Assembly: GCA_045128735.1 (NCBI GenBank)
Contig: JBGVRT010000120.1
Location: 48,883 to 112,882 of the forward strand
Reading direction: 5' to 3'
DNA length: 64,000 nucleotides
Source of the DNA: Eubacteriales bacterium
GTDB lineage: Bacteria > Bacillota > Clostridia > Oscillospirales > CAG-272
Shown here: positions 1-64,000 of the stretch, piece after piece
How positions within the stretch are numbered: position 1 is the first letter of the stretch
How the letters are laid out: every line of letters starts with the position of its first letter
Translations under genes and position numbers: made by a program
The notes under the pieces: model-generated
Seen by the model: the letters and a program-made list of their open reading frames with translations, nothing else
Told to the model about the DNA's origin: nothing
Database searches by the model: none

Positions 1-610
1 TCGTAAATATCAGCGTCAACGGCGCGCGCAACGATAGAGCCCGTAATATCCGAGCCTCCGCGGGAGAATGTCTTTATCGTGCCGTTTGGAGTGATTCCGT
101 AAAAGCCGGGAATAACCGCCTTGTTGTGATGCTTGAGCTCGTCACGCATCTCGCGGTTGGTCTTGTCCTCGTCAAAGGAGCCGTCCTCCTTGAAGAAGAT
201 AACGTTTTCCGCGTCAACAAAATCAAATCCTATGTACTTTGCAAGAATAATTCCGTTGAGATACTCGCCGCGGCTTGCCGCGTAGTCACGGCCCGAGTGG
301 TGGAGCATAGCGTTCTTGACGTAATCAAGCTCGCCCGAAATATCAAAATCAAGTCCAAGCTCAGCGATTATGCCGTTGTATCTCTCTGCGATAAGCGCAA
401 ACTGAGCGTCTATATTTTCGTTGTTTCTGATCATGTCGTAGCACTTGTAGAGCATATCGGTGACCTTGGTGTCAGCTGAATTTCTCTTGCCGGGGGCAGA
501 GGGCACAACGTATCTTCTTGCCTCGTCAGCTTTGATAATTTTTGCTACCTGTCTGAAGTGTTCCGCGTCGGCAAGAGACGATCCGCCGAACTTAACAACC
601 TTAACTTCCA
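1..610 (-). CDS. aspartate kinase, N-terminal ~203 aa (3' end runs off the window)
   Basis: Own translation of the minus strand from ATG 610-608 gives MEVKVVKFGGSSLADAEHFRQVAKIIKADEARRYVVPSAPGKR..., an amino-acid-kinase N-terminus typical of aspartokinase. It is absent from the ORF track because it is open at the window edge. Confidence 0.85.
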
Positions 611-654
611 TAGTTATTCCTCACTTTGTAAAATAATTGCTATAATGTTAATTA

Positions 655-684
655 TATTATATGTAATAATTCGCAATCTGTCAA
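655..684 (-). promoter_or_regulatory. sigma-70-type promoter of the aspartokinase gene
   Basis: Minus-strand TTGACA (684-679), 18-nt spacer, TATAAT (660-655); about 45 nt upstream of the ATG. Confidence 0.5.
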
Positions 685-721
685 GAGCTAGGAGAAAATG
701 AAAAAATATTTTGTGAATATC

Positions 722-760
722 TTGCACAATACACGCTTTAGTGTGTTACAAATTGTGCAA
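722..760. repeat. perfect 9-bp inverted repeat TTGCACAAT-N21-ATTGTGCAA
   Basis: Arms at 722-730 and 752-760 with an inner ACAC/GTGT pairing, followed by TTTTT. It lies in the divergent intergenic region. Confidence 0.6.
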
Positions 761-788
761 TTTTTGCAAAAAAATCGGCGTTTGGGTA

Positions 789-817
789 TTTACATAATCG
801 AGCAAAAGTGTTATAAT
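789..817 (+). promoter_or_regulatory. promoter of the ABC exporter gene
   Basis: TTTACA (789-794), 17-nt spacer, TGnTATAAT (809-817). Confidence 0.55.
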
Positions 818-848
818 ATAAATAATTGAAATGAAAGAAGGTGTCAGA

Positions 849-2819
849 ATGAAGGATCAAAGGAATGCGGGTGATACCTCGCGCCCGACTCCGCCAAAAA
901 AAGAAGGCTATATCGGACCGGGCGGTTTCGCTTATCAGAAGGTAACTCCCCCCTCGTCGGTAGCCGACGTTCCGCGATACCTTAAGGAGCTTTTGGGCGG
1001 CTTCTTCTACCGACTGTTTTATATATTCTCACTTGTCTGGAATACCGCACCATGGATACTCTTTGCGTTGCTTTTTGTGGCGGTGATAACGGGTATAATG
1101 CCGGTGCTCGGCTCGCTTATCTCAAAGCAGATACTTAACGAGATGCAGGTGATAATAACCGATCGCGCCCTTGGTAATTTCCTCGGGGATTTCTGGACGT
1201 CAAACGTTCTGTTTCTGCTTATCTTCCTGTTTGTCTACCGCATACTTAACCGCGTGGTGGGAAGCCTTGAGTCGGCTGTTACACATATTGCGGGTGAAAA
1301 GGTGGTAAGCCACGTAAAGCTTCAGATAATGAAAAAATCGGAGGAGATAGACTTAGCCTCCTACGATATGCCCGAGTTTTACGAAAAGCTTGAAAATGCA
1401 AACAGAGAAGCGGGAATGAGACCCGTGCAGATACTTTCGGCAACCTTCAGAATGGTGAGTACGCTTATCGGGCTTATCAGCTACGTGGTTATTATCTCCG
1501 CCGCCTTTCCGCTTGCATCGATTTGTATTATCATCGTTTCCGTGCCCTCCGCCGCGGTAAGCTTCGTTTACAGACATAAGCATTTCAGATATATGCGCCA
1601 CCGCTCAAAGGAGCGCAGACAGATGAACTACTATTCCGAAATAATGGTCAATAAGGACGTTGTCAAGGAAATAAGAATGTTCGACCTCGGCCCTACCTTC
1701 GTAAACAAATACAAGCAGGTTTTCGAGGGCTATTACGTGGGTATAAGACGCCTTGTGGCTCACGAAAGTATATGGTCGGTGGTTATGGCTATGCTTTCTT
1801 CGGTGGTCAACTGCGTGTTCTACGCAATAATTGCCATGAGCGTGTTCGAGGGCAGATATATGATAGGTGACTACTCGCTTTATACGGGCGCGCTTTCGTC
1901 GATAGCTTCGTCGGTGGCAAGCGTTATAGGCATTTCGGCTACCATATACGAGGGTACTCTCTTCATAGATAATCTTATTGTATTTATGAAGGCTGACAGA
2001 AAGATAACCGCTCCCAAGGTGTCGCACGCAATAGAAAGAGGAGTGCCGCACACAATAGAGTTCAGAAATGTAAGCTTTGCGTATCCGGGTACAGAGCGAG
2101 AGGTCATCAAAAACGTAAGCTTTGTACTTAATCCGGGAGAAACTACCGTTCTTGTCGGTCTCAACGGTGCAGGAAAAACCACGCTTATAAAGCTTCTCAC
2201 AAGACTTTATGACCCCACCTCGGGAGAGATACTTCTTGACGGCGTGAACATTAAGGAATACGACCCCAAGGAGCTTTACCGAATGTTCGGTATAATTTTC
2301 CAGGATTTCGGGAAATACGCTTGTACAGTGTCGGAAAATATTATGTTCGGTGAAGTTGAAGCCGAACGGGACGACGGGCGCATTGCAGAAGCCGCAAAAT
2401 CGGCTAACGCAAGCGACTACATAGAAAGACTGCCAAACGGCTACGAAACTCCGCTTATGAGAATATTCGAGCGAGAGGGAACAGAGCTTTCAATAGGTCA
2501 GTGGCAGAAGCTTGCTATTGCGAGAGCCTTTTACAGCGACTCCGACGTGCTTATCCTTGACGAGCCTACCGCGTCTCTTGACGCCATAGCCGAGCAGGAG
2601 ATTTACAGCCAGTTTGAGGAGCTACGAAAGGACAAGACCACGATATTCGTGTCTCACAGACTTTCAAGCGCAACCACCGCTTCGAAGATAATCGTGCTCG
2701 AATACGGTGAGCTTATTGAAACGGGCACCCATAAGGAGCTTATGGCTAAGGAGGGAAGGTATTACGAGCTCTTCTCAACTCAGGCAAAGCACTATATTGA
2801 AAGCGAGTTGGAAGATTAA
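849..2819 (+). CDS. ABC transporter, fused permease/ATP-binding exporter (MsbA/MdlB-like)
   Basis: ORF 831-2819 has a TM-rich N-terminal half and a C-terminal NBD with Walker A GLNGAGKTT, signature LSIGQWQK and Walker B VLILDEPT. Start placed at ATG 849 because of the GAAGGTG RBS; ATG 831 has none. Confidence 0.85.
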   Translation: MKDQRNAGDTSRPTPPKKEGYIGPGGFAYQKVTPPSSVADVPRYLKELLGGFFYRLFYIFSLVWNTAPWILFALLFVAVITGIMPVLGSLISKQILNEMQVIITDRALGNFLGDFWTSNVLFLLIFLFVYRILNRVVGSLESAVTHIAGEKVVSHVKLQIMKKSEEIDLASYDMPEFYEKLENANREAGMRPVQILSATFRMVSTLIGLISYVVIISAAFPLASICIIIVSVPSAAVSFVYRHKHFRYMRHRSKERRQMNYYSEIMVNKDVVKEIRMFDLGPTFVNKYKQVFEGYYVGIRRLVAHESIWSVVMAMLSSVVNCVFYAIIAMSVFEGRYMIGDYSLYTGALSSIASSVASVIGISATIYEGTLFIDNLIVFMKADRKITAPKVSHAIERGVPHTIEFRNVSFAYPGTEREVIKNVSFVLNPGETTVLVGLNGAGKTTLIKLLTRLYDPTSGEILLDGVNIKEYDPKELYRMFGIIFQDFGKYACTVSENIMFGEVEAERDDGRIAEAAKSANASDYIERLPNGYETPLMRIFEREGTELSIGQWQKLAIARAFYSDSDVLILDEPTASLDAIAEQEIYSQFEELRKDKTTIFVSHRLSSATTASKIIVLEYGELIETGTHKELMAKEGRYYELFSTQAKHYIESELED

Positions 2820-2845
2820 GTGTTTGTTTTTCAATGCTTAACAAG

Positions 2846-2876
2846 AAAAACGCCGTTGTTCAAACGGCGTTTTTCG
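2846..2876 (+). terminator. rho-independent terminator after the ABC exporter
   Basis: AAAAACGCCGTT-gttc-AAACGGCGTTTTT hairpin plus T-run. Confidence 0.8.
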
Positions 2877-2956
2877 TATTGCGGCAGCGGTTGTTCGTGC
2901 CTTTTATAAGTCGTGAATGACGAAGTCTGTTGCCTCCACCGATCAGGTGGAAGAAA

Positions 2957-2981
2957 AACCGCCGAGGAAACCTCGGCGGTT
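2957..2981 (-). terminator. terminator of rpsT
   Basis: AACCGCCGAGG-aaa-CCTCGGCGGTT hairpin, followed on the minus strand by TTTTTCTTCC. Confidence 0.75.
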
Positions 2982-3001
2982 AAACCTTTTTTTGAACCAA
3001 A

Positions 3002-3265
3002 TTAGCCAATAGCGTTGAGCTTCTTTGTAAACTGGCTCTTCTTGCGAGCTGCTGCGTTCTTGTGAATGATTCCGCAAGCTGCTGCCTGGTCGATCTTCTT
3101 GACTGCTGCCTTGTAGGTAACCTTAGCAAGCTCAGCGTCACCAGCCTCAAGCGCTGCCTCATACTTCTTGATGTCAGTCTTGAGCTGTGTCTTGAAAATC
3201 TTGTTCTGAAGGGTCTTGGTCTCGATAACCTTAACGCGCTTCTTTGCACTCTTGATGTTCGGCAT
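3002..3265 (-). CDS. rpsT: 30S ribosomal protein S20
   Basis: 87 aa, MPNIKSAKKRVKVIETKTLQNK...; lysine-rich S20 N-terminus. Confidence 0.95.
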   Translation of the reverse strand: MPNIKSAKKRVKVIETKTLQNKIFKTQLKTDIKKYEAALEAGDAELAKVTYKAAVKKIDQAAACGIIHKNAAARKKSQFTKKLNAIG

Positions 3266-3348
3266 TGTGTTTCATCTCCCTTTTTCAAAATTAGTCTTAA
3301 CAACGATACCTGAGAGGGTGTACCGTTGCATTCGTCCATACGTCGTAT

Positions 3349-3377
3349 ATCATACCACAAGAAAACGAAAAATGCAA
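3349..3377 (-). promoter_or_regulatory. rpsT promoter
   Basis: Minus-strand TTGCAT (3377-3372), 17-nt spacer, TGnTATGAT (-10 at 3354-3349). Confidence 0.5.
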
Positions 3378-3499
3378 TAGTTTTTTCAAAAAAATTTCAA
3401 AAAAATTGAAAATTTCTCAAAATTGCCCCCAAAAAGGGCGGTTCCTATACTAAAATATATTATTTTTAGAAAAAAACCGGAAAAATTTTGCAAAAGCTC

Positions 3500-3528
3500 T
3501 TGACAAATACAAAAAAGCGTGCTATAAT
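3500..3528 (+). promoter_or_regulatory. consensus sigma-70 promoter upstream of rpoB
   Basis: TTGACA (3500-3505), 17-nt spacer, TATAAT (3523-3528); leaves a ~150-nt leader before the rpoB ATG. Confidence 0.7.
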
Positions 3529-3678
3529 TGTAAACTGCATTATAATTGCTATCTCTGCCCGAAAAGAGGTAGTATATGATAGAGGAAAAATCTTTTTTCC
3601 CCTGTCAAGTAAGTTGCAAAGGTAGCCTTGGGGTTCTCTGTCAGAGCAGAGAATACTACTTTGAAGGAGTGTATGTAA

Positions 3679-6600
3679 ATGGTGAATGTAAAAGAGCAAA
3701 AGCTTGGCAAAAACGTGAGAATGAGCTTTTCCAAGACGAAAAACACGCTTGAACTGCCCAATCTGGTCGAGATCCAGACAAAGTCGTTTAAGTGGTTTCT
3801 TGAAAAAGGACTTGATGAAGTACTTAAGGACGTATCCCCGATAACCGACTTCTCGGGTAATCTGTCCATAGAATTTCTCTCATACTCAATCGATACAAAG
3901 CCGAAGTACTCCGTTGAGGAGTGTAAGGAAAGGGACGCGAACTATGCCGCACCCCTTAAAGTTAACGTAAGACTTACGAACAAGCTTACCGGCGAGGTCA
4001 AGCAGGCAGACGTATTTATGGGTGAGCTCCCGATAATGACAGAGACTGGTACGTTCGTCATTAATGGCGCAGAGCGTGTTATCGTTTCGCAGCTCGTTCG
4101 TTCTCCCGGTATGTATTATTCCTCCGAGTTTGACAAGAGCGGTAAAAAGACTTACGCATCTACTGTAATTCCTTACCGCGGAGCTTGGCTTGAATATGAA
4201 ATAGATACAAACGGAATCGCTTACGTTCGTATAGATAAGAACCGTAAGGTTCCCGTAACAATGCTTATCCGTGCACTTGGCGTAGAGCTTTTGGACGGTG
4301 ACGCAAAGAATCCCGAGTATGAGTCGCGCATCGAGACCAAGGAAGATGTTTATGCAATATTCGGCGAGGAGGAGACCCTTGCTCTTACCTTCGAGAAGGA
4401 CGAGTCCGAGGGACTTGCGCTCAACAACGGCACAAACTGCGGTGTTGAGGCACTTAAGGAAATATATAAGAAGCTCCGTCCAGGTGAGCCTCCTATCGTT
4501 GAGTCTGCTCACTCTCTGCTTAACGGATACTTCTTTGATCAGAGACGCTACGACATCGAGCCTGTCGGACGCTATAAGTTCGATAAGAAGCTTGCTATCT
4601 CCGAGAGAATTGCTAACCGCAGACTTGCGGAGACAGTTGTAAGCCCCATTACCGGTGAGGTCCTCTACGAGGCGGGTGCAGTTATCACCAAGGCTGACGC
4701 TATCGCTATCGAGAACGCGGGCGTAAACGAGGTCGTTGTCAAGCTCGATAACGATAAAAACGTAAAAATCTTTTCAAATAATACTATATATCCCGAACAG
4801 CTCCTTGGTTACGACCTTAAGGACTGCGATATCAACGAGAAGGTAAGAACCGACGTGCTTCTTTCCATTATGGAGGAGTGCGAGGGTGACGTTGACGCTA
4901 TCAAGGAGATGGCAAAGGTGAGAGTGAACGAGCTCTGCCCCAAGCACATCACCAGAGACGATATCTTTGCGTCTATTAACTACTTCTTCAACCTTACTCA
5001 CGATATCGGAAATGTTGATGATATCGACCACCTTGGAAACCGTAGAATTCGTTCTGTGGGCGAACAGCTCCAGAATCAGCTTCGTATCGGCTTCTCGAGA
5101 ATGGATAAGATAATAAAGGAAAGAATGACCACTCAGGACAACGAGAAGATAACGCCTCAGCAGCTTATCAATATCCGTCCCGTGGCTACTGCGATCCGCG
5201 AGTTCTTCGGCTCGTCTCAGCTCTCGCAGTTTATGGATCAGAATAACCCCTTGGCAGAGCTTACTCATAAGAGAAGTCTTTCCGCACTCGGTCGCGGCGG
5301 TCTTTCCCGTGACCGTGCATCCTTCGACGTTCGTGACGTTCACTATACCCATTACGGTAGAATGTGTCCCATCGAGACCCCCGAAGGTCCTAACATCGGT
5401 CTTATTTCCTACCTTACAACTTATGCACGTATAAGCGATTACGGCTTTATCGAGGCACCTTACAGAAAGGTTGATAAGGAAACGGGTATAGTTACCGACG
5501 AGGTCGTTTATATGACTGCTGACGAGGAGGATAACTACATCGTTGCTCAGGCAAACGAGCCTCTTGACGAGAACGGACGCTTTGTAAATAAGCGTGTAAC
5601 AGTTCGTGACAAGTCGGAGATTATCGAGGTTGAGGCGTCGCGAGTTGACTATATGGACATTTCGCCCAAGATGGTCGTTTCGGTAGCTACAGCTATGATC
5701 CCCTTCCTTGAAAACGACGATAACTCCCGTGCACTTATGGGATCGAACATGCAGAAGCAGGCTGTGCCGCTTATGGTTACCGATTCTCCTATCGTTGGTA
5801 CGGGTATGGAATACAATGCGGCAGTTGACTCAGGCGTAGTCGTTGTCGCAAAGGCGGCAGGACGTGTTGAGCGCGTAGACGCTGATAAGATCGTTGTCGT
5901 TGGCGAGAACGGTCAGAAGGAAGTTTACGAGCTTATCAAGTTCAAGCGTACAAACCAGGGTACTTGCTTCAACCAAAGACCTATCGTTGAGGTTGGCGAG
6001 GAAATCACTGCGGGTCAGGTAATTGCCGACGGTCCTGCAACCGCAAACGGAGAGATCGCTCTCGGTAAGAACGCTCTTATCGGATTTATGACCTGGGAAG
6101 GTTATAACTACGAGGACGCGGTACTTCTTAACGAGCGTCTTGTCCGCGATGACGTTTACACTTCTCTCCATATAGAAGAATATACACACGAGGCAAGAGA
6201 CACCAAGCTTGGCCCGGAGGAGATCACTCGTGAGATCCCCAACGTTGGTGAAGATGCTCTTAAGGATCTTAATGCCGAGGGTATAGTAAAGAAGGGAACC
6301 GAGGTTCGCGCAGGCGATATCCTCGTTGGTAAGATCACTCCCAAGGGAGAGACAGAGCTTACCGCAGAGGAGCGACTTCTCCGCGCAATCTTCGGCGAAA
6401 AGGCGCGTGAGGTAAGAGATACCTCTCTCCGTGTTCCTCACGGTGAGTCGGGTATTGTCGTTGACGTTAAGGTCTTCTCAAGAGAGCACGGCGACGAGCT
6501 TCCCGCAGGCGTAAATAAAGTAGTAAGAATATATCTTGCGCAGAAGCGTAAGATCTCCGTAGGTGACAAGATGGCAGGTCGTCACGGTAATAAGGGTGTC

Positions 6601-7461
6601 GTTTCGAGAATTCTTCCTCCCGAGGATATGCCTTTCCTTCCCGACGGAACTCCTCTTGATATCGTTCTTAACCCTCTGGGCGTTCCTTCACGTATGAATA
6701 TCGGTCAGGTTCTTGAGGTACATCTCGGTATCGCGGCTAAGAAGCTTGGCTGGAAGATTATGACTCCCGTGTTTGACGGCGCAAACGAAAAGGATATTTC
6801 CGAGTGCCTTGATGCGGCGGGAATGAACCCCAACGGTAAGACGATACTTTACGACGGACGTACGGGTGAGCCCTTTGACAACCCCGTAACAGTAGGTATA
6901 ATGTACTACCTTAAGCTCCATCACCTTGTTGACGATAAGATCCACGCACGTTCCAACGGTCCTTACTCTCTCGTAACGCAGCAGCCTTTGGGCGGTAAAG
7001 CTCAGTTTGGCGGTCAGCGTTTCGGAGAAATGGAGGTTTGGGCTCTCGAGGCGTACGGTGCGGCTTATACCCTTCAGGAGATCCTTACGGTTAAGTCTGA
7101 CGATATAAACGGCAGACGTAAAGCGTATGAGGCTATTATCAAGGGTCAGAACATTCCTACCCCCGGTGTTCCCGAGTCCTTCAAGGTTCTTACCAAGGAG
7201 CTTCAGGCGCTTGCGCTTGACGTTCGCGTTCTTGATAAGGACGGCGAGGAGATACAGCTTTCCACTCTTTGCAGCGAGGAAGAGGTATCGCCTTACAAGA
7301 GAAATGATGATATAGATCTGTTCGCCGATATGGACGAAAAGGGCGTTGAGACCGACGATATCGAGCAGTCCTTCATTATTGAGGACGCTGAGGACGGAGA
7401 CGATGAGTTCTTCTCCGCAAACGGTCTTGACGAAGATCTGCTTGACGATGATGAAATATAA
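3679..7461 (+). CDS. rpoB: DNA-directed RNA polymerase subunit beta
   Basis: 1260 aa. Conserved rifampicin-region block [15 protein letters not shown]...[17 protein letters not shown] and [18 protein letters not shown]; acidic C-terminal tail. Confidence 0.98.
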
Positions 7462-7479
7462 TTGATAAGGAGAAACAGC

Positions 7480-10400
7480 ATGGCAAATACAGAATTCGAT
7501 TCGATAAGAATAGGTCTGGCTTCTCCGGACATGATAAGAGAGTGGTCTTACGGCGAGGTAACCAAGCCTGAGACTATTAACTACAGAACTCTCAAGGCTG
7601 AGGTAGGAGGTCTTTTCTGTGAAAAGATCTTTGGCCCCACCAAGGACGGCGCTTGTATGTGCGGTAAGTATAAGAACGCGCATAACCTTTCCCGCGACGG
7701 AAAGCCCCACAAGTGTGAAAAGTGCGGCGTTGAAATAACCACTAAGAAGGTAAGGCGTGAGAGAATGGGTCATATCGACCTTGCTACTCCCGTTGCACAC
7801 ATTTGGTATTTCAAGAGCCTTCCTAACAGAATAGCAAGTATTCTCGATATGTCTCCCAAGCAGCTTGAGCAGGTACTCTACTTCGCTGAGCACGTGGTTC
7901 TTGATCCCGGTCCCACAGACCTTGAGGTTGGACGCGTGCTTAATGAGAGAGAGTTCTTCGAGTACACCGAGAGATATGAGAACGACTTTAGAGTAGGAAT
8001 GGGTGCTGAAGCTATCAAAGAGCTTCTTTCCAAGATAGACATTCACGCTCTTGCAAAAGATCTTAAGGAGCAGCTTCAGAGCGCAAAGGCAGGACAGAAG
8101 AAGGCGAAGATCGCCAAGCGCCTTGAGATCGTTGAGGCGTTCAAGAAGCCGGGTAACAACCTTACCTGGATGATTCTTGACGCTATCCCCGTTCTTCCTC
8201 CCGATATCAGACCTATGGTTCAGCTTGACGGCGGACGCTTTGCTTCCTCCGACCTTAACGAGCTTTACCGCAGAGTTATCAGCAGAAATAACCGTCTTAA
8301 GAAGCTTATAGAGATCCGTACCCCCGAAATAGTTATCCGTAACGAGAAGCGTATGCTTCAAGAAGCGGTTGACGCACTTATTGATAACGGACGCAGAGGT
8401 AAGCCTGTAACAGGACCCTCCAACCGTCCTCTCAAGTCGCTGTCTGAAATGCTCCGCGGTAAGCAGGGACGTTTCCGTCAGAACCTTCTTGGTAAGCGTG
8501 TTGACTATTCGGGACGTTCGGTTATCGTCGTAGGTCCTACTCTTAAGATCTATCAGTGCGGTCTTCCCAAGGAGATGGCGCTTGAGCTCTTCAAGCCCTT
8601 CGTGGTAAAACGCCTTACTGAAATGCAGAAGGCTACCAACGTTAAGGACGCTCAGAAGAAGATAGACAGAGCATACCTCTATCCCGAGGTTTGGGATGCG
8701 CTTGAAAATGTTATTAAGGAGCACCCGGTACTTCTTAACCGTGCTCCTACGCTTCACAGACTTTCTATTCAGGCGTTCGAGCCTGTGCTTGTTGAGGGAC
8801 GCGCTATAAAGCTTCATCCCCTTGTATGTACAGCGTTTAACGCTGACTTTGACGGCGACCAGATGCCGGTTCACGTTCCGCTTTCGGCAGAGGCTCAGGC
8901 AGAGGCAAGATTCCTTATGCTCTCGGCTAATAACCTTCTTAAGCCCATGGACGGACGCGCAGTTACCGTTCCTACCCAGGACATGATCCTCGGTTCTTAC
9001 TACCTTACCATGGATAAGCCCGGTGAGCCCGGTGAGGGAAGAGTGTTCCGCGACTTCAATGAGGCTATGATGGCTTACGAGAATAAGCAGCTCGGACTTC
9101 ACGCGCCCATTAAGGTAAGAGTTGAAAAGGAAATCGACGGCGTAAAGCGTTCCAAGATAATCGACGCAACTCTTGGTAGACTTATATTCAACAGACCTCT
9201 TCCTCAGGACCTCGGTTTCGTTGACAGAACAGATCCCGAAAAGGCGTTTGATCTTGAAATAACCTTCGTTACCAAGAAAAAGCAGCTTGGTCAAATCATT
9301 GACAACTGTATAAAGAAGCACGGCTCTGCGGTCTGCGCAAAGATGCTTGACGATATCAAGGAAATGGGTTATAAGTATTCGACCCGCGCTTCCTTCTCTA
9401 TCTCGGTATACGATATGACTATTCCCGAGAAGAAGGAGACATATATTAAGGAAGCTGAAAAGAAGGTTGAAGAGATCCACAAGTTCTATAACCGCGGTGT
9501 CCTCGCTGAGGATGAGCGTTACAGCAACGTCGTTAAGGTTTGGGAGGATACAACAAAGCAGGTAACCGACGCGCTTAACGATAGCTTCTCGGTATTCAAC
9601 CCCATCAGAATAATGGCTGACTCGGGTGCCCGTGGTTCTATGCAGCAGATGAGACAGCTTGCCGGTATGCGTGGACTTATGTTCTCTGCAACAGGTAAGA
9701 CGGTGGAAATTCCCATCAAGTCTAACTTCCGCGAGGGTCTTAACATTACCGAGTACTTTATGGGTGCTCGTGCATCGCGTAAGTCGCTTTCGGATACGGC
9801 GCTTCGTACGGCCGACTCGGGTTACCTTACCCGCCGTCTCGTAGACGTTTCTCAGGAAGTTATCGTCCGTGAGGAGAAGTGCGATACCGTAAGGGGCGCA
9901 TGGATAACCGAAATTGCAAACGACGGCGACGGAAAGCCGCTTGAGTCACTTCAGGACAGAATTATAGGCAGATATACCATCGGTCCCGTTGTTCATCCCG
10001 AAACCGGCGAGATAATCGTTGGCGATGACGAAATGATCACCGATGAGCAGGCTAACGCAATCGTTGCCGCAGGTATTGATAAGGTTTATATCAGAACTAT
10101 CATTCAGTGTCACTCCCGCTTCGGCGTTTGTGCTCACTGCTACGGTGCTGACCTTGCTTCGGGCAAGAGAGTAAACGTAGGTGAGGCTGTCGGTATTATC
10201 GCGGCTCAGTCTATCGGTGAGCCCGGTACACAGCTTACCATGAGAACCTTCCACACGGGTGGTGTCGCAGGTTCGGATATTACTCAGGGTCTTCCCAGAG
10301 TTGAAGAGCTTTTCGAGGCAAGACAGCCTAAGAAGGCGGCTGTTATGACCGAGCATAGCGGTATTGCTCATATCCAGATCGGTGAAAATGCAAACGTTCG

Positions 10401-11070
10401 TGAGGTCGTTGTTCATTCCGAGGAGACAGGCGAGCTTGTTAAGTATCCTATCCCCTACGGTATGAAGATCGCTATCGCTGACGGTGAGCATATCGTAAGA
10501 GGTCAGGGAATAACTGAGGGAAGCAAGGCTCCCGCGGATATTATGAGAATTTGCGGACTTGATGCGGTTTATGACTACATCATTAAGGAAATTCAGAAGG
10601 TTTACCGTTCTCAGTCCTGTGATGTTAACGATAAGCATATCGAAATTATCGCCCGTCAGATGACAAGACGCTTCCGCGTTGATGAGGGCGGAGATACAGA
10701 CCTCCTTGTAGGTTCTATCGTTGATATGACCGAGCTCGAGGACGAAAATAACAGAATCCAGGCGCGCATTGACGCAGGTGAGCGTGAGCTTCGCCTTGCT
10801 GAGGGCTCTCCCGTGCTTCTCGGTATTACAAAGGCTTCGCTTCAGACAGAGTCCTTCTTGTCTGCTGCATCCTTCCAGGAGACCACAAGAGTTCTTACCG
10901 ATGCCGCTATCAAGCGTAAGGTTGACCACCTTATCGGTCTTAAGGAGAACGTTATTATCGGTAAGCTTATTCCCGCAGGTACGGGTATGCAGTGCTACCG
11001 TGACGTCGGAGTTGTTCGCGCTGAAGAGCCTTCGGCAGAGAACACCGAGGAGACAAATACCAATAACTGA
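7480..11070 (+). CDS. rpoC: DNA-directed RNA polymerase subunit beta'
   Basis: Zn-finger CMCGKY...CEKCGVE and catalytic NADFDGDQM. Start moved from the ORF-track TTG 7462 to ATG 7480 (AAGGAGA RBS 7 nt upstream). Confidence 0.97.
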
Positions 11071-11079
11071 TAAATTTTA

Positions 11080-11120
11080 CCTTGTCTGCCGCTTTTGCGG
11101 CAGACAAGGGCGATTTTGCG
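11080..11120 (+). terminator. terminator after rpoC
   Basis: CCTTGTCTGCCGC-tttt-GCGGCAGACAAGG, a 13-bp stem followed by a T-rich tail. Confidence 0.7.
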
Positions 11121-11235
11121 TTTAGAGAAGCTTCAAACAGCTTGAAAAAGGCGTGTGTTTATCAACAATAAAACAAACGGGCGAGCAGTTCTTTTTGTGC
11201 AAAAGGGAGAAATTTATCTGTAATTCGCTTCGCTG

Positions 11236-11264
11236 TTGACAAATGCTCGGGTTTGTGATACAAT
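11236..11264 (+). promoter_or_regulatory. str-operon promoter
   Basis: TTGACA (11236-11241), 17-nt spacer, TGaTACAAT (-10 at 11259-11264); ~110-nt leader. Confidence 0.65.
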
Positions 11265-11380
11265 AAAGTGTAATTTTGCGGTCACAAGCCGCAAGACTGC
11301 TCAAAAACGGCAGTAACGCTTGTGCCGAGAGGCGCGCGCGTCTGTATATAAACATTAAATTTTGAAGAAGGAGGAGAAAA

Positions 11381-11794
11381 ATGCCAACCTTTAACCAACT
11401 CGTAAGACAGGGCCGCAGCGATAAGGTGTACAAGTCCAAAGCACCCGTGCTTCAGAAGGGCTTTAACGCACTTAACAACGTTGCAACTGATCAGCCTTCG
11501 CCCCAGAAGAGAGGCGTATGCACAAAGGTTTCCACAACCAGCCCCAAGAAGCCTAACTCGGCACTTCGTAAGATCGCCAGAGTAAGACTTACAAACGGTC
11601 TTGAAGCAACAACTTACATTCCCGGTATCGGACACAACTTGCAGGAGCACTCTGTTGTCCTTATCCGCGGAGGAAGAGTTCGTGACCTTCCCGGTGTACG
11701 TTATCACATTATCCGTGGTACGCTTGATGCACAGGGCGTTGCAAACCGTAATCAAAGCCGTTCCAAGTACGGCGCAAAGGCTCCCAAGAAATAA
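11381..11794 (+). CDS. rpsL: 30S ribosomal protein S12
   Basis: 137 aa, [12 protein letters not shown]..., [24 protein letters not shown]. Confidence 0.98.
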
Positions 11795-11944
11795 TTAAGG
11801 GAGAAACAGGTATAAAGCAAATAAGCTTGCCCGTCAAAAGTTGTAATAAATTTAATGTTTATATATCAACCTCGACGTGCGCTTACAGAAGATGCTTTTG
11901 AGTACCAATGAATTCATGCAAATTTAATGAAGGAGGGAAGAACA

Positions 11945-12415
11945 GTGCCAAGAAGAGGTAAAATTTCTAAAAGAGACGTGTTGCCGGATCCTCTGTACGG
12001 ATCTAAGCTTGTAACAAAGCTTATCAACAACGTAATGTATGATGGCAAGAAGGGTGTAGCACAGAAGATCGTATACGACGCATTCAAGATCGTAGAAGAG
12101 AAGGCTGGCCAGAACGCCCTTGAGATGTTCCAGGAAGCTCTTGAGAACATCATGCCCAAGCTTGAGGTTAAGGCTCGCCGTGTAGGTGGTTCTACCTATC
12201 AGGTACCTATGGAGGTAAGAGCTGAACGCCGTCAGACACTTGGTCTTAGATGGCTCGTAAGTTATTCCAGAACTCGTGGCGAACGCACAATGGCAGAGCG
12301 CCTTGCAGCCGAAATTATGGATGCAAAGAACAGCGCAGGCGGAGCGTTCAAGAAGAAGGAAGAAACACACAGAATGGCAGAGGCTAATAAGGCGTTTGCT
12401 CATTACAGATATTAA
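11945..12415 (+). CDS. rpsG: 30S ribosomal protein S7
   Basis: (M)[27 protein letters not shown]... Start placed at GTG 11945 after AAGGAGGG; the ORF-track ATG 11927 has no RBS. Confidence 0.95.
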
Positions 12416-12431
12416 TAAGGAGACCTGATAT

Positions 12432-14516
12432 ATGCCAAGAGAATATTCGCTTGAGCGTACACGAAATATCGGTATCATGGCTCACATCGATGCCGGTAAA
12501 ACAACAACGACCGAAAGAATTCTTTTCTATACAGGTAAGACACACAAAATCGGTGAGACCCACGATGGTTCTGCGACAATGGACTGGATGGAGCAGGAGC
12601 AGGAAAGAGGTATTACAATCACCTCTGCTGCAACTACTTGCTTCTGGAAGGAAAACCGCATAAACATCATCGATACTCCCGGTCACGTTGACTTTACCGT
12701 TGAGGTTGAGCGTTCGCTTCGTGTACTTGACGGTTCAGTAACGGTACTTTGTGCAAAGGGCGGAGTTGAGCCTCAGTCCGAGACTGTTTGGAGACAGGCA
12801 GACAAGTACAGAGTTCCGCGTATGGCCTATGTAAACAAAATGGATATCACCGGCGCGAACTTCTATCGCGTTGTTGATATGATGAAGGATAGACTTCATG
12901 CAAACGCAGTTCCGATTCAGCTCCCCATCGGTGCTGAAAGCTTGTTCAAGGGTATCATTGACCTTATGAACATGGAGGCTGACGTTTATTACGATGACGA
13001 AGGTAAGGATATGAGAGTTGAGCCCATTCCCGCAGATATGATGGAAAAGGCTCAGGAATACCACGACGCAATGGTTGAGTCGATTTGCGAGACCGACGAG
13101 GCTCTCTTCGAGAAGTACTGCGGCGGTGAGGAAATCACTGTTGAGGAGCTTAAGGCTGCTCTTCGTAAGGCTACTATCGATAACCTTATTGTTCCCGTTG
13201 TTTGCGGTACTTCTTACCGTAACAAGGGAGTTCAGAAGCTGCTTGACGCAGTTATCGACTATATGCCCAACCCCCTTGACATTCCCGCTATTAAGGGTAT
13301 CAACCCCAACACCGAGGAAGAAGAGGAGAGACCTGCAGACGATAACGCGCCTTTCTCAGCTCTCGCGTTCAAGATTATGACAGACCCATACGTTGGAAAG
13401 CTTTGCTTCTTCCGCGTATATTCGGGTATAGTCAATGCGGGTACAACCGTATATAACCCCGGTAAGCGCCAGAGAGAGCGTTTCGGACGTATTCTTCAGA
13501 TGCACGCAAATGACCGTACCGATATCGATTGCTGCTATTGCGGTGACATCGCGGCTGTTATCGGTATAAAGAATACCACCACAGGTGATACTCTTTGTGA
13601 TGAAAAGCATCCCATTATCCTTGAGACAATGGAATTCCCCGAACCCGTTATCCGTGTTGCTATCGAGCCTAAGACTCGCGCAGGTCAGGAAAAGATGGGC
13701 GTAGCTCTTGCAAAGCTTGCAGAGGAAGATCCCACATTCAGAACCTACACTGATGAGGAAACAGGCCAGACTATCATCGCAGGTATGGGTGAGCTCCACC
13801 TTGAAATTATCGTTGACAGACTTCTTCGTGAGTTTAAGGTCGAGGCTAACATCGGTAAGCCTCAGGTTGCTTATAAGGAGACTATACGTAAGCAGGTTAA
13901 CCACGAGTGCAAGTACAAGCGTCAGTCGGGTGGTAGCGGTCAGTACGGTCACGTTAAGATCATTCTTGAGCCTAACGAGGCAGGTAAGGGTTACGAGTTT
14001 ATCAACTCCGTAACAGGCGGTGCTATTCCCAAGGAATACATCGAGCCCGTTAACCAGGGTATTCAGGGTGCTATGCAGAACGGTGTTCTTGCAGGCTACA
14101 ACGTCGTTGACGTTAAGGTTACCCTTTACGACGGTTCTTATCACGAGGTTGACTCGTCTGAAATGGCGTTTAAGATCGCAGGTTCTATGGCATTCAAGGA
14201 AGCTATGCGTATGGCTGACCCCGTGCTTACAGAGCCTATGATGAAGGTTGTTACTATCGTTCCCGATGATTATATGGGTGACGTTATTGGCGACTTTAAC
14301 TCTCGTAGAGGACAAATTCAGTCTATGGAAGCAGGAAGCGGCGGAGTTCAGGAAATTACCGCATTTGTTCCTCTTTCCGAAATGTTCGGTTATGCTACAG
14401 ATCTTCGTTCCAAGACTCAGGGACGCGGACTCTATTCTATGGAGCCCAGCCACTTTGCAGAAGTTCCTAAGTCTATTCAGGAAGGTATCATAACAGCACG
14501 CGCAAAGAACAATTAA
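12432..14516 (+). CDS. fusA: elongation factor G
   Basis: 694 aa, [28 protein letters not shown]. Confidence 0.98.
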
Positions 14517-14571
14517 TTTTGTTTAACTAAATTAAAATAATTTAAGAAAATATTTATGGAGGAAATTCAAA

Positions 14572-15777
14572 ATGGCAAAATCCACATTTGAACGCACCAA
14601 GCCCCACGTAAACATTGGTACTATCGGTCACGTTGACCACGGTAAGACCACACTTACAGCAGCTATCACAAAGACCCTTTCCCTTGCTAACGGTAATATC
14701 GAGTTTATGGCATACGACCAGATCGATAACGCTCCCGAGGAAAGAGCAAGAGGTATCACAATCAACACTCGTCACGTTGAGTACGAGACAGAGAATCGTC
14801 ACTACGCACACGTTGACTGCCCCGGCCACGCAGACTATGTAAAGAACATGATTACAGGTGCTGCTCAGATGGACGGCGCAATCCTTGTTGTTGCAGGTAC
14901 TGACGGACCTCTTCAGCAGACTCGTGAGCACGTTCTTCTTGCTCGTCAGGTTGGCGTTCCCGCAATTGTAGTATTCCTTAACAAGACAGACCTTGTTGAC
15001 GACGAGGAGCTTCTTGAGCTTGTTGAGATGGAGATCAGAGATCTTCTTTCTCAGTATGATTTCCCCGGTGACGATATTCCGATCATCAAGGGTTCTGCTC
15101 GTAACGCTCTTGAGTCCACAAATACAGATCCTTCCGCTCCCGAGTACGCTCCTATTTTCGAGCTTATGGCAGCTGTTGACAGCTACATTCCTACTCCCGA
15201 GCGTCAGGCTGACCTTGACTTCCTTATGCCCGTCGAGGACGTATTCTCCATCTCCGGTCGTGGTACAGTTGCTACAGGTAGAGTTGAGAGAGGTACTGTT
15301 AAGGTTGGTGACGTTGTTGAAATCATCGGTCTTACAGACGAGAAGAAGTCTACAACCGTTACCGGTGTAGAGATGTTCCACAAGCTCCTTCCTCAGGCAG
15401 AGGCTGGTGACAACATCGGTGCACTTCTTCGTGGTATAGCTAAGGACGAGATCGAGCGTGGTCAGGTTCTTTGCAAGCCCGGTTCTGTTAACCCCCACAC
15501 AAAGTTCTCCGGACACGTATACGTTCTTACTGAGAAGGAAGGCGGACGTAAGAAGCCCTTCTTCGCAGGTTATAGACCTCAGTTCTACTTCAGAACAACT
15601 GACGTTACCGGTGTTATCGAGCTTCCCGAGGGTGTTGAAATGTGCCGTCCCGGCGATAACGTTGATATGACTGTTGAGCTTATCACACCTATCGCTTGCG
15701 AAGAGGGTCTTCGTTTCGCTATCCGTGAGGGTGGTAGAACAGTTGGATCCGGTGTCGTTGCAAACATCATCGCGTAA
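14572..15777 (+). CDS. tuf: elongation factor Tu
   Basis: 401 aa, [29 protein letters not shown]. Confidence 0.98.
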
Positions 15778-15798
15778 GTTAATTCTAACTACCATTAT

Positions 15799-15830
15799 GG
15801 GTTGGCGCATTTTGCGCCAACCCCTTGCAA
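15799..15830 (+). terminator. terminator after tuf
   Basis: GGGTTGGCGC-atttt-GCGCCAACCCC hairpin. Confidence 0.7.
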
Positions 15831-15850
15831 TATTTTGCCGAATAATGGCT

Positions 15851-15967
15851 ATCTTTGGGGATTGGTGAAATTCCATACCGGTGGTAAAGCCCACGAGCGT
15901 GACCTTTCGGTCAGGCATGAACAGGTGATATTCCTGTGCCGACGGTAAAGTCCGGATAGAAAAAGAT
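15851..15967 (+). promoter_or_regulatory. FMN riboswitch (RFN element) aptamer
   Basis: ATCTTTGGGGATTGGTGAAATTCCATACCGGTGGTAAAGCCCACGAGC...GTGCCGACGGTAAAGTCCGGATAGAAAAAGAT matches the conserved RFN core (GGTGAAATTCC, CCGGCGGTA-type, GCCGACGGT.AAGTCCGGATG) and closes with P1 ATCTTT/AAAGAT. Confidence 0.9.
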
Positions 15968-15984
15968 AAAGCAGGATTATTTTT

Positions 15985-16007
15985 GCCCCAAATTGGGGGG
16001 CTTTTTT
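15985..16007 (+). terminator. FMN riboswitch expression-platform terminator
   Basis: GCCCC-aaatt-GGGGGGC followed by TTTTTT. Confidence 0.75.
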
Positions 16008-16062
16008 ACTTTGTGTAATATTGAAATAATCGTCTTTTTCCCTTGATGAAAGGACTGATATT

Positions 16063-16725
16063 ATGAATAATAACTTGATCAAATCAAGAGAACGAGTTAA
16101 ACGTCTCGTTTTTATAGCGCTTTTTGCTGCGCTTGCATATGCATCTACACTTATAATACACCCAAAGGTGCTTTTTCTCACCTTTGATGTAAAGGATACC
16201 GTAATTACTCTTGCCGCAATGTCTTTCGGACCTCTCGCGGGCGTAATTATTTCGTTTTTGACAGCTCTTATTGAGCTTGTAACCATAAGCGAAACTGGTA
16301 TCTATGGCTTTGTAATGAATTTTTGCGGTTCAGCTGTTTTTTCTGTTACCGCAAGCTTGATATATAAACATAAGAAAACCTTTGTTGGCGGAATAATTGG
16401 TCTTGTGGCTGCTGTATTTTCGATGACAGCCGCGATGCTGCTTGCCAATATTCTTGTTACACCCTATTTTATGAAATCATCAACAGAAGAAGTTATCAAG
16501 ATGATTCCTACAGTTCTTTTGCCATTCAACTTCCTTAAAGCATTGACTAATGCCGCGTTCATTATTGGTCTTTATAAGCCCATGTCAAATGCCCTCAAGA
16601 GCGTCGGAGCGATAAGGAAAAAGGATGACGAGGAGCTAAGGCTTGACAAAACAACGGTTATCCTTGTGGCGGTTGCCGCGGCTATTGCTGCTATTTCAAT
16701 GACAATAATGTTCAATGTTATGTGA
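16063..16725 (+). CDS. ribU: ECF-transporter S component, riboflavin-specific (RibU-like)
   Basis: 220-aa polytopic membrane protein placed directly behind an FMN riboswitch. The assignment rests on context plus its general S-component look. Confidence 0.75.
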   Translation: MNNNLIKSRERVKRLVFIALFAALAYASTLIIHPKVLFLTFDVKDTVITLAAMSFGPLAGVIISFLTALIELVTISETGIYGFVMNFCGSAVFSVTASLIYKHKKTFVGGIIGLVAAVFSMTAAMLLANILVTPYFMKSSTEEVIKMIPTVLLPFNFLKALTNAAFIIGLYKPMSNALKSVGAIRKKDDEELRLDKTTVILVAVAAAIAAISMTIMFNVM

Positions 16726-16767
16726 TACGTACTGAAAAAACTGTTAAAACATGGAATAAAATGCTGA

Positions 16768-16800
16768 ATTGCAGACGAATGTGCGTCTGCAATTCTTTTT
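16768..16800 (+). terminator. terminator after ribU
   Basis: ATTGCAGACG-aatgtg-CGTCTGCAAT followed by TCTTTTT. Confidence 0.8.
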
Positions 16801-16821
16801 GATTTTTTTTGTAAAAAACTA

Positions 16822-16850
16822 TTGAAAAATATCTAATAATATGGTATAAT
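16822..16850 (+). promoter_or_regulatory. metK promoter
   Basis: TTGAAA (16822-16827), 17-nt spacer, TGgTATAAT (-10 at 16845-16850). Confidence 0.65.
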
Positions 16851-16867
16851 GTTAAGGTAAATAATCT

Positions 16868-16953
16868 GATCTTATCAAGAGTGGTGGAGTGACTGGCACT
16901 GTGAAACCCGGCAACCTGCATTTGCAAGGTGCTAAATCCCGAGAGATGAGACG
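16868..16953 (+). promoter_or_regulatory. SAM-I riboswitch (S-box) aptamer
   Basis: TCTTATCAAGAGTGGTGGAGTGACTGGCACTGTGAAACCCGGCAACC...GGTGCTAAATCCCGAGAGATGAGA; S-box consensus blocks with P1 TCTTATC/GATGAGA. Confidence 0.92.
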
Positions 16954-16961
16954 AAGCGCGT

Positions 16962-16986
16962 CCTCCCTCGGCGGGAGGTTTTTTTA
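16962..16986 (+). terminator. SAM-I expression-platform terminator
   Basis: CCTCCC-tcggc-GGGAGG followed by TTTTTTT. Confidence 0.8.
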
Positions 16987-17012
16987 AGCCAATCTCCAAG
17001 AAAGGAAATAAA

Positions 17013-18197
17013 ATGGAAAGAATACTTTTTACGAGTGAATCTGTAACCGAAGGACATCCCGATAAAATATGCGATAAAATATCCGATGCGATACTCGACG
17101 ATATCCTTCGCCAAGACCCCAACTCCCGCGTTGCCTGCGAAACCTGCTGCACTACAGGTCTTGTTATGGTAATGGGCGAGATTACTACAAATGCATATGT
17201 TGATATTCAAGAAGTTGTGCGTGAAACTGTCAGGAATATAGGATATGACCGAGCAAAATATGGATTTGATTGCGATTCGTGTGCGGTTATAAGCTCTATT
17301 CACGAGCAGTCTCCCGACATTGCGCTTGGTGTTGATAAGTCCTTTGAGGCCAAGGGCGGCGAGACGGCAGACGAGTTCGATACCGGCGCGGGTGACCAGG
17401 GACTTATGTTCGGTTACGCTTGCAACGAGACTCCCGAGCTTATGCCTCTTCCCATTTCTCTTGCTCACAAAATGGCAAAGAGACTTACCGACGTAAGAAA
17501 GGACGGAACCCTCGCGTATCTCAGACCCGACGGAAAAACTCAGGTTACGGTTGAATACGTTGACGGTGTGCCTGCAAGAGTTGACACCGTAGTTGTTTCT
17601 TCACAGCACAGCGCAGAAGTTGAGCTTGAAACTATCCGTGAGGATATTATTGAAAAGGTTATCAAGCCTATCGTTCCCGCAGAGCTTTTCGATGAGAACA
17701 CAAAGATATACGTTAACCCCACGGGACGCTTTGTTGTGGGCGGTCCCGCAGGTGATACAGGTCTTACGGGAAGAAAGATAATCGTCGATACATACGGCGG
17801 GTATTCCCGTCACGGCGGAGGAGCATTCTCTGGAAAGGACCCCACAAAGGTTGACCGTTCTGCTTCTTACGCGGCAAGATATATCGCCAAGAACGTTGTA
17901 GCCGCAGGTCTTGCCAAGAAGTGCGAGGTTCAGGTCGCGTACGCTATCGGCGTTGCGAAGCCCGTGTCTGTTCTTGTTGATACCTTCGGAACGGCAGTTG
18001 TTGATGAGGCAAAGATAGCCGAGGCAGTGAATAAATACGTTGATCTCCGTCCTGCCGCAATTATCAAGAAGTTTGACCTTCGCAAGCCCATTTATTCACA
18101 GCTTGCGGCTTACGGTCATATGGGCAGAGAGGACCTTGGCGTAAGCTGGGAGAAGACCGACCTCGCCGACCTGCTTAAGGCTGAGCTTTTGAAATAA
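17013..18197 (+). CDS. metK: S-adenosylmethionine synthetase
   Basis: 394 aa, [37 protein letters not shown]. Confidence 0.98.
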
Positions 18198-18250
18198 TCA
18201 TAATCAAAATGACCTTGAAATGCATATCCTTTGTGTTAGGAGGAAAATTT

Positions 18251-18544
18251 ATGTATTTTGAGGTCTTTTTGAAAATTTTAGTAGCTTTTTTTGCTCTTTT
18301 CGGCTTTTTTTCACTTGTAAAGCTGATTTGGTGCGTGTGGTTCGGGTACGATAACGTGCGTGTTACCGTAGAGATTGACAGCCGCGATACCGTGGAAAAT
18401 ATAGACGAGTACCTGAGTGAGGCGCGAACCCTTTGCAGAATACGAGGCGGAAGCGATCTTGCGGTGATGATAAGAAAAGAATTTTATGACGAAAAGCTTG
18501 TTAAAAAGCTTGAAAAAAGGAAATTGAGATATTACGTGATATAG
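18251..18544 (+). CDS. hypothetical small membrane protein
   Basis: ATG 18251 is preceded by TTAGGAGGA. There is one N-terminal hydrophobic helix (ILVAFFALFGFFSLVKLIW) and then a charged tail. No family recognised. Confidence 0.5.
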   Translation: MYFEVFLKILVAFFALFGFFSLVKLIWCVWFGYDNVRVTVEIDSRDTVENIDEYLSEARTLCRIRGGSDLAVMIRKEFYDEKLVKKLEKRKLRYYVI

Positions 18545-18556
18545 GAGGTGAGGGGC

Positions 18557-20776
18557 GTGAACGACGAAATGCCGATAAATAATAGCGGTCTTGAAAGCTT
18601 TTCGGGAACTGTTGAAACAGAGATATATTTTAACGAGGATAACGGATACGGAATTTTCGATTTTGCCATAGATACCAACGAGCTTGTCACCATTGTCGGC
18701 ACGCTTCCATTCGTTTGCGAGGGTGACTCACTGACTGTATACGGAAAATGGGTGAACAGCCCTAAATACGGCGCACAATTCAAGGTGGAGCAATATGAAA
18801 AAATAATGCCTGCCGATTCCACCGCAATACTTAAATATTTGTCGTCGAGAGCCATTAAGGGTATAGGTCCCAAGACCGCCCAGAGAATAGTCGAGCGTTT
18901 TGGAGACGAGACCTTTGACGTTATGGAAAATCATCCCGAATGGCTTTCGGATATAAGCGGAATTTCCTTGAAAAAGGCTCTTGAAATCTCCGAGGATTTT
19001 AAGAAAAAGGCGGGAATGAGAGCCTCGATGATGTTTTTCCGAAACTATTTCGGAACGACGATGACGGTCAAGATATACCAGAAATGGGGCGGAAAGGCAG
19101 TAGATATTGCAAAAAGCAACCCATACAGACTGTGTGAAATAGATGGAATCGGCTTTGAAAAAGCCGACGAGATAGCTCAGTCATTAGGACTTGAAAATGA
19201 CTCGGCAGACAGAATAATGGGGGGCGTGCAGTACGTTCTTAACTACAACGCGGGGCAGAACGGACATACCTGCCTTCCTTACGAAAAGCTGGTAGGCGCG
19301 GCATCGGAAATGCTTGGTGTGTCAGAGCAAAAAACACAGTCGGCTATAGAAGCGCTTATCGGGCAGGAAAAGCTTGTCTCTTCCACCTATGAGGGACAAA
19401 AATTCATTTTCGACCGCGTGATGTACGACAGCGAAAAATTTATTGCAGAAAAGCTTGTTAACATAGACAAACGCTGTGTAAATATTGACGTTTCGGACAT
19501 TCAGAGATACATTTCGCGTGAGGAGCTTGAAAACGGCATAAGATATGCCGAGCTTCAGCGCAAAGCCATAACTGAGGCAATGAGTAACGGTGTTATGGTG
19601 CTTACGGGCGGCCCGGGAACGGGAAAAACCACCGTTGTAAGAGCCTTGCTTAAAATATTTAAGGGAATGGATATGAAGGTCGCGCTTGCCGCACCTACGG
19701 GGCGCGCGGCAAAAAGGCTGTCGGAGTCTACCTCAAACGAGGCGAAAACCATACACAGAATGCTTGAGATGACCTATGACACCGACGGCTCTTCATTCCT
19801 TCGTGACGAGAAAAATTACCTTGACGAAAACGTTATTATAATCGATGAGGTGTCAATGGCTGACACGTTGCTTTTCTGCGCTTTGCTTAAAGCTGTAAAG
19901 CCGGGAGCGCGGCTTATTATAATCGGTGACGCAAATCAGCTTCCGTCGGTGGGCGCGGGCAACGTCTTGCGTGATATTATTGATTGCGGCCGCTTTGCTA
20001 CGGTTGAGCTCACCGAAATTTTCCGCCAAGCCGAAAAGAGCCTCATTATAACCAACGCTCACAAGATAAATCAAGGCGAAATGCCCGTTCTTAACGTTAC
20101 GGATAACGACTTTTTCTTCCTTCCGAGAAAAAAAGATATAGAGATTGCCAACACCGTGGTTGATCTCTGCAAAAAACGACTTCCCAAAGCGTATGGGCTG
20201 ACCGCCGCCAACGGAATACAGGTTATTACCCCCTCGAGAAGAGGCGCGGGCGGAACCGATAACCTTAACGTACTGCTTCAAAACGAACTTAACCGCGCGG
20301 AGAAACAAGGTCAGGGTTACTCGCACCGCAACCGCACGTTCCGAGTTGGCGATAAGGTAATGCAGACAAAAAACGACTATCAGCTTGAGTGGGAAAAGGA
20401 AGGCAAAAAGGGACTTGGCGTGTTCAACGGCGATATCGGCGAGGTGTTGGATATAAGCCTGCGCGACAGAACTATGACTATACGCTTTGACGATAGAATT
20501 GTAAGATACGACCTTTCGATGTTGGACGAGCTTGAGCACGCTTACGCCATAACCGTCCACAAAAGTCAGGGAAGTGAATACCCAATCGTGATAATTCCTG
20601 CATACGGCGCACCGCCTCCGCTTTTGACGAGAAATCTTTTCTATACAGCGGTAACGCGTGCGCAGAAAATGGTTATTATTGTGGGCAGAGAGGATATTGT
20701 TGACGCTATGGTGAAAAGCAACCGACAGACAATGCGCTATACCTGCCTTTGCAAGAGGCTTTCTGTAAAGAAGTGA
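18557..20776 (+). CDS. recD2: ATP-dependent RecD2-like (RecD/TraA family) DNA helicase
   Basis: Walker A GGPGTGKTT, AAPTGRAAKRL, IIDEVSM, AITVHKSQGSE. GTG 18557 is preferred as start (AGGAGG RBS 8 nt upstream); alternatives are 18548 and 18569. Confidence 0.9.
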   Translation: MNDEMPINNSGLESFSGTVETEIYFNEDNGYGIFDFAIDTNELVTIVGTLPFVCEGDSLTVYGKWVNSPKYGAQFKVEQYEKIMPADSTAILKYLSSRAIKGIGPKTAQRIVERFGDETFDVMENHPEWLSDISGISLKKALEISEDFKKKAGMRASMMFFRNYFGTTMTVKIYQKWGGKAVDIAKSNPYRLCEIDGIGFEKADEIAQSLGLENDSADRIMGGVQYVLNYNAGQNGHTCLPYEKLVGAASEMLGVSEQKTQSAIEALIGQEKLVSSTYEGQKFIFDRVMYDSEKFIAEKLVNIDKRCVNIDVSDIQRYISREELENGIRYAELQRKAITEAMSNGVMVLTGGPGTGKTTVVRALLKIFKGMDMKVALAAPTGRAAKRLSESTSNEAKTIHRMLEMTYDTDGSSFLRDEKNYLDENVIIIDEVSMADTLLFCALLKAVKPGARLIIIGDANQLPSVGAGNVLRDIIDCGRFATVELTEIFRQAEKSLIITNAHKINQGEMPVLNVTDNDFFFLPRKKDIEIANTVVDLCKKRLPKAYGLTAANGIQVITPSRRGAGGTDNLNVLLQNELNRAEKQGQGYSHRNRTFRVGDKVMQTKNDYQLEWEKEGKKGLGVFNGDIGEVLDISLRDRTMTIRFDDRIVRYDLSMLDELEHAYAITVHKSQGSEYPIVIIPAYGAPPPLLTRNLFYTAVTRAQKMVIIVGREDIVDAMVKSNRQTMRYTCLCKRLSVKK

Positions 20777-20777
20777 T

Positions 20778-21542
20778 ATGAAATCAAAATTTTTGAAGCT
20801 GCTTAAAAATCTGCTTTGGCCGCCAAAGTGCGTTGGATGCGGAGAGTTTACCCAACAAAATATTTTCGATACCTGCGAGTTGCCTTTGTGTGAGTCCTGC
20901 CGTAAAAGGTGGGAGCGTGAAAAGCTTGAAAGATGCCCCGATTGCGAGCTTGAAATGACTGTTTGCAACTGTAGCTCGCGGTTGCTTGAAAAGGCGGGGG
21001 TCGAGGATGCGGTCAAGCTTTTTAACTATTCGGTTGCGCGCAACAGCGTGGGAAAGCGCGCGGTTCTTTATATGAAAAGGCATAGATCTTACCGCGCGTT
21101 CGACTTTTTTGCTTCTCAGCTATCCTTTGCACTAAAGCGAAAAACGGCAGTCTTTGATCCTAGGCGAGTGGTGGTGTTTTCTGTGCCGAGAAGGCGGAAA
21201 AGCCGCCGCGAATATGGCTTTGACCAAGCGGAGCTGATTGCCAAAAGGCTTGCAGAAAAGTGCGGATTTCGTTATGAAAAGCTTGTTGTGAGGAGCAGGC
21301 GAAAGGCAGGAGAACAAAAGAAAAATGGGCTTGCCGCACGCTTGAAAAACGCCAAAGGGCAGTATCTTCCAAGCAAAAGGGCGGACGAGCTGTTAGAAGG
21401 CGTTGAATGCTTGGTGGTTGTGGACGACGTGCTGACCTCGGGCGCAAGTATCGCGGGCTGTATCGAAACACTTAAAAAGCACTTCGGCGGCAAATTTATT
21501 TGCGCAACTGTGGGCAGAACGGGAAAAAGAAATAAAAAATAG
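20778..21542 (+). CDS. comFC: ComF-family protein (ComFC-like phosphoribosyltransferase)
   Basis: N-terminal Cys-rich motifs CVGCG/CESC/CPDC and the PRTase motif VVVDDVLTSGAS. Confidence 0.85.
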   Translation: MKSKFLKLLKNLLWPPKCVGCGEFTQQNIFDTCELPLCESCRKRWEREKLERCPDCELEMTVCNCSSRLLEKAGVEDAVKLFNYSVARNSVGKRAVLYMKRHRSYRAFDFFASQLSFALKRKTAVFDPRRVVVFSVPRRRKSRREYGFDQAELIAKRLAEKCGFRYEKLVVRSRRKAGEQKKNGLAARLKNAKGQYLPSKRADELLEGVECLVVVDDVLTSGASIAGCIETLKKHFGGKFICATVGRTGKRNKK

Positions 21543-21552
21543 TCCAAGATTA

Positions 21553-21581
21553 TTGCATTTTAGAAAAATATATTGTATAAT
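21553..21581 (+). promoter_or_regulatory. mreB promoter
   Basis: TTGCAT (21553-21558), 17-nt spacer, TGtTATAAT (-10 at 21576-21581). Confidence 0.6.
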
Positions 21582-21611
21582 ATAAGGAGATAATACGGAA
21601 CGGAGGTAAAT

Positions 21612-22673
21612 ATGGCGGAAAATCTTTTCAATAAACTAAAAAACGGAATATTTAACGTCGATATAGGCATCGATCTGGGAACTGCCAGCGTGCTCGTCTA
21701 CGTAAAAGGACGCGGCATAGTTCTTCACGAGCCCTCCGTTGTCATCGTTGAAAAAGACACCGAGCAGATAATTATGGTTGGTGAAGAAGCGCGTAAGGTG
21801 CTTGGCAGAACCAACGATAAGCAGGAGGTCGTAAGACCGTTGCGCGGCGGCGTAATCAGCCGTTATAACGTAACCCTGCAAATGGTACAGCACTATATAA
21901 AAAAGGCTTGCGGAAATACCCTTGTAAAGCCGAGAGTGCTTGTTTGCATCCCCTCGTGCGCTACCGAGGTGGAGGAGCTTGCGGTTATTGACGCTTCGGT
22001 TCAGGCAGGCGCAAGACAGCCATACCTTGTTGAGGAGCCTCTTGCGGCGGCAATCGGCGCGGGGCTTGACGTTGAAGAAGCACGCGGAAAAATGGTTATC
22101 GACATCGGCGGCGGAACTACCGATATTGCCGTTGTTTCGCTTGACGGAATCGTAAATTCCGAGTCGATAAAAATAGCAGGTGATTCCTTTGACGACGCTA
22201 TTATGCGTTACGTCCGCGAAAAATACGGAGTGGTTATAGGATATCCTACCGCAGAACAGGTAAAAATAAAGATAGGCACGCTGTCGCAGAGTAAGGAAAA
22301 CCGCAGAATAGAGGTTAAGGGCAGATGTATCAAGACCAGAATGCCGAAATCGGTGATACTTTCCTCAAACGAGATACTCGGTGCGCTCTATCAGCCGGTT
22401 ACCGCGATTATCGAGGCTGTTTCGCGCGTGATTATGTCAACTCCCCCCGAGCTTGTAAGCGACATTATTTCCACGGGAATAACCATGACGGGCGGCGGAA
22501 GCCTTCTCCCCGGACTTGACAATCTTATTGAAAGAATCACGGGAATACGTACCCGCGTTGCGCCTAACGCGGTTACCTGCGTTGCGCTTGGAATGGGAAA
22601 ATTGCTTGATACCCTGTCGGACAGACAGGACGGAGCAATAAATATCGCAAGAGATAGAATTAAGAGGGTTTAA
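21612..22673 (+). CDS. mreB: rod-shape-determining protein MreB/Mbl
   Basis: DIGIDLGTASVLVY, DIGGGTTDIAV; actin-like ATPase of 353 aa. Confidence 0.93.
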   Translation: MAENLFNKLKNGIFNVDIGIDLGTASVLVYVKGRGIVLHEPSVVIVEKDTEQIIMVGEEARKVLGRTNDKQEVVRPLRGGVISRYNVTLQMVQHYIKKACGNTLVKPRVLVCIPSCATEVEELAVIDASVQAGARQPYLVEEPLAAAIGAGLDVEEARGKMVIDIGGGTTDIAVVSLDGIVNSESIKIAGDSFDDAIMRYVREKYGVVIGYPTAEQVKIKIGTLSQSKENRRIEVKGRCIKTRMPKSVILSSNEILGALYQPVTAIIEAVSRVIMSTPPELVSDIISTGITMTGGGSLLPGLDNLIERITGIRTRVAPNAVTCVALGMGKLLDTLSDRQDGAINIARDRIKRV

Positions 22674-22674
22674 T

Positions 22675-24111
22675 ATGTCAGAATTAGTTGTTAAAAGCAG
22701 TATTGCACCCCGTATGTTTGAGCTTTTCGAGGAGATATGCAAAATTCCTCACGGCTCGGATAACGAGGCACAGATAGCAGAATATATATCAGATTTCGCA
22801 AAGGAAAGAGGACTTTGGGTTTATAAGGACGAGGCGAATAACGTGCTTGTCCGCAAGAACTCCACAAAGGGCAGAGAAAATGAGCCTATGATTCTTTTGC
22901 AGGGCCATACAGATATGGTCTGCGAAAAGGACGGAAACGTAAATCACGACTTTACTTCCGACGCGCTCAAGCTCTACGTTGACGGTGAGGGCTTTCTCCG
23001 CGCAAAGGGCACCACGCTTGGCGCAGATGACGGCGTGGCGGTGGCTTTGATGCTTGCCGTTCTTGACGGCGCAATCGAATCTCACCCCGCACTTGAGTGC
23101 CTTTTTACCGCAGGCGAGGAGATAGGAATGATAGGCGCGGGAAAATTTGACTTTTCTCTTATAAATGCCAGAAAAATGATAAATATCGACAGCGAGACCG
23201 AGGGCAAGGCGGTCGTGGGATGTGCGGGCGGCGTGAGAAGCGAGCTTTCGCTTCCCATCAAGCGCACCGAAAAGCAGGGCAACGGACTGCGTATAACTGT
23301 CGGCGGTCTTTGCGGCGGTCACTCGGGCGAGGATATCAATAAGGGCAGGGCAAACGCCAACCGCATTATGGGCAGAATCCTTACTGAGCTTTCTTTTAGG
23401 CTCGATATGGGAATTATCAGCATAAACGGCGGTTCAAAGGATAACGCAATTCCGAGAGAGTGCGTTGCAGACGTGTGCGTGCCCGACTTCTTTGAAGCAC
23501 TCCTTGAGGTTGAGGCACTTGCAAAGATAATCAGCAAGGAGCTTTGCACTGACGATAAGGGCTTTTTCTGCAGGGTGGAGCGTTGCGAAAATTCTGCCGT
23601 GCTTGACCTTGAGAGCGAGCAAAAGCTTATGCTTGCGATAAATAATACTCCTTGCGGTGTAATGGAAATGAGCAACGACGTTGACGGACTTGTGGAGTGG
23701 TCGGCAAATCTCGGAGTCGTGGATACTTGCACAGAGCAGGCAAAGCTTACGTTCCTTACCCGTTCAAGCATTGACGAGAGAATAGACTACTCGATGCACG
23801 CCCTTGACAGACTTGCAAAGACGCTTGGCGGAGAGGTCGGACACTTCGGAAGATACACGGGTTGGAGCTACGCAAAGCAGTCACCCGTAAGAGACGCGTA
23901 TATGGCGGCTTACAAGGCGCTGTTCGGTAAGGATGCAGGTGCGGAAATAATCCACGCGGGACTTGAGTGCGGACTCGTTCGCGCAAATATTCCCGATATG
24001 GACATTATTTCCATAGGTCCCGACATTATCGCGCTTCACTCTCCGGGCGAAAAGCTTAATATAGCTTCTGCTGAAAGGCTTTGGACTCTTATTGAGTATA
24101 TGCTGAAATAA
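22675..24111 (+). CDS. pepD: aminoacyl-histidine (Xaa-His) dipeptidase, M20 family
   Basis: 478 aa, LLQGHTDMVCEK, LGADDGVAVA, GEEIGMIGA. Confidence 0.88.
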   Translation: MSELVVKSSIAPRMFELFEEICKIPHGSDNEAQIAEYISDFAKERGLWVYKDEANNVLVRKNSTKGRENEPMILLQGHTDMVCEKDGNVNHDFTSDALKLYVDGEGFLRAKGTTLGADDGVAVALMLAVLDGAIESHPALECLFTAGEEIGMIGAGKFDFSLINARKMINIDSETEGKAVVGCAGGVRSELSLPIKRTEKQGNGLRITVGGLCGGHSGEDINKGRANANRIMGRILTELSFRLDMGIISINGGSKDNAIPRECVADVCVPDFFEALLEVEALAKIISKELCTDDKGFFCRVERCENSAVLDLESEQKLMLAINNTPCGVMEMSNDVDGLVEWSANLGVVDTCTEQAKLTFLTRSSIDERIDYSMHALDRLAKTLGGEVGHFGRYTGWSYAKQSPVRDAYMAAYKALFGKDAGAEIIHAGLECGLVRANIPDMDIISIGPDIIALHSPGEKLNIASAERLWTLIEYMLK

Positions 24112-24112
24112 A

Positions 24113-25411
24113 ATGACAGAACAGACAGAAAAAAAGCCCCGTGAATCGGGGCTTTCGTCAAGTAAAATGATGTTTGTGCTGTGCTTTTTGGTGTACAGCG
24201 CGGCATACGTGGCAAGAGGAAATTTTGCCTACGCACGCTCGACAATGATAGCCGAGGGTGTAATAGATACGGGGCTTGCGGGCATCCTCAGCGCGGTTTA
24301 TTTCGGCTGTTATGCCGTGGGTCAGCTTATAAACGGCGCGGCGGCAGACAGACGTCCGCCCTTTGCACTTGTTTGCGGAGGACTTTGTGCGATTGCCGTA
24401 TCAAATGCGGCAATGATGCTTGAAGTCCCCGTCGTACTCCGAATTCTGATATGGGCACTTAACGGCTTTGGGCAGTCGATGCTCTGGTGTCCGATATTCT
24501 ACATAATATCAAACGTACTACACGGCAAAATAAGATTTTTTGCTATAACCGCAATAACGCTGACCACCCCAATAGGCAAGGCATCCTGTGCTTGGCTGTC
24601 GGGCTTGGCGGTGAGGTCGCAGAAGTGGCAGAACGTATTTCTTATGTCGGCTTCGGTTATCGTTGGCGTGCTTTGCCTGTGGATAGTCGGTATGCTGACC
24701 GTAAGGAAAAATCTTGTCGTTTCGCAAAGCCTGAAAAAATCCGAATCGGAGACAACCGAAAAAAGCAACGGACTTTTTGAGATGCTTTCAAGGAGCGGAA
24801 TGCTGCTTATGCTTCCCGCAATGCTTGTTTACGGACTTTTCTTAAATGGCGTAGTCGAGCTTATTCCCACGATTCTTTCAAATGAATACGGACTCTCTCC
24901 TACAGCGGCGGCGTGGCTCGATTCGCTTGTTCCCATACTCGGCTCGCTTGGGGTTATAGCCGCAAACTTCGTTTATATCAAAATGTTTAAGCGTAACGAG
25001 ATGAAAAGCGCACTTTTTACAATGTCGGTGTCAATAGCTCCTATGCTCGTAATGCTTGCACTGGCTCTCGGAGGGGGGAACGGTACTTTGTTTGGCAGAT
25101 ATGCAGACTCGGCGGCGTTTGTCATCACTTACGGTCTTGTTTATATCCTTCAGCTTTCCTTCGGGCATTTCAGCGTCTCGCTTGCGCCCATGCACTTTTC
25201 AAGATTCGGTCTGGCGGCAACAATGTCGGGGCTTGTTAATGCAGTAGGCTACGGCGGAAGCGCGCTCGCATCCTACGTTATGAGCTACGCAGTTGAGCGA
25301 TTGCCTCTTTGGCAAACCGTGAGTATATGGATAGCCTGCCTTGTTGCGGCAAGTCTGCTCCTTGTTCTCGCATTGTTGAAGTGGAATAAATTTAAGGAGC
25401 TGTATTCTTAA
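24113..25411 (+). CDS. MFS transporter
   Basis: 432 aa and strongly hydrophobic, with roughly 12 helices by eye. Substrate unknown. Confidence 0.7.
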   Translation: MTEQTEKKPRESGLSSSKMMFVLCFLVYSAAYVARGNFAYARSTMIAEGVIDTGLAGILSAVYFGCYAVGQLINGAAADRRPPFALVCGGLCAIAVSNAAMMLEVPVVLRILIWALNGFGQSMLWCPIFYIISNVLHGKIRFFAITAITLTTPIGKASCAWLSGLAVRSQKWQNVFLMSASVIVGVLCLWIVGMLTVRKNLVVSQSLKKSESETTEKSNGLFEMLSRSGMLLMLPAMLVYGLFLNGVVELIPTILSNEYGLSPTAAAWLDSLVPILGSLGVIAANFVYIKMFKRNEMKSALFTMSVSIAPMLVMLALALGGGNGTLFGRYADSAAFVITYGLVYILQLSFGHFSVSLAPMHFSRFGLAATMSGLVNAVGYGGSALASYVMSYAVERLPLWQTVSIWIACLVAASLLLVLALLKWNKFKELYS

Positions 25412-25428
25412 CGAATCAGCTCCTTTTG
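25394..25428 (+). terminator. terminator overlapping the MFS stop codon
   Basis: AAGGAGCTG-N14-CAGCTCCTT followed by TT; the TAA stop lies in the loop. Confidence 0.65.
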
Positions 25429-25447
25429 CGTTTAACGGCAAATATTT

Positions 25448-26611
25448 TTACATCAATATTTCTTTGGTTATTTTGGAGATTTGCTCGCAGTATTCCGAAG
25501 TTCCCGAAATGATAACCGTATCATTTTCGCCAAGAGTGGAAATCAACTCGCGTAGGATCTTTCTTGCACCCTTTTCAGCAATCTCGGTCACCTTTGCGTC
25601 ACGCCCCATAAGCGCAAATTCCTCGGATATTCTGCGCCTTCCGCCTTCGCAAATTACAGTTGGATTTTTGCTTATAAACGAGGATTGCATTTTCAGCGTC
25701 TCAATAAGCCTTCTGCGGCGGTTTTCGCTGTCGGCGCGGTCAACTATGATCGTCGGCATAACCGAAAGCATCTCAAACCTTAAGGGGATACCCTGACCGA
25801 GCACGGCAGAGCAGATATCTACGTTGGATATCCTGAAACCAAGACGGCTGAGCGCCTCTGCCGCTTCAATTACGGTAAGCATATTGTAAATCTGATAATA
25901 CGCGCCCGTGCCGATTGAATATAACTTTGTCTGATAGGTGAATTCTATCCGCTTGAGCGAAGCAGACATAAATATGAAGGCGTTTCTGAGCGGCATCGAA
26001 AGTCGGCAGTTTATTTCGGCGCACTTGTCGAAAATTATTTTGTATATCTCGCGTGATTGCATCGCGGTAACCGTCTCACCCGTCTGCCTGTCAAGTCTCG
26101 CGCAAATTTCACGCGCTGCTTTTTGGTCGTTGATTGTGGTTATTATCGTAAGCAGAGGAGCATCAATCGCCGAATACGCCGCCGTGTCGGTCTCTATTAT
26201 CGCGAAATCGCAGTTGCAGGCATCAAAAGCCAGAAGCGCAATGGCAATAAGCATATCCTGTGCCGATGGGGAAAAATCAGCGTCCTCTTTTCTGACTTCC
26301 GCAATAGCGTTTTTTACCTTTTCTGCCGAGTCGGTGAAAAGGTCGATGGATATGGGCTTTTCGTCTACGCACACGCTTTCGCGTACCGAATGAATGAAGG
26401 GCGTTGTCAGTCTTCCGACTCTGTAGCCCGCCGCGCTGACAGCGGCAGAGAGAAGAATTACCGTCGAGCTTTTTCCCGACTCGCCCATAACCTTGATAAC
26501 CCTCGTCCTTTTTTCGGGCGAATCAATGGCGGCGCATAGCTTTTTTGCTGCATCTGGCGAGCTGATGTGGGGCGCGGCAAGTATCATTTTTTCAGCGTTG
26601 GTGTAGGTCAT
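25448..26611 (-). CDS. Mur-ligase-family protein, FolC (folylpolyglutamate synthase)-like
   Basis: 387 aa. VMGESGKSSTVILLSAAVSAAGYRVGRLTTPFI parallels the FolC block H..GTNGKGS...GY.VG..TSPHL. The P-loop is divergent and the protein is shorter than typical FolC. Confidence 0.6.
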   Translation of the reverse strand: MTYTNAEKMILAAPHISSPDAAKKLCAAIDSPEKRTRVIKVMGESGKSSTVILLSAAVSAAGYRVGRLTTPFIHSVRESVCVDEKPISIDLFTDSAEKVKNAIAEVRKEDADFSPSAQDMLIAIALLAFDACNCDFAIIETDTAAYSAIDAPLLTIITTINDQKAAREICARLDRQTGETVTAMQSREIYKIIFDKCAEINCRLSMPLRNAFIFMSASLKRIEFTYQTKLYSIGTGAYYQIYNMLTVIEAAEALSRLGFRISNVDICSAVLGQGIPLRFEMLSVMPTIIVDRADSENRRRRLIETLKMQSSFISKNPTVICEGGRRRISEEFALMGRDAKVTEIAEKGARKILRELISTLGENDTVIISGTSEYCEQISKITKEILM

Positions 26612-27780
26612 TTTTCACCGCCAAGCAGGAATTTTTTTGCCTCGTTGTATTCTTTGAGCGCGTCGCGGCAGCGCTGTGCCTCGGGAGAATATCTCTTTAC
26701 GGCGCGGAGCATAATGTTTTTCGGTGTCTCCTCGGGGTCAATAAGCTCAAGGGCGTCGGTGATATAGCCGTTTGCCTCAAGGAGCTTGAGACGAAGCGAG
26801 TCGGTCAGCGCGTCGCAAAGCTTTTGACGGAGCATAGAATGCTCGGTAACAAACGAAAGAGCAGGGCAGTTTATGGTGTGATTTAGTTCGTGGTGACAGC
26901 AGGGAGTTGAAAGTATGACTCTTGCGCCCCAATCCATAGCCTTTCCAAGAACTATATCTGTTGCCGTGTCGCAGGCGTGAAGCGAGATTACAAGCGATGG
27001 CGCGCCCTCGGGCTCGTATTTGGTAATGTCGCCGCAAATAAAGCTTAAACCGTCAAAACCGAGAAGCTGACAAACGCCGTTGCAGTAGTCGATAACGTCA
27101 GCCTTAAGGTCAACACCCGTCATTATAACATCTCTGCCAAGTACGTTCTTAAGATAGTGATACGCCGCAAAGGAAAGATAGCTCTTGCCGCAGCAGAGGT
27201 CGCAAACGCGGAGCACGCCCTTGTCGGGGAGATACTTTACAACGTCGCGGATATGCTCGAGAAATCTGTTTATCTGCTTGAATTTTGAACGTCTGCGGTC
27301 AAACACCCGTCCGTTCTCGTCGCTGACTCCCAAAAGCTTGAGAAACGGCTCGTTTCCGCTTAGAATATGAGTTTTTCCGTCGTCGTTGCCACGGTCTGGA
27401 AGAGTCTCCTCAATATCTCCCTCAAGCTTTGCGAACAGCTTTTTGTCACCGATAAGAGTGACCTTGCCGCTTTTTGCGCGCTTAAGCTCGGCATCACCCG
27501 CAGTGGTTATAAGGTTTACCTGCGAAAAGCCGCCAAGAAGCTCGGCAACGCTGTCCACGTCGGTTACCGAGACGTTTTGGTGGAGTGCCTTGTTGTCGGC
27601 TGTGAAGCGCTCTGCTTGAAGCACCTCCTTGCCCGAAATCAGCTTTTTGGTTATAACCGTACGCAGAGTCGTTTTGTCGAAAGGCTTTGAAAGTACGGCT
27701 TTTTTTAATATTTTTTTCTGCGCGCAAAGCGAAATAAGTTCGGCAAAGCGCACTTCGGGGGATGTGGTGTTAGTTTCCAT
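26608..27780 (-). CDS. SAM-dependent methyltransferase with an uncharacterised N-terminal domain
   Basis: 390 aa. VCDLCCGKSYLSF...GVDLK...HACDTATD pattern (Methyltransf_32-like). Overlaps the downstream gene by 4 nt. Confidence 0.65.
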   Translation of the reverse strand: METNTTSPEVRFAELISLCAQKKILKKAVLSKPFDKTTLRTVITKKLISGKEVLQAERFTADNKALHQNVSVTDVDSVAELLGGFSQVNLITTAGDAELKRAKSGKVTLIGDKKLFAKLEGDIEETLPDRGNDDGKTHILSGNEPFLKLLGVSDENGRVFDRRRSKFKQINRFLEHIRDVVKYLPDKGVLRVCDLCCGKSYLSFAAYHYLKNVLGRDVIMTGVDLKADVIDYCNGVCQLLGFDGLSFICGDITKYEPEGAPSLVISLHACDTATDIVLGKAMDWGARVILSTPCCHHELNHTINCPALSFVTEHSMLRQKLCDALTDSLRLKLLEANGYITDALELIDPEETPKNIMLRAVKRYSPEAQRCRDALKEYNEAKKFLLGGEK

Positions 27781-27791
27781 TTTAACCTCGG

Positions 27792-28526
27792 TTATTTGTT
27801 TTCGCTCTCTTTGTCCTCGCCCTCGGCAGAGGTCTTTTTGTGACTCTTGAAGGAGATTTTCGACTCCTTGCCCTCGCGAAGTCGCTTAATGTTGGAACGG
27901 TGCATAAAAATTACAAGTGCCGCAACGATTGCCGCGCAGATAACGTTAAATCCAGTATTTCCAAAGCGTGAAAGAACAAAGGGGTAAATCAGCATACACA
28001 TAACCGAGCCGAGCGAAACGTACTTGGTTCCGATAACGATAATAAGAAATACAAGGAAAAGAATAGCAAAAACAATGGGATTTGTAACGAGTACGACCAT
28101 TGCCGTAGTTGCTACGCCCTTGCCGCCCTTGAACTTGTAGAAGCATGGGAACATATGCCCGAGTACAACGAAAAGTCCCGCAATAGACGCGCCTATGTCG
28201 GCAAAAATAAGCATACCGAACCAAACCGAAAGCGCACCCTTGAGCATATCGCAGATAAGCGTTGCCGCCGCAGGGAGCTTTCCGTAGGTGCGGAGCATAT
28301 TCGTCATTCCCGCGTTGCCGCTGCCGTATTTTCTGATGTCGTCGCGGTAGAAAAGCTTTGAAATGATTATCGCAAAGTTAAGGCTTCCCAGAATATATGG
28401 AACTATCATACAAATGAGTACTCCGCCAAGGACGAGAGCCCAGAGCGCCCCGCCGTCAAGCGAGTGAGTATGTATAAGATTTGTCACAAGACTGTTTGCG
28501 TAGGTTGCAAGATTTTCAGCGTTCAT
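27792..28526 (-). CDS. plsY: glycerol-3-phosphate acyltransferase PlsY
   Basis: ILGSLNFAIIISKLF...GSGNAGMTN; a 244-aa membrane protein with a basic C-terminal extension. Confidence 0.9.
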   Translation of the reverse strand: MNAENLATYANSLVTNLIHTHSLDGGALWALVLGGVLICMIVPYILGSLNFAIIISKLFYRDDIRKYGSGNAGMTNMLRTYGKLPAAATLICDMLKGALSVWFGMLIFADIGASIAGLFVVLGHMFPCFYKFKGGKGVATTAMVVLVTNPIVFAILFLVFLIIVIGTKYVSLGSVMCMLIYPFVLSRFGNTGFNVICAAIVAALVIFMHRSNIKRLREGKESKISFKSHKKTSAEGEDKESENK

Positions 28527-28541
28527 ATTGATTTCCTTTCG

Positions 28542-28775
28542 TTATTTCCTGTTGCGTTTGAAAATGTTTTTCGTCCTTGCGGAAAGGTCCTTTTTGCGTT
28601 TTTCTGTCTCATCTTCAAGAGGAGTGACCGAAATCAGCTTGCCGTCTTTGTCAAATTCGGCAAGAACAATAAGCCCCTCGGCAAGTCCCTCTGCGGAAAG
28701 CTCGTATTTTTTGTCACCGCCGTAGCAAACGGCAATACCTCCCTCAATGCGGTCAACAGAAAGCTTTATTTCCAC
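28542..28775 (-). CDS. DUF3006-like small protein
   Basis: (M)EIKLSVDRIEGGIAVCYGG... Start placed at GTG 28775 behind TTGGAGGTG; the ORF-track extension to 28910 is AT-rich promoter sequence. Confidence 0.65.
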   Translation of the reverse strand: MEIKLSVDRIEGGIAVCYGGDKKYELSAEGLAEGLIVLAEFDKDGKLISVTPLEDETEKRKKDLSARTKNIFKRNRK

Positions 28776-28865
28776 AAAAAACACCTCCAAAATCGCAAAA
28801 TTCCGCGTGTTATTTTTAATTATATCATATTTTGAAAAAATATTCAATATTTTTTTCAATATTCT

Positions 28866-28894
28866 TTGACATTCGGAGAGATTAGTGGTATAAT
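28866..28894 (+). promoter_or_regulatory. galT promoter
   Basis: TTGACA (28866-28871), 17-nt spacer, TGgTATAAT (-10 at 28889-28894). Confidence 0.65.
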
Positions 28895-28927
28895 TAAGTC
28901 GTATGAACATCGAAAGGACTTTTTTGT

Positions 28928-30424
28928 ATGAGAAATATTTGCAATTTGATATGTGACCTTGTGGATTATGCTCTTGAGCACGGACTTATCGAGGAGTGCG
29001 ACAGAGTTTACGCCACCAACAGAATTCTTGAAAAGCTTGGCGTGTCCGACTACGCACCCGAAGCTCACGAAAAGCTTACCGAGCTTGAGGATATACTCGG
29101 CGGAATCTGCGACTACGCCGCAGAGCAGGGAATTTGCGAAAACAGCGTTGTTTACCGCGACCTTTTCGATACCGCCGTTATGGGACAGATAACCCCCCGT
29201 CCCTCAGAGGTAATCGCCAAGTTTAATTCGCTTTATGCCGAGTCACCCGAAAAGGCGACCGACTATTTCTATAAGCTCGCCCTTGACAGCGACTATATCC
29301 GTACCTACCGCGTTAAAAAGGACCTTAAGTGGAAAACTCCCTCGGAGTACGGCGAAATAGATATAACCGTAAACCTTTCCAAGCCAGAGAAGGACCCCAA
29401 GGCTATTGCCGCCGCAAAGCTTCTTCCTCAAAGCGGATACCCCAAATGCCTTCTTTGTCACGAAAACGAGGGCTATGCGGGCAACGCGGGTAAGCCCGCA
29501 AGACAGACGCTCCGTCAGATTCCTATGACTATGGCAGGACAGCAGTGGTATCTTCAGTATTCCCCCTACGTTTATTATAACGAGCATTGCATAGCTCTTT
29601 CGGGCGAGCATACGCCTATGAAGATAGACCGTTCCACTTTCGTAAAGCTCCTTGATTTCGTTGAGCTTTTCCCCCACTATTTCCTTGGCTCAAATGCCGA
29701 CCTTCCCATCGTGGGCGGTTCAATACTTTCCCACGACCATATGCAGGGCGGTCACTATACCTTTGCAATGGAGCGCGCGCCTATTGAAGAAAAGATAAGC
29801 TTCAAAGGCTTTGACGGCGTTGAGGCAGGAATTGTAAAATGGCCGATGTCGGTAATCAGACTTCGTTCAAATGATAAGAACGCGCTCGTTGAGCTTGCCG
29901 ATAAAATTCTCCTTGCGTGGAGAGGATACACCGACGAGTCAGCGTTTGTATTTGCCGAAACCGACGGTGAGCCCCACAATACGGTAACTCCCATTGCGAG
30001 AACCTCGGGCGGTATGCTTGAGCTTGATTTGGTTCTTCGTAACAATATTACAACAGAGGAGCATCCTCTCGGCGTATTCCACCCTCACGAGAAGCTTCAC
30101 AATATCAAGAAGGAAAATATCGGACTTATTGAGGTAATGGGCCTTGCGGTACTTCCCTCAAGACTTAAGGCAGAGATTGAATTGCTTTGCGACGCGATCC
30201 TTGGCGGCAAGAATATTGCCGACGTTGCCGAGATAGAAAAGCATGCCGAGTGGTTCTCAGAGTTTGCCGATAAGTATGAATTTACAAAGGATAACGTAAA
30301 GGAAATTATCAAATCCGAGATTGGTAAGACCTTCGTAAAGGTTCTTGAGGATGCAGGCGTCTATAAGCGCACAGCCGAGGGCAAGGCAGCATTCCTTAAG
30401 TTCGTCGAATACGTTAATAACTAA
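28928..30424 (+). CDS. galT: UDP-glucose--hexose-1-phosphate uridylyltransferase (type 2 GalT)
   Basis: 498 aa (the long Firmicute type), GGSILSHDHMQGGH motif. Confidence 0.9.
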   Translation: MRNICNLICDLVDYALEHGLIEECDRVYATNRILEKLGVSDYAPEAHEKLTELEDILGGICDYAAEQGICENSVVYRDLFDTAVMGQITPRPSEVIAKFNSLYAESPEKATDYFYKLALDSDYIRTYRVKKDLKWKTPSEYGEIDITVNLSKPEKDPKAIAAAKLLPQSGYPKCLLCHENEGYAGNAGKPARQTLRQIPMTMAGQQWYLQYSPYVYYNEHCIALSGEHTPMKIDRSTFVKLLDFVELFPHYFLGSNADLPIVGGSILSHDHMQGGHYTFAMERAPIEEKISFKGFDGVEAGIVKWPMSVIRLRSNDKNALVELADKILLAWRGYTDESAFVFAETDGEPHNTVTPIARTSGGMLELDLVLRNNITTEEHPLGVFHPHEKLHNIKKENIGLIEVMGLAVLPSRLKAEIELLCDAILGGKNIADVAEIEKHAEWFSEFADKYEFTKDNVKEIIKSEIGKTFVKVLEDAGVYKRTAEGKAAFLKFVEYVNN

Positions 30425-30432
30425 AACATATG

Positions 30433-30482
30433 ACCTCCGTTAAGTTTTCTGCATAAAATGTATTGAAAACTGTAACGGAGGT
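30433..30482 (+). promoter_or_regulatory. hairpin whose 3' arm contains the SD of the next gene
   Basis: ACCTCCGTTA (30433-30442) pairs with TAACGGAGGT (30473-30482), followed by TTTT and then ATG 30487. Confidence 0.5.
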
Positions 30483-30486
30483 TTTT

Positions 30487-31536
30487 ATGGATAACGTAAA
30501 TTGCAAAAGATATTTCGGCGCGTCAAACAGCGCGTCGGGCTTTGTGAACTACTTTCTGCAGATATTTTGCGCCCGCACCTGCTCACGTATATACGTGATA
30601 AAGGGCGGACCGGGAACGGGGAAAAGCCGCTTTATGCGTGAGGTGGCAAATGAAGCGGAGGCGCGCGGAATGACGGTAAAATATTATTACTGCTCGTCCG
30701 ACGCAGATTCGCTTGACGGAATTATTATTGAGGAAATGCGCATAGGACTTGTTGACGGCACAGCCCCTCACGTGTGCGAACCTACACTCGTCGGGGCTTT
30801 TGAGCAGATAATAAATCTCGGTGAATTCTGGGACGAAAAAAAGCTTGCCATAGAGAGGGAGAGAATAGCCGAGCTGTCGCAGAAAAAGTCAAATGCCTAC
30901 AGCCGCGCGTATTTTTTGCTGTCGGCTTACGGCGGAATTGAGAAAGCAATCGAAAGTAAGCTTTTGCCCTGCATAAATACCAAAAAGCTCAATTCCGCGG
31001 TAAAACGCCTGCTTCACAAATTACCGCAAGGGAGCGGTGAGGCGTGTGAAATTGCCTTGCGCTCCTCTGTGGGAATGAGCGGAGAACGAAGCTTTGACAG
31101 CTATGAGCGAGAGTCAAAGATATTGTTTTCCGTAACCGACTGCCACAGTACGGCTCATTTCGTTATGCGCGCAATACTTGACGAAGCTAAAGCGAGGGAT
31201 ATGTCGCTTTGTGTGTCCTACGACCCGATAATGAGTGAGTCACCCGACGCCATAATGCTTAAGGATTGCGGAATTTCCTTTGTTTGCGGAGATTGCGGTG
31301 AAAGAGTGATAAACTCCAAACGCTTTGTTGACGAGGAAAAATTCAGAGAGGTCAAGGACGGAGTAAAAGCTCTTGAGAGCGAGTGCAGGGCACTGCGCAG
31401 AGCCGCACTTCAGACGTTTGCCGAGGTTAAAAAGTACCATTTCGAGCTTGAGGATATCTATATTTCGGCTATGGATTTTGAGCGCAAGGAACAATACACA
31501 CGCGAATTTATCAAAAATCTGTTTTTATTTGATTAA
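30487..31536 (+). CDS. P-loop NTPase of unknown function
   Basis: Walker A GGPGTGKS; start at ATG 30487 behind ACGGAGG. No specific family name can be supported. Confidence 0.6.
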   Translation: MDNVNCKRYFGASNSASGFVNYFLQIFCARTCSRIYVIKGGPGTGKSRFMREVANEAEARGMTVKYYYCSSDADSLDGIIIEEMRIGLVDGTAPHVCEPTLVGAFEQIINLGEFWDEKKLAIERERIAELSQKKSNAYSRAYFLLSAYGGIEKAIESKLLPCINTKKLNSAVKRLLHKLPQGSGEACEIALRSSVGMSGERSFDSYERESKILFSVTDCHSTAHFVMRAILDEAKARDMSLCVSYDPIMSESPDAIMLKDCGISFVCGDCGERVINSKRFVDEEKFREVKDGVKALESECRALRRAALQTFAEVKKYHFELEDIYISAMDFERKEQYTREFIKNLFLFD

Positions 31537-31603
31537 GCCCTTGATTTTACAACCGTAATGTGATAAAATTATAAAGACATAACTAAACGAAAGTGAAAAG
31601 GTA

Positions 31604-32929
31604 ATGAGACTTTACATAAAATTGAAGGACTTTTTTGAAAGCCGTCTTTTCATCATTCTGAGTGTAATCGCGGCGGCTTGCTTCGTTGTCTTTGAATACG
31701 AAGCCTACGGCGCGATAATACTTCTTAACCTTGGTGCGGTGGCTTTGCTGTGCAGTGAGAACATAATATCGGCACTTACCCCCGCGTTGCTTGCCTGCAC
31801 CTTTGTAATAAAGTGCTACGACTCGGCAGAGCTTTTCTTCCCGTTGTGGTGGACGGCACTTTTCCCCATAGCGGCAATAGTTGCGTATCTTATAGTGTTC
31901 AGAAAAAAGATAACCGTCGGAAAAAGCTTTGGCGGTATAATTGCGGTGTCTGTCGCCGTTACCCTCGGCGGACTTTTTACAATATCTCCTGCCGAATATT
32001 TTTCGGGTGCGTCGATGTATTACGTAATAATGCTCGGCTTTGGAATGGCGGCGGCGTATCTGCTTGTGCGCTCGCATATAAACGAAACCGATAGGTATAA
32101 CGTGTTTGAGAGATACGTTGAAATAATGACGGTCGTGGGGCTTTTCGCTTGCTTCGTGGTATTTGAGTATTACGTAAAAAATTTCAGCGAAACCCTGCTT
32201 CTCGGTAAGCTTGCCGAAATACAGTGGAGTAATAATATTTCTACGCAGATAATGTTTTCAATGCCTTTTTTGCTTTGGTATATGCAAAAAAATCTCGCTT
32301 TCTTTCCGCTTCTGCTTGTGAATTACGGCGCACTTCTGCTGACAGGCTCACGCGGCGGTTGGGCAATGGGAACACTTGAACTTGTGGTCTGCCTTGCGGC
32401 GTATTGTATACTCGCTAAAAAGGGAAGAGCGAAAACCGCAGTGCTGTCTCTGCTTTGCGTGACGGCAATGGCGGTCATCGGAGTTGTGGCGTGGAGATTT
32501 ACCGTTTATGATAATCTCGATCAGAGCTTCATAAAACACAGCGACGTTCGAGTGAGACTTATTGCACGTTCCTTTGAGGACTTTTGTGCAAATCCGCTGT
32601 TTGGAAAGGGAATAGGAAACACCGCCAACTCTGATTTGTACAATGGCAAAAAGGGCACGATGGTGTGGTATCATATGATGATACCGCAGATTGTGGGAAG
32701 TCTCGGACTTGTGGGAATGTTCTGCTACGGCAAACAGATAGTCGAGCGCTTTGCGATGATATTCAAAAAGCGCGATATATACGTTTGGGTGTTGGGGCTG
32801 TCGTATATCGGAATGTTTCTTATGTCGCAGGTTAATCCGGGTGAATTCTGCCCACTTCCGTATGAGCTTCTCGTCGTCATCAACTTTATTATGGTAGAAA
32901 AATATCAAGAAAAGGAGCTGTCCTGCTGA
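31604..32929 (+). CDS. O-antigen ligase/polymerase (Wzy_C-like) family membrane protein
   Basis: 441 aa, polytopic, with an LLLTGSRGGWAMG loop typical of the Wzy_C domain. Confidence 0.75.
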   Translation: MRLYIKLKDFFESRLFIILSVIAAACFVVFEYEAYGAIILLNLGAVALLCSENIISALTPALLACTFVIKCYDSAELFFPLWWTALFPIAAIVAYLIVFRKKITVGKSFGGIIAVSVAVTLGGLFTISPAEYFSGASMYYVIMLGFGMAAAYLLVRSHINETDRYNVFERYVEIMTVVGLFACFVVFEYYVKNFSETLLLGKLAEIQWSNNISTQIMFSMPFLLWYMQKNLAFFPLLLVNYGALLLTGSRGGWAMGTLELVVCLAAYCILAKKGRAKTAVLSLLCVTAMAVIGVVAWRFTVYDNLDQSFIKHSDVRVRLIARSFEDFCANPLFGKGIGNTANSDLYNGKKGTMVWYHMMIPQIVGSLGLVGMFCYGKQIVERFAMIFKKRDIYVWVLGLSYIGMFLMSQVNPGEFCPLPYELLVVINFIMVEKYQEKELSC

Positions 32930-32938
32930 CAGCTCCTT
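32912..32938. terminator. bidirectional terminator between convergent genes
   Basis: AAGGAGCTGTC-ctgct-GACAGCTCCTT, an 11-bp stem; T-rich on the minus side. The plus-strand TGA stop lies at the loop/3'-arm junction. Confidence 0.7.
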
Positions 32939-32944
32939 ATATTG

Positions 32945-34339
32945 TTACCATTCAACCTCAAAATTCCGCAACGGCTGACAGTTGAAGGAGTAGTGGTAAG
33001 CCGATTGCGCGTTGGCGTCGAGACTGCTTTCGTATTCTCCGTAATAAAGCAGACCCTCCTTGCCGTACACGGCAATATATAAACCGCATTTGTCGTACCA
33101 ACCCGAGTCCATATGCAAATTGTCAACAATAACGAGCCGCTCGCCGTCAAAGTCCATTGCCATCCCCGACTTGAAATAGAATGGCTCTGTATCACCTATG
33201 CCGTCGTCGAATTTCTCGCAAACAAACTTCAACTCGTAAACGCCGTCACGCTCCTCAAGAACCGCAACGCGGTCGGCAAACTCATAGGTGATAAATCCGT
33301 CCATAGGGAAAATAATAAAGGACTGACCTTCATATATCTCTACCTTTTGAAGCCTTTTCATTGTGGCAAGGTCCACTACCTCAAGATAGGTCACGCCGTT
33401 TTCAATAATCGACATAATAAGTGCTGTTTGCTCGTCGTTCACAGTCATATAATTAACTGTAACACCGTCATCAAGCTTGTAAACCATAGAAAGTTCGTTT
33501 GCGCGGAGTGTGGAATCTCCGTATGGTAACGCATATACTCCGTACCCACCGGGAATATGACTGAAATCAACTGTTTTGCCCTGTTCGGTCTTGTTGTTTA
33601 TCGTGAAGTAGCAAGCTTTGTCAGTATAGGTGCTATAAGTGGAGAATGAGTAATAATCAGCGGCTTTGTCACTGTAACCGTGACCGAATCCAACCGAGTT
33701 TCCGCGGTGTTTTTTTACGTGAATATCCACGTATTCGTCTTCAAGTACGGGAATTTTTATAAATTCGCATATCTCGTCGTAGACAGATTTTGCCTTTTGT
33801 CCTTCAATTGTTGAAATGAAGAAAGAATCGTCTTCAAAATCGTTGGAATTAGTTGAAAGGTGAATATTGGGTAGGTTAATGTTAACGTCTATGGGATAAA
33901 ACTCGTAGCAATCCGCGAGGCGTACGGTGAGATTTCCCTCTTCCTCGTAGTCAAGAGTATCGTATAGTTCCTTATAGAGCTTGGCTAATCCTGTTTGTTC
34001 TGATGCAGGTTTGTTGATATTAAATCCGAAGTTTATGCCTGAATGAATTATGAGAGCCGAAAAGTGGGGTTTCTCATTATTGTACTTTTTCAGCTGGTGA
34101 AATTCGAAATTCGTTACCGCATCTCTGCCAACCGTGTATACCGAATCCCAAATCAAATGATTTTTATAATGTGAACTGCTCGTCACCCTTACACCGTCGG
34201 CAACGCTTTTGTCGCCGAACACCGCCTTTTCGGTGTAGGCAACTCTGTCGCTGTCGGCACTTACCGCCGTGGCAATCGTCACGATTGCCGCCGCAGATAT
34301 GATGAAAAGGGCAAGCGTAAGCGCAATATATTTCTTCAT
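32945..34339 (-). CDS. hypothetical exported/membrane-anchored protein (464 aa)
   Basis: N-terminal signal/anchor MKKYIALTLALFIISAAAIVTIATAV, then a beta-strand-rich sequence. No family recognised. Its start overlaps the upstream ABC ATPase stop by 4 nt. Confidence 0.7.
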   Translation of the reverse strand: MKKYIALTLALFIISAAAIVTIATAVSADSDRVAYTEKAVFGDKSVADGVRVTSSSHYKNHLIWDSVYTVGRDAVTNFEFHQLKKYNNEKPHFSALIIHSGINFGFNINKPASEQTGLAKLYKELYDTLDYEEEGNLTVRLADCYEFYPIDVNINLPNIHLSTNSNDFEDDSFFISTIEGQKAKSVYDEICEFIKIPVLEDEYVDIHVKKHRGNSVGFGHGYSDKAADYYSFSTYSTYTDKACYFTINNKTEQGKTVDFSHIPGGYGVYALPYGDSTLRANELSMVYKLDDGVTVNYMTVNDEQTALIMSIIENGVTYLEVVDLATMKRLQKVEIYEGQSFIIFPMDGFITYEFADRVAVLEERDGVYELKFVCEKFDDGIGDTEPFYFKSGMAMDFDGERLVIVDNLHMDSGWYDKCGLYIAVYGKEGLLYYGEYESSLDANAQSAYHYSFNCQPLRNFEVEW

Positions 34340-35073
34340 TGACCGTCCTCCCCCGAAATGTCGTCAAGTGCGCGGCTTACGCGGTCTGCTCGGTAGTTGT
34401 ATTTTTCCTTGATATAGCCTACAAGGTCCTTGCCCTCGTCCTCAAGCTCCGAGGTGGTCACGTCACCTACCACGCGACCGTTGTGAATGAGTATGGCGCG
34501 CCCGATAAAGTCCGAAACCTCCTCAATGAGATGAGTCGAAAGAATAACCGTCTCGTGAGGCTCAAGAATACCCAAAAGCACCTTGTAAAAGTCCTCGCGG
34601 TTGAAAATGTCGTTTCCCGCAAAGGGTTCGTCCATCAGAATATAGTCCGCGCCTTGGCAAAGAGCTAAAATAACCTCAAACTGATTTTTCTGACCCGTGG
34701 AAAAGCTCCTTATGGGTGTGTGCTTTTTCAGGTCGAAAAACTCCATAAGTCCGTTGAAGCGTTTTTCTGAGAAATCAGGGAAATGCTCGCTGTAAAATTC
34801 CTTGTGCCCTATAGCCGTGAGGTTAGGGAAAAAGGAGTGTTCCGAGGTTGCAAAGGAAAGTTTTGCAATATTTTTTCTCGTTATAGGCTCGCCGTCAAGG
34901 GTTATCTCGCCGTAGTAAGGGTGAAGCCCGAGAATGCACTTCATAAGCGTGGTTTTACCCGCGCCGTTCTCGCCGAAAAGTCCGACTATTTCGCCGCGCG
35001 GCAGTGAAAGATTAACGCCGTTAAGTGCCTTTTTGCAAATATATACCTTGTCAAGATTTTTAATTTCAATCAT
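34336..35073 (-). CDS. ABC transporter ATP-binding protein
   Basis: Walker A GENGAGKTT, signature FSTGQKNQ, Walker B ILMDEPF. Start at ATG 35073 (GGAGGAG RBS) forms an ATGA overlap with the upstream gene. Confidence 0.88.
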   Translation of the reverse strand: MIEIKNLDKVYICKKALNGVNLSLPRGEIVGLFGENGAGKTTLMKCILGLHPYYGEITLDGEPITRKNIAKLSFATSEHSFFPNLTAIGHKEFYSEHFPDFSEKRFNGLMEFFDLKKHTPIRSFSTGQKNQFEVILALCQGADYILMDEPFAGNDIFNREDFYKVLLGILEPHETVILSTHLIEEVSDFIGRAILIHNGRVVGDVTTSELEDEGKDLVGYIKEKYNYRADRVSRALDDISGEDGQ

Positions 35074-35582
35074 AGTAAACTCCTCCATAATTTCTGCCAT
35101 TGAAGCGGTTTTATACATTCGTCGGGCGTGATGAGCATATAAAGCCCGAAATTGACAAGCAGGGATACTGTCGCAAGTGCAATGAAAAGTGCGCAGAGCA
35201 CAATGGGAAGCGTCAGCGCCCGTCTGTGTCTCTCAAAGGAATTCGGCAATCGCTTCATTAAATATATACTCTTGCTTCCTTGATGATAGAGGCTGTAAAG
35301 GTATATCGAAAGCGCAAGCGAGATTACCGCATAAATGAAGTGAACCCGAAGTGCGCCACCGTGCAACAGATGAAAGTCGGTCATCAGCTCGCCCGAAAGC
35401 AAGGTTATTTTTTCTTCAACTATAAACAAATCCCAATATTTGTCGAAAAATCTGCCCCAAAAGACTACCATGTTGTAGAATTGGCAGGCTAAAACACCGC
35501 TTAGGAAAAAGGTCAATATTCCTCTGCTTGGCGTTCCGGGGGGCAAAGCCCTTTCAATAAATTTTTTAATTTTCTCCCACAT
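35070..35582 (-). CDS. hypothetical integral membrane protein
   Basis: 170 aa with about 4 hydrophobic segments; embedded in the operon by overlaps at both ends. Confidence 0.6.
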   Translation of the reverse strand: MWEKIKKFIERALPPGTPSRGILTFFLSGVLACQFYNMVVFWGRFFDKYWDLFIVEEKITLLSGELMTDFHLLHGGALRVHFIYAVISLALSIYLYSLYHQGSKSIYLMKRLPNSFERHRRALTLPIVLCALFIALATVSLLVNFGLYMLITPDECIKPLQWQKLWRSLL

Positions 35583-36315
35583 AACTGTTATCCTCGCTGA
35601 AGAAGTTGTAGCACATTTCGATAACGTTGATTACCGAAACCACTATAATAAGCGCCGTGTTGAAGGAATTTACAATGTCGGTCTTGAAAAATACCAAAGT
35701 AAAAATCACCATTGCAATTGCCGAAATACCCGCTTTTTTGCGCCTCTGCTTGTATGGGTATTCTGCCGTTGCTATTGAAAGCGCGATAAGAAGAAATGCG
35801 TTTCTTATCCATACCCAAACGTCTGAAAGAGGGAGCAGGGAATGCAACAGCTTGTTGCGGTAAAAGGCGAGGAATACCGATTGATTTCCGATAACTTCTG
35901 CAGGCATTACCTCTGTGTAGTAAAGGCAAAGCCCAAAGCAGACAGCTACCTCGGCGACCCACAGAATGAATAATATGCAGAGATTGTATATCGCCTGACA
36001 GAAGAACACCGAACGGCTGCTTATTGAAAGCCTGTCAAGAGTGTAGCCTGTTTTTGATGAAAACGAGGTTCCGGGTATGCAAAGCAGTACCGATATAAGA
36101 ACAAACGCAATGCCAAATATCCACCCCATAGGAGCGCGGTCGATAAGCGTTTCAATGTTGGCTACCGAAAGCTTCATATTGTAGGCGGTGAGTTCTTTGG
36201 ACGCCAAAGACGTGAAAATCCATATCTGAGCCGCCGCCATGGCGGTTATCGCAAGCAAAATTTTTATAAATGAGCTTTTGGCAAAAAGCCCGAAAACCGA
36301 TGCGTATTTTCTCAC
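35566..36315 (-). CDS. hypothetical integral membrane protein (putative ABC-2-type permease partner)
   Basis: 249 aa, polytopic; placed between the GntR and ATPase genes. Confidence 0.6.
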   Translation of the reverse strand: MRKYASVFGLFAKSSFIKILLAITAMAAAQIWIFTSLASKELTAYNMKLSVANIETLIDRAPMGWIFGIAFVLISVLLCIPGTSFSSKTGYTLDRLSISSRSVFFCQAIYNLCILFILWVAEVAVCFGLCLYYTEVMPAEVIGNQSVFLAFYRNKLLHSLLPLSDVWVWIRNAFLLIALSIATAEYPYKQRRKKAGISAIAMVIFTLVFFKTDIVNSFNTALIIVVSVINVIEMCYNFFSEDNSYVGEN

Positions 36316-36325
36316 TTAAATCACC

Positions 36326-36697
36326 TCAATTCCAGTATTTTTCAATAAGAGCCAACGCGTCAGCCTTGGAAAGCCCCATATCCTTGAGCTTTTCCACCGC
36401 GCTTCTTGCATCGTCCTCAACGAGCTCCTCGCGCACAGCATCAATCCGTGCCGAGTCAAGCACCATATAGCTTTTCGAGCCCGAGTGCGACTCAATAAGC
36501 CCCTCGTCCTCAAGCTGGCGGTATGCCTTTTGTATGGTGTTGGGATTAACACCGAGTAACGCCGAAAGCACGCGGCGAGAGGGAAGCTCGTCGCCGTTTA
36601 CCACCGCCCCCGATACCACACCTCGTTTAATGTGACGGAGTATTTGTAAGTATATTGGAAGGTCGTTCTGAATAATAAAGCTGTCAAATGATATCAA
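36326..36697 (-). CDS. GntR-family transcriptional regulator, short YtrA-like subtype
   Basis: Winged-HTH LPSRRVLSALLGVNPNTIQKAYRQLEDEGLIESHSGSKSYM. Start placed at TTG 36697 (AAAGGAG RBS 8 nt upstream); the ORF-track extension to 36853 crosses the promoter. Confidence 0.85.
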   Translation of the reverse strand: MISFDSFIIQNDLPIYLQILRHIKRGVVSGAVVNGDELPSRRVLSALLGVNPNTIQKAYRQLEDEGLIESHSGSKSYMVLDSARIDAVREELVEDDARSAVEKLKDMGLSKADALALIEKYWN

Positions 36698-36725
36698 TTC
36701 CTCAACTCCTTTCAAAAGGTAAACT

Positions 36726-36773
36726 GTATTATGCGTGTAATACGGTTGCGACTGTATTATACCACTAATACAG
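36726..36773. promoter_or_regulatory. two palindromic operators GTATTA-N6-TAATAC
   Basis: Site A is 36726-36743 (GTATTAtgcgtgTAATAC). Site B is 36752-36773 (CTGTATTAtaccacTAATACAG). B overlaps the -10 and A lies just downstream of the predicted TSS. Confidence 0.65.
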
Positions 36774-36784
36774 TTCGTTGTCAA
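36756..36784 (-). promoter_or_regulatory. promoter of the GntR-ABC operon
   Basis: Minus-strand TTGACA (36784-36779), 17-nt spacer, TGgTATAAT (-10 at 36761-36756). Confidence 0.65.
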
Positions 36785-36895
36785 GAGGTTTTTTAGTATA
36801 TAATAAAAAATTTTGAAAATCAGCGTAAAACATATTAACAAAACGTAATACAAATGATATAATCGTAATACAAAAACAAGCTGCGGAGGTTTATT

Positions 36896-37270
36896 ATGGC
36901 AAAAATATTAAAAAGTGTTAGAATCGATGAAGAAATTGTCGAGTTAGTTGATGAGTATTGCGCACTTTTGAAAAAGCATTTCAATATCCACTATGCTTTT
37001 AGCGATATAGTAAAAAAAAGTATTCCCAACTATAAGATAGGCGATGATATGGAGTTTGCTCGGTTTGTTGAATATATGATAAGTGTAGAAAAATATTCTC
37101 CTGAAGCAGTTCTCAGAACGATAAAACAAAAAGGACTTAAATTTAATACTTCTGTTTCTAAACAAACCTTGTATAGATATATTGAGCAAGGTGTATTTCC
37201 TATGATTTCAAACAACGAGCATCACATAAAAAGGAATAAGAAAGAACAAAATGGGAAAGTGGGGGAGTGA
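36896..37270 (+). pseudogene. IS30-family-transposase-like N-terminal fragment (no DDE domain)
   Basis: 124-aa ORF in an AT-rich stretch. KYSPEAVLRTIKQKGLKFNTSVSKQTLYRYIEQGVF...KRNKK resembles the W(S/T)PEQI...S.(E/R)T(I/L)YR.(I/F)..G segment of IS30 transposases. It ends well before a catalytic domain. Confidence 0.4.
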
Positions 37271-37337
37271 GAGAGCAAAAAGAGAAACAAGAAAAATACA
37301 GAGGAATTAAATAAAAAAAATTAAAAATGAAAAGCAA

Positions 37338-37368
37338 AAGGGACTGCGTTGCAGTCCCTTATTTTATT
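37338..37368. terminator. bidirectional terminator
   Basis: AAGGGACTGC-gtt-GCAGTCCCTT with T-runs on both strands; overlaps the stop of the minus-strand desulfurase gene. Confidence 0.75.
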
Positions 37369-38507
37369 GCCTTAAGTGCCTCTGCCAGACGGTCAATATC
37401 GCGTGAGGTATTGAACGCGCCAAAGCTTGCCCGTACCGCTCCCGTTTCGTCTGTGCCGATCGTCTTATGCCCGAGTGCCGAGCAGTGAAATCCGCCGCGC
37501 ACGCATATTCCCGAGTCACCGAGATATGATGCAAGCTTTTCAGAGGAGAGGGAAGCGTGGGAGAACAGCAACACCGCACCCTCATATTGGGGCAGGTGAA
37601 GCGTTATGCCCTCAATGTCGGAAAGGCGGTCGCGCCCATAGCGGAAAAGTGACTTTTCGTGCTCGCAAATTTTGTCAAGCCCCAAGCGCGAGACTGTCTT
37701 TATGCCCTCCGCAAGACCTACGATGGCGGGGGTGGGAAGTGTTCCTGCCTCATAGCGCTCGGGAGCATCGGCAGACATCTCGCACACAAGTGAGGAAAGT
37801 CCGTTTCCACCCTCAATAAGAGTGTCGAGCGAGAGCTTTTCAGAGAGAGCAAGAAGCCCCGAGCCCTGTATTCCGTAGAGCCCCTTGTGTCCGGGAGCGC
37901 AGAGCGCGTCAATGCACATTTGGCCCATATCAATGGGAATGTGACCTGCCGATTGCGCCGCATCTACCGCAAAAAGAATTCCGTGCCGTCTGCAAAACGC
38001 GCCAATCTCTTTTATGGGTAGGGAATAGGAGCAAATGTTTGACGCGTGAGTGCACAGAACAAGCTTGGTGTTCTTTTTGACAAGCCTCGCCACTCCCGCG
38101 CATATCCTCGTTGGATTTGAGCGTGGATTTCCGCACATTGACGGAAAAACGTCGTATTCGATAATTCCGTCGGCGGCGAGCTTGCATATGGGACGCCACA
38201 CCGAGTTGTGCTCAAGGTCGCTTATGATAACGTGGTCGCCCTTGTGCAAAAGCCCCTTGATAAGCATATTCAAGGCGTAGGTGGTGTTCAGCGTAAAGCT
38301 TACCCGCTCAGGCGCGCCCACGCCGAAAAAGTCGGATATAAGCTCTCGGCATTTGTATATTCGTTTCGCACTTTCCATAGCGAGGGCGTGAGAGCCGCGC
38401 CCCGGGTTTCCGCAGTACGTTGAGATACATTGCCCAACCTCGCGCCACACAGAACGGGGCTTGGGAAAGCTTGTGGCGGCATTGTCAAGATAGACGCAGG
38501 AGTTCAA
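37359..38507 (-). CDS. class V aminotransferase-fold PLP enzyme, cysteine desulfurase-like
   Basis: 382 aa, VYLDNAATSFPKP N-terminus, PLP-lysine context APGHKGLYG. Confidence 0.8.
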   Translation of the reverse strand: MNSCVYLDNAATSFPKPRSVWREVGQCISTYCGNPGRGSHALAMESAKRIYKCRELISDFFGVGAPERVSFTLNTTYALNMLIKGLLHKGDHVIISDLEHNSVWRPICKLAADGIIEYDVFPSMCGNPRSNPTRICAGVARLVKKNTKLVLCTHASNICSYSLPIKEIGAFCRRHGILFAVDAAQSAGHIPIDMGQMCIDALCAPGHKGLYGIQGSGLLALSEKLSLDTLIEGGNGLSSLVCEMSADAPERYEAGTLPTPAIVGLAEGIKTVSRLGLDKICEHEKSLFRYGRDRLSDIEGITLHLPQYEGAVLLFSHASLSSEKLASYLGDSGICVRGGFHCSALGHKTIGTDETGAVRASFGAFNTSRDIDRLAEALKAIK

Positions 38508-38743
38508 ATCATTTCACCTCCGCCGCCTTTGATATAACTGCTCACGGAGATTTTTGCCGTGTTAAAGGCGGAGCGCACTGCCTTGTGTTCCTCGCAGGAA
38601 TACTCAATGCCATAGGCGCAACCGCGTCTTGTCATCGACGGGTCAAGCTTGACGATTTTTCCCGAAAGGCCCGATTGCTCAAGCACAGCATTAGCCTTCA
38701 TTGCGACGGTCAGAGAGCCTATCGCGGCTGTACAGCTTTTCAT
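38504..38743 (-). CDS. DUF3343-like small protein (putative S/Se carrier-like)
   Basis: 79 aa, 4-nt overlap with the desulfurase gene. The sequence pattern AMKANAVLEQSGL...RGCAYGIE is recalled from the DUF3343 family. Confidence 0.55.
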   Translation of the reverse strand: MKSCTAAIGSLTVAMKANAVLEQSGLSGKIVKLDPSMTRRGCAYGIEYSCEEHKAVRSAFNTAKISVSSYIKGGGGEMI

Positions 38744-38817
38744 TTACGCACCTCCTTCAATGTCAATATATGATGAATGAGGTCGAAGGGTGATTGCGCA
38801 AAAAATATGACACCGAC

Positions 38818-38933
38818 AAATTGGTGTTTGGTGCACTGTGTTCGCACAAACCCGCCTCCTTTGCCTCCCTTGTCAAAGGGAGGGGGACCGCGGAACGCGG
38901 TGGAGGGATTCACGACAGATAAAACCAATAAAT
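38818..38933. repeat. palindromic intergenic repeat, copy 1 (variant right half)
   Basis: AAATTGGTGTTTGGTGCACTGTGTTCGCACAAACCCGCCTCCTTTGCCTCCCTTGTCAAAGGGAGG... aligns with 56374-56440; degenerate right end AAAACCAATAAAT. Confidence 0.75.
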
Positions 38934-39020
38934 ATGTGTATTGATGGGGATTTCAAATTATTGAATCCAACCCACCCGCTTCGCTAACAAGGTCGCAAGC
39001 GACCTGCACTATCGTGGTCC

Positions 39021-39075
39021 GTCCCCCCTTTGACAAAGGGGGCAAAGGAACGGGCGCACAATCAAACACCAATTT
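39021..39075. repeat. same repeat family, right-half copy
   Basis: CCCCCCTTTGACAAAGGGGGCAAAGGAACGGG...CAAACACCAATTT aligns with 56421-56475. Confidence 0.7.
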
Positions 39076-39098
39076 ATTGCACCCAAAGCTAACGACTC

Positions 39099-39196
39099 GG
39101 TGTTTAGCCGAGGAGTGGGGTGCGTGGCATTATGTTCGCACAAACAATGGTGCGCTGACCTTTTGCCCGCGGGGGCTTCCCCGCAAACACCAATTT
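39099..39196. repeat. same repeat family, degenerate full-length copy
   Basis: GGTGTTTAGCC...TGTTCGCACAAAC...GGGGCTTCCCCGCAAACACCAATTT; the right end is identical to 56447-56475 except for one base. Confidence 0.7.
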
Positions 39197-39204
39197 ATCT
39201 GCGT

Positions 39205-39234
39205 ATAAAAAAGGCTGACCTTGTCGGTCAGCCC
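39205..39234 (-). terminator. murE terminator
   Basis: On the minus strand, GGCTGACC-gaca-AGGTCAGCC followed by TTTTTT. Confidence 0.8.
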
Positions 39235-39248
39235 CATATCTTATTAAG

Positions 39249-40736
39249 TTAAACCTCTTGCTTCATCAGCTCTTCGCAGGCTTCAAGCAGAATTTGCTTT
39301 TCTGAGAAGGGGAGCTTTTCGCCGTTTACAAGCTGATAATTTTCGTGACCCTTACCCGCAAAAAGGAAAATGTCGCCCTCGCGCGCAATGCTTGCCGCGT
39401 ACCTTATTGCTTCCTTGCGGTCGGAAATTTTAATATAGTTGTCCTTTCCCGAAAATTGTGTTTCTATGTCTCTTATCACGTTTTCGGGATCCTCAAAATC
39501 GGGGTTGTCCGCTGTCAGTACCGAAAAATCCGCAAGCTCTGCCGCCGCCCGTCCAAGCTCTGCGCGGCGACCTTTTGTGCGTCCGCCTACCGAGCCGAAA
39601 AGACAAATAAGCCGCTTCGGCTCATAGCTTCGTAAGGTCTCAAGTGCCGATGTGAGACTCACCTCGTTGTGAGCGTAGTCAATTATAAACGTGGCGTAGG
39701 GAAGTGCTTGAACCGTCTCAAAGCGTCCGCTTATTTGCACGCCGGAGATAACCTCGGCAATTTTTCCTTTTGAAATACCGCATTCACGGCAGGTCGCAAT
39801 AGCGGCAAGCGCATTGTAAACGCTGAAGCTGCCGGGAAACCCGATTTCCGTCTTGTAGATACAGCCCTCGTTCAAAAAGTCAAAGGAAACCCCAAGTCTG
39901 TCGGCTTGTCTGAATTTGGCAATGCCATCAGCCTTGTAGTCGGCGCCGTTGCACAGCGCGTAGCTTATAAGTCTTGTAGAGGGGGCAACGTCCGATATCA
40001 TCGCCTTGGCATAGCCGTCGTCGGCGTTGTATATTACTGTTTTAGCTCCGTAGTCGGTGAAAAGCTTGCGCTTGCACTCCATATAATGCTCAAAGGTGGG
40101 GTGTTCCGCACCGCCAATGTGGTCCTTTGAAAGGTTTGTGTATATGCAAAGGTCAAAGCTTATTCCGCGGACTCTGTTCATATAAAGTGCCTGCGAGGAA
40201 ACCTCCATAGCGAGATATTTTACACCCGCCAGACACATCTGTCTCAGATAGCTTTGCAGACTGAGACTTTCGGGAGTGGTGTTAACCGTTTCGTAGTGAA
40301 ATCCTCCGAAATCAATGCCGTTCGAACCGATGTAGCCGCACTTCAGTCCGCAGGCGTTAAGTACGTTGTAGATCATAAGAGCCGTGGTGGTCTTGCCCTT
40401 GGTGCCCGTAAGCCCGATTATAAAAAGCTCGTCGGCAGGGTGACCGAAGAACTCGGCTGCAAGGTCTGCCAATGCCGTTCGGGTGTTGTCAACAGTGAAT
40501 ATTACGGCGTCGTCGGGAAGGTCAACGGCGTGCTCGGCAACAAAATGCCTGCAACCGCGGCTGTAAGCCGAATAGGCGTAGTCGTGTCCGTCGGATGCCG
40601 CCCCCTTTATGCAAACGAACAAAGCCCCCTCGCGGGTGCGCCTTGAGTCGTGGCATATTTCATCGATTTCAAAATTTTTGTCATATTCAGCCGCAGAGGT
40701 GTACTCTACAGCCGATAAAAGTTTTTCAAGCTTCAT
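39249..40736 (-). CDS. murE: UDP-N-acetylmuramoyl-L-alanyl-D-glutamate--diamino-acid ligase MurE
   Basis: 495 aa, P-loop GLTGTKGKTTT, Mur ligase middle and C-terminal blocks; the DNPR-position motif reads DNPD. Confidence 0.92.
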   Translation of the reverse strand: MKLEKLLSAVEYTSAAEYDKNFEIDEICHDSRRTREGALFVCIKGAASDGHDYAYSAYSRGCRHFVAEHAVDLPDDAVIFTVDNTRTALADLAAEFFGHPADELFIIGLTGTKGKTTTALMIYNVLNACGLKCGYIGSNGIDFGGFHYETVNTTPESLSLQSYLRQMCLAGVKYLAMEVSSQALYMNRVRGISFDLCIYTNLSKDHIGGAEHPTFEHYMECKRKLFTDYGAKTVIYNADDGYAKAMISDVAPSTRLISYALCNGADYKADGIAKFRQADRLGVSFDFLNEGCIYKTEIGFPGSFSVYNALAAIATCRECGISKGKIAEVISGVQISGRFETVQALPYATFIIDYAHNEVSLTSALETLRSYEPKRLICLFGSVGGRTKGRRAELGRAAAELADFSVLTADNPDFEDPENVIRDIETQFSGKDNYIKISDRKEAIRYAASIAREGDIFLFAGKGHENYQLVNGEKLPFSEKQILLEACEELMKQEV

Positions 40737-40738
40737 TT

Positions 40739-41086
40739 TTATCTCTCTTGTCCGGAATATTGTATTATGAATCTTTTTTCAAGTCTTTCGCGGTTTCTTT
40801 CGATAAAGCCCTCGAATTTTTTGTTGGCGCATATGAGTGTGATTTTGCGCAAGCGTCTGTCAAGTGTGTGGCGCTCAAGCCCCTCTACTCCAACTCTGTC
40901 GTTTTCAAGAATCTCCTCGGGCATAAAACGCGCAAGGGGAGTGAGCTTTGAGAAAATACGCGTGCAGTCGGTGTAAACGAAAGGACGTATTCCTTTTTTT
41001 ATCAAAAAGTCCAAAAGAAATTTGTGCGGTTTTTCGGGAAGTCCGAGAATAATATATCCGCAACAGCTTTTCTCAACCTCTCTCAT
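40739..41086 (-). CDS. hypothetical protein
   Basis: 115 aa. Its stop lies 2 nt before the murE ATG, so it is presumably co-transcribed. No family recognised. Confidence 0.5.
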   Translation of the reverse strand: MREVEKSCCGYIILGLPEKPHKFLLDFLIKKGIRPFVYTDCTRIFSKLTPLARFMPEEILENDRVGVEGLERHTLDRRLRKITLICANKKFEGFIERNRERLEKRFIIQYSGQER

Positions 41087-41330
41087 ATCTGCACCTCCTT
41101 TTTACGCGTAACATAATTATATCACATTTTTCAAAAAATTTCACCCATATTTGCAATAAAAAATACATTTTTTACACAAAATATAGTGAATCGAGAGCAA
41201 TTGTTCATTATTTGCAATGAAATATGTCAATATTTGCAAATCGTTTGCTATTTGGATGTTGTATAATTAGCATAGCATAATATATATCTATGTCCACAGA
41301 TAGCGTGGACTTAGAGGAAAAGAGGTAAAA

Positions 41331-42158
41331 ATGGCTAATAAGGTATGTGTAATTACAGGTGCAGGCGGCGTGCTTTGCTCTTCCTTCGCAAAGGAAATGG
41401 CAAAGAACGGCTACTCGGTAGCACTTCTCGACCTTAACCTTGATGCGGCTCAGGCAGTTGCTGATGAGATAGTTAAGGACGGTGGTATAGCAAAGGCTTA
41501 CAAGACCAACGTTCTTGATAAGGCGGTTGTTGAAGAAATACACGAGGCAGTTCTTGCAGATCTTGGCAAGTGCACAGTTCTTATCAACGGCGCAGGCGGA
41601 AACAATCCCCGCGCAACCACGGACCACGAAATGTTCGAGGAGGGCGATGACACCCGTGAGGATATCAAGACCTTCTTTAACCTTGACAAGTCCGGATTTG
41701 AGTTTGTTTTCAACCTTAACATTATGGGTACACTTCTTCCCACCCAGGTGTTTGCAAAGGATATGATAGGCGAAGAGGGATGCTCTATTCTTAACATCTC
41801 CTCGATGAATGCTTTTACTCCCCTTACAAAGATTCCCGCATACAGCGCAGCTAAGGCAGGCGTTTCCAACTTTACACAGTGGCTTGCGGTTCATTTTGCT
41901 GAGACGGGCATCCGCGTAAACGCAATTGCTCCCGGTTTCTTCGTAACCGCGCAGAACAAGGCTCTCCTTTTCAATGAGGACGGCACACCCACAGCAAGAA
42001 CAGGCAAGATTCTCCGTTCTACTCCCATGAACCGCTTTGGCGAGGCAGATGAGCTTCTCGGAGCACTTCGTTTCTTCGTAAACCCCAAGGAGTCGGGCTT
42101 CGTAACAGGTGTTGTTCTTCCCGTTGACGGCGGATTCTCCGCTTACTCGGGCGTATAA
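41331..42158 (+). CDS. SDR-family oxidoreductase (resembles the sugar-acid/mannonate-type SDRs)
   Basis: TGAGGVLC cofactor motif, catalytic YSAAK, 275 aa. Confidence 0.8.
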   Translation: MANKVCVITGAGGVLCSSFAKEMAKNGYSVALLDLNLDAAQAVADEIVKDGGIAKAYKTNVLDKAVVEEIHEAVLADLGKCTVLINGAGGNNPRATTDHEMFEEGDDTREDIKTFFNLDKSGFEFVFNLNIMGTLLPTQVFAKDMIGEEGCSILNISSMNAFTPLTKIPAYSAAKAGVSNFTQWLAVHFAETGIRVNAIAPGFFVTAQNKALLFNEDGTPTARTGKILRSTPMNRFGEADELLGALRFFVNPKESGFVTGVVLPVDGGFSAYSGV

Positions 42159-42178
42159 TCCCCAAGGAGGAGAAAATA

Positions 42179-43021
42179 ATGGCAGATATTAAGCTTTGCG
42201 CCTTTGCCGACGAGGCGGGCGATAGCCTTGCCGAGCAGATAAAGGCTATGCAGGAAAACGGTATCGGACTTCTTGAGCTCCGTACCATTGACAAAAAGAA
42301 CGTAACCAAGTTCACAAATGAAGAGGTTAAGGAATACAAGAAGCAGCTTGACGATGCAGGTATCAAGGTATGGTCGATTGGTTCTCCTATCGGTAAGGTT
42401 CAGATTTCGGCTGACTTCAATATCGACCTTGACCTTTGCAAGAGAACTGTTGAGATTGCCGATATGTTCGGTGCAAAGAGCATTCGTATGTTCAGCTTCT
42501 ACGGCACAAACGGCGAGGAGCAGTACCGCGACCTCGTTATGGAGCGCCTTGCAAAGTACGTTGAGACTACAAAGGGCACAGATATTACCCTTTGCCACGA
42601 GAACGAAAAGGGCATCTACGGCGATATCGCCGCTCGTTGCCTTGAGATTCATAAGAATATCCCCGAGCTTAAGTGCGTGTTTGACCCCGCTAACTACGTT
42701 CAGGTAGGTCAGAATACACTTGAGGCGTGGGATATGCTTGAGCCTTACGTTTTCTACGGTCACATCAAGGATTCTCTTGCTGACGGAAGCATCGTTCCTC
42801 CCGGTAAGGGCGAGGGTCACCTCAGCGAGTACCTTCCTAAGTTTGCCGCAAAGGGCTGTCAGGTTCTCACTCTTGAGCCTCACCTTTCGGTATTCAGTGC
42901 TCTTAAGAGCCTTGAGACTCCCGGTGACGAGAGCAAGATCGGTCTTTACCGCTTTGAAACCAAGCGCGCCGCTTTCGATTGCGCTGTAAATTCACTTAAG
43001 GAAATTATAAAGGAGATATAA
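42179..43021 (+). CDS. sugar phosphate isomerase/epimerase (xylose-isomerase-like TIM barrel)
   Basis: 280 aa, pattern ...CHENE...FDPANY...GHIKD typical of the AP_endonuc_2 fold. Confidence 0.8.
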   Translation: MADIKLCAFADEAGDSLAEQIKAMQENGIGLLELRTIDKKNVTKFTNEEVKEYKKQLDDAGIKVWSIGSPIGKVQISADFNIDLDLCKRTVEIADMFGAKSIRMFSFYGTNGEEQYRDLVMERLAKYVETTKGTDITLCHENEKGIYGDIAARCLEIHKNIPELKCVFDPANYVQVGQNTLEAWDMLEPYVFYGHIKDSLADGSIVPPGKGEGHLSEYLPKFAAKGCQVLTLEPHLSVFSALKSLETPGDESKIGLYRFETKRAAFDCAVNSLKEIIKEI

Positions 43022-43025
43022 GATT

Positions 43026-43817
43026 ATGATTCTCGGTGCACAGTTTTACACACTTAGAAATTTCTGCAAGACGATTGAAGGTCTTGACGAGTCACTCAAG
43101 AAGGTAGCTGATATGGGTTATACCGCAGTTCAGCTTTCGGGCGTTTGCGAGTATGACGCAGAGTGGGTTGCAGAGAGATGCCGCGAGTACGGTCTTAAGA
43201 TCGTTATCACTCACTTTAACTACGATAAGATTCTCAACGATACAGATGCTACCATTGAGTTCCACAAGAAGATGGATTGCCCCTATATCGGTCTCGGTAT
43301 GGCAAGAGGCGCAATGATGGATAACACCTTTGAGACGTTTATTAACGAAATTCCCGAAGTGGTAGAAAAGATTTCCGCCGCAGGACTTAAGTTTATGTAT
43401 CATAACCACAGCCAAGAGTTTGCTATCAATCCCAAGACAGGCAACCGCTTCATCGATGACCTTTGCGCTGCTTACCCCGCTGATAAGCTCGGCATCACAA
43501 TGGATACGTATTGGGTACAGGCAGGCGGTGCTGACCCCGCACAGTGGATTATGAAGCTCAAGGGAAGAAATAACGTTGTTCACTTTAAGGATATGAATAT
43601 GACTCTCTTCCGTGATGCGGAGGGTAAGGCACAGCGCACCAACCGCATTGCTACAATCGGCGAGGGTAATATGAACTACGACGCAATTATCGAGGCTTGC
43701 CTTAAGGCAGACGTTGAGTACGGCTTCGTTGAGCTTGACGATTGCTACGGTAAGGATCCCTTCGAGTGCATGAAGAAGAGCTACGACTTCCTTACAAGCA
43801 GATACGGCTTGAAGTAA
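43026..43817 (+). CDS. sugar phosphate isomerase/epimerase (xylose-isomerase-like TIM barrel)
   Basis: 263 aa, YHNHSQEF...DTYW...HFKD pattern. Confidence 0.8.
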   Translation: MILGAQFYTLRNFCKTIEGLDESLKKVADMGYTAVQLSGVCEYDAEWVAERCREYGLKIVITHFNYDKILNDTDATIEFHKKMDCPYIGLGMARGAMMDNTFETFINEIPEVVEKISAAGLKFMYHNHSQEFAINPKTGNRFIDDLCAAYPADKLGITMDTYWVQAGGADPAQWIMKLKGRNNVVHFKDMNMTLFRDAEGKAQRTNRIATIGEGNMNYDAIIEACLKADVEYGFVELDDCYGKDPFECMKKSYDFLTSRYGLK

Positions 43818-43844
43818 TAAATTATTTGAAAGGAATTACATAAA

Positions 43845-45050
43845 ATGAAAAAGATTAAGCTTGGTATTATCGGTATTGGTAATATGGGTACAACCCATAT
43901 GAAGAATATCCTTGCAGGCAAGTGCCCTGAGATCGACGTTACTGCTGTTGCAGATATCGATCCCGCAAGACTTGAGGCAGCAAAGGGCTTCTATAACGAG
44001 GCTAAGGAAAAGAATTCCGAACTTCCCGAGGTTGCTTACTTTGACGATGCTATCAAGATGATGGAGTCGGGGCTTGTTGACTCTGTTATCGTTGCTATCC
44101 CTCACTACGATCACCCCAAGTACGTTATCGAGGCGTTCAAGCACGGTCTCCACGCTATCAGCGAGAAGCCCGCAGGTGTTTACACACTTCAGGTTCGCGA
44201 GATGATGGCTGAGGCTGATAAGCATCCCGACCTTGTATTCGGTATGATGTTCAACCAGAGAACAAACCACGTTTTCCGCAAGATGAAGGAAATCATCGCA
44301 AGCGGCGAGCTTGGAGAGATAAAGAGAACAAGCTGGATCATCACAAACTGGTACAGACCCCAGTATTACTATGATTCGGGTGCATGGAGAGCAACCTGGA
44401 GCGGAGAAGGCGGCGGCGTTCTTCTTAACCAGTGCCCTCATAACCTTGACCTTTGGCAGTGGATTTGCGGTATGCCCGCAAAGATCGATGCGAAGATCAA
44501 GTACGGTAAGTGGCACGATATCGAGGTTGACGACGACGTAACTGCATACGCAGAGTACGCAAACGGTGCAACAGGTACATTTATCACATCTACAGGTGAT
44601 GCTCCCGGTACAAACCGTTTTGAGATTATCTGCGATGGCGGTAAGCTTGTTTGTGATGATGCAAAAACACTTAAAATGTGGAAGAACGAAGTTCCCGAAT
44701 CCGAATTCTCCAAGACAACAAAGTTTGCTTTCAGCAGTCCTAAGTGCACTGTTGTTGACGTTGAGACAGACGGTGAGAACCTTCAGCACGTAGGCGTATT
44801 CAACAAGTTCGCAGCAGCAGTTCTTCGCGGCGAACCCCTTGTTGCAGACGGACGTGAGGGTATCAACGGACTTTCTATCTCCAACGCTATGCACCTTTCT
44901 TCTTGGCAGGGCAGAGAGGTTTCGCTTCCTCTTTCCGCTGAGGACGAAAAGGAATTCTACAACGAGCTTATGGAGCGCGTAAAGACTTCCAGACGCAAGG
45001 AGAATGTTTCTTCTTCTGTCGCTGATACTTCTTCCAGCTACAATAACTAA
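43845..45050 (+). CDS. Gfo/Idh/MocA-family NAD(P)-dependent oxidoreductase
   Basis: N-terminal Rossmann motif KLGIIGIGNMG, 401 aa. Confidence 0.85.
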   Translation: MKKIKLGIIGIGNMGTTHMKNILAGKCPEIDVTAVADIDPARLEAAKGFYNEAKEKNSELPEVAYFDDAIKMMESGLVDSVIVAIPHYDHPKYVIEAFKHGLHAISEKPAGVYTLQVREMMAEADKHPDLVFGMMFNQRTNHVFRKMKEIIASGELGEIKRTSWIITNWYRPQYYYDSGAWRATWSGEGGGVLLNQCPHNLDLWQWICGMPAKIDAKIKYGKWHDIEVDDDVTAYAEYANGATGTFITSTGDAPGTNRFEIICDGGKLVCDDAKTLKMWKNEVPESEFSKTTKFAFSSPKCTVVDVETDGENLQHVGVFNKFAAAVLRGEPLVADGREGINGLSISNAMHLSSWQGREVSLPLSAEDEKEFYNELMERVKTSRRKENVSSSVADTSSSYNN

Positions 45051-45058
45051 AAAAATTA

Positions 45059-45088
45059 AGGAGCTGTCCTCGGACAGCTCCTGTTTTG
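45059..45088 (+). terminator. terminator after the Gfo/Idh/MocA gene
   Basis: AGGAGCTGTC-ctcg-GACAGCTCCT followed by GTTTTGATT. Confidence 0.75.
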
Positions 45089-45102
45089 ATTATAAAGATA
45101 AC

Positions 45103-45134
45103 AAAAAATCCAACTCTTACGAGTTGGATTTTTT
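45103..45134 (-). terminator. terminator directly after tRNA-Arg
   Basis: AAAAAATCCAACTC-ttac-GAGTTGGATTTTTT; symmetric, so potentially bidirectional. Confidence 0.8.
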
Positions 45135-45210
45135 GGCACGGCGTAAGGGATTCGAACCCCCGACCTTTTGGTTCGTAGCCAAACACTCTATCCAGCTGAG
45201 CTAACGCCGC
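45134..45210 (-). tRNA. tRNA-Arg (anticodon ACG)
   Basis: Minus strand reads GCGGCGTTAGCTCAGCTGGATAGAGTGTTTGGCTACGAACCAAAAGGTCGGGGGTTCGAATCCCTTACGCCGTGCCA. It folds as a 77-nt cloverleaf (7/4/5/5-bp stems, G1-U72 wobble), with anticodon loop CTACGAA, T-loop TTCGAAT and an encoded CCA. Confidence 0.9.
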
Positions 45211-45234
45211 ATACGGTTTATTTCGTACTTGCAT

Positions 45235-45263
45235 AGTATACCACTTTTGAAAGCATTTGTCAA
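45235..45263 (-). promoter_or_regulatory. tRNA-Arg promoter
   Basis: Minus-strand TTGACA (45263-45258), 17-nt spacer, TGgTATACT (-10 at 45240-45235). Confidence 0.65.
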
Positions 45264-45312
45264 GTGGTTTTTTGAATTTTTTCAGATAAATTTTTGAAAT
45301 TGTATTTTGTTT

Positions 45313-45324
45313 AACAAATTTGTT
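45313..45324. promoter_or_regulatory. perfect 12-bp palindrome AACAAATTTGTT upstream of the etf promoter
   Basis: Self-complementary; centred about 45 bp upstream of the -35. Confidence 0.4.
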
Positions 45325-45360
45325 GAATATGCCAAAAAATAGCGAAATTCTTTCAGTGTA

Positions 45361-45389
45361 TTGAAAAAGAAATTCCGGTGTGCTACAAT
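45361..45389 (+). promoter_or_regulatory. promoter of the etfB-etfA-dehydrogenase operon
   Basis: TTGAAA (45361-45366), 17-nt spacer, TGcTACAAT (-10 at 45384-45389). Confidence 0.6.
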
Positions 45390-45429
45390 AAAATAGGTAT
45401 TTATTTTTTGGATATAACGGAGGCAGTAA

Positions 45430-46218
45430 ATGAACATTTTAGTTTGTGTTAAGCAAGTGCCGGGTTCAAATAACGTTGAGGTGGATCCCGTTACAGGCGT
45501 GCTCAAGCGTAACGGAATACAGAGTAAAATCAACCCTTACGATTTGTACGGCATTGAGACAGCGTTGGTGCTTGCCGAAAAATACGGCGGAAGCGTTGAG
45601 AGCATTACAATGGGACCACCTCAGGCAAAGGCCGTTATTGAGGAGACTGTTTGTATGGGCGTAAAGTGCGGAACGGTTTTGACTGACCGAAAGTTTGCGG
45701 GCGCGGACGTGCTTGCAACCGCCTACACACTTTCCCAGGGAATAAAAAAGTGCGGAGAATACGACCTTATTATATGCGGTAAGCAGACCACCGACGGAGA
45801 TACTGCGCAGGTAGGCGCAGAAGTTGCCGAATATCTCGGTCTGCCTAACCTTTCAAACGTTCTCTCTGTAGACGACCTTAAGGACGGCAGACTGTACGTT
45901 ACCGCAAGCCTGGACGATAAGGTTGTAAAAATGAGCGTTGCCATGCCTTGCCTTATTTCGGTTGATGGTGATATCAATACCCCACGTCTGCCCTCGTATA
46001 AAATTAAAAAACAGCTTAGCGAGGATGCAGTAAAATTCATTACCTTTGCCGATTTTGACGACCAAAACGCAGACCACTACGGTCTTACGGGCTCGGCTAC
46101 GCAGGTTGAGCGCATATTCCCGCCCGAAAAGAACGAGCAGAAGGTCAACGTGACGGGTGACGCCGAAAAGCAGTCGGACGAGCTTGTTGCCTTGCTTCGC
46201 GGAAAGAAAATAATATAA
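45430..46218 (+). CDS. etfB: electron transfer flavoprotein subunit beta
   Basis: MNILVCVKQVPG...NPYDLYGIETAL, 262 aa. Confidence 0.92.
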   Translation: MNILVCVKQVPGSNNVEVDPVTGVLKRNGIQSKINPYDLYGIETALVLAEKYGGSVESITMGPPQAKAVIEETVCMGVKCGTVLTDRKFAGADVLATAYTLSQGIKKCGEYDLIICGKQTTDGDTAQVGAEVAEYLGLPNLSNVLSVDDLKDGRLYVTASLDDKVVKMSVAMPCLISVDGDINTPRLPSYKIKKQLSEDAVKFITFADFDDQNADHYGLTGSATQVERIFPPEKNEQKVNVTGDAEKQSDELVALLRGKKII

Positions 46219-46231
46219 GGAGGACGGAAGA

Positions 46232-47419
46232 ATGGGAAAGCTTGTTATAAATCATAATCTTGTAACGCCCGAAAAGGCGGAAGCCCTTGTAAAAATCTGT
46301 CCTTTTAACGCTATTACCTATGAAGGTGGAAAAATTGATATAACCTCTGCCTGCAAGATGTGTAAAATGTGCGTCCGTAAGGGCGGAGGCCTTGTTGACT
46401 ACGTTGAGGAAACGACAAACGAGATAGATAAATCGCAGTGGAATGGAATATGCGTATACGCCGATTGCGCGGGCGGAAAGATTCACCGCGTAACCTTTGA
46501 GCTTTGCGGAAAAGCTAAGGAGCTTGCGGCAGTTACCGGTCACCCCATATACGCTATACTTATCGGTCACAACGTAAGTGAAAACGCAAGCGAGCTTCTT
46601 CGCTACGGCGTTGATAAGGTGTTCGTTTACGACGCACCCGAGCTTGCCGAGTTCAGAATTGAGCCCTACACTGCGGCATTCTGTGACTTTATCGAGAAGG
46701 AAAAGCCCTCGTCTATTCTCGTGGGCGCAACCAATCTCGGACGTCAGCTTGCACCGAGAGTTGCGGCGCGTTGCCGCACGGGACTTACGGCTGACTGTAC
46801 CGTTCTTGAAATGAAGGAAAACACCGACCTTGTGCAGATTCGTCCCGCATTCGGCGGCAACATTATGGCGCAGATAATCACGCCCAACACAAGACCCCAG
46901 TTCTGTACCGCAAGATATAAGGTGTTTACCGAGCCAAAGCCTGTTGATAATCCCAATGGCGAAATTGTGAAAATGACAGTTACGACAAAGATGCTTGAGT
47001 CGGCAATCGAGGTTATTTCCACTTCAGATAAGCCCAAGGATATAGATATTGCCGAGGCTGATGTTATCGTTGCGGTTGGACGCGGAGCCTCAAGCGAGGC
47101 TATGCGCGCGCAGGCTAAGGAGCTTGCTGACCTCTTGGGCGGTGTTGTTGCCTGCACAAGACCGATGGTTGAGAGCAATATTTTTGACGCTAAGCGACAG
47201 ATAGGACTTTCGGGCAGAACAGTAAAGCCCAAGCTTATAATCTGCCTCGGTATATCGGGCGCGGTTCAGTTTGCCGCGGGTATGAAGTCGTCGGATTGCA
47301 TAGTTGCAATAAATAGCGATGAAAAAGCACCTATATTTGACGTGGCACACTATTGCGTGGTGGGCGACGTTAATGAGATTGTTCCTAAGCTTATAAATAA
47401 AATAAAGGGGGATAAGTGA
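46232..47419 (+). CDS. etfA: electron transfer flavoprotein subunit alpha with N-terminal ferredoxin-like Cys cluster
   Basis: CPFNA...[12 protein letters not shown]-terminal domain, plus the ETF-alpha C-terminus [12 protein letters not shown]. Confidence 0.9.
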
Positions 47420-48813
47420 TGTATAATAAGGTAACAGAAAAAGACCTGGCGGCGCTTAAGGCTATCGTCGGGGAAAGCGAAGTTCTTTTTGGGAACGAAA
47501 TAAATCACGATTATTCCCACGATGAGCTCGGCGGCATCGAGAAAATGCCCGAGGCGCTTGTCCGCGTTCATTCTACAGAGCAGGTTTCCGAGGTTATGAA
47601 GCTTGCCTATGAGCGCAATATTCCGGTAACCGTAAGAGGAAGCGGAACGGGGCTTGTAGGCGCGGCAGTTGCGGTTGAAGGCGGAATTCTGCTTGAGACT
47701 ACCAAGATGAATAAGATCCTTTCGCTTAATAAGGATACGCTTACGGTAACTGTTCAGCCGGGCGTACTCCTTATGGAGCTTGCGGCGTTTGCCGAGGAAA
47801 ACGACTTTCTTTACCCGCCCGACCCCGGTGAGAAATCGGCGACAATCGGCGGAAATATCTCCACAAACGCGGGCGGAATGAGAGCCGTCAAGTACGGAGT
47901 AACAAGAGATTACGTACGTTCGCTTACCGTGGTAATGCCAAACGGAGAAATTCTCACTCTTGGTGCAACGGTTGCAAAAAACAGCTCGGGTTATAGCCTT
48001 AAAGACCTTGTTATCGGTTCAGAGGGAACGCTTTGTATTATCTGCGAGGCGGTGCTCAAGCTTGTTCCTCTGCCTAAGGTTTCGGTAAGCCTTCTCGTGC
48101 CCTTCAAGGATATGAAAAGCGCAATCGAGGCTGTTCCGAAGATTATCTGCACTAAGGTAACTCCCACAGCTATCGAATATATGTCGCGCGACACCATTCT
48201 TTTCTCTGAGGATTATCTCGGAAAGAAATTCCCCGATACAAAGAACGACGCATATATTCTTCTTACCTTTGACGGCAATACCGATGCACAGGTCGAGCAG
48301 GATATGAGCATTGTTGCTAACCTTTGCCTTGAGATAGGCGCGCTTGACGCGTATATCGTGGATACAGAGGAGCGCAAAAAGTCGGTCTGGTCCGCGCGCG
48401 GTGCATTCCTTGAGGCGATAAAGGCGTCAACTACCGAAATGGACGAGTGCGACGTTGTGGTTCCCGTAAACAAGGTGGACGAGTTTATCAAATATACCCA
48501 CGCTCTTGCCGATAAGTACGGCGTGAGAATTCCCAGCTTCGGTCACGCGGGCGACGGAAATCTTCACGTTTATATCTGCCGCGACGGGCTCGAACAGGAT
48601 AAGTGGGAGACTACACTTGCATCTTGCTTTGACGATATGTACCGCAAAGCCGAGGAGCTTGGCGGACTTGTATCGGGCGAGCACGGCATAGGCTACGCTA
48701 AAAAAGAATTCCTTGAAAAGCAGTACGGCGAAACGCCTATCGCACTTATGCAGGGAATTAAAAAGACCTTTGACCCCAAAAACATTCTCAATCCGGGAAA
48801 GGTCTGCTTCTGA
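47416..48813 (+). CDS. FAD-binding GlcD-like oxidoreductase (LctD-type lactate dehydrogenase candidate)
   Basis: [15 protein letters not shown] (PCMH FAD domain) and [14 protein letters not shown]. Overlaps etfA by 4 nt. Confidence 0.85.
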
Positions 48814-48821
48814 TAAAACCA

Positions 48822-48860
48822 AAAGGGGCTGTGCTCTTAACGAGCCTGCCCCTTGTTCTA
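48822..48860 (+). terminator. terminator after the dehydrogenase gene
   Basis: AAAGGGGC...GCCCCTT stem with an inner GCTC/GAGC pairing, then a T-rich tail. Confidence 0.6.
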
Positions 48861-49097
48861 TTTGCGCTATGTGCTCCTTGGGCGATTGCGCCGGCGGTAA
48901 TTTGTACGGTTATAATAATCTTATAACGTTGACCTTGCTATGGGATGTAGTAATATATTTCAAGAGCAATTCTTTTAGTGTGGGTCTACGGAGCGTGGAA
49001 TGTGAGTGTGGTAATTCTTTTGCTAATTCCACAAAAAAAGGGTTTACAAAAGAGAAAAAATGTTGTATCATTAAGATAGAATGCAAGGAGGTATGAT

Positions 49098-50312
49098 ATG
49101 AACTCAAAAGCAATAGGCGCTACCATAGCGGCGTACAGAAAGAAAACAGGGTGCACCCAGGCAGAGCTTGCGGAAAAGCTTAACATAAGTAATAAGACTG
49201 TAAGCAAGTGGGAAAACGGTCAGGGCTACCCTGACATTGTACATCTTCCTTTACTTGCAAAGTGTCTCGGTGTAAGTGTTGACGACCTTCTTTCGGATAA
49301 AAAAAGCGGAATCGTCGTGGCGGGAAATATTATACTTGACGTGGTAAAGACCATAGATAAATATCCCGAGCAGGGAATGCTCGGTTACGTGTCCTCGTCC
49401 ACAAAGGCAATCGGAGGATGCGCTCCAAATACCGCAACAGACCTCGCGGTTATCGACAGCACAATTCCCGTGTCGGTTATCGGTAAAATAGGAGACGACG
49501 AATACGGACGATTTCTGCTTGAAAAGCTCCGCGCAAAGGGCGTAGACGTTTCCGAGGTAAAGGTTTCCAAAACAAGCAACACAAGCTTTACCGACGTAAT
49601 GAGTCTTGCCACGGGTGAGCGTACCTTCTTCAACTATAAGGGCGCAAACGCCGAATTTTCTCCCGAGGATATAGATCTGGCATCGCTCCGCTGCAAGATA
49701 CTTCACATAGGCTACATACTTCTGCTTGATATGTTTGACCGCGAGGATAAGGAATACGGCACGGTAATGGCAAGATTCTTAAGCGAGGTGCGCGCACTCG
49801 GTATAAAAACCTCGGTGGACGTTGTAAGCAGTAGTAACGCTGAAGAATATAAGGCTAAAATCTTGCCCGCGTTGCCTTATACCGACTACCTTATAATAAA
49901 CGAGACCGAAGTGTGCACCACTTGGGGGCTTGACCCAAGACACGCAGACGGAAGCCTTAACGTTGAAGCTATTAAGCTTGCTATGGAGAAAACTATGGCG
50001 GCAGGCGTGGGTGAAAAGGTAATAATCCACGCAAAAGAGGGCGGCTTCTGCCTCGATAAGAACGGAAGCTTTACAAAGATAGGCTCGCTGAAAATCCCCG
50101 CAGAGCTTATTGCGGGAAGCGTTGGCGCAGGCGACGCGTTCTGCGCGGGCTGTTTGTACGGTATTTATAACGGATATTCTGATTCCGAGATACTTGAGTT
50201 CGGTTCAGCTTCGGCGGCGTGCAGTCTGTTTTCGGATAACTCGGTTGACGGAATGAAAAATAAAAAGGAAATTCGTAAGCTTTCCGAAAGCTACGAGAGA
50301 AGGGAGATATAA
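49098..50312 (+). CDS. XRE-type HTH domain fused to a PfkB-family carbohydrate kinase
   Basis: The N-terminus TQAELAEKLNISNKTVSKWENGQGYPDI is an HTH_3 signature. The rest is ribokinase-like, with GSVGAGDAFCAG near the C-terminus. RBS GCAAGGAGG. Confidence 0.85.
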   Translation: MNSKAIGATIAAYRKKTGCTQAELAEKLNISNKTVSKWENGQGYPDIVHLPLLAKCLGVSVDDLLSDKKSGIVVAGNIILDVVKTIDKYPEQGMLGYVSSSTKAIGGCAPNTATDLAVIDSTIPVSVIGKIGDDEYGRFLLEKLRAKGVDVSEVKVSKTSNTSFTDVMSLATGERTFFNYKGANAEFSPEDIDLASLRCKILHIGYILLLDMFDREDKEYGTVMARFLSEVRALGIKTSVDVVSSSNAEEYKAKILPALPYTDYLIINETEVCTTWGLDPRHADGSLNVEAIKLAMEKTMAAGVGEKVIIHAKEGGFCLDKNGSFTKIGSLKIPAELIAGSVGAGDAFCAGCLYGIYNGYSDSEILEFGSASAACSLFSDNSVDGMKNKKEIRKLSESYERREI

Positions 50313-50313
50313 A

Positions 50314-51150
50314 ATGCTTGTAAATCTTAATGACGTTCTGCCAAAAGCGCAGAAGGAACACTATGCAGTCGGTCTTTTCAACACCACCGACACAGATATG
50401 CTTGAGGGCGTTATCGCCGCCGCAGAGGAAATGTGCGCACCCGTAATTATAGGAACTGCCGAGGTTCTTCTCCCTTACGGAGAGCTTAAGCTTATTGCTC
50501 CCTCTATAATTGAGGCGGCAAAGCGCGCAACTGTTCCTGTAGTCGTTCACTACGACCACGGACTTACCTTTGACAGATGCATAGAGGCGCTCAAGCTGGG
50601 ATTTTCCAGTATTATGTTCGACGGCTCTGCAAACGACGAGGCGGAAAACCTCAAGCAGACCGCTGAAATGGTAAAAATAGCTCACTCAATGGGCGTAAGC
50701 GTTGAGGGCGAGATTGGTCACGTGGGTCAGGCGGCATCGGGCGACGGTAACGACAGCGATATGTATACCACCCCCGAGGAAGCTGTTAATTTTGTAAATG
50801 CAACGGGAGTTGACGCGCTTGCTATCGCAATAGGAACAGCTCACGGCGCATATAAGACCAAGCCCAAGCTTGACATCGGCAGACTTTCGGAGATTCGCGC
50901 AGCTCTTGACACGCCTCTCGTGCTTCACGGCGGCTCGGGTCTTTCGGACGACGATTTCAGAAATACAGTTAAAAACGGTATCGCCAAGGTTAATATTTTC
51001 ACCGACCTCTGCAACGCAGGCGAAAAGGCTATGCGTCAAGGACTTGACGAGGGTAAGGCATACCTTGATATCAGAAATATGAAGGTTGAAGAAATCAAAA
51101 ACGCCGTAAAGCGTAAAATAGAGCTTTTCGGCTGTGCGGGAAAGGCGTAA
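50314..51150 (+). CDS. class II fructose/tagatose-bisphosphate-aldolase-family protein
   Basis: 278 aa, VVVHYDHG, VEGEIGHVG, LVLHGGSG metal and phosphate-binding blocks. Confidence 0.88.
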   Translation: MLVNLNDVLPKAQKEHYAVGLFNTTDTDMLEGVIAAAEEMCAPVIIGTAEVLLPYGELKLIAPSIIEAAKRATVPVVVHYDHGLTFDRCIEALKLGFSSIMFDGSANDEAENLKQTAEMVKIAHSMGVSVEGEIGHVGQAASGDGNDSDMYTTPEEAVNFVNATGVDALAIAIGTAHGAYKTKPKLDIGRLSEIRAALDTPLVLHGGSGLSDDDFRNTVKNGIAKVNIFTDLCNAGEKAMRQGLDEGKAYLDIRNMKVEEIKNAVKRKIELFGCAGKA

Positions 51151-51154
51151 GATT

Positions 51155-51844
51155 ATGAAAAGAAGCGAAATAAATAAAGCACTTAAAGAACTGGAAGCTA
51201 TGTGCGAGAAATACTCCTGCTATCTTCCTCCTTTTTGCCATTTTACACCCGAGGAGTGGGCAGAGAAGGGTCACGAATACGATGAGGTAAGAGACTGTAT
51301 GCTCGGTTGGGATATCACCGACTTCGGCTACGGCGAATTCGATAAAAAGGGATTCTCGCTTATTACCATCCGCAACGGAAGCCAGAAGGATACCGAGAAA
51401 TATCCCAAGGTATACGCCGAAAAATTGCTTTACCTTAAGGAGGGACAGTATTCTCTCAATCATTTCCATTGGTATAAGACAGAGGACATAATCAACCGCG
51501 GCGGCGGAAATATTCTCATCAGAGTTTATAATTCGCTTCCTAACGAAGAAGTGGATTATGAGTCGGACGTCACAGTTTACACCGACGGACGTTCCTTTAC
51601 CGTTCCCGCAGGAACGCAGGTAAGGCTTACCCCCGGCGAAAGCATTTACGTTTACCGTGGACTCTACCACGATTTTGAGGTCGAGCCGGGTACGGGCGCG
51701 GTGCTTCTCGGTGAGGTCAGCCAGTGCAACGATGATAATAACGATAACCGCTTTGCGGAGCAGAACGCTATCCGATTCTCCGAGATTGAGGAGGATGAAC
51801 CGCCCTACAGACTTCTCTGTAACGAGTATCCCGCGGCAAAATAA
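51155..51844 (+). CDS. D-lyxose/D-mannose-family cupin sugar isomerase
   Basis: HFHWYKTEDIINRGGG cupin block and a ~229-aa length. Start at ATG 51155; the ORF-track GTG 51134 overlaps the aldolase gene. Confidence 0.8.
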   Translation: MKRSEINKALKELEAMCEKYSCYLPPFCHFTPEEWAEKGHEYDEVRDCMLGWDITDFGYGEFDKKGFSLITIRNGSQKDTEKYPKVYAEKLLYLKEGQYSLNHFHWYKTEDIINRGGGNILIRVYNSLPNEEVDYESDVTVYTDGRSFTVPAGTQVRLTPGESIYVYRGLYHDFEVEPGTGAVLLGEVSQCNDDNNDNRFAEQNAIRFSEIEEDEPPYRLLCNEYPAAK

Positions 51845-51854
51845 AACATTAAAA

Positions 51855-51888
51855 AAGGAGCTGACTCGCTAAGAATTCAGCTCCTTTT
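51855..51888 (+). terminator. terminator after the isomerase gene
   Basis: AAGGAGCTGA-N12-TCAGCTCCTT followed by TT. Confidence 0.7.
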
Positions 51889-51950
51889 GCACTCCCGTGA
51901 TTTGTGAGAACGTGGTGCATCAAATCCCAATTTACCTTTGCTCAAAGGGT
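51889..51950. repeat. degenerate end-fragment of the palindromic repeat family
   Basis: ...GAGAACGTGGTGCATCAAATCCCAATTT compared with the consensus ...AGAACGGGGGCTTCCTCGCAAACACCAATTT, followed by the small palindrome CCTTTGCTCAAAGG. Confidence 0.4.
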
Positions 51951-51951
51951 T

Positions 51952-52785
51952 TTAACCGTCAAAATTCTGCAATCTGTCTCTGCCTGCCTGACTTTGACGT
52001 CTGTATTCGGTGGGAGTCATACCAAACTTTTTATGAAAGAATTTTGAGAAATAAAGCCTGTCCTTGAATCCCGATGCCTTTGCGGTCTCGGATATGGAAA
52101 AGCTTGTCTCGCGCAAGAGTGTTTGCGCTTTTTTTATGCGGAAATTGGTTATCGCCTCGCGTATGGATAAGCCCGTATCCTTTTTGAAGCTTCGTTCAAG
52201 ATGGCTTCGGTCAACGTGATATTTTTTAGCTACGTCAGCAACCTTAACCTCCTCGGTATAGTGCGCCGCAATATAGGAAAGTATGTCTGCCGAACGCGCC
52301 GCTTTCAGCTCGGTCTCCTTTTCGCAACTTTCTGCTATTATCGAGATAAGCTCGCAAAGCAGGCTTTTTAAGCGCATTACCTGAGAGGGGGAGGGGCTTT
52401 TTGTCGTTCCGTATATCATATTGAGTATTTCCTCTGCGCGCGCTGTGTCGGCGCATTTTACTATAGGAGATTGAGGGGTTATGCCAAGCCCCTTGAGGAA
52501 AATGTCGAGGTCAGCACTTCCCACGCCCACCCATTTTATAGACCAAGTGCCGTGGGCGCGGTAGTGGTATTCGGTGTCGGGAAACATAACTATAAGGTCA
52601 CCCGCGCCAAAGGAGAGAGTTCTGCCATCCATAAAAAGCGACGCCTCGCCCTCGCGCACAAGGGTTATTATAAAATGAGTACGCTTGACAGGACCGTATT
52701 CGTGGTTGAAGGTCTTTTCGCGCTCGCCCCCAAAATAAAGGTCAACGTTGCATCCGTATTGCTGTGAAAATACTGTTTCTGTCAT
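51952..52785 (-). CDS. AraC-family transcriptional regulator (cupin sensor plus HTH_18)
   Basis: C-terminal ...AKKYHVDRSHLERSFKK...ISETAKASGFKDRLYFSKFFHKKFGMTPTEYR. Start at ATG 52785 behind AGAGGTGA. Confidence 0.88.
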   Translation of the reverse strand: MTETVFSQQYGCNVDLYFGGEREKTFNHEYGPVKRTHFIITLVREGEASLFMDGRTLSFGAGDLIVMFPDTEYHYRAHGTWSIKWVGVGSADLDIFLKGLGITPQSPIVKCADTARAEEILNMIYGTTKSPSPSQVMRLKSLLCELISIIAESCEKETELKAARSADILSYIAAHYTEEVKVADVAKKYHVDRSHLERSFKKDTGLSIREAITNFRIKKAQTLLRETSFSISETAKASGFKDRLYFSKFFHKKFGMTPTEYRRQSQAGRDRLQNFDG

Positions 52786-52802
52786 AATATCACCTCTCTG
52801 TA

Positions 52803-52831
52803 ATAGTACCACAAAAAGTCACAAATGTCAA
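52803..52831 (-). promoter_or_regulatory. promoter of the AraC-family gene
   Basis: Minus-strand TTGACA (52831-52826), 17-nt spacer, TGgTACTAT (-10 at 52808-52803). The spacer contains AAAAAGTCACA (52813-52823, plus strand). Confidence 0.55.
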
Positions 52832-52843
52832 TATATATGCTTC

Positions 52844-52881
52844 AAAAAGCTATACACAATAAAAGACATATGTGCTATAAT
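52844..52881 (+). promoter_or_regulatory. promoter of the dehydratase operon with an abutting AAAAAGCTAT motif
   Basis: AAAAAGCTAT (52844-52853), whose last T is the first base of -35 TACACA (52853-52858); 17-nt spacer; TGcTATAAT (-10 at 52876-52881). Confidence 0.55.
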
Positions 52882-52914
52882 TGAATTGTAATCAATAAAA
52901 AGGGAGAAATTTTT

Positions 52915-54618
52915 ATGGAACATAATTACTCACCCAAATGGAAAAAGAGAGGCGACCGCACAGGACTTATCCGCAACGCGCTTCTTAAATCTATGGGCTA
53001 TACCGACCAGGATATCGAAAAGCCCATCATAGGAATTATAAACACCTGGGCAGAGACCAACCCCGGACATCTGCACTTCAGACAGCTTTCCGAGGCGGTA
53101 AAGCGCGGAGTTTGGGCGGCAGGCGGTTTTCCCCTTGAGGTAAACACCCTTTCTATATGCGAGGTCTTTTTTGACATCTCAAGCCTTGTTTACAGAAATC
53201 TGCTTTCAATAACCACCGAGGAGCTTATCGAGCGTCATCCCTTTGACGGCGTGGTGCTTATCGGCGGATGTGATAAAAACGTGCCTGCTCAGCTTATGGC
53301 GGCTGTGTCGGCAAATAAGCCTACCATTTATCTTCCGGGCGGCGCAATGCTCCCGGGTAACTACAAGGGGCAGACGCTTGTTTGCGGTACGGATAGCTTC
53401 TATCTTTATAACCGCTACACCTCGGGCGAAATAAGCCTTGAGGAGATGACCAAGCACGAGGGCTGTCTCTACGGAAGTGCGGGCGCGTGCCCAATTATGG
53501 GTACGGCAAACACCTGCCAGACGGTTACCGAGGCACTTGGAATCGCGCTTCCTCACTCGGCGTCCTGCCTTGGCGTGTCGGCTGAAAAAATGAGAATAAG
53601 TGAAATGACGGGTAGACAGATAGTTGAGCTTGTACATAAGGATATCAGGTGCAACGATATCATTAACCGCAAGTCGATAGAAAATGCCATTCGCGTGCTT
53701 ATGGCTACGGGCGGCTCTACAAATCTTATTATTCACCTTGTTGCTATTGCCGCAAGAGCGGGAATTAAGCTTGACCTTATGGACTTCGAAAAGATAAGCC
53801 GCGAGACTCCCGTGCTTGTAAACGTAAAGCCTCACGGAACGGGTAACGTGGGCGTAAGCTTCCACGATGCGGGCGGAGTTGCCTCGCTTATGAAGGAGCT
53901 TGAGCCTATGCTCCATACCGAGTGCCTTACCGTGAGCGGTCTTACCGTTGGCGAAAATCTTAAGGACGTTGATATGCCTTACGATACCGATATAATCAGA
54001 CCTCTTGACAATCCTATCGAGGATAAGGGCGGTATTGCCGTGCTTTACGGAAATCTTGCCCCCAAAGGCGCGGTTATCAAGCGCAGTGCGGCAAGCAAGC
54101 ACCTGCTTAACCACCGCGGACCCGCCAAGGTGTTTGAGAGCCTTGAGGAATGTCAGAAATATCTGCTTGATGAAAATTCCGAGGTTACCGCCGACACAGT
54201 GGTAGTGCTTCGCGGCTTCGGTCCTTGCGGTGCACCGGGTATGCCCGAAAACGGTAACTCGATGCCTCTCCCTCCCAAGCTTAAAAAGCAGGGAATCAAC
54301 GACTTTGTAAGAATTACCGACGCAAGAATGTCGGGCGGTTGCTTTGGAACACAGATCCTTCACGTTGCTCCCGAAAGCGCGGTGGGCGGTCCTCTTGCGG
54401 CAGTACGTGACGGCGATATTATTCACCTTGACGTAGACAATAATCTTATAGAGGTGGAGCTTACAGATGAGGAAATAGCCGAAAGACTCAAGAACTTTAA
54501 GCCTAAGCTTCACCCCGATATCAAGCGCGGATTCGTTCGAAACTTTATTGACAACGTAACCCAAGCCGACGAGGGCTGTGATATGAAATATATGCAATAC
54601 GTTCCCGATGAGGAGTAA
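52915..54618 (+). CDS. IlvD/Edd-family dehydratase (sugar-acid dehydratase candidate)
   Basis: 567 aa, IGGCDKNVPAQLMA, ATGGSTNLIIHL, RITDARMSGG. Confidence 0.88.
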   Translation: MEHNYSPKWKKRGDRTGLIRNALLKSMGYTDQDIEKPIIGIINTWAETNPGHLHFRQLSEAVKRGVWAAGGFPLEVNTLSICEVFFDISSLVYRNLLSITTEELIERHPFDGVVLIGGCDKNVPAQLMAAVSANKPTIYLPGGAMLPGNYKGQTLVCGTDSFYLYNRYTSGEISLEEMTKHEGCLYGSAGACPIMGTANTCQTVTEALGIALPHSASCLGVSAEKMRISEMTGRQIVELVHKDIRCNDIINRKSIENAIRVLMATGGSTNLIIHLVAIAARAGIKLDLMDFEKISRETPVLVNVKPHGTGNVGVSFHDAGGVASLMKELEPMLHTECLTVSGLTVGENLKDVDMPYDTDIIRPLDNPIEDKGGIAVLYGNLAPKGAVIKRSAASKHLLNHRGPAKVFESLEECQKYLLDENSEVTADTVVVLRGFGPCGAPGMPENGNSMPLPPKLKKQGINDFVRITDARMSGGCFGTQILHVAPESAVGGPLAAVRDGDIIHLDVDNNLIEVELTDEEIAERLKNFKPKLHPDIKRGFVRNFIDNVTQADEGCDMKYMQYVPDEE

Positions 54619-54630
54619 AGGAGAAAGAAC

Positions 54631-55539
54631 ATGAAAGAAATTAAAGGAATTTGCCCCATAATCGCCACTCCTTTCAAGGAAAACGGCGACGTAGACTATA
54701 AAGGACTTGAAAAGCTTGTGGGCGCGCTTATCGACGGCGGCTGCCACGCGGTAACTCTTTTCGGAATCGCGGGCGAATACTATAAGCTTACCGACGAAGA
54801 AAGAATCAAAATGGCTGAAATAACCATTGACGTATGTAAGAAAAAGGGCGGCACGTCTATTCTTTCTGTTACCGACCACTCAACCGAAATTGCCGCAAAA
54901 CGCGCAAAGCAGTTTGAGGATATGGGTGCGGACTGCCTTATGATGCTTCCGCCTTTCTTCCTTAAGCCGGGCGCCGGCTGGCTTTATGAGCATATGAAGG
55001 CTATCGGTAAGGCGGTAAGTATTCCCGTAATGGCACAGTACGCTCCCGAGCAGACAGGCGTTGCAATAGCTCCCGATATGTTCAAAAAGCTTGGTGCTGA
55101 GTGCCCCAATATTATCTACTACAAAATCGAATGCAAGCCCGCAGGTCCTTACATCACAAATCTTATCAAAATGACAAGCTCCGAGACAACAAAGATATTC
55201 GTTGGTAACGCAGGCTTCCAGCTTATTGAGGCTATGGACAGAGGCGCAATAGGCGCAATGCCGGGTTGCTCGATGTACGACGTCTACCTTGATATCTATA
55301 ATCACTACGTAAACGGCGACCGAGAGGGCGCAATAGAGCTTCACAATAAGATTCTTCCTATGCTCAACCATATCAGACAGAACGTAGAGCAGATAATCAG
55401 CTTTGAAAAGCGCATACTTAAAAAGAGAGGAATAATCGAGTCCGACTACTGCCGTAAGCCCTCTTACGATACCGACGAGTATTTTGATAAGCTCTTTGAG
55501 GAGTTCTACGCGGAGATGGCGGCTCGCTATAATTGGTAA
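54631..55539 (+). CDS. DapA/NAL (dihydrodipicolinate synthase)-family lyase, 2-keto-3-deoxy-acid aldolase candidate
   Basis: 302 aa, PIIATPFKENGDVDYKGLEKLV...GIAGEYYKLTDEER pattern of class I DHDPS-like aldolases. Confidence 0.8.
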   Translation: MKEIKGICPIIATPFKENGDVDYKGLEKLVGALIDGGCHAVTLFGIAGEYYKLTDEERIKMAEITIDVCKKKGGTSILSVTDHSTEIAAKRAKQFEDMGADCLMMLPPFFLKPGAGWLYEHMKAIGKAVSIPVMAQYAPEQTGVAIAPDMFKKLGAECPNIIYYKIECKPAGPYITNLIKMTSSETTKIFVGNAGFQLIEAMDRGAIGAMPGCSMYDVYLDIYNHYVNGDREGAIELHNKILPMLNHIRQNVEQIISFEKRILKKRGIIESDYCRKPSYDTDEYFDKLFEEFYAEMAARYNW

Positions 55540-55541
55540 TT

Positions 55542-56327
55542 ATGGAAAATACTAATAAAACCGCAATAGTAACAGGAGCGGGAACGGGTATAGGCAAGGT
55601 TATAGCCTATGAGCTTGCAAAGGCAGGATACGACGTTGCCGTTCACTGTAACGGAAGCACCGAGGGCGCAAATGAGGTGGCTGAAAAGATACGCTCCGAT
55701 TTTGGCAGAAAAGCTGTTGTCATCAGGTCTAACCTTGCAATGTTTTCGGGAGTTGACGCGCTGTTTGATGAATTTCTCAAGCACTTCGATAGACTTGACC
55801 TTTTCGTCAATAACGCAGGCGTTACAAAGAAATCCAAGTTCCTTGAAACTGAGGAAGAAATGTTTGACCTTATAGTTAACGTCGATTATAAGGGCGCGTA
55901 TTTCTGTATGCAGAGGGCGGCGCGTATTATGAAGGAAAAGGGAATAGAAGGCTCTATTATCCTTATTTCCTCTAATAATGCCAAGGCACATTTTGCCGAC
56001 GTGTCGGTCTACGGCTCTGTAAAAGCGGCTATCCAAAAGGCGGCAGAGCATATGGCTATCGAGCTTGCACAGTATAAAATACGTGTAAATACCGTTGCTC
56101 CCGGCTGGACAGAAACCGGCGCATCCCGACTTGACGATAAGGAGAGCACCTATTATAAAGTGCCCCTTAAGCGCTGGGCGCAGTGCGATGAAATCGCCGC
56201 GGCAATACTCTATCTTTCGAGCGATATGGCAAAGTCCATAACGGGAACTACTCTCGTTATCGACGGTGGCGCGCTCCTTGTTTCCGATAAGGGCGAGCGA
56301 TACGGATATTACAATCCCAAAAACTGA
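55542..56327 (+). CDS. SDR-family oxidoreductase
   Basis: TGAGTGIGK and catalytic YGSVKAA. Start at ATG 55542; the ORF-track TTG 55533 overlaps the previous stop. Confidence 0.82.
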   Translation: MENTNKTAIVTGAGTGIGKVIAYELAKAGYDVAVHCNGSTEGANEVAEKIRSDFGRKAVVIRSNLAMFSGVDALFDEFLKHFDRLDLFVNNAGVTKKSKFLETEEEMFDLIVNVDYKGAYFCMQRAARIMKEKGIEGSIILISSNNAKAHFADVSVYGSVKAAIQKAAEHMAIELAQYKIRVNTVAPGWTETGASRLDDKESTYYKVPLKRWAQCDEIAAAILYLSSDMAKSITGTTLVIDGGALLVSDKGERYGYYNPKN

Positions 56328-56332
56328 ATTAA

Positions 56333-56370
56333 GGGGGCTGTCTCTCTTGAGATAGCCCCTCTCTTTGTTC
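56333..56370 (+). terminator. terminator after the SDR gene
   Basis: GGGGGCTGTCTC-tctt-GAGATAGCCCCT (one G-U pair) followed by CTCTTTGTT. Confidence 0.6.
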
Positions 56371-56373
56371 GGT

Positions 56374-56475
56374 AAATTGGTGTTTAGCGCACTGTGTTCG
56401 CACAAACCGCCTCCTTTGCCCCCCTTTGACAAGGGGGGGGCAAAAGAACGGGGGCTTCCTCGCAAACACCAATTT
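56374..56475. repeat. intact 102-bp palindromic intergenic repeat (MITE/REP-like)
   Basis: 12-bp perfect terminal inverted repeats AAATTGGTGTTT (56374-56385) and AAACACCAATTT (56464-56475). Central G/C hairpin TTTGCCCCCCTT-tgac-AAGGGGGGGGCAAA. Confidence 0.8.
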
Positions 56476-56518
56476 GTTGAAACAGTCTGACGCTTAATAA
56501 GGAAAGCACCTTAATTTC

Positions 56519-56557
56519 GTAAAAAAAGTCATAAACTCGGTAAAAAAAGTCATTGAC
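56519..56557 (+). promoter_or_regulatory. tandem direct repeats GTAAAAAAAGTCAT with 21-bp period
   Basis: DR1 is 56519-56536 and DR2 is 56540-57 (56540-56557). DR2 runs into the -35 TTGACT. Confidence 0.65.
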
Positions 56558-56581
56558 TTTCGTTTTGCCGTATGGTAGAAT
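56553..56581 (+). promoter_or_regulatory. promoter of the GH-like gene
   Basis: TTGACT (56553-56558), 17-nt spacer, TGgTAGAAT (-10 at 56576-56581). Confidence 0.6.
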
Positions 56582-56616
56582 GAAAACAACAAAATACTAT
56601 TTGGGAGGATGCAATA

Positions 56617-58542
56617 ATGAAATGTATACATCTTGACTTTCATACAAGCCCCGATATTCCCGACATCGGTGCGCAGTTTGACAAAGAGGAGTTTACAAGA
56701 ACTCTAAAGGAAGCAAAGGTCGATCTGGTAAATGTATTCGGCAAGTGCCACCACGGATATACATATTATCCTTCAAAGGTTGGTACAATGCACCCGAATC
56801 TTAAGTTTAATCTTCTTAAAGAGCAGATTGAGGCGATTCACGCCGCAGGGGCAAAAGCTCCCATATACCTGACAGTAGGCTGGAGCAAAAAGGATGCCGA
56901 CGAGCATCCCGAGTGGCACTATATAGATTTTGCAACAAAGCAGCCGCTTTATTACGGTTCTGTTCCCTCGGATGACCTTGACGAAGCGATTAAAGATTGC
57001 TCGTGGACAACCCTCTGTCCGTCAGGTCCCTACCTTGAGCACCTTAAAGCACTTACCCACGAGATTTGTCAGGAATTCGCTCCCGTTGACGGTATTTTCT
57101 ATGATATTTTCCTTATGAAGGATGCCTGCGTATGCGAGGCGTGCAAAAAGGGAATGAGAGAAATGGGGCTTGATCCCGAGGTGCTTGCGGATGCACAGAA
57201 ATACTACAGAATAAAGCGAATTGAGGACATGAAGATACTTTCGGGTATAGTTCACAGCTACAATCCCGAAGCCACGGTGTTCTATAACAGCGGCGGAGCT
57301 GATATGAACCGCCCTGAATACCATCCTTATTCCACGCATTACGAGCTTGAGGATCTTCCCACAGCCTGGGCGGGCTATGACGTAATGCCTATCCGCGCGA
57401 AGTTCTTTGAAAAGTACGGTAAGGAATTTATAGGTATGACGGGTAAATTCCACCATAACTGGGGTGAATTTGGCGGCTTTAAGAATAAGAATGCCCTTAA
57501 ATATGAGGTTGCCGATATGATGAGCGTCGGTGCGTCTATGAGTATAGGCGACCATCTCCATCCCTCGGGACAGATTGACGAAAGCACTTATGCCGAGATA
57601 GGTTATGCCTTTGATTATATTTCTCAAATCGAGAAGTACGGGGAGGGTACAAAGCCCTATACCGACCTTGCTATTTGGCTTCGTCACCAAAAGGATTCCG
57701 ATTTCGGTACGTCCAAGCTTCTTCATATAATGCATCTTGAATATGACGTTATTGATTCAAGCGAAAATCTTTCGAAGTACAAGTGCGTTATCCTTCCCGA
57801 CGCGGTCAAGCTCAGCGATGCCGACAAAAAGGCACTTGTGGAGTATACCGAAAAGGGCGGCAAGATAGTCGCAAGCTACGCAAGTATCTTTGACGAGCTG
57901 GGTATTGAGAAAATCGAGCCCTCGCAGTACGATAAGGACTACATTCGTTGTGAGCTTGAGGATAACGTAACGCCGTTCCTCTCTTATTCAAGTGCGTATA
58001 AGGTAAAGACCGACGGCGAGGTTTTGGCTGACGTCTACGAGCCTTATTTCAACCGCACGTGGCGTCATTTCTGCGGTCATAAGAATACTCCGTTCAAGAC
58101 CGAAAAAGCAGAATATCCCGCACTTGTAAAGAAGGGCAACGTCGTTTACTTTGCTCATCCTGTTTTCGAGGCTTATAACAAGTCGGGTAACTACGTTCTT
58201 GAAAGATACGTTATGAAGGGAATCGACCTTGCGTATGACAGAGGCATAAAGGTCGAGAATCTTCCGTCCTGCGGACGCGTGAGACTCAGAAAGAGCGATG
58301 GCGGAAAATTCTTTGCCCTTCACGTTCTTTACGCTCCTCCCATAAACCGCGGAAACGTTTGCCTGCTTGAGGATTTCCCGACGCTTCATGATGTTAAGTT
58401 TACCGTAAAGGTCAACGAAAAAATCAAGGAAGTCGTTATGGAGCCCGAGGGCGAAACGCTTGAGTTCACACAAAACGGCGATGAAGTAACCTTTACACTT
58501 AATCCATTCAATCTTCATAAGCTTGTTGTTTTGAAGTGGTAA
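56617..58542 (+). CDS. putative glycoside hydrolase (GH42-like/GHL6-type TIM barrel with beta-galactosidase-trimerisation-like domain)
   Basis: 641 aa. The N-terminus CIHLDFHTSPDIPDIG... is recalled from hypothetical-glycosidase families, but specificity is unknown. Strong GGGAGGA RBS. Confidence 0.5.
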   Translation: MKCIHLDFHTSPDIPDIGAQFDKEEFTRTLKEAKVDLVNVFGKCHHGYTYYPSKVGTMHPNLKFNLLKEQIEAIHAAGAKAPIYLTVGWSKKDADEHPEWHYIDFATKQPLYYGSVPSDDLDEAIKDCSWTTLCPSGPYLEHLKALTHEICQEFAPVDGIFYDIFLMKDACVCEACKKGMREMGLDPEVLADAQKYYRIKRIEDMKILSGIVHSYNPEATVFYNSGGADMNRPEYHPYSTHYELEDLPTAWAGYDVMPIRAKFFEKYGKEFIGMTGKFHHNWGEFGGFKNKNALKYEVADMMSVGASMSIGDHLHPSGQIDESTYAEIGYAFDYISQIEKYGEGTKPYTDLAIWLRHQKDSDFGTSKLLHIMHLEYDVIDSSENLSKYKCVILPDAVKLSDADKKALVEYTEKGGKIVASYASIFDELGIEKIEPSQYDKDYIRCELEDNVTPFLSYSSAYKVKTDGEVLADVYEPYFNRTWRHFCGHKNTPFKTEKAEYPALVKKGNVVYFAHPVFEAYNKSGNYVLERYVMKGIDLAYDRGIKVENLPSCGRVRLRKSDGGKFFALHVLYAPPINRGNVCLLEDFPTLHDVKFTVKVNEKIKEVVMEPEGETLEFTQNGDEVTFTLNPFNLHKLVVLKW

Positions 58543-58598
58543 ATTGAATAAATCAAGGCGATGCTCCGAAAACTAAGAAAAAAGGAAGGAGTATCGCC

Positions 58599-58829
58599 TT
58601 GAAATTTTGTCTTGAAGAAAAGCTCGCCGAGCTGAAAAAGCCTACGGTAAAAAACAAAATGAATTGGAGCATCGAGGTTTATAAGGACAGCACGCAATCA
58701 ACGCCCGAAATGAATTTCGATCTTTGCAGTAATACAGAATTCAAGCTTATAACCGCTGTGGCGGTGGTTGCCGCCGCAGTTGCCGTAACTTGCGCGGTGC
58801 ATAAGCTTTGCAGACTTTTTTCTAAATAA
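58599..58829 (+). CDS. hypothetical small tail-anchored membrane protein
   Basis: TTG start 7 nt after AAGGAAGGAG, C-terminal helix LITAVAVVAAAVAVTCAV, strong terminator immediately downstream. Confidence 0.4.
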   Translation: MKFCLEEKLAELKKPTVKNKMNWSIEVYKDSTQSTPEMNFDLCSNTEFKLITAVAVVAAAVAVTCAVHKLCRLFSK

Positions 58830-58832
58830 CCG

Positions 58833-58858
58833 AAAAGGGGCTTTGCGCCCCTTTTATT
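58833..58858 (+). terminator. rho-independent terminator
   Basis: AAAAGGGGC-tttgc-GCCCCTTTT. Confidence 0.8.
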
Positions 58859-58950
58859 ATGTTTTTCGGATAAAAGGAGTTATAAATATTGACTTTTTTG
58901 CCTACTGATGATAAAATAAAATTGAAAAATAATTGGTAAAGAGGTAAATT

Positions 58951-60570
58951 ATGAGAAGATATACAATCGGAATTGACTTTGGTACGCTGTCAGCCAGGGC
59001 AGTTTTGCTTAATGCTGATAACGGCAACGAGGTCGCAAGCGCGGAGCAGATCTATTCCCACGCGGTTATGAGTGAAAAAATCCCTTGTGGGGTAGCCCTT
59101 GAGGCGGACGTTGCGCTTCAACATCCGCAGGATTACCTCGACGCTCTTTCCTATACCGTTAAAAAGGTGGTTGAGGAAGGCGGCGCAAAGCCCGACGAGG
59201 TGCTCGGTATTGGTATTGACTTTACCGCGTGCACGGTTCTTCCGGTTGATAAAAGCTTTTCTCCTCTTTGCTTTGACAGTAAATTTGAGGATATTCCGTA
59301 TGCCTATGCAAAGCTGTGGAAGCACCACGCCGCACAGAAGCAGGCTGACCGCATAACTGAGCTTGCCCGTAAACGCGGCGCAGAGTGGCTTTCAGCCTTT
59401 GGCGGAACAGTGTCCTCCGAGTGGCTTTTGCCCAAGCTTCTTGAAACGCTTGAAAAAGCCCCCGAGGTGTTTGAAGCGGCAGAATACTTTGTTGAGGCAG
59501 GCGATTGGCTTGTCTGGTTGCTTACGGGTAAAAACGTCCGTAGCGCGTGTATGGCAGGCTTTAAGGGTTTGTGGCGCGACAAGACGGGCTATCTTGACAA
59601 TGAGTTTTTGGCAGAGATTGCCCCCGAATTTGAAAATATATACGAAAACAAGCTTAGCGGTGACGTACTTCCCTCGGGTACGCTTGCGGGCAGAATGACA
59701 GCCGAGGGTGCCAAGCTTCTCGGACTGAACGAGGGCACGGCAGTGTCGGTTCCCGTAATTGATGCACACGCCGCACTCCCCGCGGTGGGAATTGCCGAGG
59801 TCGGCAAGCTTATGCTTATCATAGGTACGTCCTGTTGTCATATCGTTATGGACGAAAACGACTTTAACATCGAAGGTCTTTTCGGAAAAGTTGGAAACGG
59901 ACTCGTTCCCGGATACGTTGTATATGAGGCAGGGCAGGGATGCGTTGGCGACCTTTTCGATTGGTTTATGAAAAATTGCGTTCCAAACAGCTACGCAGAA
60001 GAAGCCAAGGAAAAGGGCGTAAGTCTGTTCGACTTGCTTGAAGAAAAGGCACGCGCGGTTGTTGCGGGCGAAAACAAGGTCTTTGCGTTGGATTGGTGGA
60101 ACGGAAATAGAACTCCATATAACGATAGCTCGCTCAGCGGCTCGCTGTTCGGTCTCACCTTTGCCACTAAGCCCGAGGAAATATACCTTGCGCTTATTGA
60201 GTCGGTGGCGTTTGGCACAAAGACAATCGTCGATTTGTTCGAAAAGGGCGGAATAAAGATTTCCGAGTGTTTTGCAGGAGGCGGAATAGCCGTGAAAAAT
60301 AAACTGCTTATGCAGATCTTTGCCGACGTTACAGGGAAAGAAATAAAGGTTACCGATTGCACCCAGGCGGGTGCTGTTGGAAGTGCTATTTTTGCTGCTG
60401 CGGCAACGGGAATATACGGAGATATTAAGGATACTGTCAAGAAGCTTGGCAGATCTTGCAGTACCGAATACGTACCAAATTACGAGAACACTCAAAAATA
60501 TTCCGCGGCATATGAACGGTATAAAAAGTTTTCAGAGCTTTTTGCTAAAGAGATAAAACACTATTTTTAA
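58951..60570 (+). CDS. araB: ribulokinase (FGGY family)
   Basis: 539 aa, YTIGIDFGTLSARAV..., overall AraB-type length and blocks (GTSCCH, DWWNGNRTP). Confidence 0.88.
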   Translation: MRRYTIGIDFGTLSARAVLLNADNGNEVASAEQIYSHAVMSEKIPCGVALEADVALQHPQDYLDALSYTVKKVVEEGGAKPDEVLGIGIDFTACTVLPVDKSFSPLCFDSKFEDIPYAYAKLWKHHAAQKQADRITELARKRGAEWLSAFGGTVSSEWLLPKLLETLEKAPEVFEAAEYFVEAGDWLVWLLTGKNVRSACMAGFKGLWRDKTGYLDNEFLAEIAPEFENIYENKLSGDVLPSGTLAGRMTAEGAKLLGLNEGTAVSVPVIDAHAALPAVGIAEVGKLMLIIGTSCCHIVMDENDFNIEGLFGKVGNGLVPGYVVYEAGQGCVGDLFDWFMKNCVPNSYAEEAKEKGVSLFDLLEEKARAVVAGENKVFALDWWNGNRTPYNDSSLSGSLFGLTFATKPEEIYLALIESVAFGTKTIVDLFEKGGIKISECFAGGGIAVKNKLLMQIFADVTGKEIKVTDCTQAGAVGSAIFAAAATGIYGDIKDTVKKLGRSCSTEYVPNYENTQKYSAAYERYKKFSELFAKEIKHYF

Positions 60571-60593
60571 TATTTACTAAAGGTAGAAAAATT

Positions 60594-61313
60594 ATGCAGA
60601 TTTTGGCAATAGGAAACAGCTTTTCACAGGACGCAACAGCGTATCTCAGAAAAATTTCAGATGTAGCTAAAGAAAATATTACGGTTGTTAACCTTGTTAT
60701 CGGAGGATGCCCGCTTTCGAAGCATTACAGAAATATGCTTTCGGGTGAAAAGGCTTATTCAATGGAATTCAACGGACAGGCTACGGGATTTTTCATGTCT
60801 CTTGATGAAGCACTCCTTTCGCGTGATTGGGACGTTATAACTATACAGCAGGCAAGTCATTTCTCATTCAAATACGATACCTATCAGCCTTATCTTGACT
60901 CGCTTGCCAATTATATCCGCGAGTGCGCCCCCAAGGCAAAGCTTATGATTCACGAAACCTGGGCATACGAGGAGGGAAGCGACAGACTTCTCAAGCTTGC
61001 GGGGTTTGAAAAGAGAGTAGATATGTATAATGACCTTCACGCGGCATACGTGCAGGCGGTTCAGAATATAAACGCTGACGGAATCATTCCCTCGGGTACG
61101 CTTATGCAAAAGCTTATTGAAAACGGCGTAACAAGACTCCACCGCGATACATTCCACGCCTCACTCGATATCGGCAGGTACGCGCTTGCGCTTTTGTGGT
61201 TTAAGTGCCTTACGGGTAAATCCGTACTTGACAATAGCTTCATATGCCCCATCGGCGAGATAAGCGATGAGGAATACGCCATAATCAAAAAGTGCGTAGA
61301 GGAGCTTGCTTAA
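60594..61313 (+). CDS. DUF4886/SGNH-hydrolase-like protein
   Basis: MQILAIGNSFSQDATAYL... (a GNSFS block instead of GDS), 239 aa. Confidence 0.6.
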   Translation: MQILAIGNSFSQDATAYLRKISDVAKENITVVNLVIGGCPLSKHYRNMLSGEKAYSMEFNGQATGFFMSLDEALLSRDWDVITIQQASHFSFKYDTYQPYLDSLANYIRECAPKAKLMIHETWAYEEGSDRLLKLAGFEKRVDMYNDLHAAYVQAVQNINADGIIPSGTLMQKLIENGVTRLHRDTFHASLDIGRYALALLWFKCLTGKSVLDNSFICPIGEISDEEYAIIKKCVEELA

Positions 61314-61340
61314 AAAATAAAGGAAATTTCCGAAAAACTA

Positions 61341-61368
61341 TTGACAAATCACAAAAATGTGGTAAAAT
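61341..61368 (+). promoter_or_regulatory. promoter of the T-box leader
   Basis: TTGACA (61341-61346), 16-nt spacer, TGgTAAAAT (-10 at 61363-61368). Confidence 0.6.
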
Positions 61369-61394
61369 ACTCATATAGATATTAAACCGATGAT

Positions 61395-61640
61395 TAAGAA
61401 TAGTAGTTTACGCCTTGTGTTCACAGAGAGCCGTCGGGGGTGGAAGTACGGCAACGCGAACGTAGATGAATGGGCTTATGAGGGCGGTCGAAAGCGGTAA
61501 CGCAAGTAGCAACCGACGGGAGCTGACCCGTTATAAACAGAAGTACATGAAGTGTACAATGAGTGGACGCTATGCGTCAATTTGGGTGGTACCGCAGGAT
61601 TTAACGTCTTGTCCCTTAAATTTTAGGGACAAGACTTTTT
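61395..61640 (+). promoter_or_regulatory. T-box riboswitch leader, Trp specifier (UGG)
   Basis: Stem I AGAGAG...GGTGGAAG. Specifier loop GAA-TGG-G (TGG at 61471-61473). AGTA box (AAGTAGCAAC) and F-box CCGTTA. T-box sequence AATTTGGGTGGTACCGCAG (61579-61597). Terminator GTCTTGTCCCT-N9-AGGGACAAGAC followed by TTTTT (61606-61640). Confidence 0.9.
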
Positions 61641-61737
61641 ATTTGGAGGAAAAGATGGTACTTGACAGACGATGGCGGCGTTAAGCAAAGTAAGCAACAT
61701 AAAAATATAATTGAAAAATAATTTGGAGGAAATAAAA

Positions 61738-62958
61738 ATGAAATTTAACGGCGTTGATTTTGATACTTATTTTAACAACTATCCCGATAAGAACGGTTAC
61801 TTTGGCAAATACGGCGGTGTTTATATCGACGAAAAGCTTAAGGCGGCTATGGCTGATATAACAGAGGCTTATTTCTCTATCTGTCAGTCGAGGAAATTTA
61901 TTGCCGAGCTCCGCAGAATTAGAAAGGAGTTTCAGGGCAGACCCACACCCGTGTCGCACCTTGAAAGACTTTCCGACGCACTTGGCGGTAAGGTACAGCT
62001 TTACGCAAAGCGTGAGGATCTGAACCACTCGGGCGCACATAAGCTTAACCACTGTATGGGCGAGGCTCTCCTTGCAAAATATATGGGCAAGAAGAAGGTT
62101 ATCGCCGAAACAGGCGCAGGTCAGCACGGTGTTGCGCTTGCAACCGCGGCGGCATATTTCGGTCTTGAATGTGATATCTATATGGGAACTGTGGATATTA
62201 AAAAGCAGGCTCCCAACGTAGCGAGAATGAAGATTCTCGGCGCAAACGTTATCGAGGTAACTCACGGACTTCAGACGCTCAAAGAGGCTGTTGACGCGGC
62301 ATTTGACGCATATAGCAAGGAGTATAAGGACTCTATCTATTGCATTGGCTCGGTTCTCGGTCCTCACCCCTTCCCGATGATGGTGCGTGATTTCCAGAGC
62401 GTTGTCGGCGTAGAGGCAAGAGAGCAGTTTATTGATATGACAGGACACCTTCCCACAGCCATCGTTGCCTGCGTGGGCGGCGGTTCCAATGCGGCAGGAC
62501 TTTTCTCGGGCTTCCTTAACGACCCCGTTGATATTTACGGTGTCGAGCCTCTCGGCAGAGGTCCCAAGCTTGGCGACCATGCCGCAAGCCTTAAATACGG
62601 AACAGAGGGAATTATGCATGGCTTTAACAGCATAATGCTTAAGGACGAAAACGGTGAGCCCGCACCCGTTTACTCGGTTGCAAGCGGACTTGACTATCCT
62701 TCCTCGGGTCCCGAGCACGCGTTCCTTCAGGAGATAGGCAGAGTTAAGTACGACGTTATCGACGACGAGGAAACTATCGACGCATTCTTCAAGCTTTCGA
62801 GAATGGAGGGCATAATTCCCGCAATCGAGAGCGCCCACGCCGTAGCTTACGGTATGAAGCTTGCTAAAACTCTTGATAAAGGCTCTGTTCTTATCAACCT
62901 TTCGGGTAGAGGAGATAAGGATATGGACTACGTTATCGAAAATTACGGTATCAGATAA
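61738..62958 (+). CDS. trpB: tryptophan synthase beta chain (stand-alone)
   Basis: PLP-lysine block [25 protein letters not shown]. Start at ATG 61738 behind TTGGAGGAA. No trpA is adjacent. Confidence 0.92.
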
Positions 62959-62962
62959 AAGC

Positions 62963-62991
62963 AAAAGGCTGTCGTTACGACAGCCTTTTTT
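62963..62991. terminator. bidirectional terminator between trpB and the XRE gene
   Basis: AAAAGGCTGTC-gttac-GACAGCCTTTTTT; the minus-strand TAA stop lies in the loop. Confidence 0.8.
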
Positions 62992-63217
62992 CGATTTCCA
63001 TAACAATGTCACTCATGTTTACACCAAGCGCACAGCTTATTTTGTAAAGCGTTTCAAGTGTCGGTTTTCTCTCACCGCGTTCAATGGCACTCAAATGTGT
63101 TCTGCCAATGTCGGCTAACCCGCTTAACACCTCTTGAGAAATTTTTTTGCTTTTTCTGAAATGAGCTATTACTTCTCCGACTTTTACGGAGTCCAAATAA
63201 TTATCTGCCAAAATCAT
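62975..63217 (-). CDS. XRE-family HTH transcriptional regulator (80 aa)
   Basis: ISQEVLSGLADIGRTHLSAIERGERKPTLETLYKISCALGV. Start at ATG 63217 behind GTGAGGTG; the ORF-track extension to 63454 is rejected. Confidence 0.85.
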   Translation of the reverse strand: MILADNYLDSVKVGEVIAHFRKSKKISQEVLSGLADIGRTHLSAIERGERKPTLETLYKISCALGVNMSDIVMEIEKRLS

Positions 63218-63255
63218 CACCTCACAAAAATAGTTTACTATATTTTGTGAGAAAT

Positions 63256-63298
63256 AATGAATACATATGTTGACAAATGAACACATATGTGTTATAAT
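63256..63298 (+). promoter_or_regulatory. consensus promoter flanked and overlapped by two AATGAAyACATATGT direct repeats
   Basis: Repeats at 63256-63270 and 63276-63290 (20-bp period), each containing the palindrome ACATATGT. TTGACA (63270-63275), 17-nt spacer, TATAAT (63293-63298). Confidence 0.65.
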
Positions 63299-63331
63299 TG
63301 ACGTGTCATCAATAGAAAAGGAGAAAATGAT

Positions 63332-63847
63332 ATGAAAAAAGGAAAAAAGAAAATAATTATAATAATTGCTGTTGTTATAGTTGCTTTGATAGTAATCGGC
63401 TCTATGACGGGGGGCGATGAACCCACTGGTGAAAGCCAAGTATCGGAAAACCAAGGTGTAGAAAGTGCAGCTCCATCTAATACATCAAATCTTGGCGATT
63501 ATGAAGTGGTTATAGACAGTTGTAGGCTGGCTGAAAGTTATGATGGTAAACCAATTGTTATTGTGAAATACATATACACTAACAACGATGATGTTTCTAC
63601 TTCATTCAGCACTGCACTTAAAGATAGCGTATATCAAGACGGAATAGGACTTAATGAGTGCTATGTAGCTGATGATTCAGCGAATTATTCGATGGATAAT
63701 CAAATTAAAGAAATCAAGAAAGGCGCTACATTAGACGTAGAGGTTGCGTATGAACTTAACGACACCACAACGGATATTGAAGTAGAGGTTTCGGAGTGGC
63801 TCAGTTTCAGCGATAGAAAAGTTACTAAAATCTTTAGCATAAAGTAA
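63332..63847 (+). CDS. membrane-anchored DUF4352/DUF5067-like protein
   Basis: N-terminal KKGKKK plus a TM helix, then GDYEVVIDSCRLAESYDGKPIVIVKYIYTNN..., a pattern recalled from the DUF5067/DUF4352 Ig-like families. Confidence 0.6.
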   Translation: MKKGKKKIIIIIAVVIVALIVIGSMTGGDEPTGESQVSENQGVESAAPSNTSNLGDYEVVIDSCRLAESYDGKPIVIVKYIYTNNDDVSTSFSTALKDSVYQDGIGLNECYVADDSANYSMDNQIKEIKKGATLDVEVAYELNDTTTDIEVEVSEWLSFSDRKVTKIFSIK

Positions 63848-63867
63848 AAAAAACAGAATTGATGACT

Positions 63868-63893
63868 AAAAGCCCCGCAGTTGCGGGGCTTTT
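63868..63893. terminator. bidirectional terminator
   Basis: AAAAGCCCCGC-agtt-GCGGGGCTTTT. Confidence 0.85.
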
Positions 63894-63899
63894 ATATGC

Positions 63900-64000
63900 C
63901 TATTGTACCTGATAAACAATCTTTCCGTCCTTTGCACTTGCCGTGACCTTTTCGCCTGCTTTTATTTTTCCCTCAAGCATTTCGGTGGAGAAGCTGTCCT
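63900..64000 (-). CDS. C-terminal end of a Clp/Hsp100 AAA+ chaperone (ClpB-like); 5' part outside the window
   Basis: Own minus-strand translation gives ...DSFSTEMLEGKIKAGEKVTASAKDGKIVYQVQ*, which resembles the ...L.G.I..G..V.......I...Q C-terminus of ClpB/ClpC proteins. Confidence 0.45.
   Translation of the reverse strand, partial: DSFSTEMLEGKIKAGEKVTASAKDGKIVYQVQ

What the first reader, a model, noticed from the sequence alone, without database searches (positions are those of the whole stretch)
38818..39196. Cluster of three degenerate copies of a palindromic repeat fills the DUF3343-murE intergenic region
The 505-bp spacer contains three pieces. The first is a full-length variant (38818-38933). 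The second is a right half (39021-39075, ending in perfect AAACACCAATTT). The third is another near-full copy (39099-39196) with the same right terminus. All are related to the intact element at 56374-56475. The pile-up suggests repeated insertion into, or next to, earlier copies (nested MITE/REP behaviour). It also explains three spurious ORFs with PPFDKGGKG-like translations. The elements sit where the desulfurase operon promoter must lie, so they may shape its expression.
Basis: seen in the sequence. Interest (0 to 1): 0.55.

Follow-up and report, generated by a model that had tools for sequence, protein, structure and literature searches.

The report
Nested hairpin repeat elements, gut Clostridia
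The spacer between murE and the DUF3343/cysteine-desulfurase genes holds two members of an apparently undescribed family of small, non-coding, self-folding repeat elements that litter the genomes of some uncultured gut Oscillospiraceae; this is an ordinary kind of selfish DNA (REP/MITE-like), but the family is new and oddly built.

Summary
The repeats are real, but the spacer holds two elements, not three. Window 38818-39075 is one 258-bp element with perfect 13-nt inverted termini. It folds as a single long hairpin (z about -9). Its two outer parts, joined, equal the 102-bp element at 56374-56475. Window 39076-39196 is a second unit, a 23-nt junction plus "copy C". The same junction recurs in three other contigs with different flanks, so the pair was not piled up locally by independent hits.

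Related species have only 80-109 nt between murE and DUF3343 and no element. The cluster is therefore an insertion, placed just after the murE terminator and upstream of a conserved 49-nt leader.

The termini (CGRYA)AAATTGGTGTTTG define a family found in Faecousia and other Oscillospiraceae MAGs: 162 termini in 195 kb. Its interiors are swappable palindromic modules, some of them GTAG-REP-like. Hairpin stems show compensatory changes. No target-site duplication was found in 63 copies, no Rfam match, and no transposase.

Best reading: a non-autonomous, REPIN/BIME-like mobile hairpin family. The mobilising enzyme is unknown; a RAYT/HUH-type enzyme is inferred only. Any effect on the desulfurase promoter is undetermined.

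The parts
38818..39075 (.). Long-form element 'AB' (258 bp). It is one continuous imperfect palindrome: an intact-type frame with a roughly 156-nt interior.
   Evidence: Perfect 13-nt terminal inverted repeat (I3). Folds as a single hairpin, z -8.7 as DNA and -9.8 as RNA. Matches itself on the reverse strand over positions 1-257. 38818-38880 joined to 39037-39075 aligns end to end with the 102-nt element, 89 of 105 columns.
38818..38830 (+). Left terminus AAATTGGTGTTTG of AB, preceded by the conserved flank CCGACA.
   Evidence: Terminus logo from 162 ends.
39063..39075 (-). Right terminus CAAACACCAATTT of AB.
38839..38851 (+). Subterminal box TGTTCGCACAAAC. It is also present at 39133-39145 and 56395-56407.
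   Evidence: The same box follows the terminus in the JAEIGA01 metagenome copies.
38864..38883 (.). Left copy of the G+C-rich mini-hairpin P (CCTCCCTT gtca AAGGGAGG). It is the source of the PPLSKGG / PPFDKGG pseudo-ORFs.
   Evidence: I13, D3.
38884..38911 (.). Module GGGACC-GCGGAACGC-GGTGGAGGGATTC. GGTGGAGGGATTC pairs with GAATCCAACCCACC at 38963-38976.
   Evidence: Identical in L065 and related in L009 (L009). A similar module is present in Vescimonas fastidiosa.
38912..38962 (.). A+T-rich, non-palindromic core at the tip of the long hairpin.
   Evidence: Unpaired or weakly paired in the folds. The core is unrelated in L065 although the arms are nearly identical.
39024..39042 (.). Right copy of mini-hairpin P (CCCCCTTTG a CAAAGGGGG).
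   Evidence: I9; D3, 82% identical to the left copy; I1, 27-nt arms 89% complementary.
39076..39098 (+). 23-nt junction ATTGCACCCAAAGCTAACGACTC between AB and C.
   Evidence: Conserved together with both neighbours in L064, L065 and L066, whose outer flanks are unrelated.
39099..39196 (.). Element 'C'. It has the intact-type frame: GGTGTTTAGC, the box at 39133-39145, and CGGGGGCTTCCCCGCAAACACCAATTT. The centre is different, and the left terminus lacks AAATT.
   Evidence: 100% identical in strain contig L043, where the left terminus is complete. About 90% identical in L064-L066.
39201..39235 (-). Intrinsic terminator of murE (stem GGGGCTGACC / GGTCAGCCTT plus a T-run). The cluster starts about 5 nt after the scanned tail (TTTTATACGC).
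   Evidence: A terminator occupies the equivalent position in the element-free relatives.
38744..38792 (-). Conserved 49-nt leader immediately upstream of the DUF3343 start codon. The insertion leaves it intact.
   Evidence: Aligned with L068, L069, L071, L074 and L076. Identical in all strain contigs L036-L045.
56374..56475 (.). Short-form ('intact') element of 102 bp: 12-nt perfect termini, box, and a single P hairpin at 56413-56446. It lies 47 nt after the SDR gene stop, just past that gene's terminator.
   Evidence: RNA -50.8 kcal/mol, z -5.5. All five contigs that carry the SDR gene end within 54-133 nt after its stop; L046 and L049 stop inside the element and L047 diverges inside it.

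Best explanation
The spacer holds two non-coding, non-autonomous mobile elements of one family, inserted in this lineage between the murE terminator and the conserved DUF3343 leader.

Anatomy (shown). A family member is a long imperfect palindrome. It has:
- a conserved outer frame: termini (CGRYA)AAATTGGTGTTTG, and in the window type a subterminal TGTTCGCACAAAC box;
- an exchangeable interior made of smaller palindromic modules.

Forms (the anatomy is shown; the direction of change is inferred). The long form is frame + module P + a non-palindromic core + P again + frame. Window 38818-39075 is a long form. Because P is its own reverse complement, its two copies are also direct repeats. Deletion between them would give the short form seen at 56374-56475.

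The second unit (shown). Window 39076-39196 always travels with the right terminus of a neighbouring element, so the 379-bp pair behaves as a composite.

Spread (inferred). I think the elements spread as folded single-stranded hairpins. A trans-acting, single-copy enzyme that reads the terminal sequence and structure would move them (REP/REPIN-RAYT or IS200/IS605-like HUH chemistry). That fits the lack of target-site duplications and the compensatory changes that keep the stems paired. The enzyme itself was not found.

Local effect (inferred). The 258-nt hairpin lies downstream of the murE terminator. It probably acts at most as an extra roadblock or insulator between murE read-through and the desulfurase operon. 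It does not look like a promoter.
For: Non-random repeats:
- Searches show the repeats are far above chance.
- Searches show that 38818-39075 is a single hairpin element.

Family outside the window:
- The genome scan returned 35 loci, about 28 of them true. They come from a Faecousia MAG (JBJEYY01), three Clostridia/Clostridiales MAGs (CAMFFO01, CALYTB01, SFHI01) and an Oscillospiraceae MAG (JAQXMD01).
- Those loci hold 162 termini with at most one mismatch and 62 paired elements in 195 kb. By my arithmetic about 3 termini are expected by chance.
- Short (85-113 bp) and long (158-290 bp) forms share termini but differ in interior.

Window-type copies elsewhere: L047, L052-L061, L064-L066.

Insertion and turnover:
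- Three related lineages have element-free murE-DUF3343 spacers of 109, 80 and 96 nt.
- The same-species contig L043 carries only one element, with a 279-bp difference bounded by the 7-nt repeat AAACACC.
- Gene ends shared between different MAG species carry family elements with different interiors.

Structure is maintained: 3 of 19 stem pairs of the commonest module show double compensatory changes.

No target-site duplication at any symmetric boundary offset from 0 to 45 and length 2-10, in 63 elements.

Location: elements lie by gene 3' ends. Gene pairs flanking them are 13 convergent, 13 tandem and 5 divergent, and 14% of elements abut a terminator against 2.6% of random placements.

Interiors include GTAG + G+C hairpin doublets, the REP/REPIN signature. 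The same modules form REP-like arrays in cultured Vescimonas fastidiosa.

Contigs of the source species break at the elements: 9 of 10 at the DUF3343 side, and both murE contigs inside C. All 5 SDR-gene contigs end 54-133 nt after the stop; two stop inside the 56374 element and one diverges inside it.

No Rfam family matches the window or 142 kb of element-rich loci.
Against: - No transposase or RAYT gene was found in the window or among ORFs flanked by elements in the MAG loci. The enzyme and the single-strand mechanism are inferred only.
- A sharply conserved 13-17-nt terminal inverted repeat is more typical of DDE-transposase MITEs than of classical REPs. The frame itself has no GTAG.
- Only three element loci occur in this 64-kb window, and the copy number in the source genome was not measured.
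- The empty sites come from species only about 85% identical in the neighbouring protein. Exact insertion boundaries could therefore not be read. An imperfect direct repeat, TTTTTT..CGCA.AT, flanks the cluster and could be a degraded duplication.
- L043 is a scaffold with an N-run.
- The absence of duplications could reflect old copies or misplaced boundaries.
- Contig breaks can also be caused by palindromes as such.
Confidence: 0.58

Rival explanations
1. Classical MITEs. These would be deletion derivatives or TIR-capture products moved by a DDE transposase that binds the 13-17-nt terminal inverted repeats, like Correia, RUP or Nezha elements. The interiors would be irrelevant filler.
For: The termini are by far the most conserved part, at 1.8-2.0 bits per position, while interiors are unrelated between subfamilies. 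Size is 85-290 bp, copy number is high and location is intergenic. Another MITE in the same genomes does behave classically: a 21-nt TIR with a 9-bp duplication.
Against: No target-site duplication in 63 copies at any symmetric boundary. No terminus pair encloses a transposase gene in about 195 kb of MAG loci; the single 1.2-kb pair, L013:5272-6459, encloses a fragment of an ordinary gene. Conservation decays gradually outside the terminus instead of stopping at a sharp end.
Confidence: 0.22
2. Cassette exchange at a fixed frame. The conserved termini would be an att-like recognition frame. Palindromic cassettes would be integrated, excised or swapped there by a site-specific or HUH recombinase, rather than whole elements transposing.
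For: The C unit is bracketed by a perfect 15-nt direct repeat, CAAACACCAATTTAT (D5). The same junction recurs with different left partners. Gene ends shared between species carry the same frame with different interiors. L047 shows a different interior behind the same terminus at the 56374 site.
Against: Orthology in the MAG comparisons is one-sided. L047 is a low-coverage contig end and may be chimeric. Homologous recombination or gene conversion among many dispersed copies explains the same facts. No recombinase was identified. The integron attC core sites (RYYYAAC / GTTRRRY) are not present, by inspection of the termini.
Confidence: 0.09
3. Host-selected structural elements that are not mobile: extra terminators, insulators, mRNA 3' stabilisers or protein-binding sites, kept by selection at gene ends.
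For: Stems are maintained by compensatory change. Elements sit next to terminators and gene 3' ends. Both window loci start within about 5 nt of a terminator tail. REP sequences are known to stabilise mRNA and bind gyrase (references cited in PMC5581495).
Against: Related species lack the cluster entirely and keep the same gene order. There is a strain-level difference. The same composite occurs in unrelated flanks. Interiors are highly variable. Secondary co-option of some copies is not excluded.
Confidence: 0.08
4. A structured non-coding RNA gene or riboswitch-like leader of the desulfurase operon.
For: The predicted folds are very stable, and the element lies upstream of an operon.
Against: Both strands fold equally well, as expected of a DNA palindrome. 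There is no Rfam hit, even at E up to 10 apart from spurious miRNA models. The element is absent from relatives that keep the leader. Copies occur downstream of unrelated genes.
Confidence: 0.03

Closest known systems
REP / REPIN elements and BIMEs (mosaics of REPs), dispersed by RAYT (REP-associated tyrosine transposases)
   Same: Extragenic, highly repeated, hairpin-forming doublets that sit after genes and terminators. No target duplication. Mosaic combinations of several motifs. Some interiors are literally GTAG + G+C palindrome doublets. RAYT group 1 is reported in Clostridia (PMC5581495).
   Different: The outer frame is a sharply conserved 13-17-nt terminal inverted repeat without GTAG. 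The elements are longer, up to 290 bp, and are nested in several layers. No RAYT gene was seen, so association with one, the defining feature, is untested.
Bacterial MITEs such as the Neisseria Correia element (CREE), pneumococcal RUP and cyanobacterial Nezha
   Same: 100-300 bp, non-coding, with terminal inverted repeats and long and short forms that differ by an internal deletion. They are located between genes and can fold into long hairpins in RNA.
   Different: No target-site duplication was detected; Correia and RUP duplicate TA (my own knowledge). No sequence similarity to these elements is known to me, but I ran no sequence comparison against them. No parent insertion sequence was found.
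ERIC/IRU and other enterobacterial intergenic imperfect palindromes
   Same: Imperfect palindromes of about 127 bp, with variants carrying internal insertions or deletions. They lie in transcribed intergenic regions, and no transposase is known for them.
   Different: Different phylum and sequence. ERIC copies are few and largely vertically inherited (my own knowledge). This family reaches about one per 3-6 kb in some MAGs.
Integron attC sites (for example Vibrio VCRs)
   Same: Imperfect palindromes with conserved ends and a variable centre of variable length. They are recognised as folded single strands and located at gene 3' ends.
   Different: The attC core sites are absent. The elements follow housekeeping genes (murE, an SDR gene), not cassette arrays, and no intI lies nearby.

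Membership tests
MITE (sensu stricto) | Terminal inverted repeats | tested here: met
   13-nt perfect pairs at 38818/39075 and 12-nt pairs at 56374/56475. The logo from 162 ends gives CGRYA+AATTGGTGTTTG.
MITE (sensu stricto) | Fixed-length target-site duplication flanking each copy | tested here: not met
   63 paired elements, boundary offsets 0-45, lengths 2-10: observed matches are close to the shuffled control everywhere. Only an imperfect T-run/CGCA repeat flanks the window cluster.
MITE (sensu stricto) | Small, non-coding, multi-copy | tested here: met
   85-290 bp, with only spurious ORFs. 62 paired copies in 195 kb of MAG loci.
MITE (sensu stricto) | An autonomous insertion sequence with the same termini | tested here: inconclusive
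   None in the window or in about 195 kb of MAG loci.
REP / REPIN | Short extragenic palindromes arranged as inverted doublets that form one hairpin | tested here: met
   AB is one 258-nt hairpin with two P units. MAG long forms are two inverted palindromic modules around a core.
REP / REPIN | Over-represented in extragenic space of the genome | tested here: inconclusive
   Met in the Faecousia and CAMFFO01 MAG loci. The loci were chosen for having a copy, and gene calls were crude. In the source window there are only 3 loci in 64 kb.
REP / REPIN | Association with a single-copy RAYT gene flanked by the repeats (PMC5581495) | not testable with these tools
   No complete carrier genome was available. 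ORFs flanked by elements look like housekeeping genes.
REP / REPIN | Conserved 5' GTAG next to the palindrome (many RAYT-linked REPs; my own knowledge) | tested here: inconclusive
   Absent from the frame and from the window's P module. Present in the beta and gamma interior modules of MAG copies and in the Vescimonas arrays.
BIME-like mosaic | Recurrent combinations of several distinct repeated motifs in alternating orientation | tested here: met
   The frame combines with alpha, beta, gamma, delta and epsilon modules. Extra outer motifs are present in some copies and absent in others.
Integron attC | Core sites RYYYAAC ... GTTRRRY at the two ends, in a cassette array with intI | tested here: not met
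   The termini read AAATTGGTGTTTG / CAAACACCAATTT. The neighbours are murE, DUF3343/desulfurase and an SDR gene.
Any Rfam RNA family | Covariance-model match at the gathering score | tested here: not met
   In the window only T-box, FMN, SAM and tRNA match, all elsewhere. Nothing credible at E up to 10 in 38700-39300. In 142 kb of element-rich loci only a tRNA and 6S RNA match.

The most novel reading that the evidence does not exclude
The conserved 13-17-nt termini may not be transposon ends. They may be a fixed recognition frame at gene ends into which different palindromic cassettes, including GTAG-REPIN doublets, are integrated, swapped and stacked by a dedicated hairpin-reading recombinase. 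That would be an attC-like cassette system for non-coding hairpins in Oscillospiraceae. Three observations fit it and are not excluded: the 15-nt direct repeat that brackets the C unit, the identical junction with different partners at four loci, and the same frame with different interiors at shared gene ends.
Probability: 0.09. Interest if true: 0.75.

Novelty: new member of a known kind. Interest (0 to 1): 0.4.

Why it matters
- It adds a family of REP/MITE-like elements for a large, mostly uncultured group of gut Clostridia. In the sampled MAG loci many intergenic spacers hold a copy.
- The onion-like build is unusual: the most conserved layer is outside and the most variable inside. Together with the lack of target duplications, this makes the family a useful test case for how hairpin repeats spread and diversify, and for whether RAYT-type enzymes work in Firmicutes.
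- Practically, the elements explain why short-read contigs of these organisms break at gene ends. In the source species, 9 of 10 contigs at the DUF3343 side break at the element and both murE contigs end inside C. All 5 SDR-gene contigs end within 54-133 nt of the stop; two stop inside the 56374 element and one diverges inside it.
- They also explain why gene callers emit PPFDKGGKG-type pseudo-proteins.
- For this locus, the finding removes three spurious ORFs. It also shows that the desulfurase leader is intact downstream of the insertion.

Tried and rejected
- Known RNA family: Rfam at gathering score on the whole window, at E up to 10 on the spacer, and at gathering score on 20 element-rich loci gave nothing relevant.
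- Viral origin: the terminus-pair pattern has no match in the viral contigs. Phage and plasmid BLAST found only short module matches, in two unannotated 'Bacteriophage sp.' contigs and in Vescimonas.
- Literature: the terminus sequence occurs only as unrelated PCR primers. No paper on MITEs or REPINs in Oscillospiraceae turned up.
- Transposase hunt: Pfam on the neighbouring ORFs gave no transposase; the 124-aa ORF at 36896-37270 has only sub-threshold CTD5 and HTH_17 hits. The one 1.2-kb terminus pair, in L013, encloses a fragment of an ordinary gene. ORFs flanked by elements on both sides look like housekeeping genes.
- Target-site duplication: none found.
- Promoter in the elements: the P loop contains TTGACA but has no -10 partner. 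The only scan hit is a weak 9/12 match inside the right arm.
- Clean empty site for the 56374 element: the closest SDR homologues (94% identical) have a different downstream gene, so the comparison is uninformative.
- Peptide search with element-derived pseudo-ORFs (four peptides joined by X runs, a device of mine) returned only 3 proteins. It does not measure copy number, but it did yield L064-L066.

Full report

Yes for the sequences, only partly for the parsing.
- The 12-mer AAACACCAATTT occurs five times in the window, at 38818-, 39064+, 39185+, 56374- and 56464+. The expectation is 0.57, and no shuffle of 100 reached five.
- A second shared block, TGTTCGCACAAAC, occurs exactly three times, once in each element locus.
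- nhmmer with the 102-nt element at 56374-56475 finds 38818-38886 (E 1.6e-11), 39022-39075 (E 7e-5) and 39125-39196 (E 2.8e-4). It finds nothing else in the 64 kb.
A Mur ligase ends at 39249. A Se_S_carrier (formerly DUF3343) gene starts at 38743 and is followed by a class-V aminotransferase. The spacer is 505 bp.
- The PPFDKGGKG-type ORFs are translations of the G+C-rich hairpins.

**2. Re-parsing the spacer: two elements, not three**

The rest, including the proposed degenerate right end, scores like shuffled sequence. It contains no terminus-like 13-mer even at three mismatches.
- Instead, 38818-38830 and 39063-39075 form a perfect 13-nt inverted pair.
- The whole 258 nt matches its own reverse strand. 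It folds into one nearly continuous hairpin: as DNA -70 kcal/mol against -37 for shuffles (z -8.7); as RNA -129 kcal/mol (z -9.8).
- Joining 38818-38880 to 39037-39075 gives a 102-nt sequence that aligns end to end with the 102-nt element, 89 of 105 columns.
- So 'copy 1' and 'copy 2' are the two arms of one long-form element, which I call AB. AB is the 56374-type element with a roughly 156-nt interior.
- The interior lies between two copies of a small palindrome P (38864-38883 and 39024-39042, 82% alike as direct repeats). Because P is its own reverse complement, its two copies are direct as well as inverted repeats. Deletion between them would turn the long form into the short form. That direction is my inference.
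- Copy C (39099-39196) is real. It shares the frame of the 102-nt element but has a different centre, and its left end reads cgacTCGGTGTTTAG.

**3. The family**

A scan of one genome per species with the terminus pair gave 35 loci. About 28 are true and 7 look like chance hits in unrelated phyla.
- The true loci come from a Faecousia MAG (JBJEYY01), three Clostridia/Clostridiales MAGs (CAMFFO01, CALYTB01, SFHI01) and an Oscillospiraceae MAG (JAQXMD01).
- In those 195 kb the 11-nt core with at most one mismatch occurs 162 times. By my arithmetic about 3 are expected by chance.
- There are 62 paired elements, many of them at contig ends.
- The conserved part is (C-G-R-Y-A)AAATTGGTGTTTG. Conservation decays gradually further out.
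- Elements come as short (85-113 bp) and long (158-290 bp) forms with the same termini. Their interiors are quite different palindromic modules:
  - the commonest is CTGTCATTGCGAGACCAGTG..CACTGGTCTCGCAATGACAG;
  - others are GTAG + G+C hairpin doublets, which is the REP/REPIN signature;
  - L009:5311-5564 resembles the window's AB in sharing the module GGGGGACCGCG.AGCGGTGGA.
- The commonest module keeps its stem through double compensatory changes at 3 of 19 pairs.
- No Rfam family matches the window's elements or 142 kb of element-rich loci.
- A text search for the terminus sequence and for MITE/REPIN work on this group found no prior description.

**4. Window-type copies elsewhere**

- A metagenome scan for terminus + box found nine contigs of one assembly (JAEIGA01). 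They share the roughly 45-nt terminal module, which is followed by strings of other hairpins. Nearly all of these contigs break inside the element.
- Searching the protein collection with element-derived pseudo-peptides led to three ENA contigs, L064-L066.
- All three contain the same arrangement as window 39063-39196. A right terminus is followed by a 23-25-nt junction (23 nt in the window) and then the C body, about 90% identical. The outer flanks are unrelated.
- In L065 the left partner is an AB-type element. Its arms are almost identical to the window's, but its core is unrelated. In L064 and L066 the left partner is a different element.
- The AB-C pair is therefore not a local pile-up of independent insertions. 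The junction has been copied, or is made by a site-specific process.

**5. Evidence of insertion and turnover**

- Related species, whose DUF3343 protein is 84-87% identical, keep the murE-DUF3343-desulfurase order. Their spacers are only 109, 80 and 96 nt and hold no family terminus.
- In those species the murE terminator is followed almost directly by a leader. That leader is conserved in the window as 38744-38792.
- The window's cluster therefore sits between the terminator tail and this leader, with 10 and 25 extra nucleotides at its two sides.
- A contig of the same species (L043) carries only one element. It is the C body with a complete left terminus, fused to the DUF3343-side flank. 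It differs from the window by 279 bp, bounded by the 7-nt repeat AAACACC. I read this as a deletion by microhomology, but the direction is not proven, and L043 is a gapped scaffold.
- Short-read contigs of the source species stop at the elements: 9 of 10 at the DUF3343 side, and both murE contigs inside C. All 5 SDR-gene contigs end within 54-133 nt of the stop; L046 and L049 stop inside the 56374 element and L047 diverges inside it.
- Gene ends shared between MAGs of different species carry family elements with different interiors, although orthology is shown on one flank only.

**6. How it probably works**

- I found no target-site duplication in 63 elements, at any symmetric boundary from 0 to 45 nt outside the core and any length from 2 to 10.
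- By contrast, a different MITE in the same MAG, with the TIR CAGGYTATCGGSTTARAACAGC, sits inside a family terminus with a clear 9-bp duplication at two loci. Duplications are therefore detectable in these data when they exist.
- Several features fit REPIN/BIME-type elements moved as folded single strands by a trans-acting HUH/Y1 enzyme better than DDE-type MITEs. These are the lack of duplication, hairpins maintained by compensatory change, REP-like interiors, mosaic composition, and position just after terminators and at gene 3' ends.
- RAYT group 1 is reported from Clostridia (PMC5581495).
- The enzyme was not found, and whole genomes could not be searched. This step is inference. The sharply conserved terminal inverted repeat keeps the MITE reading alive.
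- Cultured Vescimonas fastidiosa has the interior modules in REP-like arrays but not the AAATTGGTGTTT frame. The frame is thus a lineage-specific outer layer around modules shared by the bacterial family Oscillospiraceae.

**7. Effect on the neighbouring operon**

- The conserved leader is intact and identical in all strain contigs.
- No credible sigma-70 promoter was found in the leader or in the elements. The TTGACA in the P loops has no -10 partner.
- On the transcribed strand the cluster follows the murE terminator. At most I expect an added roadblock or an RNase III target for read-through transcripts. This is untested.

**8. Verdict**

This is a real feature and an ordinary kind of thing: selfish or semi-domesticated extragenic palindromes. 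It belongs to an apparently undescribed family with an unusual nested, frame-plus-cassette build.

Noticed in passing
L009:1726-1950 and L014:266-490: A second, different MITE with the 21-nt TIR CAGGYTATCGGSTTARAACAGC, carrying a GTAG-REPIN doublet. It is inserted into the right terminus of a family element, in opposite orientations at the two loci, with 9-bp duplications AACACCAAT and ACACCAATT. The family terminus therefore looks like a preferred target. Fragments of this TIR (ATGCTTATCGGGTTAACTCAGCAG) lie just outside about 25 of the 162 family ends.
   Followed up: partly
L001, L007, L008, L009, L012, L014, L015, L017, L018, L022, L024, L028, L029 (long forms listed): The long alpha-type elements share a conserved, non-palindromic core of about 100 nt (...GGAACCAGGTAACGATTACCACCAAAAATCGCAACGTTTCCCC...ATACATTTTCCCTCTAACCGGGGG). 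It occurs in both orientations and across different MAG species. It has no Rfam match, and its function is unknown.
   Followed up: no
L067 (Vescimonas fastidiosa pMM35_01) 9200-9960 and 19900-20320: The spacers after aspS and between gyrA and gyrB (560-870 bp) are filled with alternating GTAG + G+C hairpins (classical REP/BIME-like arrays), alpha modules (36 BLAST places in the 860-kb record) and a CCTCCCTTGCCTAAAGGGAGG module. The record is labelled a plasmid but carries dnaA, dnaN, gyrA/B and several aminoacyl-tRNA synthetase genes, so it is effectively a chromosome or chromid.
   Followed up: partly
L015:7000-7090, L032:5100-5330, L024:3090-3140, L013 and L018 flanks: Further small repeated motifs flank the elements in the MAGs. 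One is tandem AATTGACAATT / TTGACAGTT units. Another is a hairpin GG(T/A)ATCCCTTCGGGAT(G). They are present at a site in one species and absent at the orthologous site in another.
   Followed up: no
L052-L061 (JAEIGA01 metagenome contigs): Longer relatives share only the roughly 45-nt terminal module (ATAAATTGGTGTTTGTCGG.G.G.CCGCTATGTTCGCACAAACCCCG). A string of at least four different hairpins follows it. L055 has three degenerate tandem repeats of the box region about 170 nt apart. No complete copy was recovered.
   Followed up: no
L013:5272-6459: Two family termini 1.2 kb apart enclose half elements and a roughly 0.8-kb fragment of an ordinary-looking ORF (248 aa, no family assignment made). 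This is either a composite that captured gene DNA or a misassembly at the repeats.
   Followed up: partly
window 38793-38817 and 39197-39206: The cluster is flanked by an imperfect direct repeat that includes a second T-run: TTTTTTATACGCAGAT on the murE side and TTTTTTGCGCAAT on the DUF3343 side. It could be a degraded long target duplication that includes the terminator tail, or it could be chance.
   Followed up: partly
window 36896-37270 (+): An orphan 124-aa ORF lies between the desulfurase and a GntR regulator. It has only sub-threshold Pfam hits (CTD5 of ABC-3C systems, HTH_17). Strain contig L041 has a 142-aa version, and relatives such as L068 lack it at this position.
   Followed up: no
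window 25394-25429, 48823-48858, 51853-51890: Three similar terminator-like hairpins, AAGGAGCTG...CAGCTCCTTTT (75-91% alike), at different gene ends. This may be another small repeat or simply convergent terminators.
   Followed up: no
window 15847-15971, 16869-16952, 61381-61619, 45137-45210: An FMN riboswitch, a SAM riboswitch, a T-box leader and a tRNA gene, all at Rfam gathering score.
   Followed up: no
L043:1120-1160: The only contig that spans the spacer in the source species has an N-run and a short duplicated stretch just before the DUF3343 start codon. This is a scaffolding artefact and lowers confidence in that contig.
   Followed up: no
L029:6085-6286: A 6S RNA gene (Rfam, 51 bits) lies between two family elements in the CAMFFO01 MAG.
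   Followed up: no

What the first reader, a model, noticed from the sequence alone, without database searches (positions are those of the whole stretch)
49098..51844. Compact kinase / class II aldolase / cupin lyxose-type isomerase module for an unidentified rare sugar
The three genes are separated by 1 and 4 nt and bounded by a promoter and a terminator. The implied logic is aldose to ketose (cupin D-lyxose/D-mannose isomerase family), then ketose phosphate (PfkB), then C3 fragments (FBA/tagatose-bisphosphate aldolase family). That is a self-contained catabolic shunt. A class II FBA-family aldolase normally needs a bisphosphate or a 1-phosphate, so the exact intermediates are not obvious (for example xylulose-1-P, or fructose/tagatose/psicose phosphates). 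No transporter is included.
Basis: inference. Interest (0 to 1): 0.55.

Follow-up and report, generated by a model that had tools for sequence, protein, structure and literature searches.

The report
Self-regulated sugar isomerase-kinase-aldolase operon
This is a real three-gene operon, shared by many gut and rumen Clostridia and by E. coli O157, that most likely converts mannose-like sugars to a ketose 1-phosphate and splits it into glycolytic pieces; its kinase carries a DNA-binding domain that probably switches the operon, and none of the steps after the isomerase has been tested.

Summary
Three co-directional genes (49098-51844) are separated by 1 and 4 nt, with one promoter and one terminator.

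A palindrome, TCTAC-N5-GTRGA, lies upstream of this gene here and in 33 of 71 related loci.

The module is conserved:
- Among 80 genomes holding the fused kinase, 59 have the aldolase adjacent and 52 have a cupin lyxose/mannose isomerase. That isomerase is usually the short YdaE type rather than the long Z5688 type found here.
- E. coli O157:H7 has the same triad (37-47% identity) next to an ABC transporter.

Beta- and alpha-mannosidase genes recur beside the module. This points to D-mannose, not a rare sugar.

The best reading is aldose to ketose, then ketose 1-phosphate, then DHAP plus an aldehyde. The supporting evidence:
- The closest characterised kinase and aldolase are the YdjH/YdjI pair, which work through a ketose 1-phosphate.
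- The kinase-aldolase pairing is tight and no phosphofructokinase sits between them.
- The aldolase lacks two of the three residues that bind the distal phosphate in FBP aldolases.
- E. coli keeps a dedicated aldolase for this cluster even though it has its own FBP aldolases.

Nothing here is biochemically proven. It is a new variant of a known kind, of moderate interest.

The parts
48823..48854 (+). Terminator hairpin of the upstream GlcD-like gene. It marks the 5' boundary of the unit.
   Evidence: RNA fold -19.8 kcal/mol, z = -3.4. Sequence read.
48985..48999 (.). Predicted operator O1, the palindrome TCTACGGAGCGTGGA (consensus TCTAC-N5-GT[A/G]GA).
   Evidence: It is the only exact match in the 64-kb window. 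The same palindrome occurs in 33 of 71 upstream regions of orthologous kinases, against 0.075 expected from shuffles. It always lies 106-136 nt before the ATG. It is conserved in the footprint alignment of the closest relatives. Binding by the kinase's HTH is an inference.
49027..49032 (+). TTCCAC, a possible operator half-site next to the -35 box.
   Evidence: Invariant in the alignment of the close clade. In the wider family, a half-site GTAGG is fused to the -35 box as (G)TAGGTTTAC in 46 of 71 loci. This part is an inference.
49043..49071 (+). Sigma-70-type promoter: -35 TTTACA, 17-nt spacer, -10 TATCAT.
   Evidence: Best promoter-like site in the region, 10 of 12 matches. GGTTTAC followed by TATAAT-like boxes is conserved across related loci.
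49086..49091 (+). Ribosome-binding site AGGAGG, 6 nt before the ATG.
   Evidence: Read directly from the sequence.
49098..49301 (+). N-terminal XRE/Cro-C1-type helix-turn-helix domain of the kinase (residues 1-68).
   Evidence: Pfam HTH_3, E 1.1e-14. Five helices at residues 3-65 in the AlphaFold model. Q21, K33, S36, W38 and E39 are invariant in 20 homologues.
49302..50312 (+). PfkB (ribokinase-family) sugar kinase domain (residues 69-404). Predicted ketose 1-kinase.
   Evidence: Pfam PfkB, E 2.8e-35. The GG, N268-E269-x-E271 and G343-A-G-D346 motifs are invariant. The domain is 37% identical to E. coli O157 ECs_5068 and 28% to YdjH. Closest solved structure by sequence is YdjH 3h49. The site of phosphorylation is inferred.
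50314..51150 (+). Class II (zinc) aldolase of the FBA/TBP family. Predicted ketose-1-phosphate aldolase.
   Evidence: Pfam PF01116, E 1.5e-93. D81, H82, E133, H177, H205, K181, S208, N227 and T230 are conserved. Two of the three distal-phosphate positions are changed: Ser49 to Ala and Arg259 to Cys233. The protein is 43% identical to ECs_5069 and 39% to YdjI. It scores below every FBA equivalog cut-off in NCBIfam.
51155..51844 (+). Cupin D-lyxose/D-mannose isomerase of the long Z5688 type.
   Evidence: Pfam Lyx_isomer over its full length, E 1e-94. PDB 3kmh, E 4e-61. It is 47% identical to Z5688/ECs_5070, and the four metal ligands align (H103, H105, E110, H172).
51853..51888 (.). Intrinsic terminator hairpin. 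It is flanked by an A run and a T run, so it could serve both the operon and the convergent AraC-family gene.
   Evidence: RNA fold -18.5 kcal/mol, z = -5.65, no shuffle folds as well. Sequence read.

Best explanation
The three genes are one operon for a short catabolic shunt of the 'isomerase, 1-kinase, aldolase' type.

Step 1. The cupin isomerase converts a free aldose with the D-lyxo/D-manno configuration into the 2-ketose. D-mannose, released by mannosidases, is the most likely substrate, giving D-fructose. D-lyxose, giving D-xylulose, is a possible second substrate.

Step 2. The PfkB kinase phosphorylates the ketose on O1.

Step 3. The zinc aldolase cleaves the ketose 1-phosphate into DHAP plus an unphosphorylated aldehyde. 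From fructose 1-phosphate this would be D-glyceraldehyde. From xylulose 1-phosphate it would be glycolaldehyde.

Control. The kinase is also the regulator. Its N-terminal XRE helix-turn-helix binds the palindrome TCTAC-N5-GTRGA and a half-site beside the -35 box of its own promoter. Sugar binding in the kinase domain relieves repression.

Shown: the operon anatomy; the domain families; intact catalytic and metal residues in all three enzymes; conservation of the kinase-aldolase pair and of an isomerase partner; the conserved palindrome; the mannosidase neighbours.

Inferred: the identity of the sugar; the position that is phosphorylated; the aldolase substrate; that the HTH binds the palindrome; the direction of regulation.
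For: Conservation:
- In 80 genome loci found with the fused kinase, the aldolase is adjacent in 59. That is 83% of the 71 loci with enough downstream sequence to judge.
- A cupin isomerase is adjacent in 52, and all three genes in 43.
- The isomerase is usually a 178-aa YdaE-type protein (PDB 2y0o, E 1e-61) placed between kinase and aldolase. Two isomerase subfamilies therefore fill the same slot.
- No other neighbouring family recurs in more than 9 loci.
- Reciprocally, 23 of 30 metagenome loci found with the aldolase have a PfkB kinase adjacent, and none has a PFK-family gene between them.
- Relatives with 80-81% identical kinases keep the order kinase > aldolase > long isomerase in three different neighbourhoods.

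E. coli counterpart:
- E. coli O157:H7 has isomerase (Z5688, PDB 3kmh), class II aldolase and PfkB kinase side by side. They are 47%, 43% and 37% identical to the window proteins. The triad is present in 411 of 5426 complete E. coli genomes.
- E. coli already has FbaA, FbaB, PfkA and XylB (established knowledge). A dedicated aldolase therefore argues that the kinase product is not a standard intermediate.

Ketose 1-phosphate logic:
- The best solved-structure sequence hits are YdjI for the aldolase (E 1e-56) and YdjH for the kinase (E 2e-18), followed by ketohexokinase.
- RefSeq names YdjH and YdjI as an octuluronate kinase and an octuluronate-1-phosphate aldolase.
- Class II PF01116 aldolases that cleave a ketose 1-phosphate are documented (SqiA, PMC10665668).
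- The aldolase keeps the zinc, catalytic and 1-phosphate residues. In place of the 6-phosphate ligands of FBP aldolases it has Ala49 (52 of 53 family members) and Cys233 (45 of 53; YdjI also has Cys).
- It fails every FBA equivalog cut-off.

Sugar identity:
- GH2 genes lie next to the module in 10 of the 80 genome loci. Their best PDB hit is a proven beta-mannosidase (9nfe, E 6e-130; PMC12770490).
- GH38 alpha-mannosidase genes lie next to it in 2 loci, one genome locus and one metagenome locus.
- In other loci, mannitol-dehydrogenase-family or Zn-ADH genes follow the kinase. These are enzymes that also make fructose or xylulose.

Regulation:
- The HTH is kept in all 120 best homologues.
- The palindrome occurs in 33 of 71 loci against 0.075 expected, at a fixed distance from the ATG. 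It is unique in this window.
Against: - No enzyme of this Clostridial module has been assayed, and no paper in the searchable library describes the kinase or aldolase of the E. coli cluster.
- Twelve loci with ample flanking sequence have the kinase, often with an isomerase or a polyol dehydrogenase, but no aldolase within 4-10 kb. Their kinases are interspersed with triad kinases in the tree. That pattern is easier to explain if the kinase makes fructose 6-phosphate.
- Similarity of the kinase to YdjH is low (28%), and Foldseek does not separate 1-kinases from ribokinases.
- The aldolase keeps Lys181 and an Arg (R254, 45 of 53 members) that may correspond to the third 6-phosphate ligand, Arg280'. 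A probable Bacillus-type FBP aldolase (7ncc) also lacks Arg at the 259 position. The residue argument is therefore suggestive only.
- No enzyme for the aldehyde product and no transporter are encoded in the module.
- The main palindrome lies about 55 bp upstream of the -35 box, which is unusual for a simple repressor.
Confidence: 0.55

Rival explanations
1. Canonical specificities. The isomerase makes fructose from mannose. The PfkB enzyme is an ordinary fructokinase that makes fructose 6-phosphate. The aldolase is a normal, perhaps the housekeeping, fructose-1,6-bisphosphate aldolase fed by a phosphofructokinase encoded elsewhere. The operon then simply groups a feeder route with a glycolytic step.
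For: - Twelve loci have the kinase with or without an isomerase but no aldolase nearby.
- In the first three relatives inspected, glycolytic or gluconeogenic genes (PGK, TIM, iPGM, GAPDH, PEPCK) lie within 5 kb.
- The aldolase retains all catalytic residues, Lys181 and a possible Arg280' equivalent.
- PfkB-family fructokinases exist, for example PDB 3hj6, a weak hit.
- No second aldolase was seen in the 64-kb window.
Against: - No PFK gene lies between or beside kinase and aldolase in more than 100 loci, although the two genes are often translationally coupled.
- E. coli O157 carries a dedicated aldolase in the homologous cluster despite having FbaA and FbaB (established knowledge).
- The aldolase fails all FBA equivalog cut-offs and has Ala49 and Cys233 at 6-phosphate positions.
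- Fructokinase structures score lower than YdjH and ketohexokinase.
- The link to glycolytic genes is not general: no such neighbour family recurs in more than 5 of 80 loci.
- A housekeeping aldolase placed under a sugar-specific promoter and operator would be odd.
Confidence: 0.22
2. The chemistry is the same, but the physiological sugar is a pentose. D-lyxose is converted to D-xylulose, then to D-xylulose 1-phosphate, then to DHAP plus glycolaldehyde. This would be a natural counterpart of the engineered xylulose-1-phosphate pathway.
For: - The characterised relatives are named D-lyxose isomerases (3kmh, 2y0o, 7nzo).
- In E. coli O157 a mannose route would be redundant with the mannose PTS and ManA, whereas K-12 has no native D-lyxose route (established knowledge).
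- The Mannitol_dh and Zn-ADH families seen next to the kinase include D-arabinitol and xylitol dehydrogenases, which make D-xylulose (established knowledge).
- Xylulose 1-phosphate has the same 3S,4R configuration as FBP.
Against: - D-lyxose is rare in nature.
- The glycosidases that recur beside the module are mannosidases, not pentosidases.
- Nothing that handles glycolaldehyde is in the module.
Confidence: 0.13
3. The true substrate is an unusual D-manno-configured sugar: a 6-deoxy sugar (D-rhamnose), a heptose (glycero-manno-heptose giving a heptulose), a uronate as with YdjH/YdjI, or a sulfosugar as in sulfoglycolysis. The pathway would still give DHAP plus a longer or charged aldehyde.
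For: - YdjI and YdjH are the best PDB sequence hits. As annotated, they act on an eight-carbon uronate.
- The aldolase shares the Cys at position 233 with YdjI.
- Hybrid sulfo-EMP clusters combine PF00294 kinases with PF01116 aldolases (PMC10665668).
Against: - There is no sulfoquinovosidase, sulfolactaldehyde reductase or dehydrogenase, exporter, or ydjJ/K/L-type dehydrogenase or transporter in the window or among recurrent neighbours.
- Identity to YdjH and YdjI is only 28% and 39%, lower than to the E. coli O157 pair.
- Sulfoquinovose isomerases belong to other families, PF07221 and PF02952.
Confidence: 0.06

Closest known systems
E. coli O157:H7 cluster Z5686-Z5688 (Sakai ECs_5068-5070); the isomerase Z5688 is solved as PDB 3kmh/3mpb
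   Same: All three proteins are homologous and adjacent. The long cupin isomerase is 47% identical, the class II aldolase 43% and the PfkB kinase 37%. Among the references compared, the aldolases are each other's best match.
   Different: - The gene order is isomerase-aldolase-kinase.
- The E. coli kinase has no HTH domain.
- The cluster includes an ABC transporter (ECs_5071-5073), a response regulator and a hybrid histidine kinase.
- Only the isomerase carries a specific name, in PDB and RefSeq. The kinase and aldolase carry generic names.
E. coli K-12 YdjH/YdjI (L-glycero-L-galacto-octuluronate kinase and octuluronate-1-phosphate aldolase)
   Same: A PfkB kinase and a PF01116 aldolase are encoded side by side and act in sequence through a ketose 1-phosphate. 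They are the best PDB sequence hits for both window proteins. The Cys at the Arg259 position is shared.
   Different: Identity is only 28% and 39%. The ydj cluster has dehydrogenases and MFS transporters and no cupin isomerase. Its annotated substrate is an eight-carbon uronate.
Sulfoglycolytic EMP pathways (YihS/YihV/YihT; class II sulfofructose-1-phosphate aldolase SqiA)
   Same: The logic is isomerase, then a kinase making the 1-phosphate, then an aldolase giving DHAP plus an aldehyde. SqiA is a PF01116 enzyme that cleaves a ketose 1-phosphate. Hybrid clusters use a PF00294 kinase (PMC10665668). PDB 8q58 and 8q57 are hits for the window aldolase.
   Different: The isomerases belong to other families (PF07221 or PF02952). 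No sulfoquinovosidase, sulfolactaldehyde enzyme or exporter is present here. SqiA keeps Arg259 and loses Arg280', which is the opposite pattern to the window aldolase.
L-rhamnose (RhaA/B/D) and L-fucose (FucI/K/A) catabolism; mammalian fructolysis (ketohexokinase plus aldolase B)
   Same: The three-step (or two-step) logic is the same, ending in DHAP plus an unphosphorylated aldehyde (established knowledge). Ketohexokinase is a PfkB-family member and ranks just after YdjH and a putative IolC-type kinase (2qcv) among the kinase's PDB hits.
   Different: The enzymes are not homologous: FGGY kinases, AraD-type class II aldolases or class I aldolase B, and non-cupin isomerases. The sugar configurations also differ.
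Bacillus subtilis YdaE and Thermofilum D-lyxose isomerases (PDB 2y0o, 7nzo)
   Same: In most related loci the isomerase slot is filled by this short type, E 1e-61 to YdaE.
   Different: The window itself uses the long Z5688 type. The genomic partners of YdaE were not examined here.
B. subtilis IolC/IolJ (5-dehydro-2-deoxygluconokinase and a class II FBA-family aldolase)
   Same: This is another PfkB kinase plus PF01116 aldolase pair. It phosphorylates the hydroxyl next to a keto group and then releases DHAP (established knowledge). The IolC model is the kinase's top NCBIfam hit.
   Different: The score of 88 bits is far below the cut-off of 300. There are no other inositol catabolism genes in the operon.

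Membership tests
PfkB / ribokinase-family carbohydrate kinases (PF00294) | Profile match over the whole domain and a ribokinase-like fold | tested here: met
   Pfam E 2.8e-35 over residues 72-381. AlphaFold model pLDDT 89.6. Foldseek TM 0.84-0.90 (normalised to target) to ribokinases, YdjH and YihV.
PfkB / ribokinase-family carbohydrate kinases (PF00294) | Catalytic motifs: the GG dipeptide, the NxxE motif and the GAGD anion hole with the catalytic Asp | tested here: met
   G106-G107, N268-E269-x-E271 and G343-A344-G345-D346 are invariant in 20 homologues. The protein is therefore probably an active enzyme and not only a regulator.
Ketose 1-kinases within PfkB (YdjH, ketohexokinase, YihV) | Phosphorylation of O1 of a free 2-ketose | not testable with these tools
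   Only ranking evidence is available. YdjH (69.5 bits) ranks above a putative IolC-type kinase (53), ketohexokinase (52), ribokinase (50) and fructokinase (41). Foldseek does not discriminate.
XRE / Cro-C1 helix-turn-helix regulators (PF01381) | Five-helix HTH_3 domain | tested here: met
   Pfam E 1.1e-14 over residues 10-64. Helices at 3-17, 21-28, 32-39, 47-57 and 61-65 in the model.
XRE / Cro-C1 helix-turn-helix regulators (PF01381) | Binding to a palindromic operator at the regulated promoter | tested here: inconclusive
   The conserved palindrome TCTAC-N5-GTRGA lies upstream of the gene in 33 of 71 loci, against 0.075 expected, and is unique in the window. Binding itself is untested.
Class II (metal-dependent) FBA/TBP aldolase family (PF01116) | Full-length profile match, the three His zinc ligands, the catalytic Asp and Glu, and the 1-phosphate pocket | tested here: met
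   Pfam E 1.5e-93. D81, H82, E133, H177, H205, K181, S208, N227 and T230 are conserved in 46-53 of 53 family members.
Fructose-1,6-bisphosphate aldolase proper (isofunctional group) | Score above a curated equivalog cut-off | tested here: not met
   The best FBA equivalogs score 289.8 against a cut-off of 396 and 270.8 against 343. Only the broad subfamily model TIGR00167 (ketose-bisphosphate aldolase) is passed, at 264 against 215.6.
Fructose-1,6-bisphosphate aldolase proper (isofunctional group) | The 6-phosphate ligands Ser49, Arg259 and Arg280' (H. pylori numbering, PMC10665668) | tested here: inconclusive
   Ser49 is replaced by Ala (52 of 53 members) and Arg259 by Cys (45 of 53). An Arg (R254) may correspond to Arg280'. 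The 7ncc protein, a probable FBP aldolase, also lacks Arg259, so the test is not decisive.
D-lyxose/D-mannose isomerase family (PF07385, Z5688 type) | Full-length profile match and the four metal ligands of Z5688 (H103, H105, E110, H171) | tested here: met
   Pfam E 1e-94 over positions 1-222 of 222. H103, H105, E110 and H172 align with the Z5688 ligands. The identity of the ligand residues comes from established knowledge of 3kmh.
D-lyxose/D-mannose isomerase family (PF07385, Z5688 type) | NCBIfam equivalog LyManIsomGneg cut-off | tested here: not met
   259.1 bits against a cut-off of 350. By its name (LyManIsomGneg) the model appears built for Gram-negative proteins, so this lowers the equivalog claim and not the family membership.
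E. coli O157 Z5686-Z5688-type catabolic cluster | Homologous isomerase, aldolase and kinase encoded adjacently | tested here: met
E. coli O157 Z5686-Z5688-type catabolic cluster | Linked ABC sugar transporter and two-component regulator | tested here: not met
   None is present in the window operon or among the recurrent neighbours of the 80 Clostridial loci. Regulation is instead built into the kinase.
Sulfoglycolysis (sulfo-EMP / sulfo-EMP2) | Sulfoquinovosidase, a YihS-type or PF02952 isomerase, a sulfolactaldehyde reductase or dehydrogenase, and an exporter in the cluster | tested here: not met
   No such genes lie next to the operon or recur in related loci.
Classical D-lyxose route (isomerase plus FGGY xylulokinase to xylulose 5-phosphate) | A xylulokinase partner and no aldolase | tested here: not met
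   The partner kinase is PfkB-type, and an aldolase is linked in 59 of 80 loci. The only FGGY gene nearby is an AraB ribulokinase 7 kb downstream.

The most novel reading that the evidence does not exclude
Gut and rumen Clostridia, and about 8% of E. coli, may possess a bacterial counterpart of mammalian fructolysis. In this reading, free mannose and fructose (and perhaps lyxose and xylulose) are funnelled through a ketose 1-phosphate that a dedicated class II aldolase splits, bypassing phosphofructokinase. In Clostridia the pathway would be governed by a one-protein 'trigger enzyme', a catalytically active kinase that is also the operon's DNA-binding repressor and senses the sugar in its own active site.
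Probability: 0.35. Interest if true: 0.6.

Novelty: new variant of a known kind. Interest (0 to 1): 0.42.

Why it matters
The kinase and aldolase of this module are annotated only generically ('helix-turn-helix domain-containing protein', 'ketose 1,6-bisphosphate aldolase'). Yet the module occurs in at least several hundred species-level genomes of gut and rumen Clostridia and in the O157 lineage of E. coli.

If the ketose 1-phosphate reading is right, three things follow:
- It defines how many fibre-degrading anaerobes use the free mannose left by mannan and glycan breakdown.
- It supplies natural enzymes for the fructose-1-phosphate and xylulose-1-phosphate routes that metabolic engineers now build from human ketohexokinase and aldolase B.
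- It adds a clear, testable case of an enzyme-repressor fusion with a predicted operator.

If the canonical reading is right, the finding is routine sugar metabolism.

Tried and rejected
- I recalled that the sulfo-EMP2 pathway uses a cupin isomerase and a PfkB kinase. Reading PMC10665668 showed that it uses PF02952 and PF00365 proteins. Only the aldolase family and the general logic are shared.
- I considered a PfkB-type 6-phosphofructokinase (Pfk-2) paired with FBA. The kinase matches the 1-PFK/hexose-kinase models only over its C-terminal 100 residues, at 46 bits, so this is unlikely.
- The first three relatives inspected all had glycolytic genes nearby, which suggested a CggR-like glycolytic regulator. 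Clustering of all neighbours in 80 loci showed that no such family recurs in more than 5 loci. I dropped this as a general feature.
- I looked for further copies of the operator in the window, to find a regulon or a transporter. There is only the one exact site. A one-mismatch site at 60573-60587 is within chance expectation.
- Foldseek of the AlphaFold model against the PDB gives ribokinases, YdjH and YihV with similar scores (TM 0.84-0.90). It does not discriminate specificity, and it finds no solved structure of the fusion.
No paper on the kinase or aldolase of this cluster type or on an XRE-PfkB fusion was found. The 2010 paper on Z5688 is not held.

Full report
**The observation.** The window holds three + strand ORFs at 49098-50312, 50314-51150 and 51155-51844. 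Pfam assigns them as follows:
- HTH_3 plus PfkB for the first (E 1.1e-14 and 2.8e-35);
- class II F_bP_aldolase for the second (E 1.5e-93);
- Lyx_isomer for the third (E 1e-94).

The gaps are 1 and 4 nt once the isomerase is started at the ATG at 51155. This start is correct because its MKRS N-terminus aligns with residue 1 of E. coli Z5688. A promoter, TTTACA-17-TATCAT, lies at 49043-49071 and is the best site in the region at 10 of 12 matches. AGGAGG lies 6 nt before the ATG. A strong hairpin at 51853-51888 (-18.5 kcal/mol, z -5.65) ends the unit, and the preceding gene has its own hairpin. The description is therefore accurate. The omission is that the kinase carries an N-terminal XRE-type helix-turn-helix domain. 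The identical protein sits on a Logan contig (SRR25030128). Its relatives are uncultured Clostridia (Acutalibacteraceae, Oscillospiraceae and others) from human, ruminant and other animal guts.

**Is the triad conserved?** I scanned one genome per species with an alignment of the fused kinase. More than 566 stretches encode relatives, and the best 80 loci were kept. The tblastn results were as follows:
- The aldolase lies directly downstream in 59 loci.
- The long isomerase is present in only 2 loci. In most loci, however, a gap of about 540 nt between kinase and aldolase encodes a 178-aa cupin. This is the short D-lyxose isomerase type (B. subtilis YdaE, PDB 2y0o, E 1e-61; Thermofilum 7nzo).
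- Counting both isomerase types gives 41 loci with kinase > short isomerase > aldolase, 2 other full triads, 16 with kinase > aldolase, 9 with kinase > isomerase, and 12 with the kinase alone.
- Nine of the 21 loci without an aldolase end within 2.6 kb of the kinase. The aldolase is therefore adjacent in 59 of 71 determinable loci.

All-against-all clustering of 902 neighbouring ORFs found no other family in more than 9 loci. The module is thus a self-contained unit in changing surroundings, without a transporter. Relatives with 80-81% identical kinases keep exactly the window's order (kinase, aldolase, long isomerase) in three other contexts. I ran the reciprocal test by scanning metagenome contigs with an aldolase alignment. 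Of 30 loci with enough flanking DNA, 22 have a PfkB kinase adjacent by tblastn and one more by Pfam. None has a PFK-family gene in between. The kinase-aldolase pair is therefore the core, and the isomerase is a frequent feeder.

**The E. coli counterpart.** In E. coli O157:H7 Sakai, ECs_5070 is Z5688, the crystallised D-lyxose isomerase 3kmh. It is followed by a class II aldolase (ECs_5069) and a PfkB kinase (ECs_5068). These lie downstream of an ABC transporter and between a response regulator gene and a hybrid histidine kinase gene. The window proteins are 47%, 43% and 37% identical to these three. The window kinase is far closer to ECs_5068 than to YdjH, at 194 against 93 bits. The window aldolase and ECs_5069 are reciprocally closest among the references compared. 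The E. coli triad is in 411 of 5426 complete genomes. RefSeq names its parts 'carbohydrate kinase family protein', 'ketose 1,6-bisphosphate aldolase' and 'D-lyxose/D-mannose isomerase'. As a gene cluster the finding is therefore not new. I found no paper on the kinase or aldolase in the library.

**Which phosphate ester?** Several results point to a ketose 1-phosphate.
- The best solved-structure sequence hits are YdjI for the aldolase (E 1e-56) and YdjH for the kinase (E 2e-18). Next for the kinase come an IolC-like kinase and ketohexokinase. RefSeq annotates YdjH and YdjI as an octuluronate kinase and an octuluronate-1-phosphate aldolase.
- Class II aldolases of the same Pfam family cleave sulfofructose 1-phosphate (PMC10665668), and those structures are also hits.
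- That paper lists the 6-phosphate ligands of H. pylori FBP aldolase as Ser49, Arg259 and Arg280'. HMMER alignments, and a family alignment of 53 aldolases from the related loci, place Ala49 (52 of 53) and Cys233 (45 of 53) at the first two positions. YdjI also has Cys there, and ECs_5069 has Ala and Ser. An Arg (R254, 45 of 53) may match the third. All zinc, catalytic and 1-phosphate residues are kept.
- The aldolase is below every NCBIfam FBA equivalog cut-off.
- E. coli already owns FBP aldolases, phosphofructokinases and xylulokinase (established knowledge). It nevertheless keeps a dedicated aldolase in the homologous cluster.
- Kinase and aldolase are tightly paired in more than 80 loci, with no PFK between them.

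Together these favour the reading that the kinase product is the aldolase substrate, a ketose 1-phosphate. This is an inference. The residue argument is weakened because a probable Bacillus-type FBP aldolase (7ncc) also lacks Arg at position 259.

**Which sugar?**
- GH2 genes lie beside the module in 10 of 80 genome loci. They are directly downstream of the aldolase in 7 loci (with three tandem copies in L058) and directly upstream of the kinase in 2. Their best PDB hit (9nfe, E 6e-130) is CapGH2b, a biochemically confirmed beta-mannosidase from a mannan utilisation locus. Next come DtMan and BtMan2A.
- GH38 alpha-mannosidase genes flank the module in L069 and L115.
- In other loci the kinase is followed by Mannitol_dh-family or zinc-ADH genes instead of, or as well as, the isomerase.

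All these partners deliver free mannose or make a D-threo 2-ketose (fructose or xylulose). D-mannose to D-fructose is therefore the most likely entry, with D-lyxose to D-xylulose as a plausible side activity or alternative. Both fructose 1-phosphate and xylulose 1-phosphate have the 3S,4R configuration that FBA-type aldolases cleave (established knowledge). 'Rare sugar' is not the best description.

**Regulation.** The HTH-PfkB architecture is found in all 120 best homologues, and the HTH residues are as conserved as the kinase motifs. The kinase motifs GG, NExE and GAGD are invariant, so the protein is probably an active enzyme as well. AlphaFold gives a confident model (pLDDT 89.6) with a five-helix HTH joined by a 5-residue linker to a PfkB fold. 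No PDB entry covers both domains.

In the 220 nt upstream of 71 orthologous kinase genes, the palindrome TCTAC-N5-GT(A/G)GA occurs in 33. Shuffles give a mean of 0.075 and a maximum of 2. A looser form occurs in 47 against 5.4 expected. The site always lies 106-136 nt before the ATG. The window copy, TCTACGGAGCGTGGA at 48985-48999, is the only exact match in 64 kb. The -35 box is embedded in a conserved (G)TAGGTTTAC motif (46 of 71 loci), which contains a GTAGG half-site. In 10 loci a TCT(A/G)C half-site lies exactly 23 nt upstream of it, and in 3 loci a full palindrome overlaps the -35 box. In the window's clade a conserved TTCCAC lies at 49027-49032. I infer autoregulation by the HTH of the kinase, with the sugar sensed by the kinase domain. 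Binding, the direction of control and the role of the distal site are untested.

**What argues against the best reading.**
- Twelve loci with ample sequence lack any aldolase near the kinase, and their kinases are interspersed with triad kinases in a neighbour-joining tree. If the kinase made fructose 6-phosphate these genomes would need nothing more. If it makes a 1-phosphate they need an aldolase elsewhere, which I could not check.
- No gene for the aldehyde product is in the module.
- Similarity to 1-kinases of known function is low.

I therefore give the ketose 1-phosphate shunt 0.55, the canonical fructokinase-plus-FBA reading 0.22, a pentose (xylulose 1-phosphate) version 0.13 and an exotic-sugar version 0.06.

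**Verdict.** The module is a Clostridial variant, with an HTH-fused kinase and no transporter, of a cluster already present and partly characterised in E. coli O157. It follows the well-known isomerase, 1-kinase, aldolase logic. It is widespread yet biochemically untested and easy to test, so interest is moderate (0.42).

Noticed in passing
window 45430-48813: EtfB, EtfA (with a Cys-rich N-terminal extension) and a GlcD-like FAD oxidase sit in a row. This is the gene trio typical of Etf-dependent lactate (or glycolate) dehydrogenases. The same trio lies upstream of the fused kinase in L004.
   Followed up: partly
window 51952-58542: An AraC-family regulator (minus strand), an IlvD/EDD-family dehydratase (nearest to L-arabinonate dehydratase), a DapA-like aldolase, an SDR and a GHL6/GH42M protein form what looks like a non-phosphorylative pentonate (Dahms/Weimberg-like) module. 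In L092 the triad is followed directly by araB and a DUF4886 gene, so this block seems to have been inserted between them in the window.
   Followed up: partly
window 58951-61313: An AraB L-ribulokinase (passes the NCBIfam equivalog cut-offs) and a DUF4886 protein. A one-mismatch copy of the operator palindrome lies in the 23-nt gap between them (60573-60587), but this is within chance expectation.
   Followed up: partly
window 41331-45050: An SDR, two xylose-isomerase-like TIM-barrel proteins (AP_endonuc_2) and a Gfo/Idh/MocA oxidoreductase (weak IolG similarity). This is another small sugar or cyclitol oxidoreductase cluster of unknown substrate.
   Followed up: no
window 45134-45210 (minus strand): A tRNA-Arg(ACG) gene lies between the oxidoreductase cluster and the etf genes.
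   Followed up: yes
window 53206-54879 (minus strand): A 557-aa ORF lies antisense to the dehydratase gene. Other long antisense ORFs lie opposite real genes, for example 43836-44894. They are almost certainly not genes, and they show that ORF length alone is unreliable in this genome.
   Followed up: no
L058 12642-19944; also L005, L030, L045, L052, L074, L075: GH2 beta-mannosidase-like genes lie directly downstream of the aldolase. L058 has three tandem paralogues. GH29 fucosidase genes (L004, L010) and a GH20 gene (L080) also abut the module, which hints at glycan (N-glycan or mannan) foraging contexts.
   Followed up: partly
L072 3853-4896 and L080 9947-10999: Two close relatives of the kinase lack the HTH domain (347-350 aa) although they keep the aldolase. 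The fusion has therefore been lost or was never gained in some lineages, as in E. coli.
   Followed up: no
window 3679-14516 and 17013-18197: Housekeeping genes (two very large ORFs at 3679-11070 that look like rpoB and rpoC, an EF-G-like gene, a MetK-like gene) show that the window is chromosomal core and not a mobile element. These were identified by eye from N-terminal sequence only.
   Followed up: no

What the first reader, a model, noticed from the sequence alone, without database searches (positions are those of the whole stretch)
56374..56475. Intact 102-bp element with perfect 12-bp terminal inverted repeats and a central G/C hairpin
AAATTGGTGTTT...AAACACCAATTT encloses a conserved block (GCGCACTGTGTTCGCACAAAC) and a strong hairpin (TTTGCCCCCCTT-tgac-AAGGGGGGGGCAAA). 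It is inserted between a terminator and the regulatory repeats of the next gene. Together with the cluster at 38818-39196 and the fragment at 51889-51950, this gives at least five copies or fragments in 64 kb, all intergenic. The architecture fits a non-autonomous MITE or a REP/BIME-like element. I cannot tie it to a named family.
Basis: seen in the sequence. Interest (0 to 1): 0.55.

Follow-up and report, generated by a model that had tools for sequence, protein, structure and literature searches.

The report
Small mosaic intergenic repeat, gut Clostridia
The 102-bp sequence is a real, non-coding, hairpin-rich repeat that has spread into gaps between ordinary genes; it is the short form of a seemingly undescribed repeat family shared by many uncultured gut Clostridia, and the enzyme that moves it is unknown.

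Summary
Window 56374-56475 is a 102-nt element with perfect 12-nt inverted ends (AAATTGGTGTTT/AAACACCAATTT), a 19-nt core (GCACTGTGTTCGCACAAAC) and a central G/C hairpin. The window holds three more core-bearing copies, at 38833, 39127 and 51900(-).

The core, not the termini, is the conserved part. It recurs, mostly 19/19, in about 50 intergenic places in more than 15 Clostridia/Eubacteriales/Oscillospiraceae MAGs. Its neighbours there are unrelated housekeeping genes. It occurs in either orientation, as singles, inverted pairs and tandem arrays.

In full-length relatives (150-460 nt) each roughly 38-nt arm is AAATTnnnnTTT, a 3-5-nt spacer and the core. The window copy keeps a whole left arm but only the outer 12 nt of the right arm.

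The central hairpin is a family module. Its top is conserved (TTTTTCAAAA or TTGACAA) and the base of its stem covaries.

A related species lacks the element at all three syntenic sites, and strains of the home species carry different alleles at one site.

I found no target-site duplication, no neighbouring transposase, no GTAG tag, and no match in Rfam, plasmids or phages.

Verdict: a non-autonomous MITE/REP-BIME-like repeat. It is a new family of a known kind, with an unknown mobilising enzyme.

The parts
56374..56385 (+). Left terminal inverted repeat, AAATTGGTGTTT
   Evidence: It is an exact reverse complement of 56464-56475, and the same 12-mer sits at 38818, 39064(-) and 39185(-).
56389..56407 (+). 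19-nt core GCACTGTGTTCGCACAAAC, the family-defining block
   Evidence: It recurs in about 50 intergenic places in more than 15 Clostridia MAGs.
56415..56444 (+). Central G/C hairpin TTTGCCCCCCTT-TGAC-AAGGGGGGGGCAAA, a variant of family module H1
   Evidence: The top of H1 is conserved and the base of its stem covaries across 15 distinct copies.
56450..56463 (+). Small GC hairpin module GGGGGCTTCCTCGC of the right arm
   Evidence: It matches 39171-39184 within a 26/27 right-arm match, and is similar to GGGGCTGCTTCCTCGCAAC next to the core in L015.
56464..56475 (+). Right terminal inverted repeat, AAACACCAATTT
   Evidence: The same end occurs twice in L018, a different MAG.
38818..39075 (+). 258-nt copy. 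It has the same perfect 12-nt termini, the core at 38833-38851, and inverted H1 hairpins at 38857-38883 and 39023-39049.
   Evidence: (I7).
39076..39196 (+). Adjacent copy. Its parts are a hairpin whose loop mimics the terminus (39093-39110), the core at 39127-39145, a GC hairpin, and the right terminus at 39185-39196.
   Evidence: In strain L046 this locus holds one 103-nt element with perfect termini.
51897..51933 (-). Diverged copy on the minus strand: left arm AAATTGGGATTTGAT (51919-51933) plus core-like GCACCACGTTCTCACAAAT (51900-51918). It has no right terminus and abuts a bidirectional terminator.
   Evidence: nhmmer E = 4e-4.

Best explanation
The 102-bp sequence is a short-form copy of a non-autonomous, non-coding interspersed repeat. 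It is MITE-like in outline and REP/BIME/BOX-like in its modular, hairpin-rich make-up. It belongs to a wide superfamily in uncultured gut Clostridia.

What is shown:
- The family is defined by the 19-nt core GCACTRTGTTCGCACAAAC.
- In full-length members (150-460 nt) the two arms are inverted copies of [AAATTnnnnTTT + 3-5 nt + core], followed by hairpin modules H1-H3.
- The window copy keeps the whole left arm, one H1 hairpin, a small GC hairpin and only the outer 12 nt of the right arm.

What is inferred:
- Copies are made and placed by an enzyme supplied in trans that recognises the core and the folded or paired arms.
- Copies survive where they do no harm, typically just past a terminator and before the next promoter.
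- They then decay, delete and recombine into mosaics.

Three features lean me slightly towards a structure-dependent enzyme that makes no duplication (HUH/RAYT-like or similar) over a classical DDE transposase. No target-site duplication is visible even on near-identical copies. The flanking inverted repeats differ by lineage around a constant core. The hairpin stems covary. This last step is not shown.

No effect on the neighbouring genes is evident.
For: Recurrence and reach
- The termini and the core recur far above chance.
- A genome scan with the core gave 24 loci, 22 of them in Clostridia-type MAGs. A metagenome scan added 6 real loci.
- About 50 copies at up to 4 mismatches lie in about 230 kb of fetched DNA. 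All are intergenic, and they occur in both orientations relative to the flanking genes.

No fixed gene partner
- The neighbour ORFs share no recurrent family.
- The 39 neighbours scanned are housekeeping genes such as enolase, truB/ribF, der/plsY, dnaE, glyA and rpsT.

Architecture
- Full-length palindromic relatives carry the core in both arms (L029, L010, L012, L025).
- L018 holds a 50-nt minimal form that equals the window copy minus 52 internal nt.
- The H1 module has at least 9 different paired stems. 97% of cells pair, and 30 cells are changed on both sides against 7.9 in shuffles.

Presence or absence
- L049, a syntenic relative, has no copy in 22 kb. Its site-B spacer is 81 nt against 505 nt here.
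- The ortholog with a 91% identical flanking gene lacks the element at site A.

Alleles within the species at site B
- L046 has one 103-nt element where the window has a 379-nt cluster. The difference is 276 nt, bounded by a 7-nt repeat.
- L052 and L040-L048 carry a differently oriented copy with the compensated termini AAATTATTGTTT...TAATTT at the same junctions.

Assembly behaviour
- Short-read contigs from many samples break inside the element.
Against: - No target-site duplication is consistent across about 10 copies with defined ends.
- No transposase or other partner gene lies next to any copy.
- No precise empty site within the same species was recovered, so an insertion event itself is not demonstrated.
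- The genome-wide copy number is unknown. Only 64 kb of the home genome was visible.
- Exact conservation of the core across species could instead reflect a host protein's binding site.
- The hairpin covariation test is biased, because I selected the hairpins for pairing. Palindromes can also self-correct without selection.
Confidence: 0.62

Rival explanations
1. It is a REP/REPIN-type element in the strict sense. Single-stranded hairpins would be cut and joined by a single-copy HUH tyrosine transposase (RAYT) encoded elsewhere in the genome.
For: - No duplication flanks any copy, and the hairpin stems covary.
- Inverted core doublets with 11-14-nt spacers occur in L003 and L011.
- The core is directly followed by a (GTT)GTAGGG hairpin in L006, L008, L015 and L016.
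- A separate GTAGGG hairpin doublet is present in the relative L049.
- Group 1 RAYTs are reported in Clostridia (PMC5581495).
- Some RAYT genes are flanked by long TIRs rather than GTAG repeats (PMC3733652).
Against: - The 102-nt element has no GTAG, GTGG or CGTC on either strand. The published definition needs such a tag 0-2 nt 5' of the hairpin (PMC6006769).
- The conserved core is not itself a palindrome.
- No Y1 transposase was seen among 39 neighbour ORFs.
- The tagged-REP survey read here (PMC3733652) does not mention Firmicutes or Clostridia in its main text.
Confidence: 0.18
2. It is a classical MITE. It would be a deletion derivative of an insertion sequence whose DDE transposase binds the roughly 38-bp terminal repeats. 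The invariant AAATT...AATTT tips would hide a palindromic target duplication such as AATT.
For: - Long relatives have arms of about 38 nt that include the core.
- Copies are small, non-coding and dispersed.
- The termini are compensated between subfamilies: AAATTGGTGTTT, AAATTATTGTTT and AAATTGGTATTT.
- The tips always read A-AATT...AATT-T.
Against: - No parent IS was found in 30 loci, in plasmids or in phages.
- No variable duplication is visible.
- The inner core is more conserved than the tips. Other lineages enclose the same core in unrelated short inverted repeats (CTCGAAAA, CTCGAGA, CGAACAA), which is the reverse of the usual MITE pattern.
Confidence: 0.25
3. It is a host-selected binding site or structural DNA motif, for example for a nucleoid protein, or an uptake-like signal. 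In that case it would not be a mobile element.
For: - The core is 19/19 identical in many species whose flanking genes have diverged.
- It often sits 11-24 nt past a terminator: 6 of 19 arms, against 2% of random positions.
- It contains GCAC-N7-GCAC, two direct GCAC repeats one helical turn apart (read directly from the sequence).
Against: - Positions are not orthologous between species.
- A close relative has none in 22 kb of syntenic DNA.
- Strains differ at one site.
- Copies decay (51897-51933).
- Density is low, about 1 per 16 kb.
Confidence: 0.08
4. It is a structured non-coding or cis-regulatory RNA.
For: - The fold is strong.
- Stems covary.
- The core sits in a loop in the short forms.
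Against: - Nothing in Rfam 15 reaches a gathering score, and the sub-threshold matches are unrelated families or long-hairpin miRNA precursors far below their cut-offs.
- Both strands fold equally well.
- Orientation to flanking genes is mixed, 15 opposite against 8 same.
- No promoter or terminator lies inside the element.
- The core is a loop in some lineages and part of a stem in others.
Confidence: 0.04

Closest known systems
MITEs such as Neisseria Correia elements and pneumococcal RUP (compared from memory)
   Same: - Size of about 100-450 bp, non-coding, with terminal inverted repeats.
- Dispersed in intergenic DNA, with short and long forms.
- Copies recombine and delete.
   Different: - No TA or other target duplication.
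- No parent IS is known.
- The inner 19-nt core, not the tip, is the most conserved part.
- Other lineages wrap the same core in unrelated inverted repeats.
REP / BIME / REPIN elements with their RAYT transposases (PMC3116915, PMC3733652, PMC6006769)
   Same: - Extragenic, hairpin-forming, mosaic clusters.
- Inverted doublets, no duplication at the flanks, often just after genes.
- Stems vary while a short motif stays fixed.
   Different: - No GTAG, GTGG or CGTC tag in the window element.
- The conserved motif is 19 nt and not palindromic.
- No RAYT has been identified.
- The host is a Clostridia lineage, which the tagged-REP survey read here (PMC3733652) does not mention.
Pneumococcal BOX elements (boxA-boxB(n)-boxC; compared from memory)
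   Same: - Modular build: fixed end modules that pair with each other, and a variable number of internal modules.
- Intergenic, with no coding capacity.
   Different: - No sequence relationship was tested or is expected.
- BOX is confined to streptococci.
- Here the family spans many species and has palindromic full-length forms.
Long TIR repeats that flank some RAYT genes (Di Nocera et al. 2013, PMC3733652)
   Same: Moderately abundant TIR-type repeats unrelated to GTAG REPs, possibly moved by a tyrosine HUH transposase.
   Different: No association with any RAYT gene could be tested here.

Membership tests
MITE (generic definition) | Small (under about 600 bp), non-coding | tested here: met
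   The element is 102 nt. The only ORF across it (55527-56465, minus strand) lies antisense to the adh_short dehydrogenase gene (55533-56327) and is spurious.
MITE (generic definition) | Terminal inverted repeats | tested here: met
   The 12/12 termini are perfect. Full-length relatives have arms of about 38 nt.
MITE (generic definition) | Multiple dispersed copies, with filled/empty polymorphism | tested here: met
   There are 4 core copies in 64 kb. The element is absent from the syntenic relatives L049 and L038. Strains carry different alleles at site B. The genome-wide count was not obtainable.
MITE (generic definition) | Target-site duplication flanking each copy | tested here: not met
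   The flanks of about 10 copies share no consistent direct repeat. A palindromic duplication hidden in the AAATT/AATTT tips cannot be excluded.
MITE (generic definition) | A parent insertion sequence with the same ends | tested here: inconclusive
   None was found among 39 neighbour ORFs, 30 loci, plasmids, phages or viral contigs. Whole genomes could not be scanned.
REP / REPIN (RAYT-mobilised) | GTAG or GTGG tag 0-2 nt 5' of a hairpin (PMC6006769) | tested here: not met
   Neither strand of the 102-mer contains GTAG, GTGG or CGTC. The tag is present next to the core only in some relatives: L006, L008, L015 and L016.
REP / REPIN (RAYT-mobilised) | Inverted doublets (BIME/REPIN organisation) | tested here: met
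   Divergent and convergent core pairs occur in L003, L011, L012, L016, L022, L025 and L029. The window cluster 38818-39196 is a mosaic.
REP / REPIN (RAYT-mobilised) | A RAYT gene in the genome, flanked by the repeats | not testable with these tools
   Only 64 kb of the home genome and 8-kb pieces of the MAGs were available.
Any Rfam 15 RNA family | Covariance-model score at or above the gathering threshold | tested here: not met
   Searches returned only unrelated families or long-hairpin miRNA precursor matches, all far below their thresholds.
IS200/IS605-derived palindrome-associated elements | Subterminal hairpins without terminal inverted repeats, and a fixed short target motif on the left flank only | tested here: inconclusive
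   Terminal inverted repeats are present, which does not fit. The AAATTTTGATTT arm type is always preceded by TC, and by TTC in most copies, but this may simply be part of the arm.

The most novel reading that the evidence does not exclude
The constant 19-nt core, wrapped in lineage-specific covarying inverted repeats and accompanied by hairpin modules, would mark a REP-like system of gut Clostridia. It would be served by an as yet unrecognised enzyme, possibly domesticated and single-copy, that acts on folded DNA and leaves no duplication. That would make it a Firmicutes counterpart of REPIN-RAYT with a different recognition logic.
Probability: 0.15. Interest if true: 0.65.

Novelty: new member of a known kind. 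Interest (0 to 1): 0.4.

Why it matters
Small interspersed repeats are well studied in Proteobacteria and a few pathogens, but hardly at all in the uncultured Clostridia that dominate animal guts.

This family matters for three reasons:
- It is widespread across many MAG species.
- It breaks short-read assemblies at predictable points.
- It sits between housekeeping genes and inside operon-like pairs such as truB-ribF and der-plsY.

The 19-nt core gives a simple handle for three tasks. It can be used to census the family. It can flag assembly gaps. It can guide a search for the enzyme that moves the repeats.

The window copy itself shows no sign of altering its neighbours, so the finding is mainly of cataloguing and evolutionary interest.

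Tried and rejected
- **Rfam.** Gathering and permissive scans of the window, the cluster and 16 loci found nothing relevant.
- **BLAST.** The short and long forms found nothing meaningful in plasmids or phages. The core has 0 hits in viral contigs.
- **Literature.** Searches for the core string and for MITE/REP work in Clostridia or Oscillospiraceae found no description.
- **Partner gene.** All-against-all comparison of ORFs near cores found no recurrent family. Pfam scans of 39 neighbour ORFs found no transposase.
- **Target duplication.** Inspection of about 10 copies found no consistent repeat. An apparent empty site in L040-L048 turned out to be the end of a variant terminus.
- **Nested insertion at site B.** I rejected this for the 276-nt difference between the window and L046. 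The extra segment has no inverted ends, and the junction module is conserved in another species (L016). Deletion between 7-nt repeats fits better.
- **IS5 resemblance.** From memory, the IS5 terminal repeat shares GTGCGAACA with the reverse complement of the core. The orientation and the distance to the tip differ, so I treat this as chance.
- **Other readings of the core.** I considered a sigma-54 promoter, a LexA box, cre, dif and an integron attC site by eye. Spacing or context did not fit any of them.
- **Promoter or terminator inside the element.** None was found. The TTGACA in the hairpin loop has no -10 partner.

Full report
**1. The observation**

Its layout is:
- AAATTGGTGTTT, the left terminus
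- AGC
- GCACTGTGTTCGCACAAAC, the core
- CGCC TCC
- TTTGCCCCCCTT-TGAC-AAGGGGGGGGCAAA, the central hairpin
- AGAAC
- GGGGGCTTCCTCGC
- AAACACCAATTT, the right terminus

The two 12-mers are exact reverse complements. This 12-mer occurs five times in the window, all exact, at 38818+, 39064-, 39185-, 56374+ and 56464-. Shuffles give 0.57. The core occurs three times at up to 3 mismatches against 0.01 expected. A profile of arm plus core finds a fourth, diverged copy on the minus strand at 51897-51935, and nothing else in 64 kb.

The 102-mer folds at -50.8 kcal/mol (z = -5.5). The opposite strand folds almost as well (z = -5.0).

The element sits between the terminator of an adh_short dehydrogenase gene (56333-56360) and the TTGACT-17-TAGAAT promoter of a GHL6 glycosidase gene.

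**2. Where else it occurs**

Rfam has no match for the element or for its relatives. Plasmid, phage and viral collections have none either.

A scan of one genome per species with GCAYTRTGTTCGCACAAAC returned 24 loci. Twenty-two are intergenic sites in MAGs labelled Eubacteriales, Clostridia, Oscillospiraceae or Bacillota. The other two are chance hits inside genes of other phyla. A metagenome scan added six real loci.

Allowing 4 mismatches gives about 50 copies in about 230 kb. All are intergenic. In co-directional gene pairs the core runs against transcription 15 times and with it 8 times. Seven copies lie between convergent genes and three between divergent genes.

The neighbouring ORFs share no recurrent family. 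Thirty-nine of them scanned against Pfam are ordinary genes: enolase, mutY, miaB, truB/ribF, der/plsY, dnaE, clp, purH, purM, glyA, rpsT, gdhA, feoB and others. None is a transposase.

**3. Anatomy of the family**

The flanks of the core differ between genomes, but they follow a common plan.

*Full-length forms (150-460 nt).* L029, L010, L012 and L025 carry large imperfect palindromes. Each arm is a terminal AAATTnnnnTTT (often TTCAAATTTTGATTT on one side and AAATTGGGATTT on the other), then 3-5 nt, then the core. Hairpin modules follow:
- H1: variable stem base, then CTTTTTCAAAAG
- H2: GC-rich
- H3: GCTTTTTCTTTG...CAAAGAAAAAGC

*The window copy.* It has the complete left arm, one H1-type hairpin and a small GC hairpin, but only the outer 12 nt of the right arm.

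*A minimal form.* L018, from another MAG, carries a 50-nt version: AAATTATTGTTT ATC core CGCC AAACACCAATTT. This equals the window copy minus its 52 internal nucleotides.

*Other wrappings of the same core.* Other lineages enclose the core in unrelated short inverted repeats:
- (A)CTCGAAAA/TTTTCGAG(T) in L005 and L007
- CTCGAGA/TCTCGAG in a five-copy tandem array in L023
- CGAACAA/TTGTTCG in L004

In L003, L011, L026 and L008 the core, or half of it, pairs with an inverted copy of itself.

*Hairpin covariation.* Across 15 distinct copies the H1 stem base takes at least nine different sequences, and all of them pair. 97% of cells pair. Thirty cells are changed on both sides against 7.9 in shuffles, and 0 of 500 shuffles reached the observed value. 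The caveat is that I picked these hairpins by requiring at least 4 pairs.

*Summary of the pattern.* The core is constant while the paired sequences around it change. This is the opposite of an ordinary MITE, in which the tips are the conserved part.

**4. Evidence that the copies come and go**

*Between species.* L049 is a 22-kb syntenic stretch from a relative whose GHL6 protein is 86% identical. It covers the equivalents of all three window sites and contains no core and no AAATT arm. Its spacer at the second site is 81 nt, against 505 nt in the window. A closer relative (GHL6 91% identical) has the same terminator and the same operator repeats at the first site but no recognisable element, in a shorter spacer. 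The spacer has diverged too far to read exact junctions.

*Within the species at 38818-39196.* The flanking proteins here are 99-100% identical between strains.
- L046 holds one 103-nt element with perfect termini where the window holds a 379-nt cluster. The difference is 276 nt, bounded by the 7-nt repeat GGTGTTT.
- The window's junction module also occurs in L016, a different species. I therefore read L046 as a deletion rather than reading the window as a nested insertion.
- Other samples carry a second allele. At the same left junction L052 reads AAATTATTGTTT AGC GGTATGTTCGCA, so the core is at the opposite end. Seven contigs on the other side begin TAATTT|gtcggtg, which is the tail of the matching terminus AAACAATAATTT. 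The two termini have therefore changed together.

*Assembly behaviour.* Short-read contigs from many samples stop inside the element, as expected for a repeat.

I did not recover an exact empty site within the species.

**5. What it does not have**

- No direct repeat flanks the copies consistently. The tips always read A-AATT...AATT-T, so a palindromic duplication hidden in the tips cannot be ruled out.
- The 102-mer has no GTAG, GTGG or CGTC on either strand. It therefore fails the published REP tag criterion (PMC6006769; PMC3733652).
- There is no promoter or terminator inside it.
- The two GTAAAAAAAGTCAT repeats downstream are conserved in orthologs that lack the element. They belong to the glycosidase gene and not to the element.

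**6. Position preference**

Six of 19 AAATT-type arms lie 11-24 nt beyond a strict terminator-like hairpin, against 2% of random positions in the same DNA. By eye the number is higher.

This may be target choice, or it may be survival in the only neutral space available. The control positions were mostly coding, so the contrast is only indicative.

**7. Interpretation**

The best-supported reading is a non-autonomous interspersed repeat that is, or recently was, copied in trans (0.62). The core, and probably the folded arms, would be the recognition site.

Below that level the mechanism is open. The rivals overlap, because two of them are sub-mechanisms of the main reading:
- Classical DDE-type MITE, 0.25. 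The long inverted arms support this.
- Strict REP/RAYT system, 0.18. The missing duplication, the lineage-specific paired flanks around a constant motif, the inverted doublets and the GTAGGG hairpins next to the core in some genomes support this or a similar structure-dependent enzyme.
- Host binding site, 0.08. Non-orthologous positions and the strain and species polymorphism make this unlikely.
- Structured RNA, 0.04. Mixed orientation and the lack of any transcription signal make this unlikely.

**8. Novelty**

I found no description of this family in Rfam, in the collections searched or in the literature searched. The tagged-REP survey read here (PMC3733652) does not mention Firmicutes or Clostridia in its main text.

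The kind of object is well known: a small modular palindromic intergenic repeat. I therefore rate it a new member of a known kind, of moderate interest.

The most novel reading still open is a Clostridia counterpart of the REPIN-RAYT partnership with a different recognition motif (probability about 0.15).

Noticed in passing
window 56519-56553: Two direct repeats GTAAAAAAAGTCAT lie just upstream of the -35 box of the GHL6 glycosidase gene. They are conserved in orthologous loci that lack the element (L035, L037/L049, L038). They are probably an operator of that gene and not part of the repeat.
   Followed up: partly
window 25396-25423, 32914-32936, 45060-45081, 51857-51884; L018 66-100 and 3126-3168: Terminator hairpins share the stem GGAGCTG...CAGCTCC. 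There are 4 in the window against 0 expected. Near-identical AAAGGAGCTG...CAGCTCCTTTT terminators lie next to the elements in another MAG (L018). This is either a recurrent terminator sequence family or another mobile module.
   Followed up: partly
L049 2850-2960: The related species that lacks the element carries an inverted doublet of GTAGGG-tagged hairpins (TGTAGGGCACGACCTACGTGTCGTGCCGT and its partner). This looks like a canonical REP/REPIN pair in a Clostridia genome.
   Followed up: no
window 38975-39004; L006 253-282: A 30-nt module inside the 258-nt copy (CCACCCGCTTCGCTAACAAGGTCGCAAGCG) is 97% identical to a stretch in a different MAG. It is a further shared building block of the mosaic.
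   Followed up: no
window 39093-39110; L016 about 783-818: The loop of the hairpin CTCGG-TGTTTAG-CCGAG repeats the terminal motif GGTGTTTAGC. The hairpin is conserved across species. Its GGTGTTT is one of the two 7-nt repeats that bound the 276-nt strain difference at this site.
   Followed up: partly
window 61381-61619, 15847-15971, 16869-16952, 45137-45210(-): The window also holds a T-box leader, an FMN riboswitch, a SAM riboswitch and a tRNA gene. These are ordinary Firmicutes features unrelated to the finding.
   Followed up: no
L023 6835-7105: Five core copies form a tandem array between der (engA) and plsY. Spacing alternates at 49, 68, 49 and 86 nt. Each core is enclosed by CTCGAGA/TCTCGAG, and the copies are interleaved with GTGG-TTTTTG-CCAC hairpins.
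   Followed up: partly
L046 about 1100-1150: This ENA scaffold has a run of N and a duplicated ribosome-binding stretch just before the 79-aa gene, so it is locally misassembled. The element junction I used lies outside that stretch.
   Followed up: no
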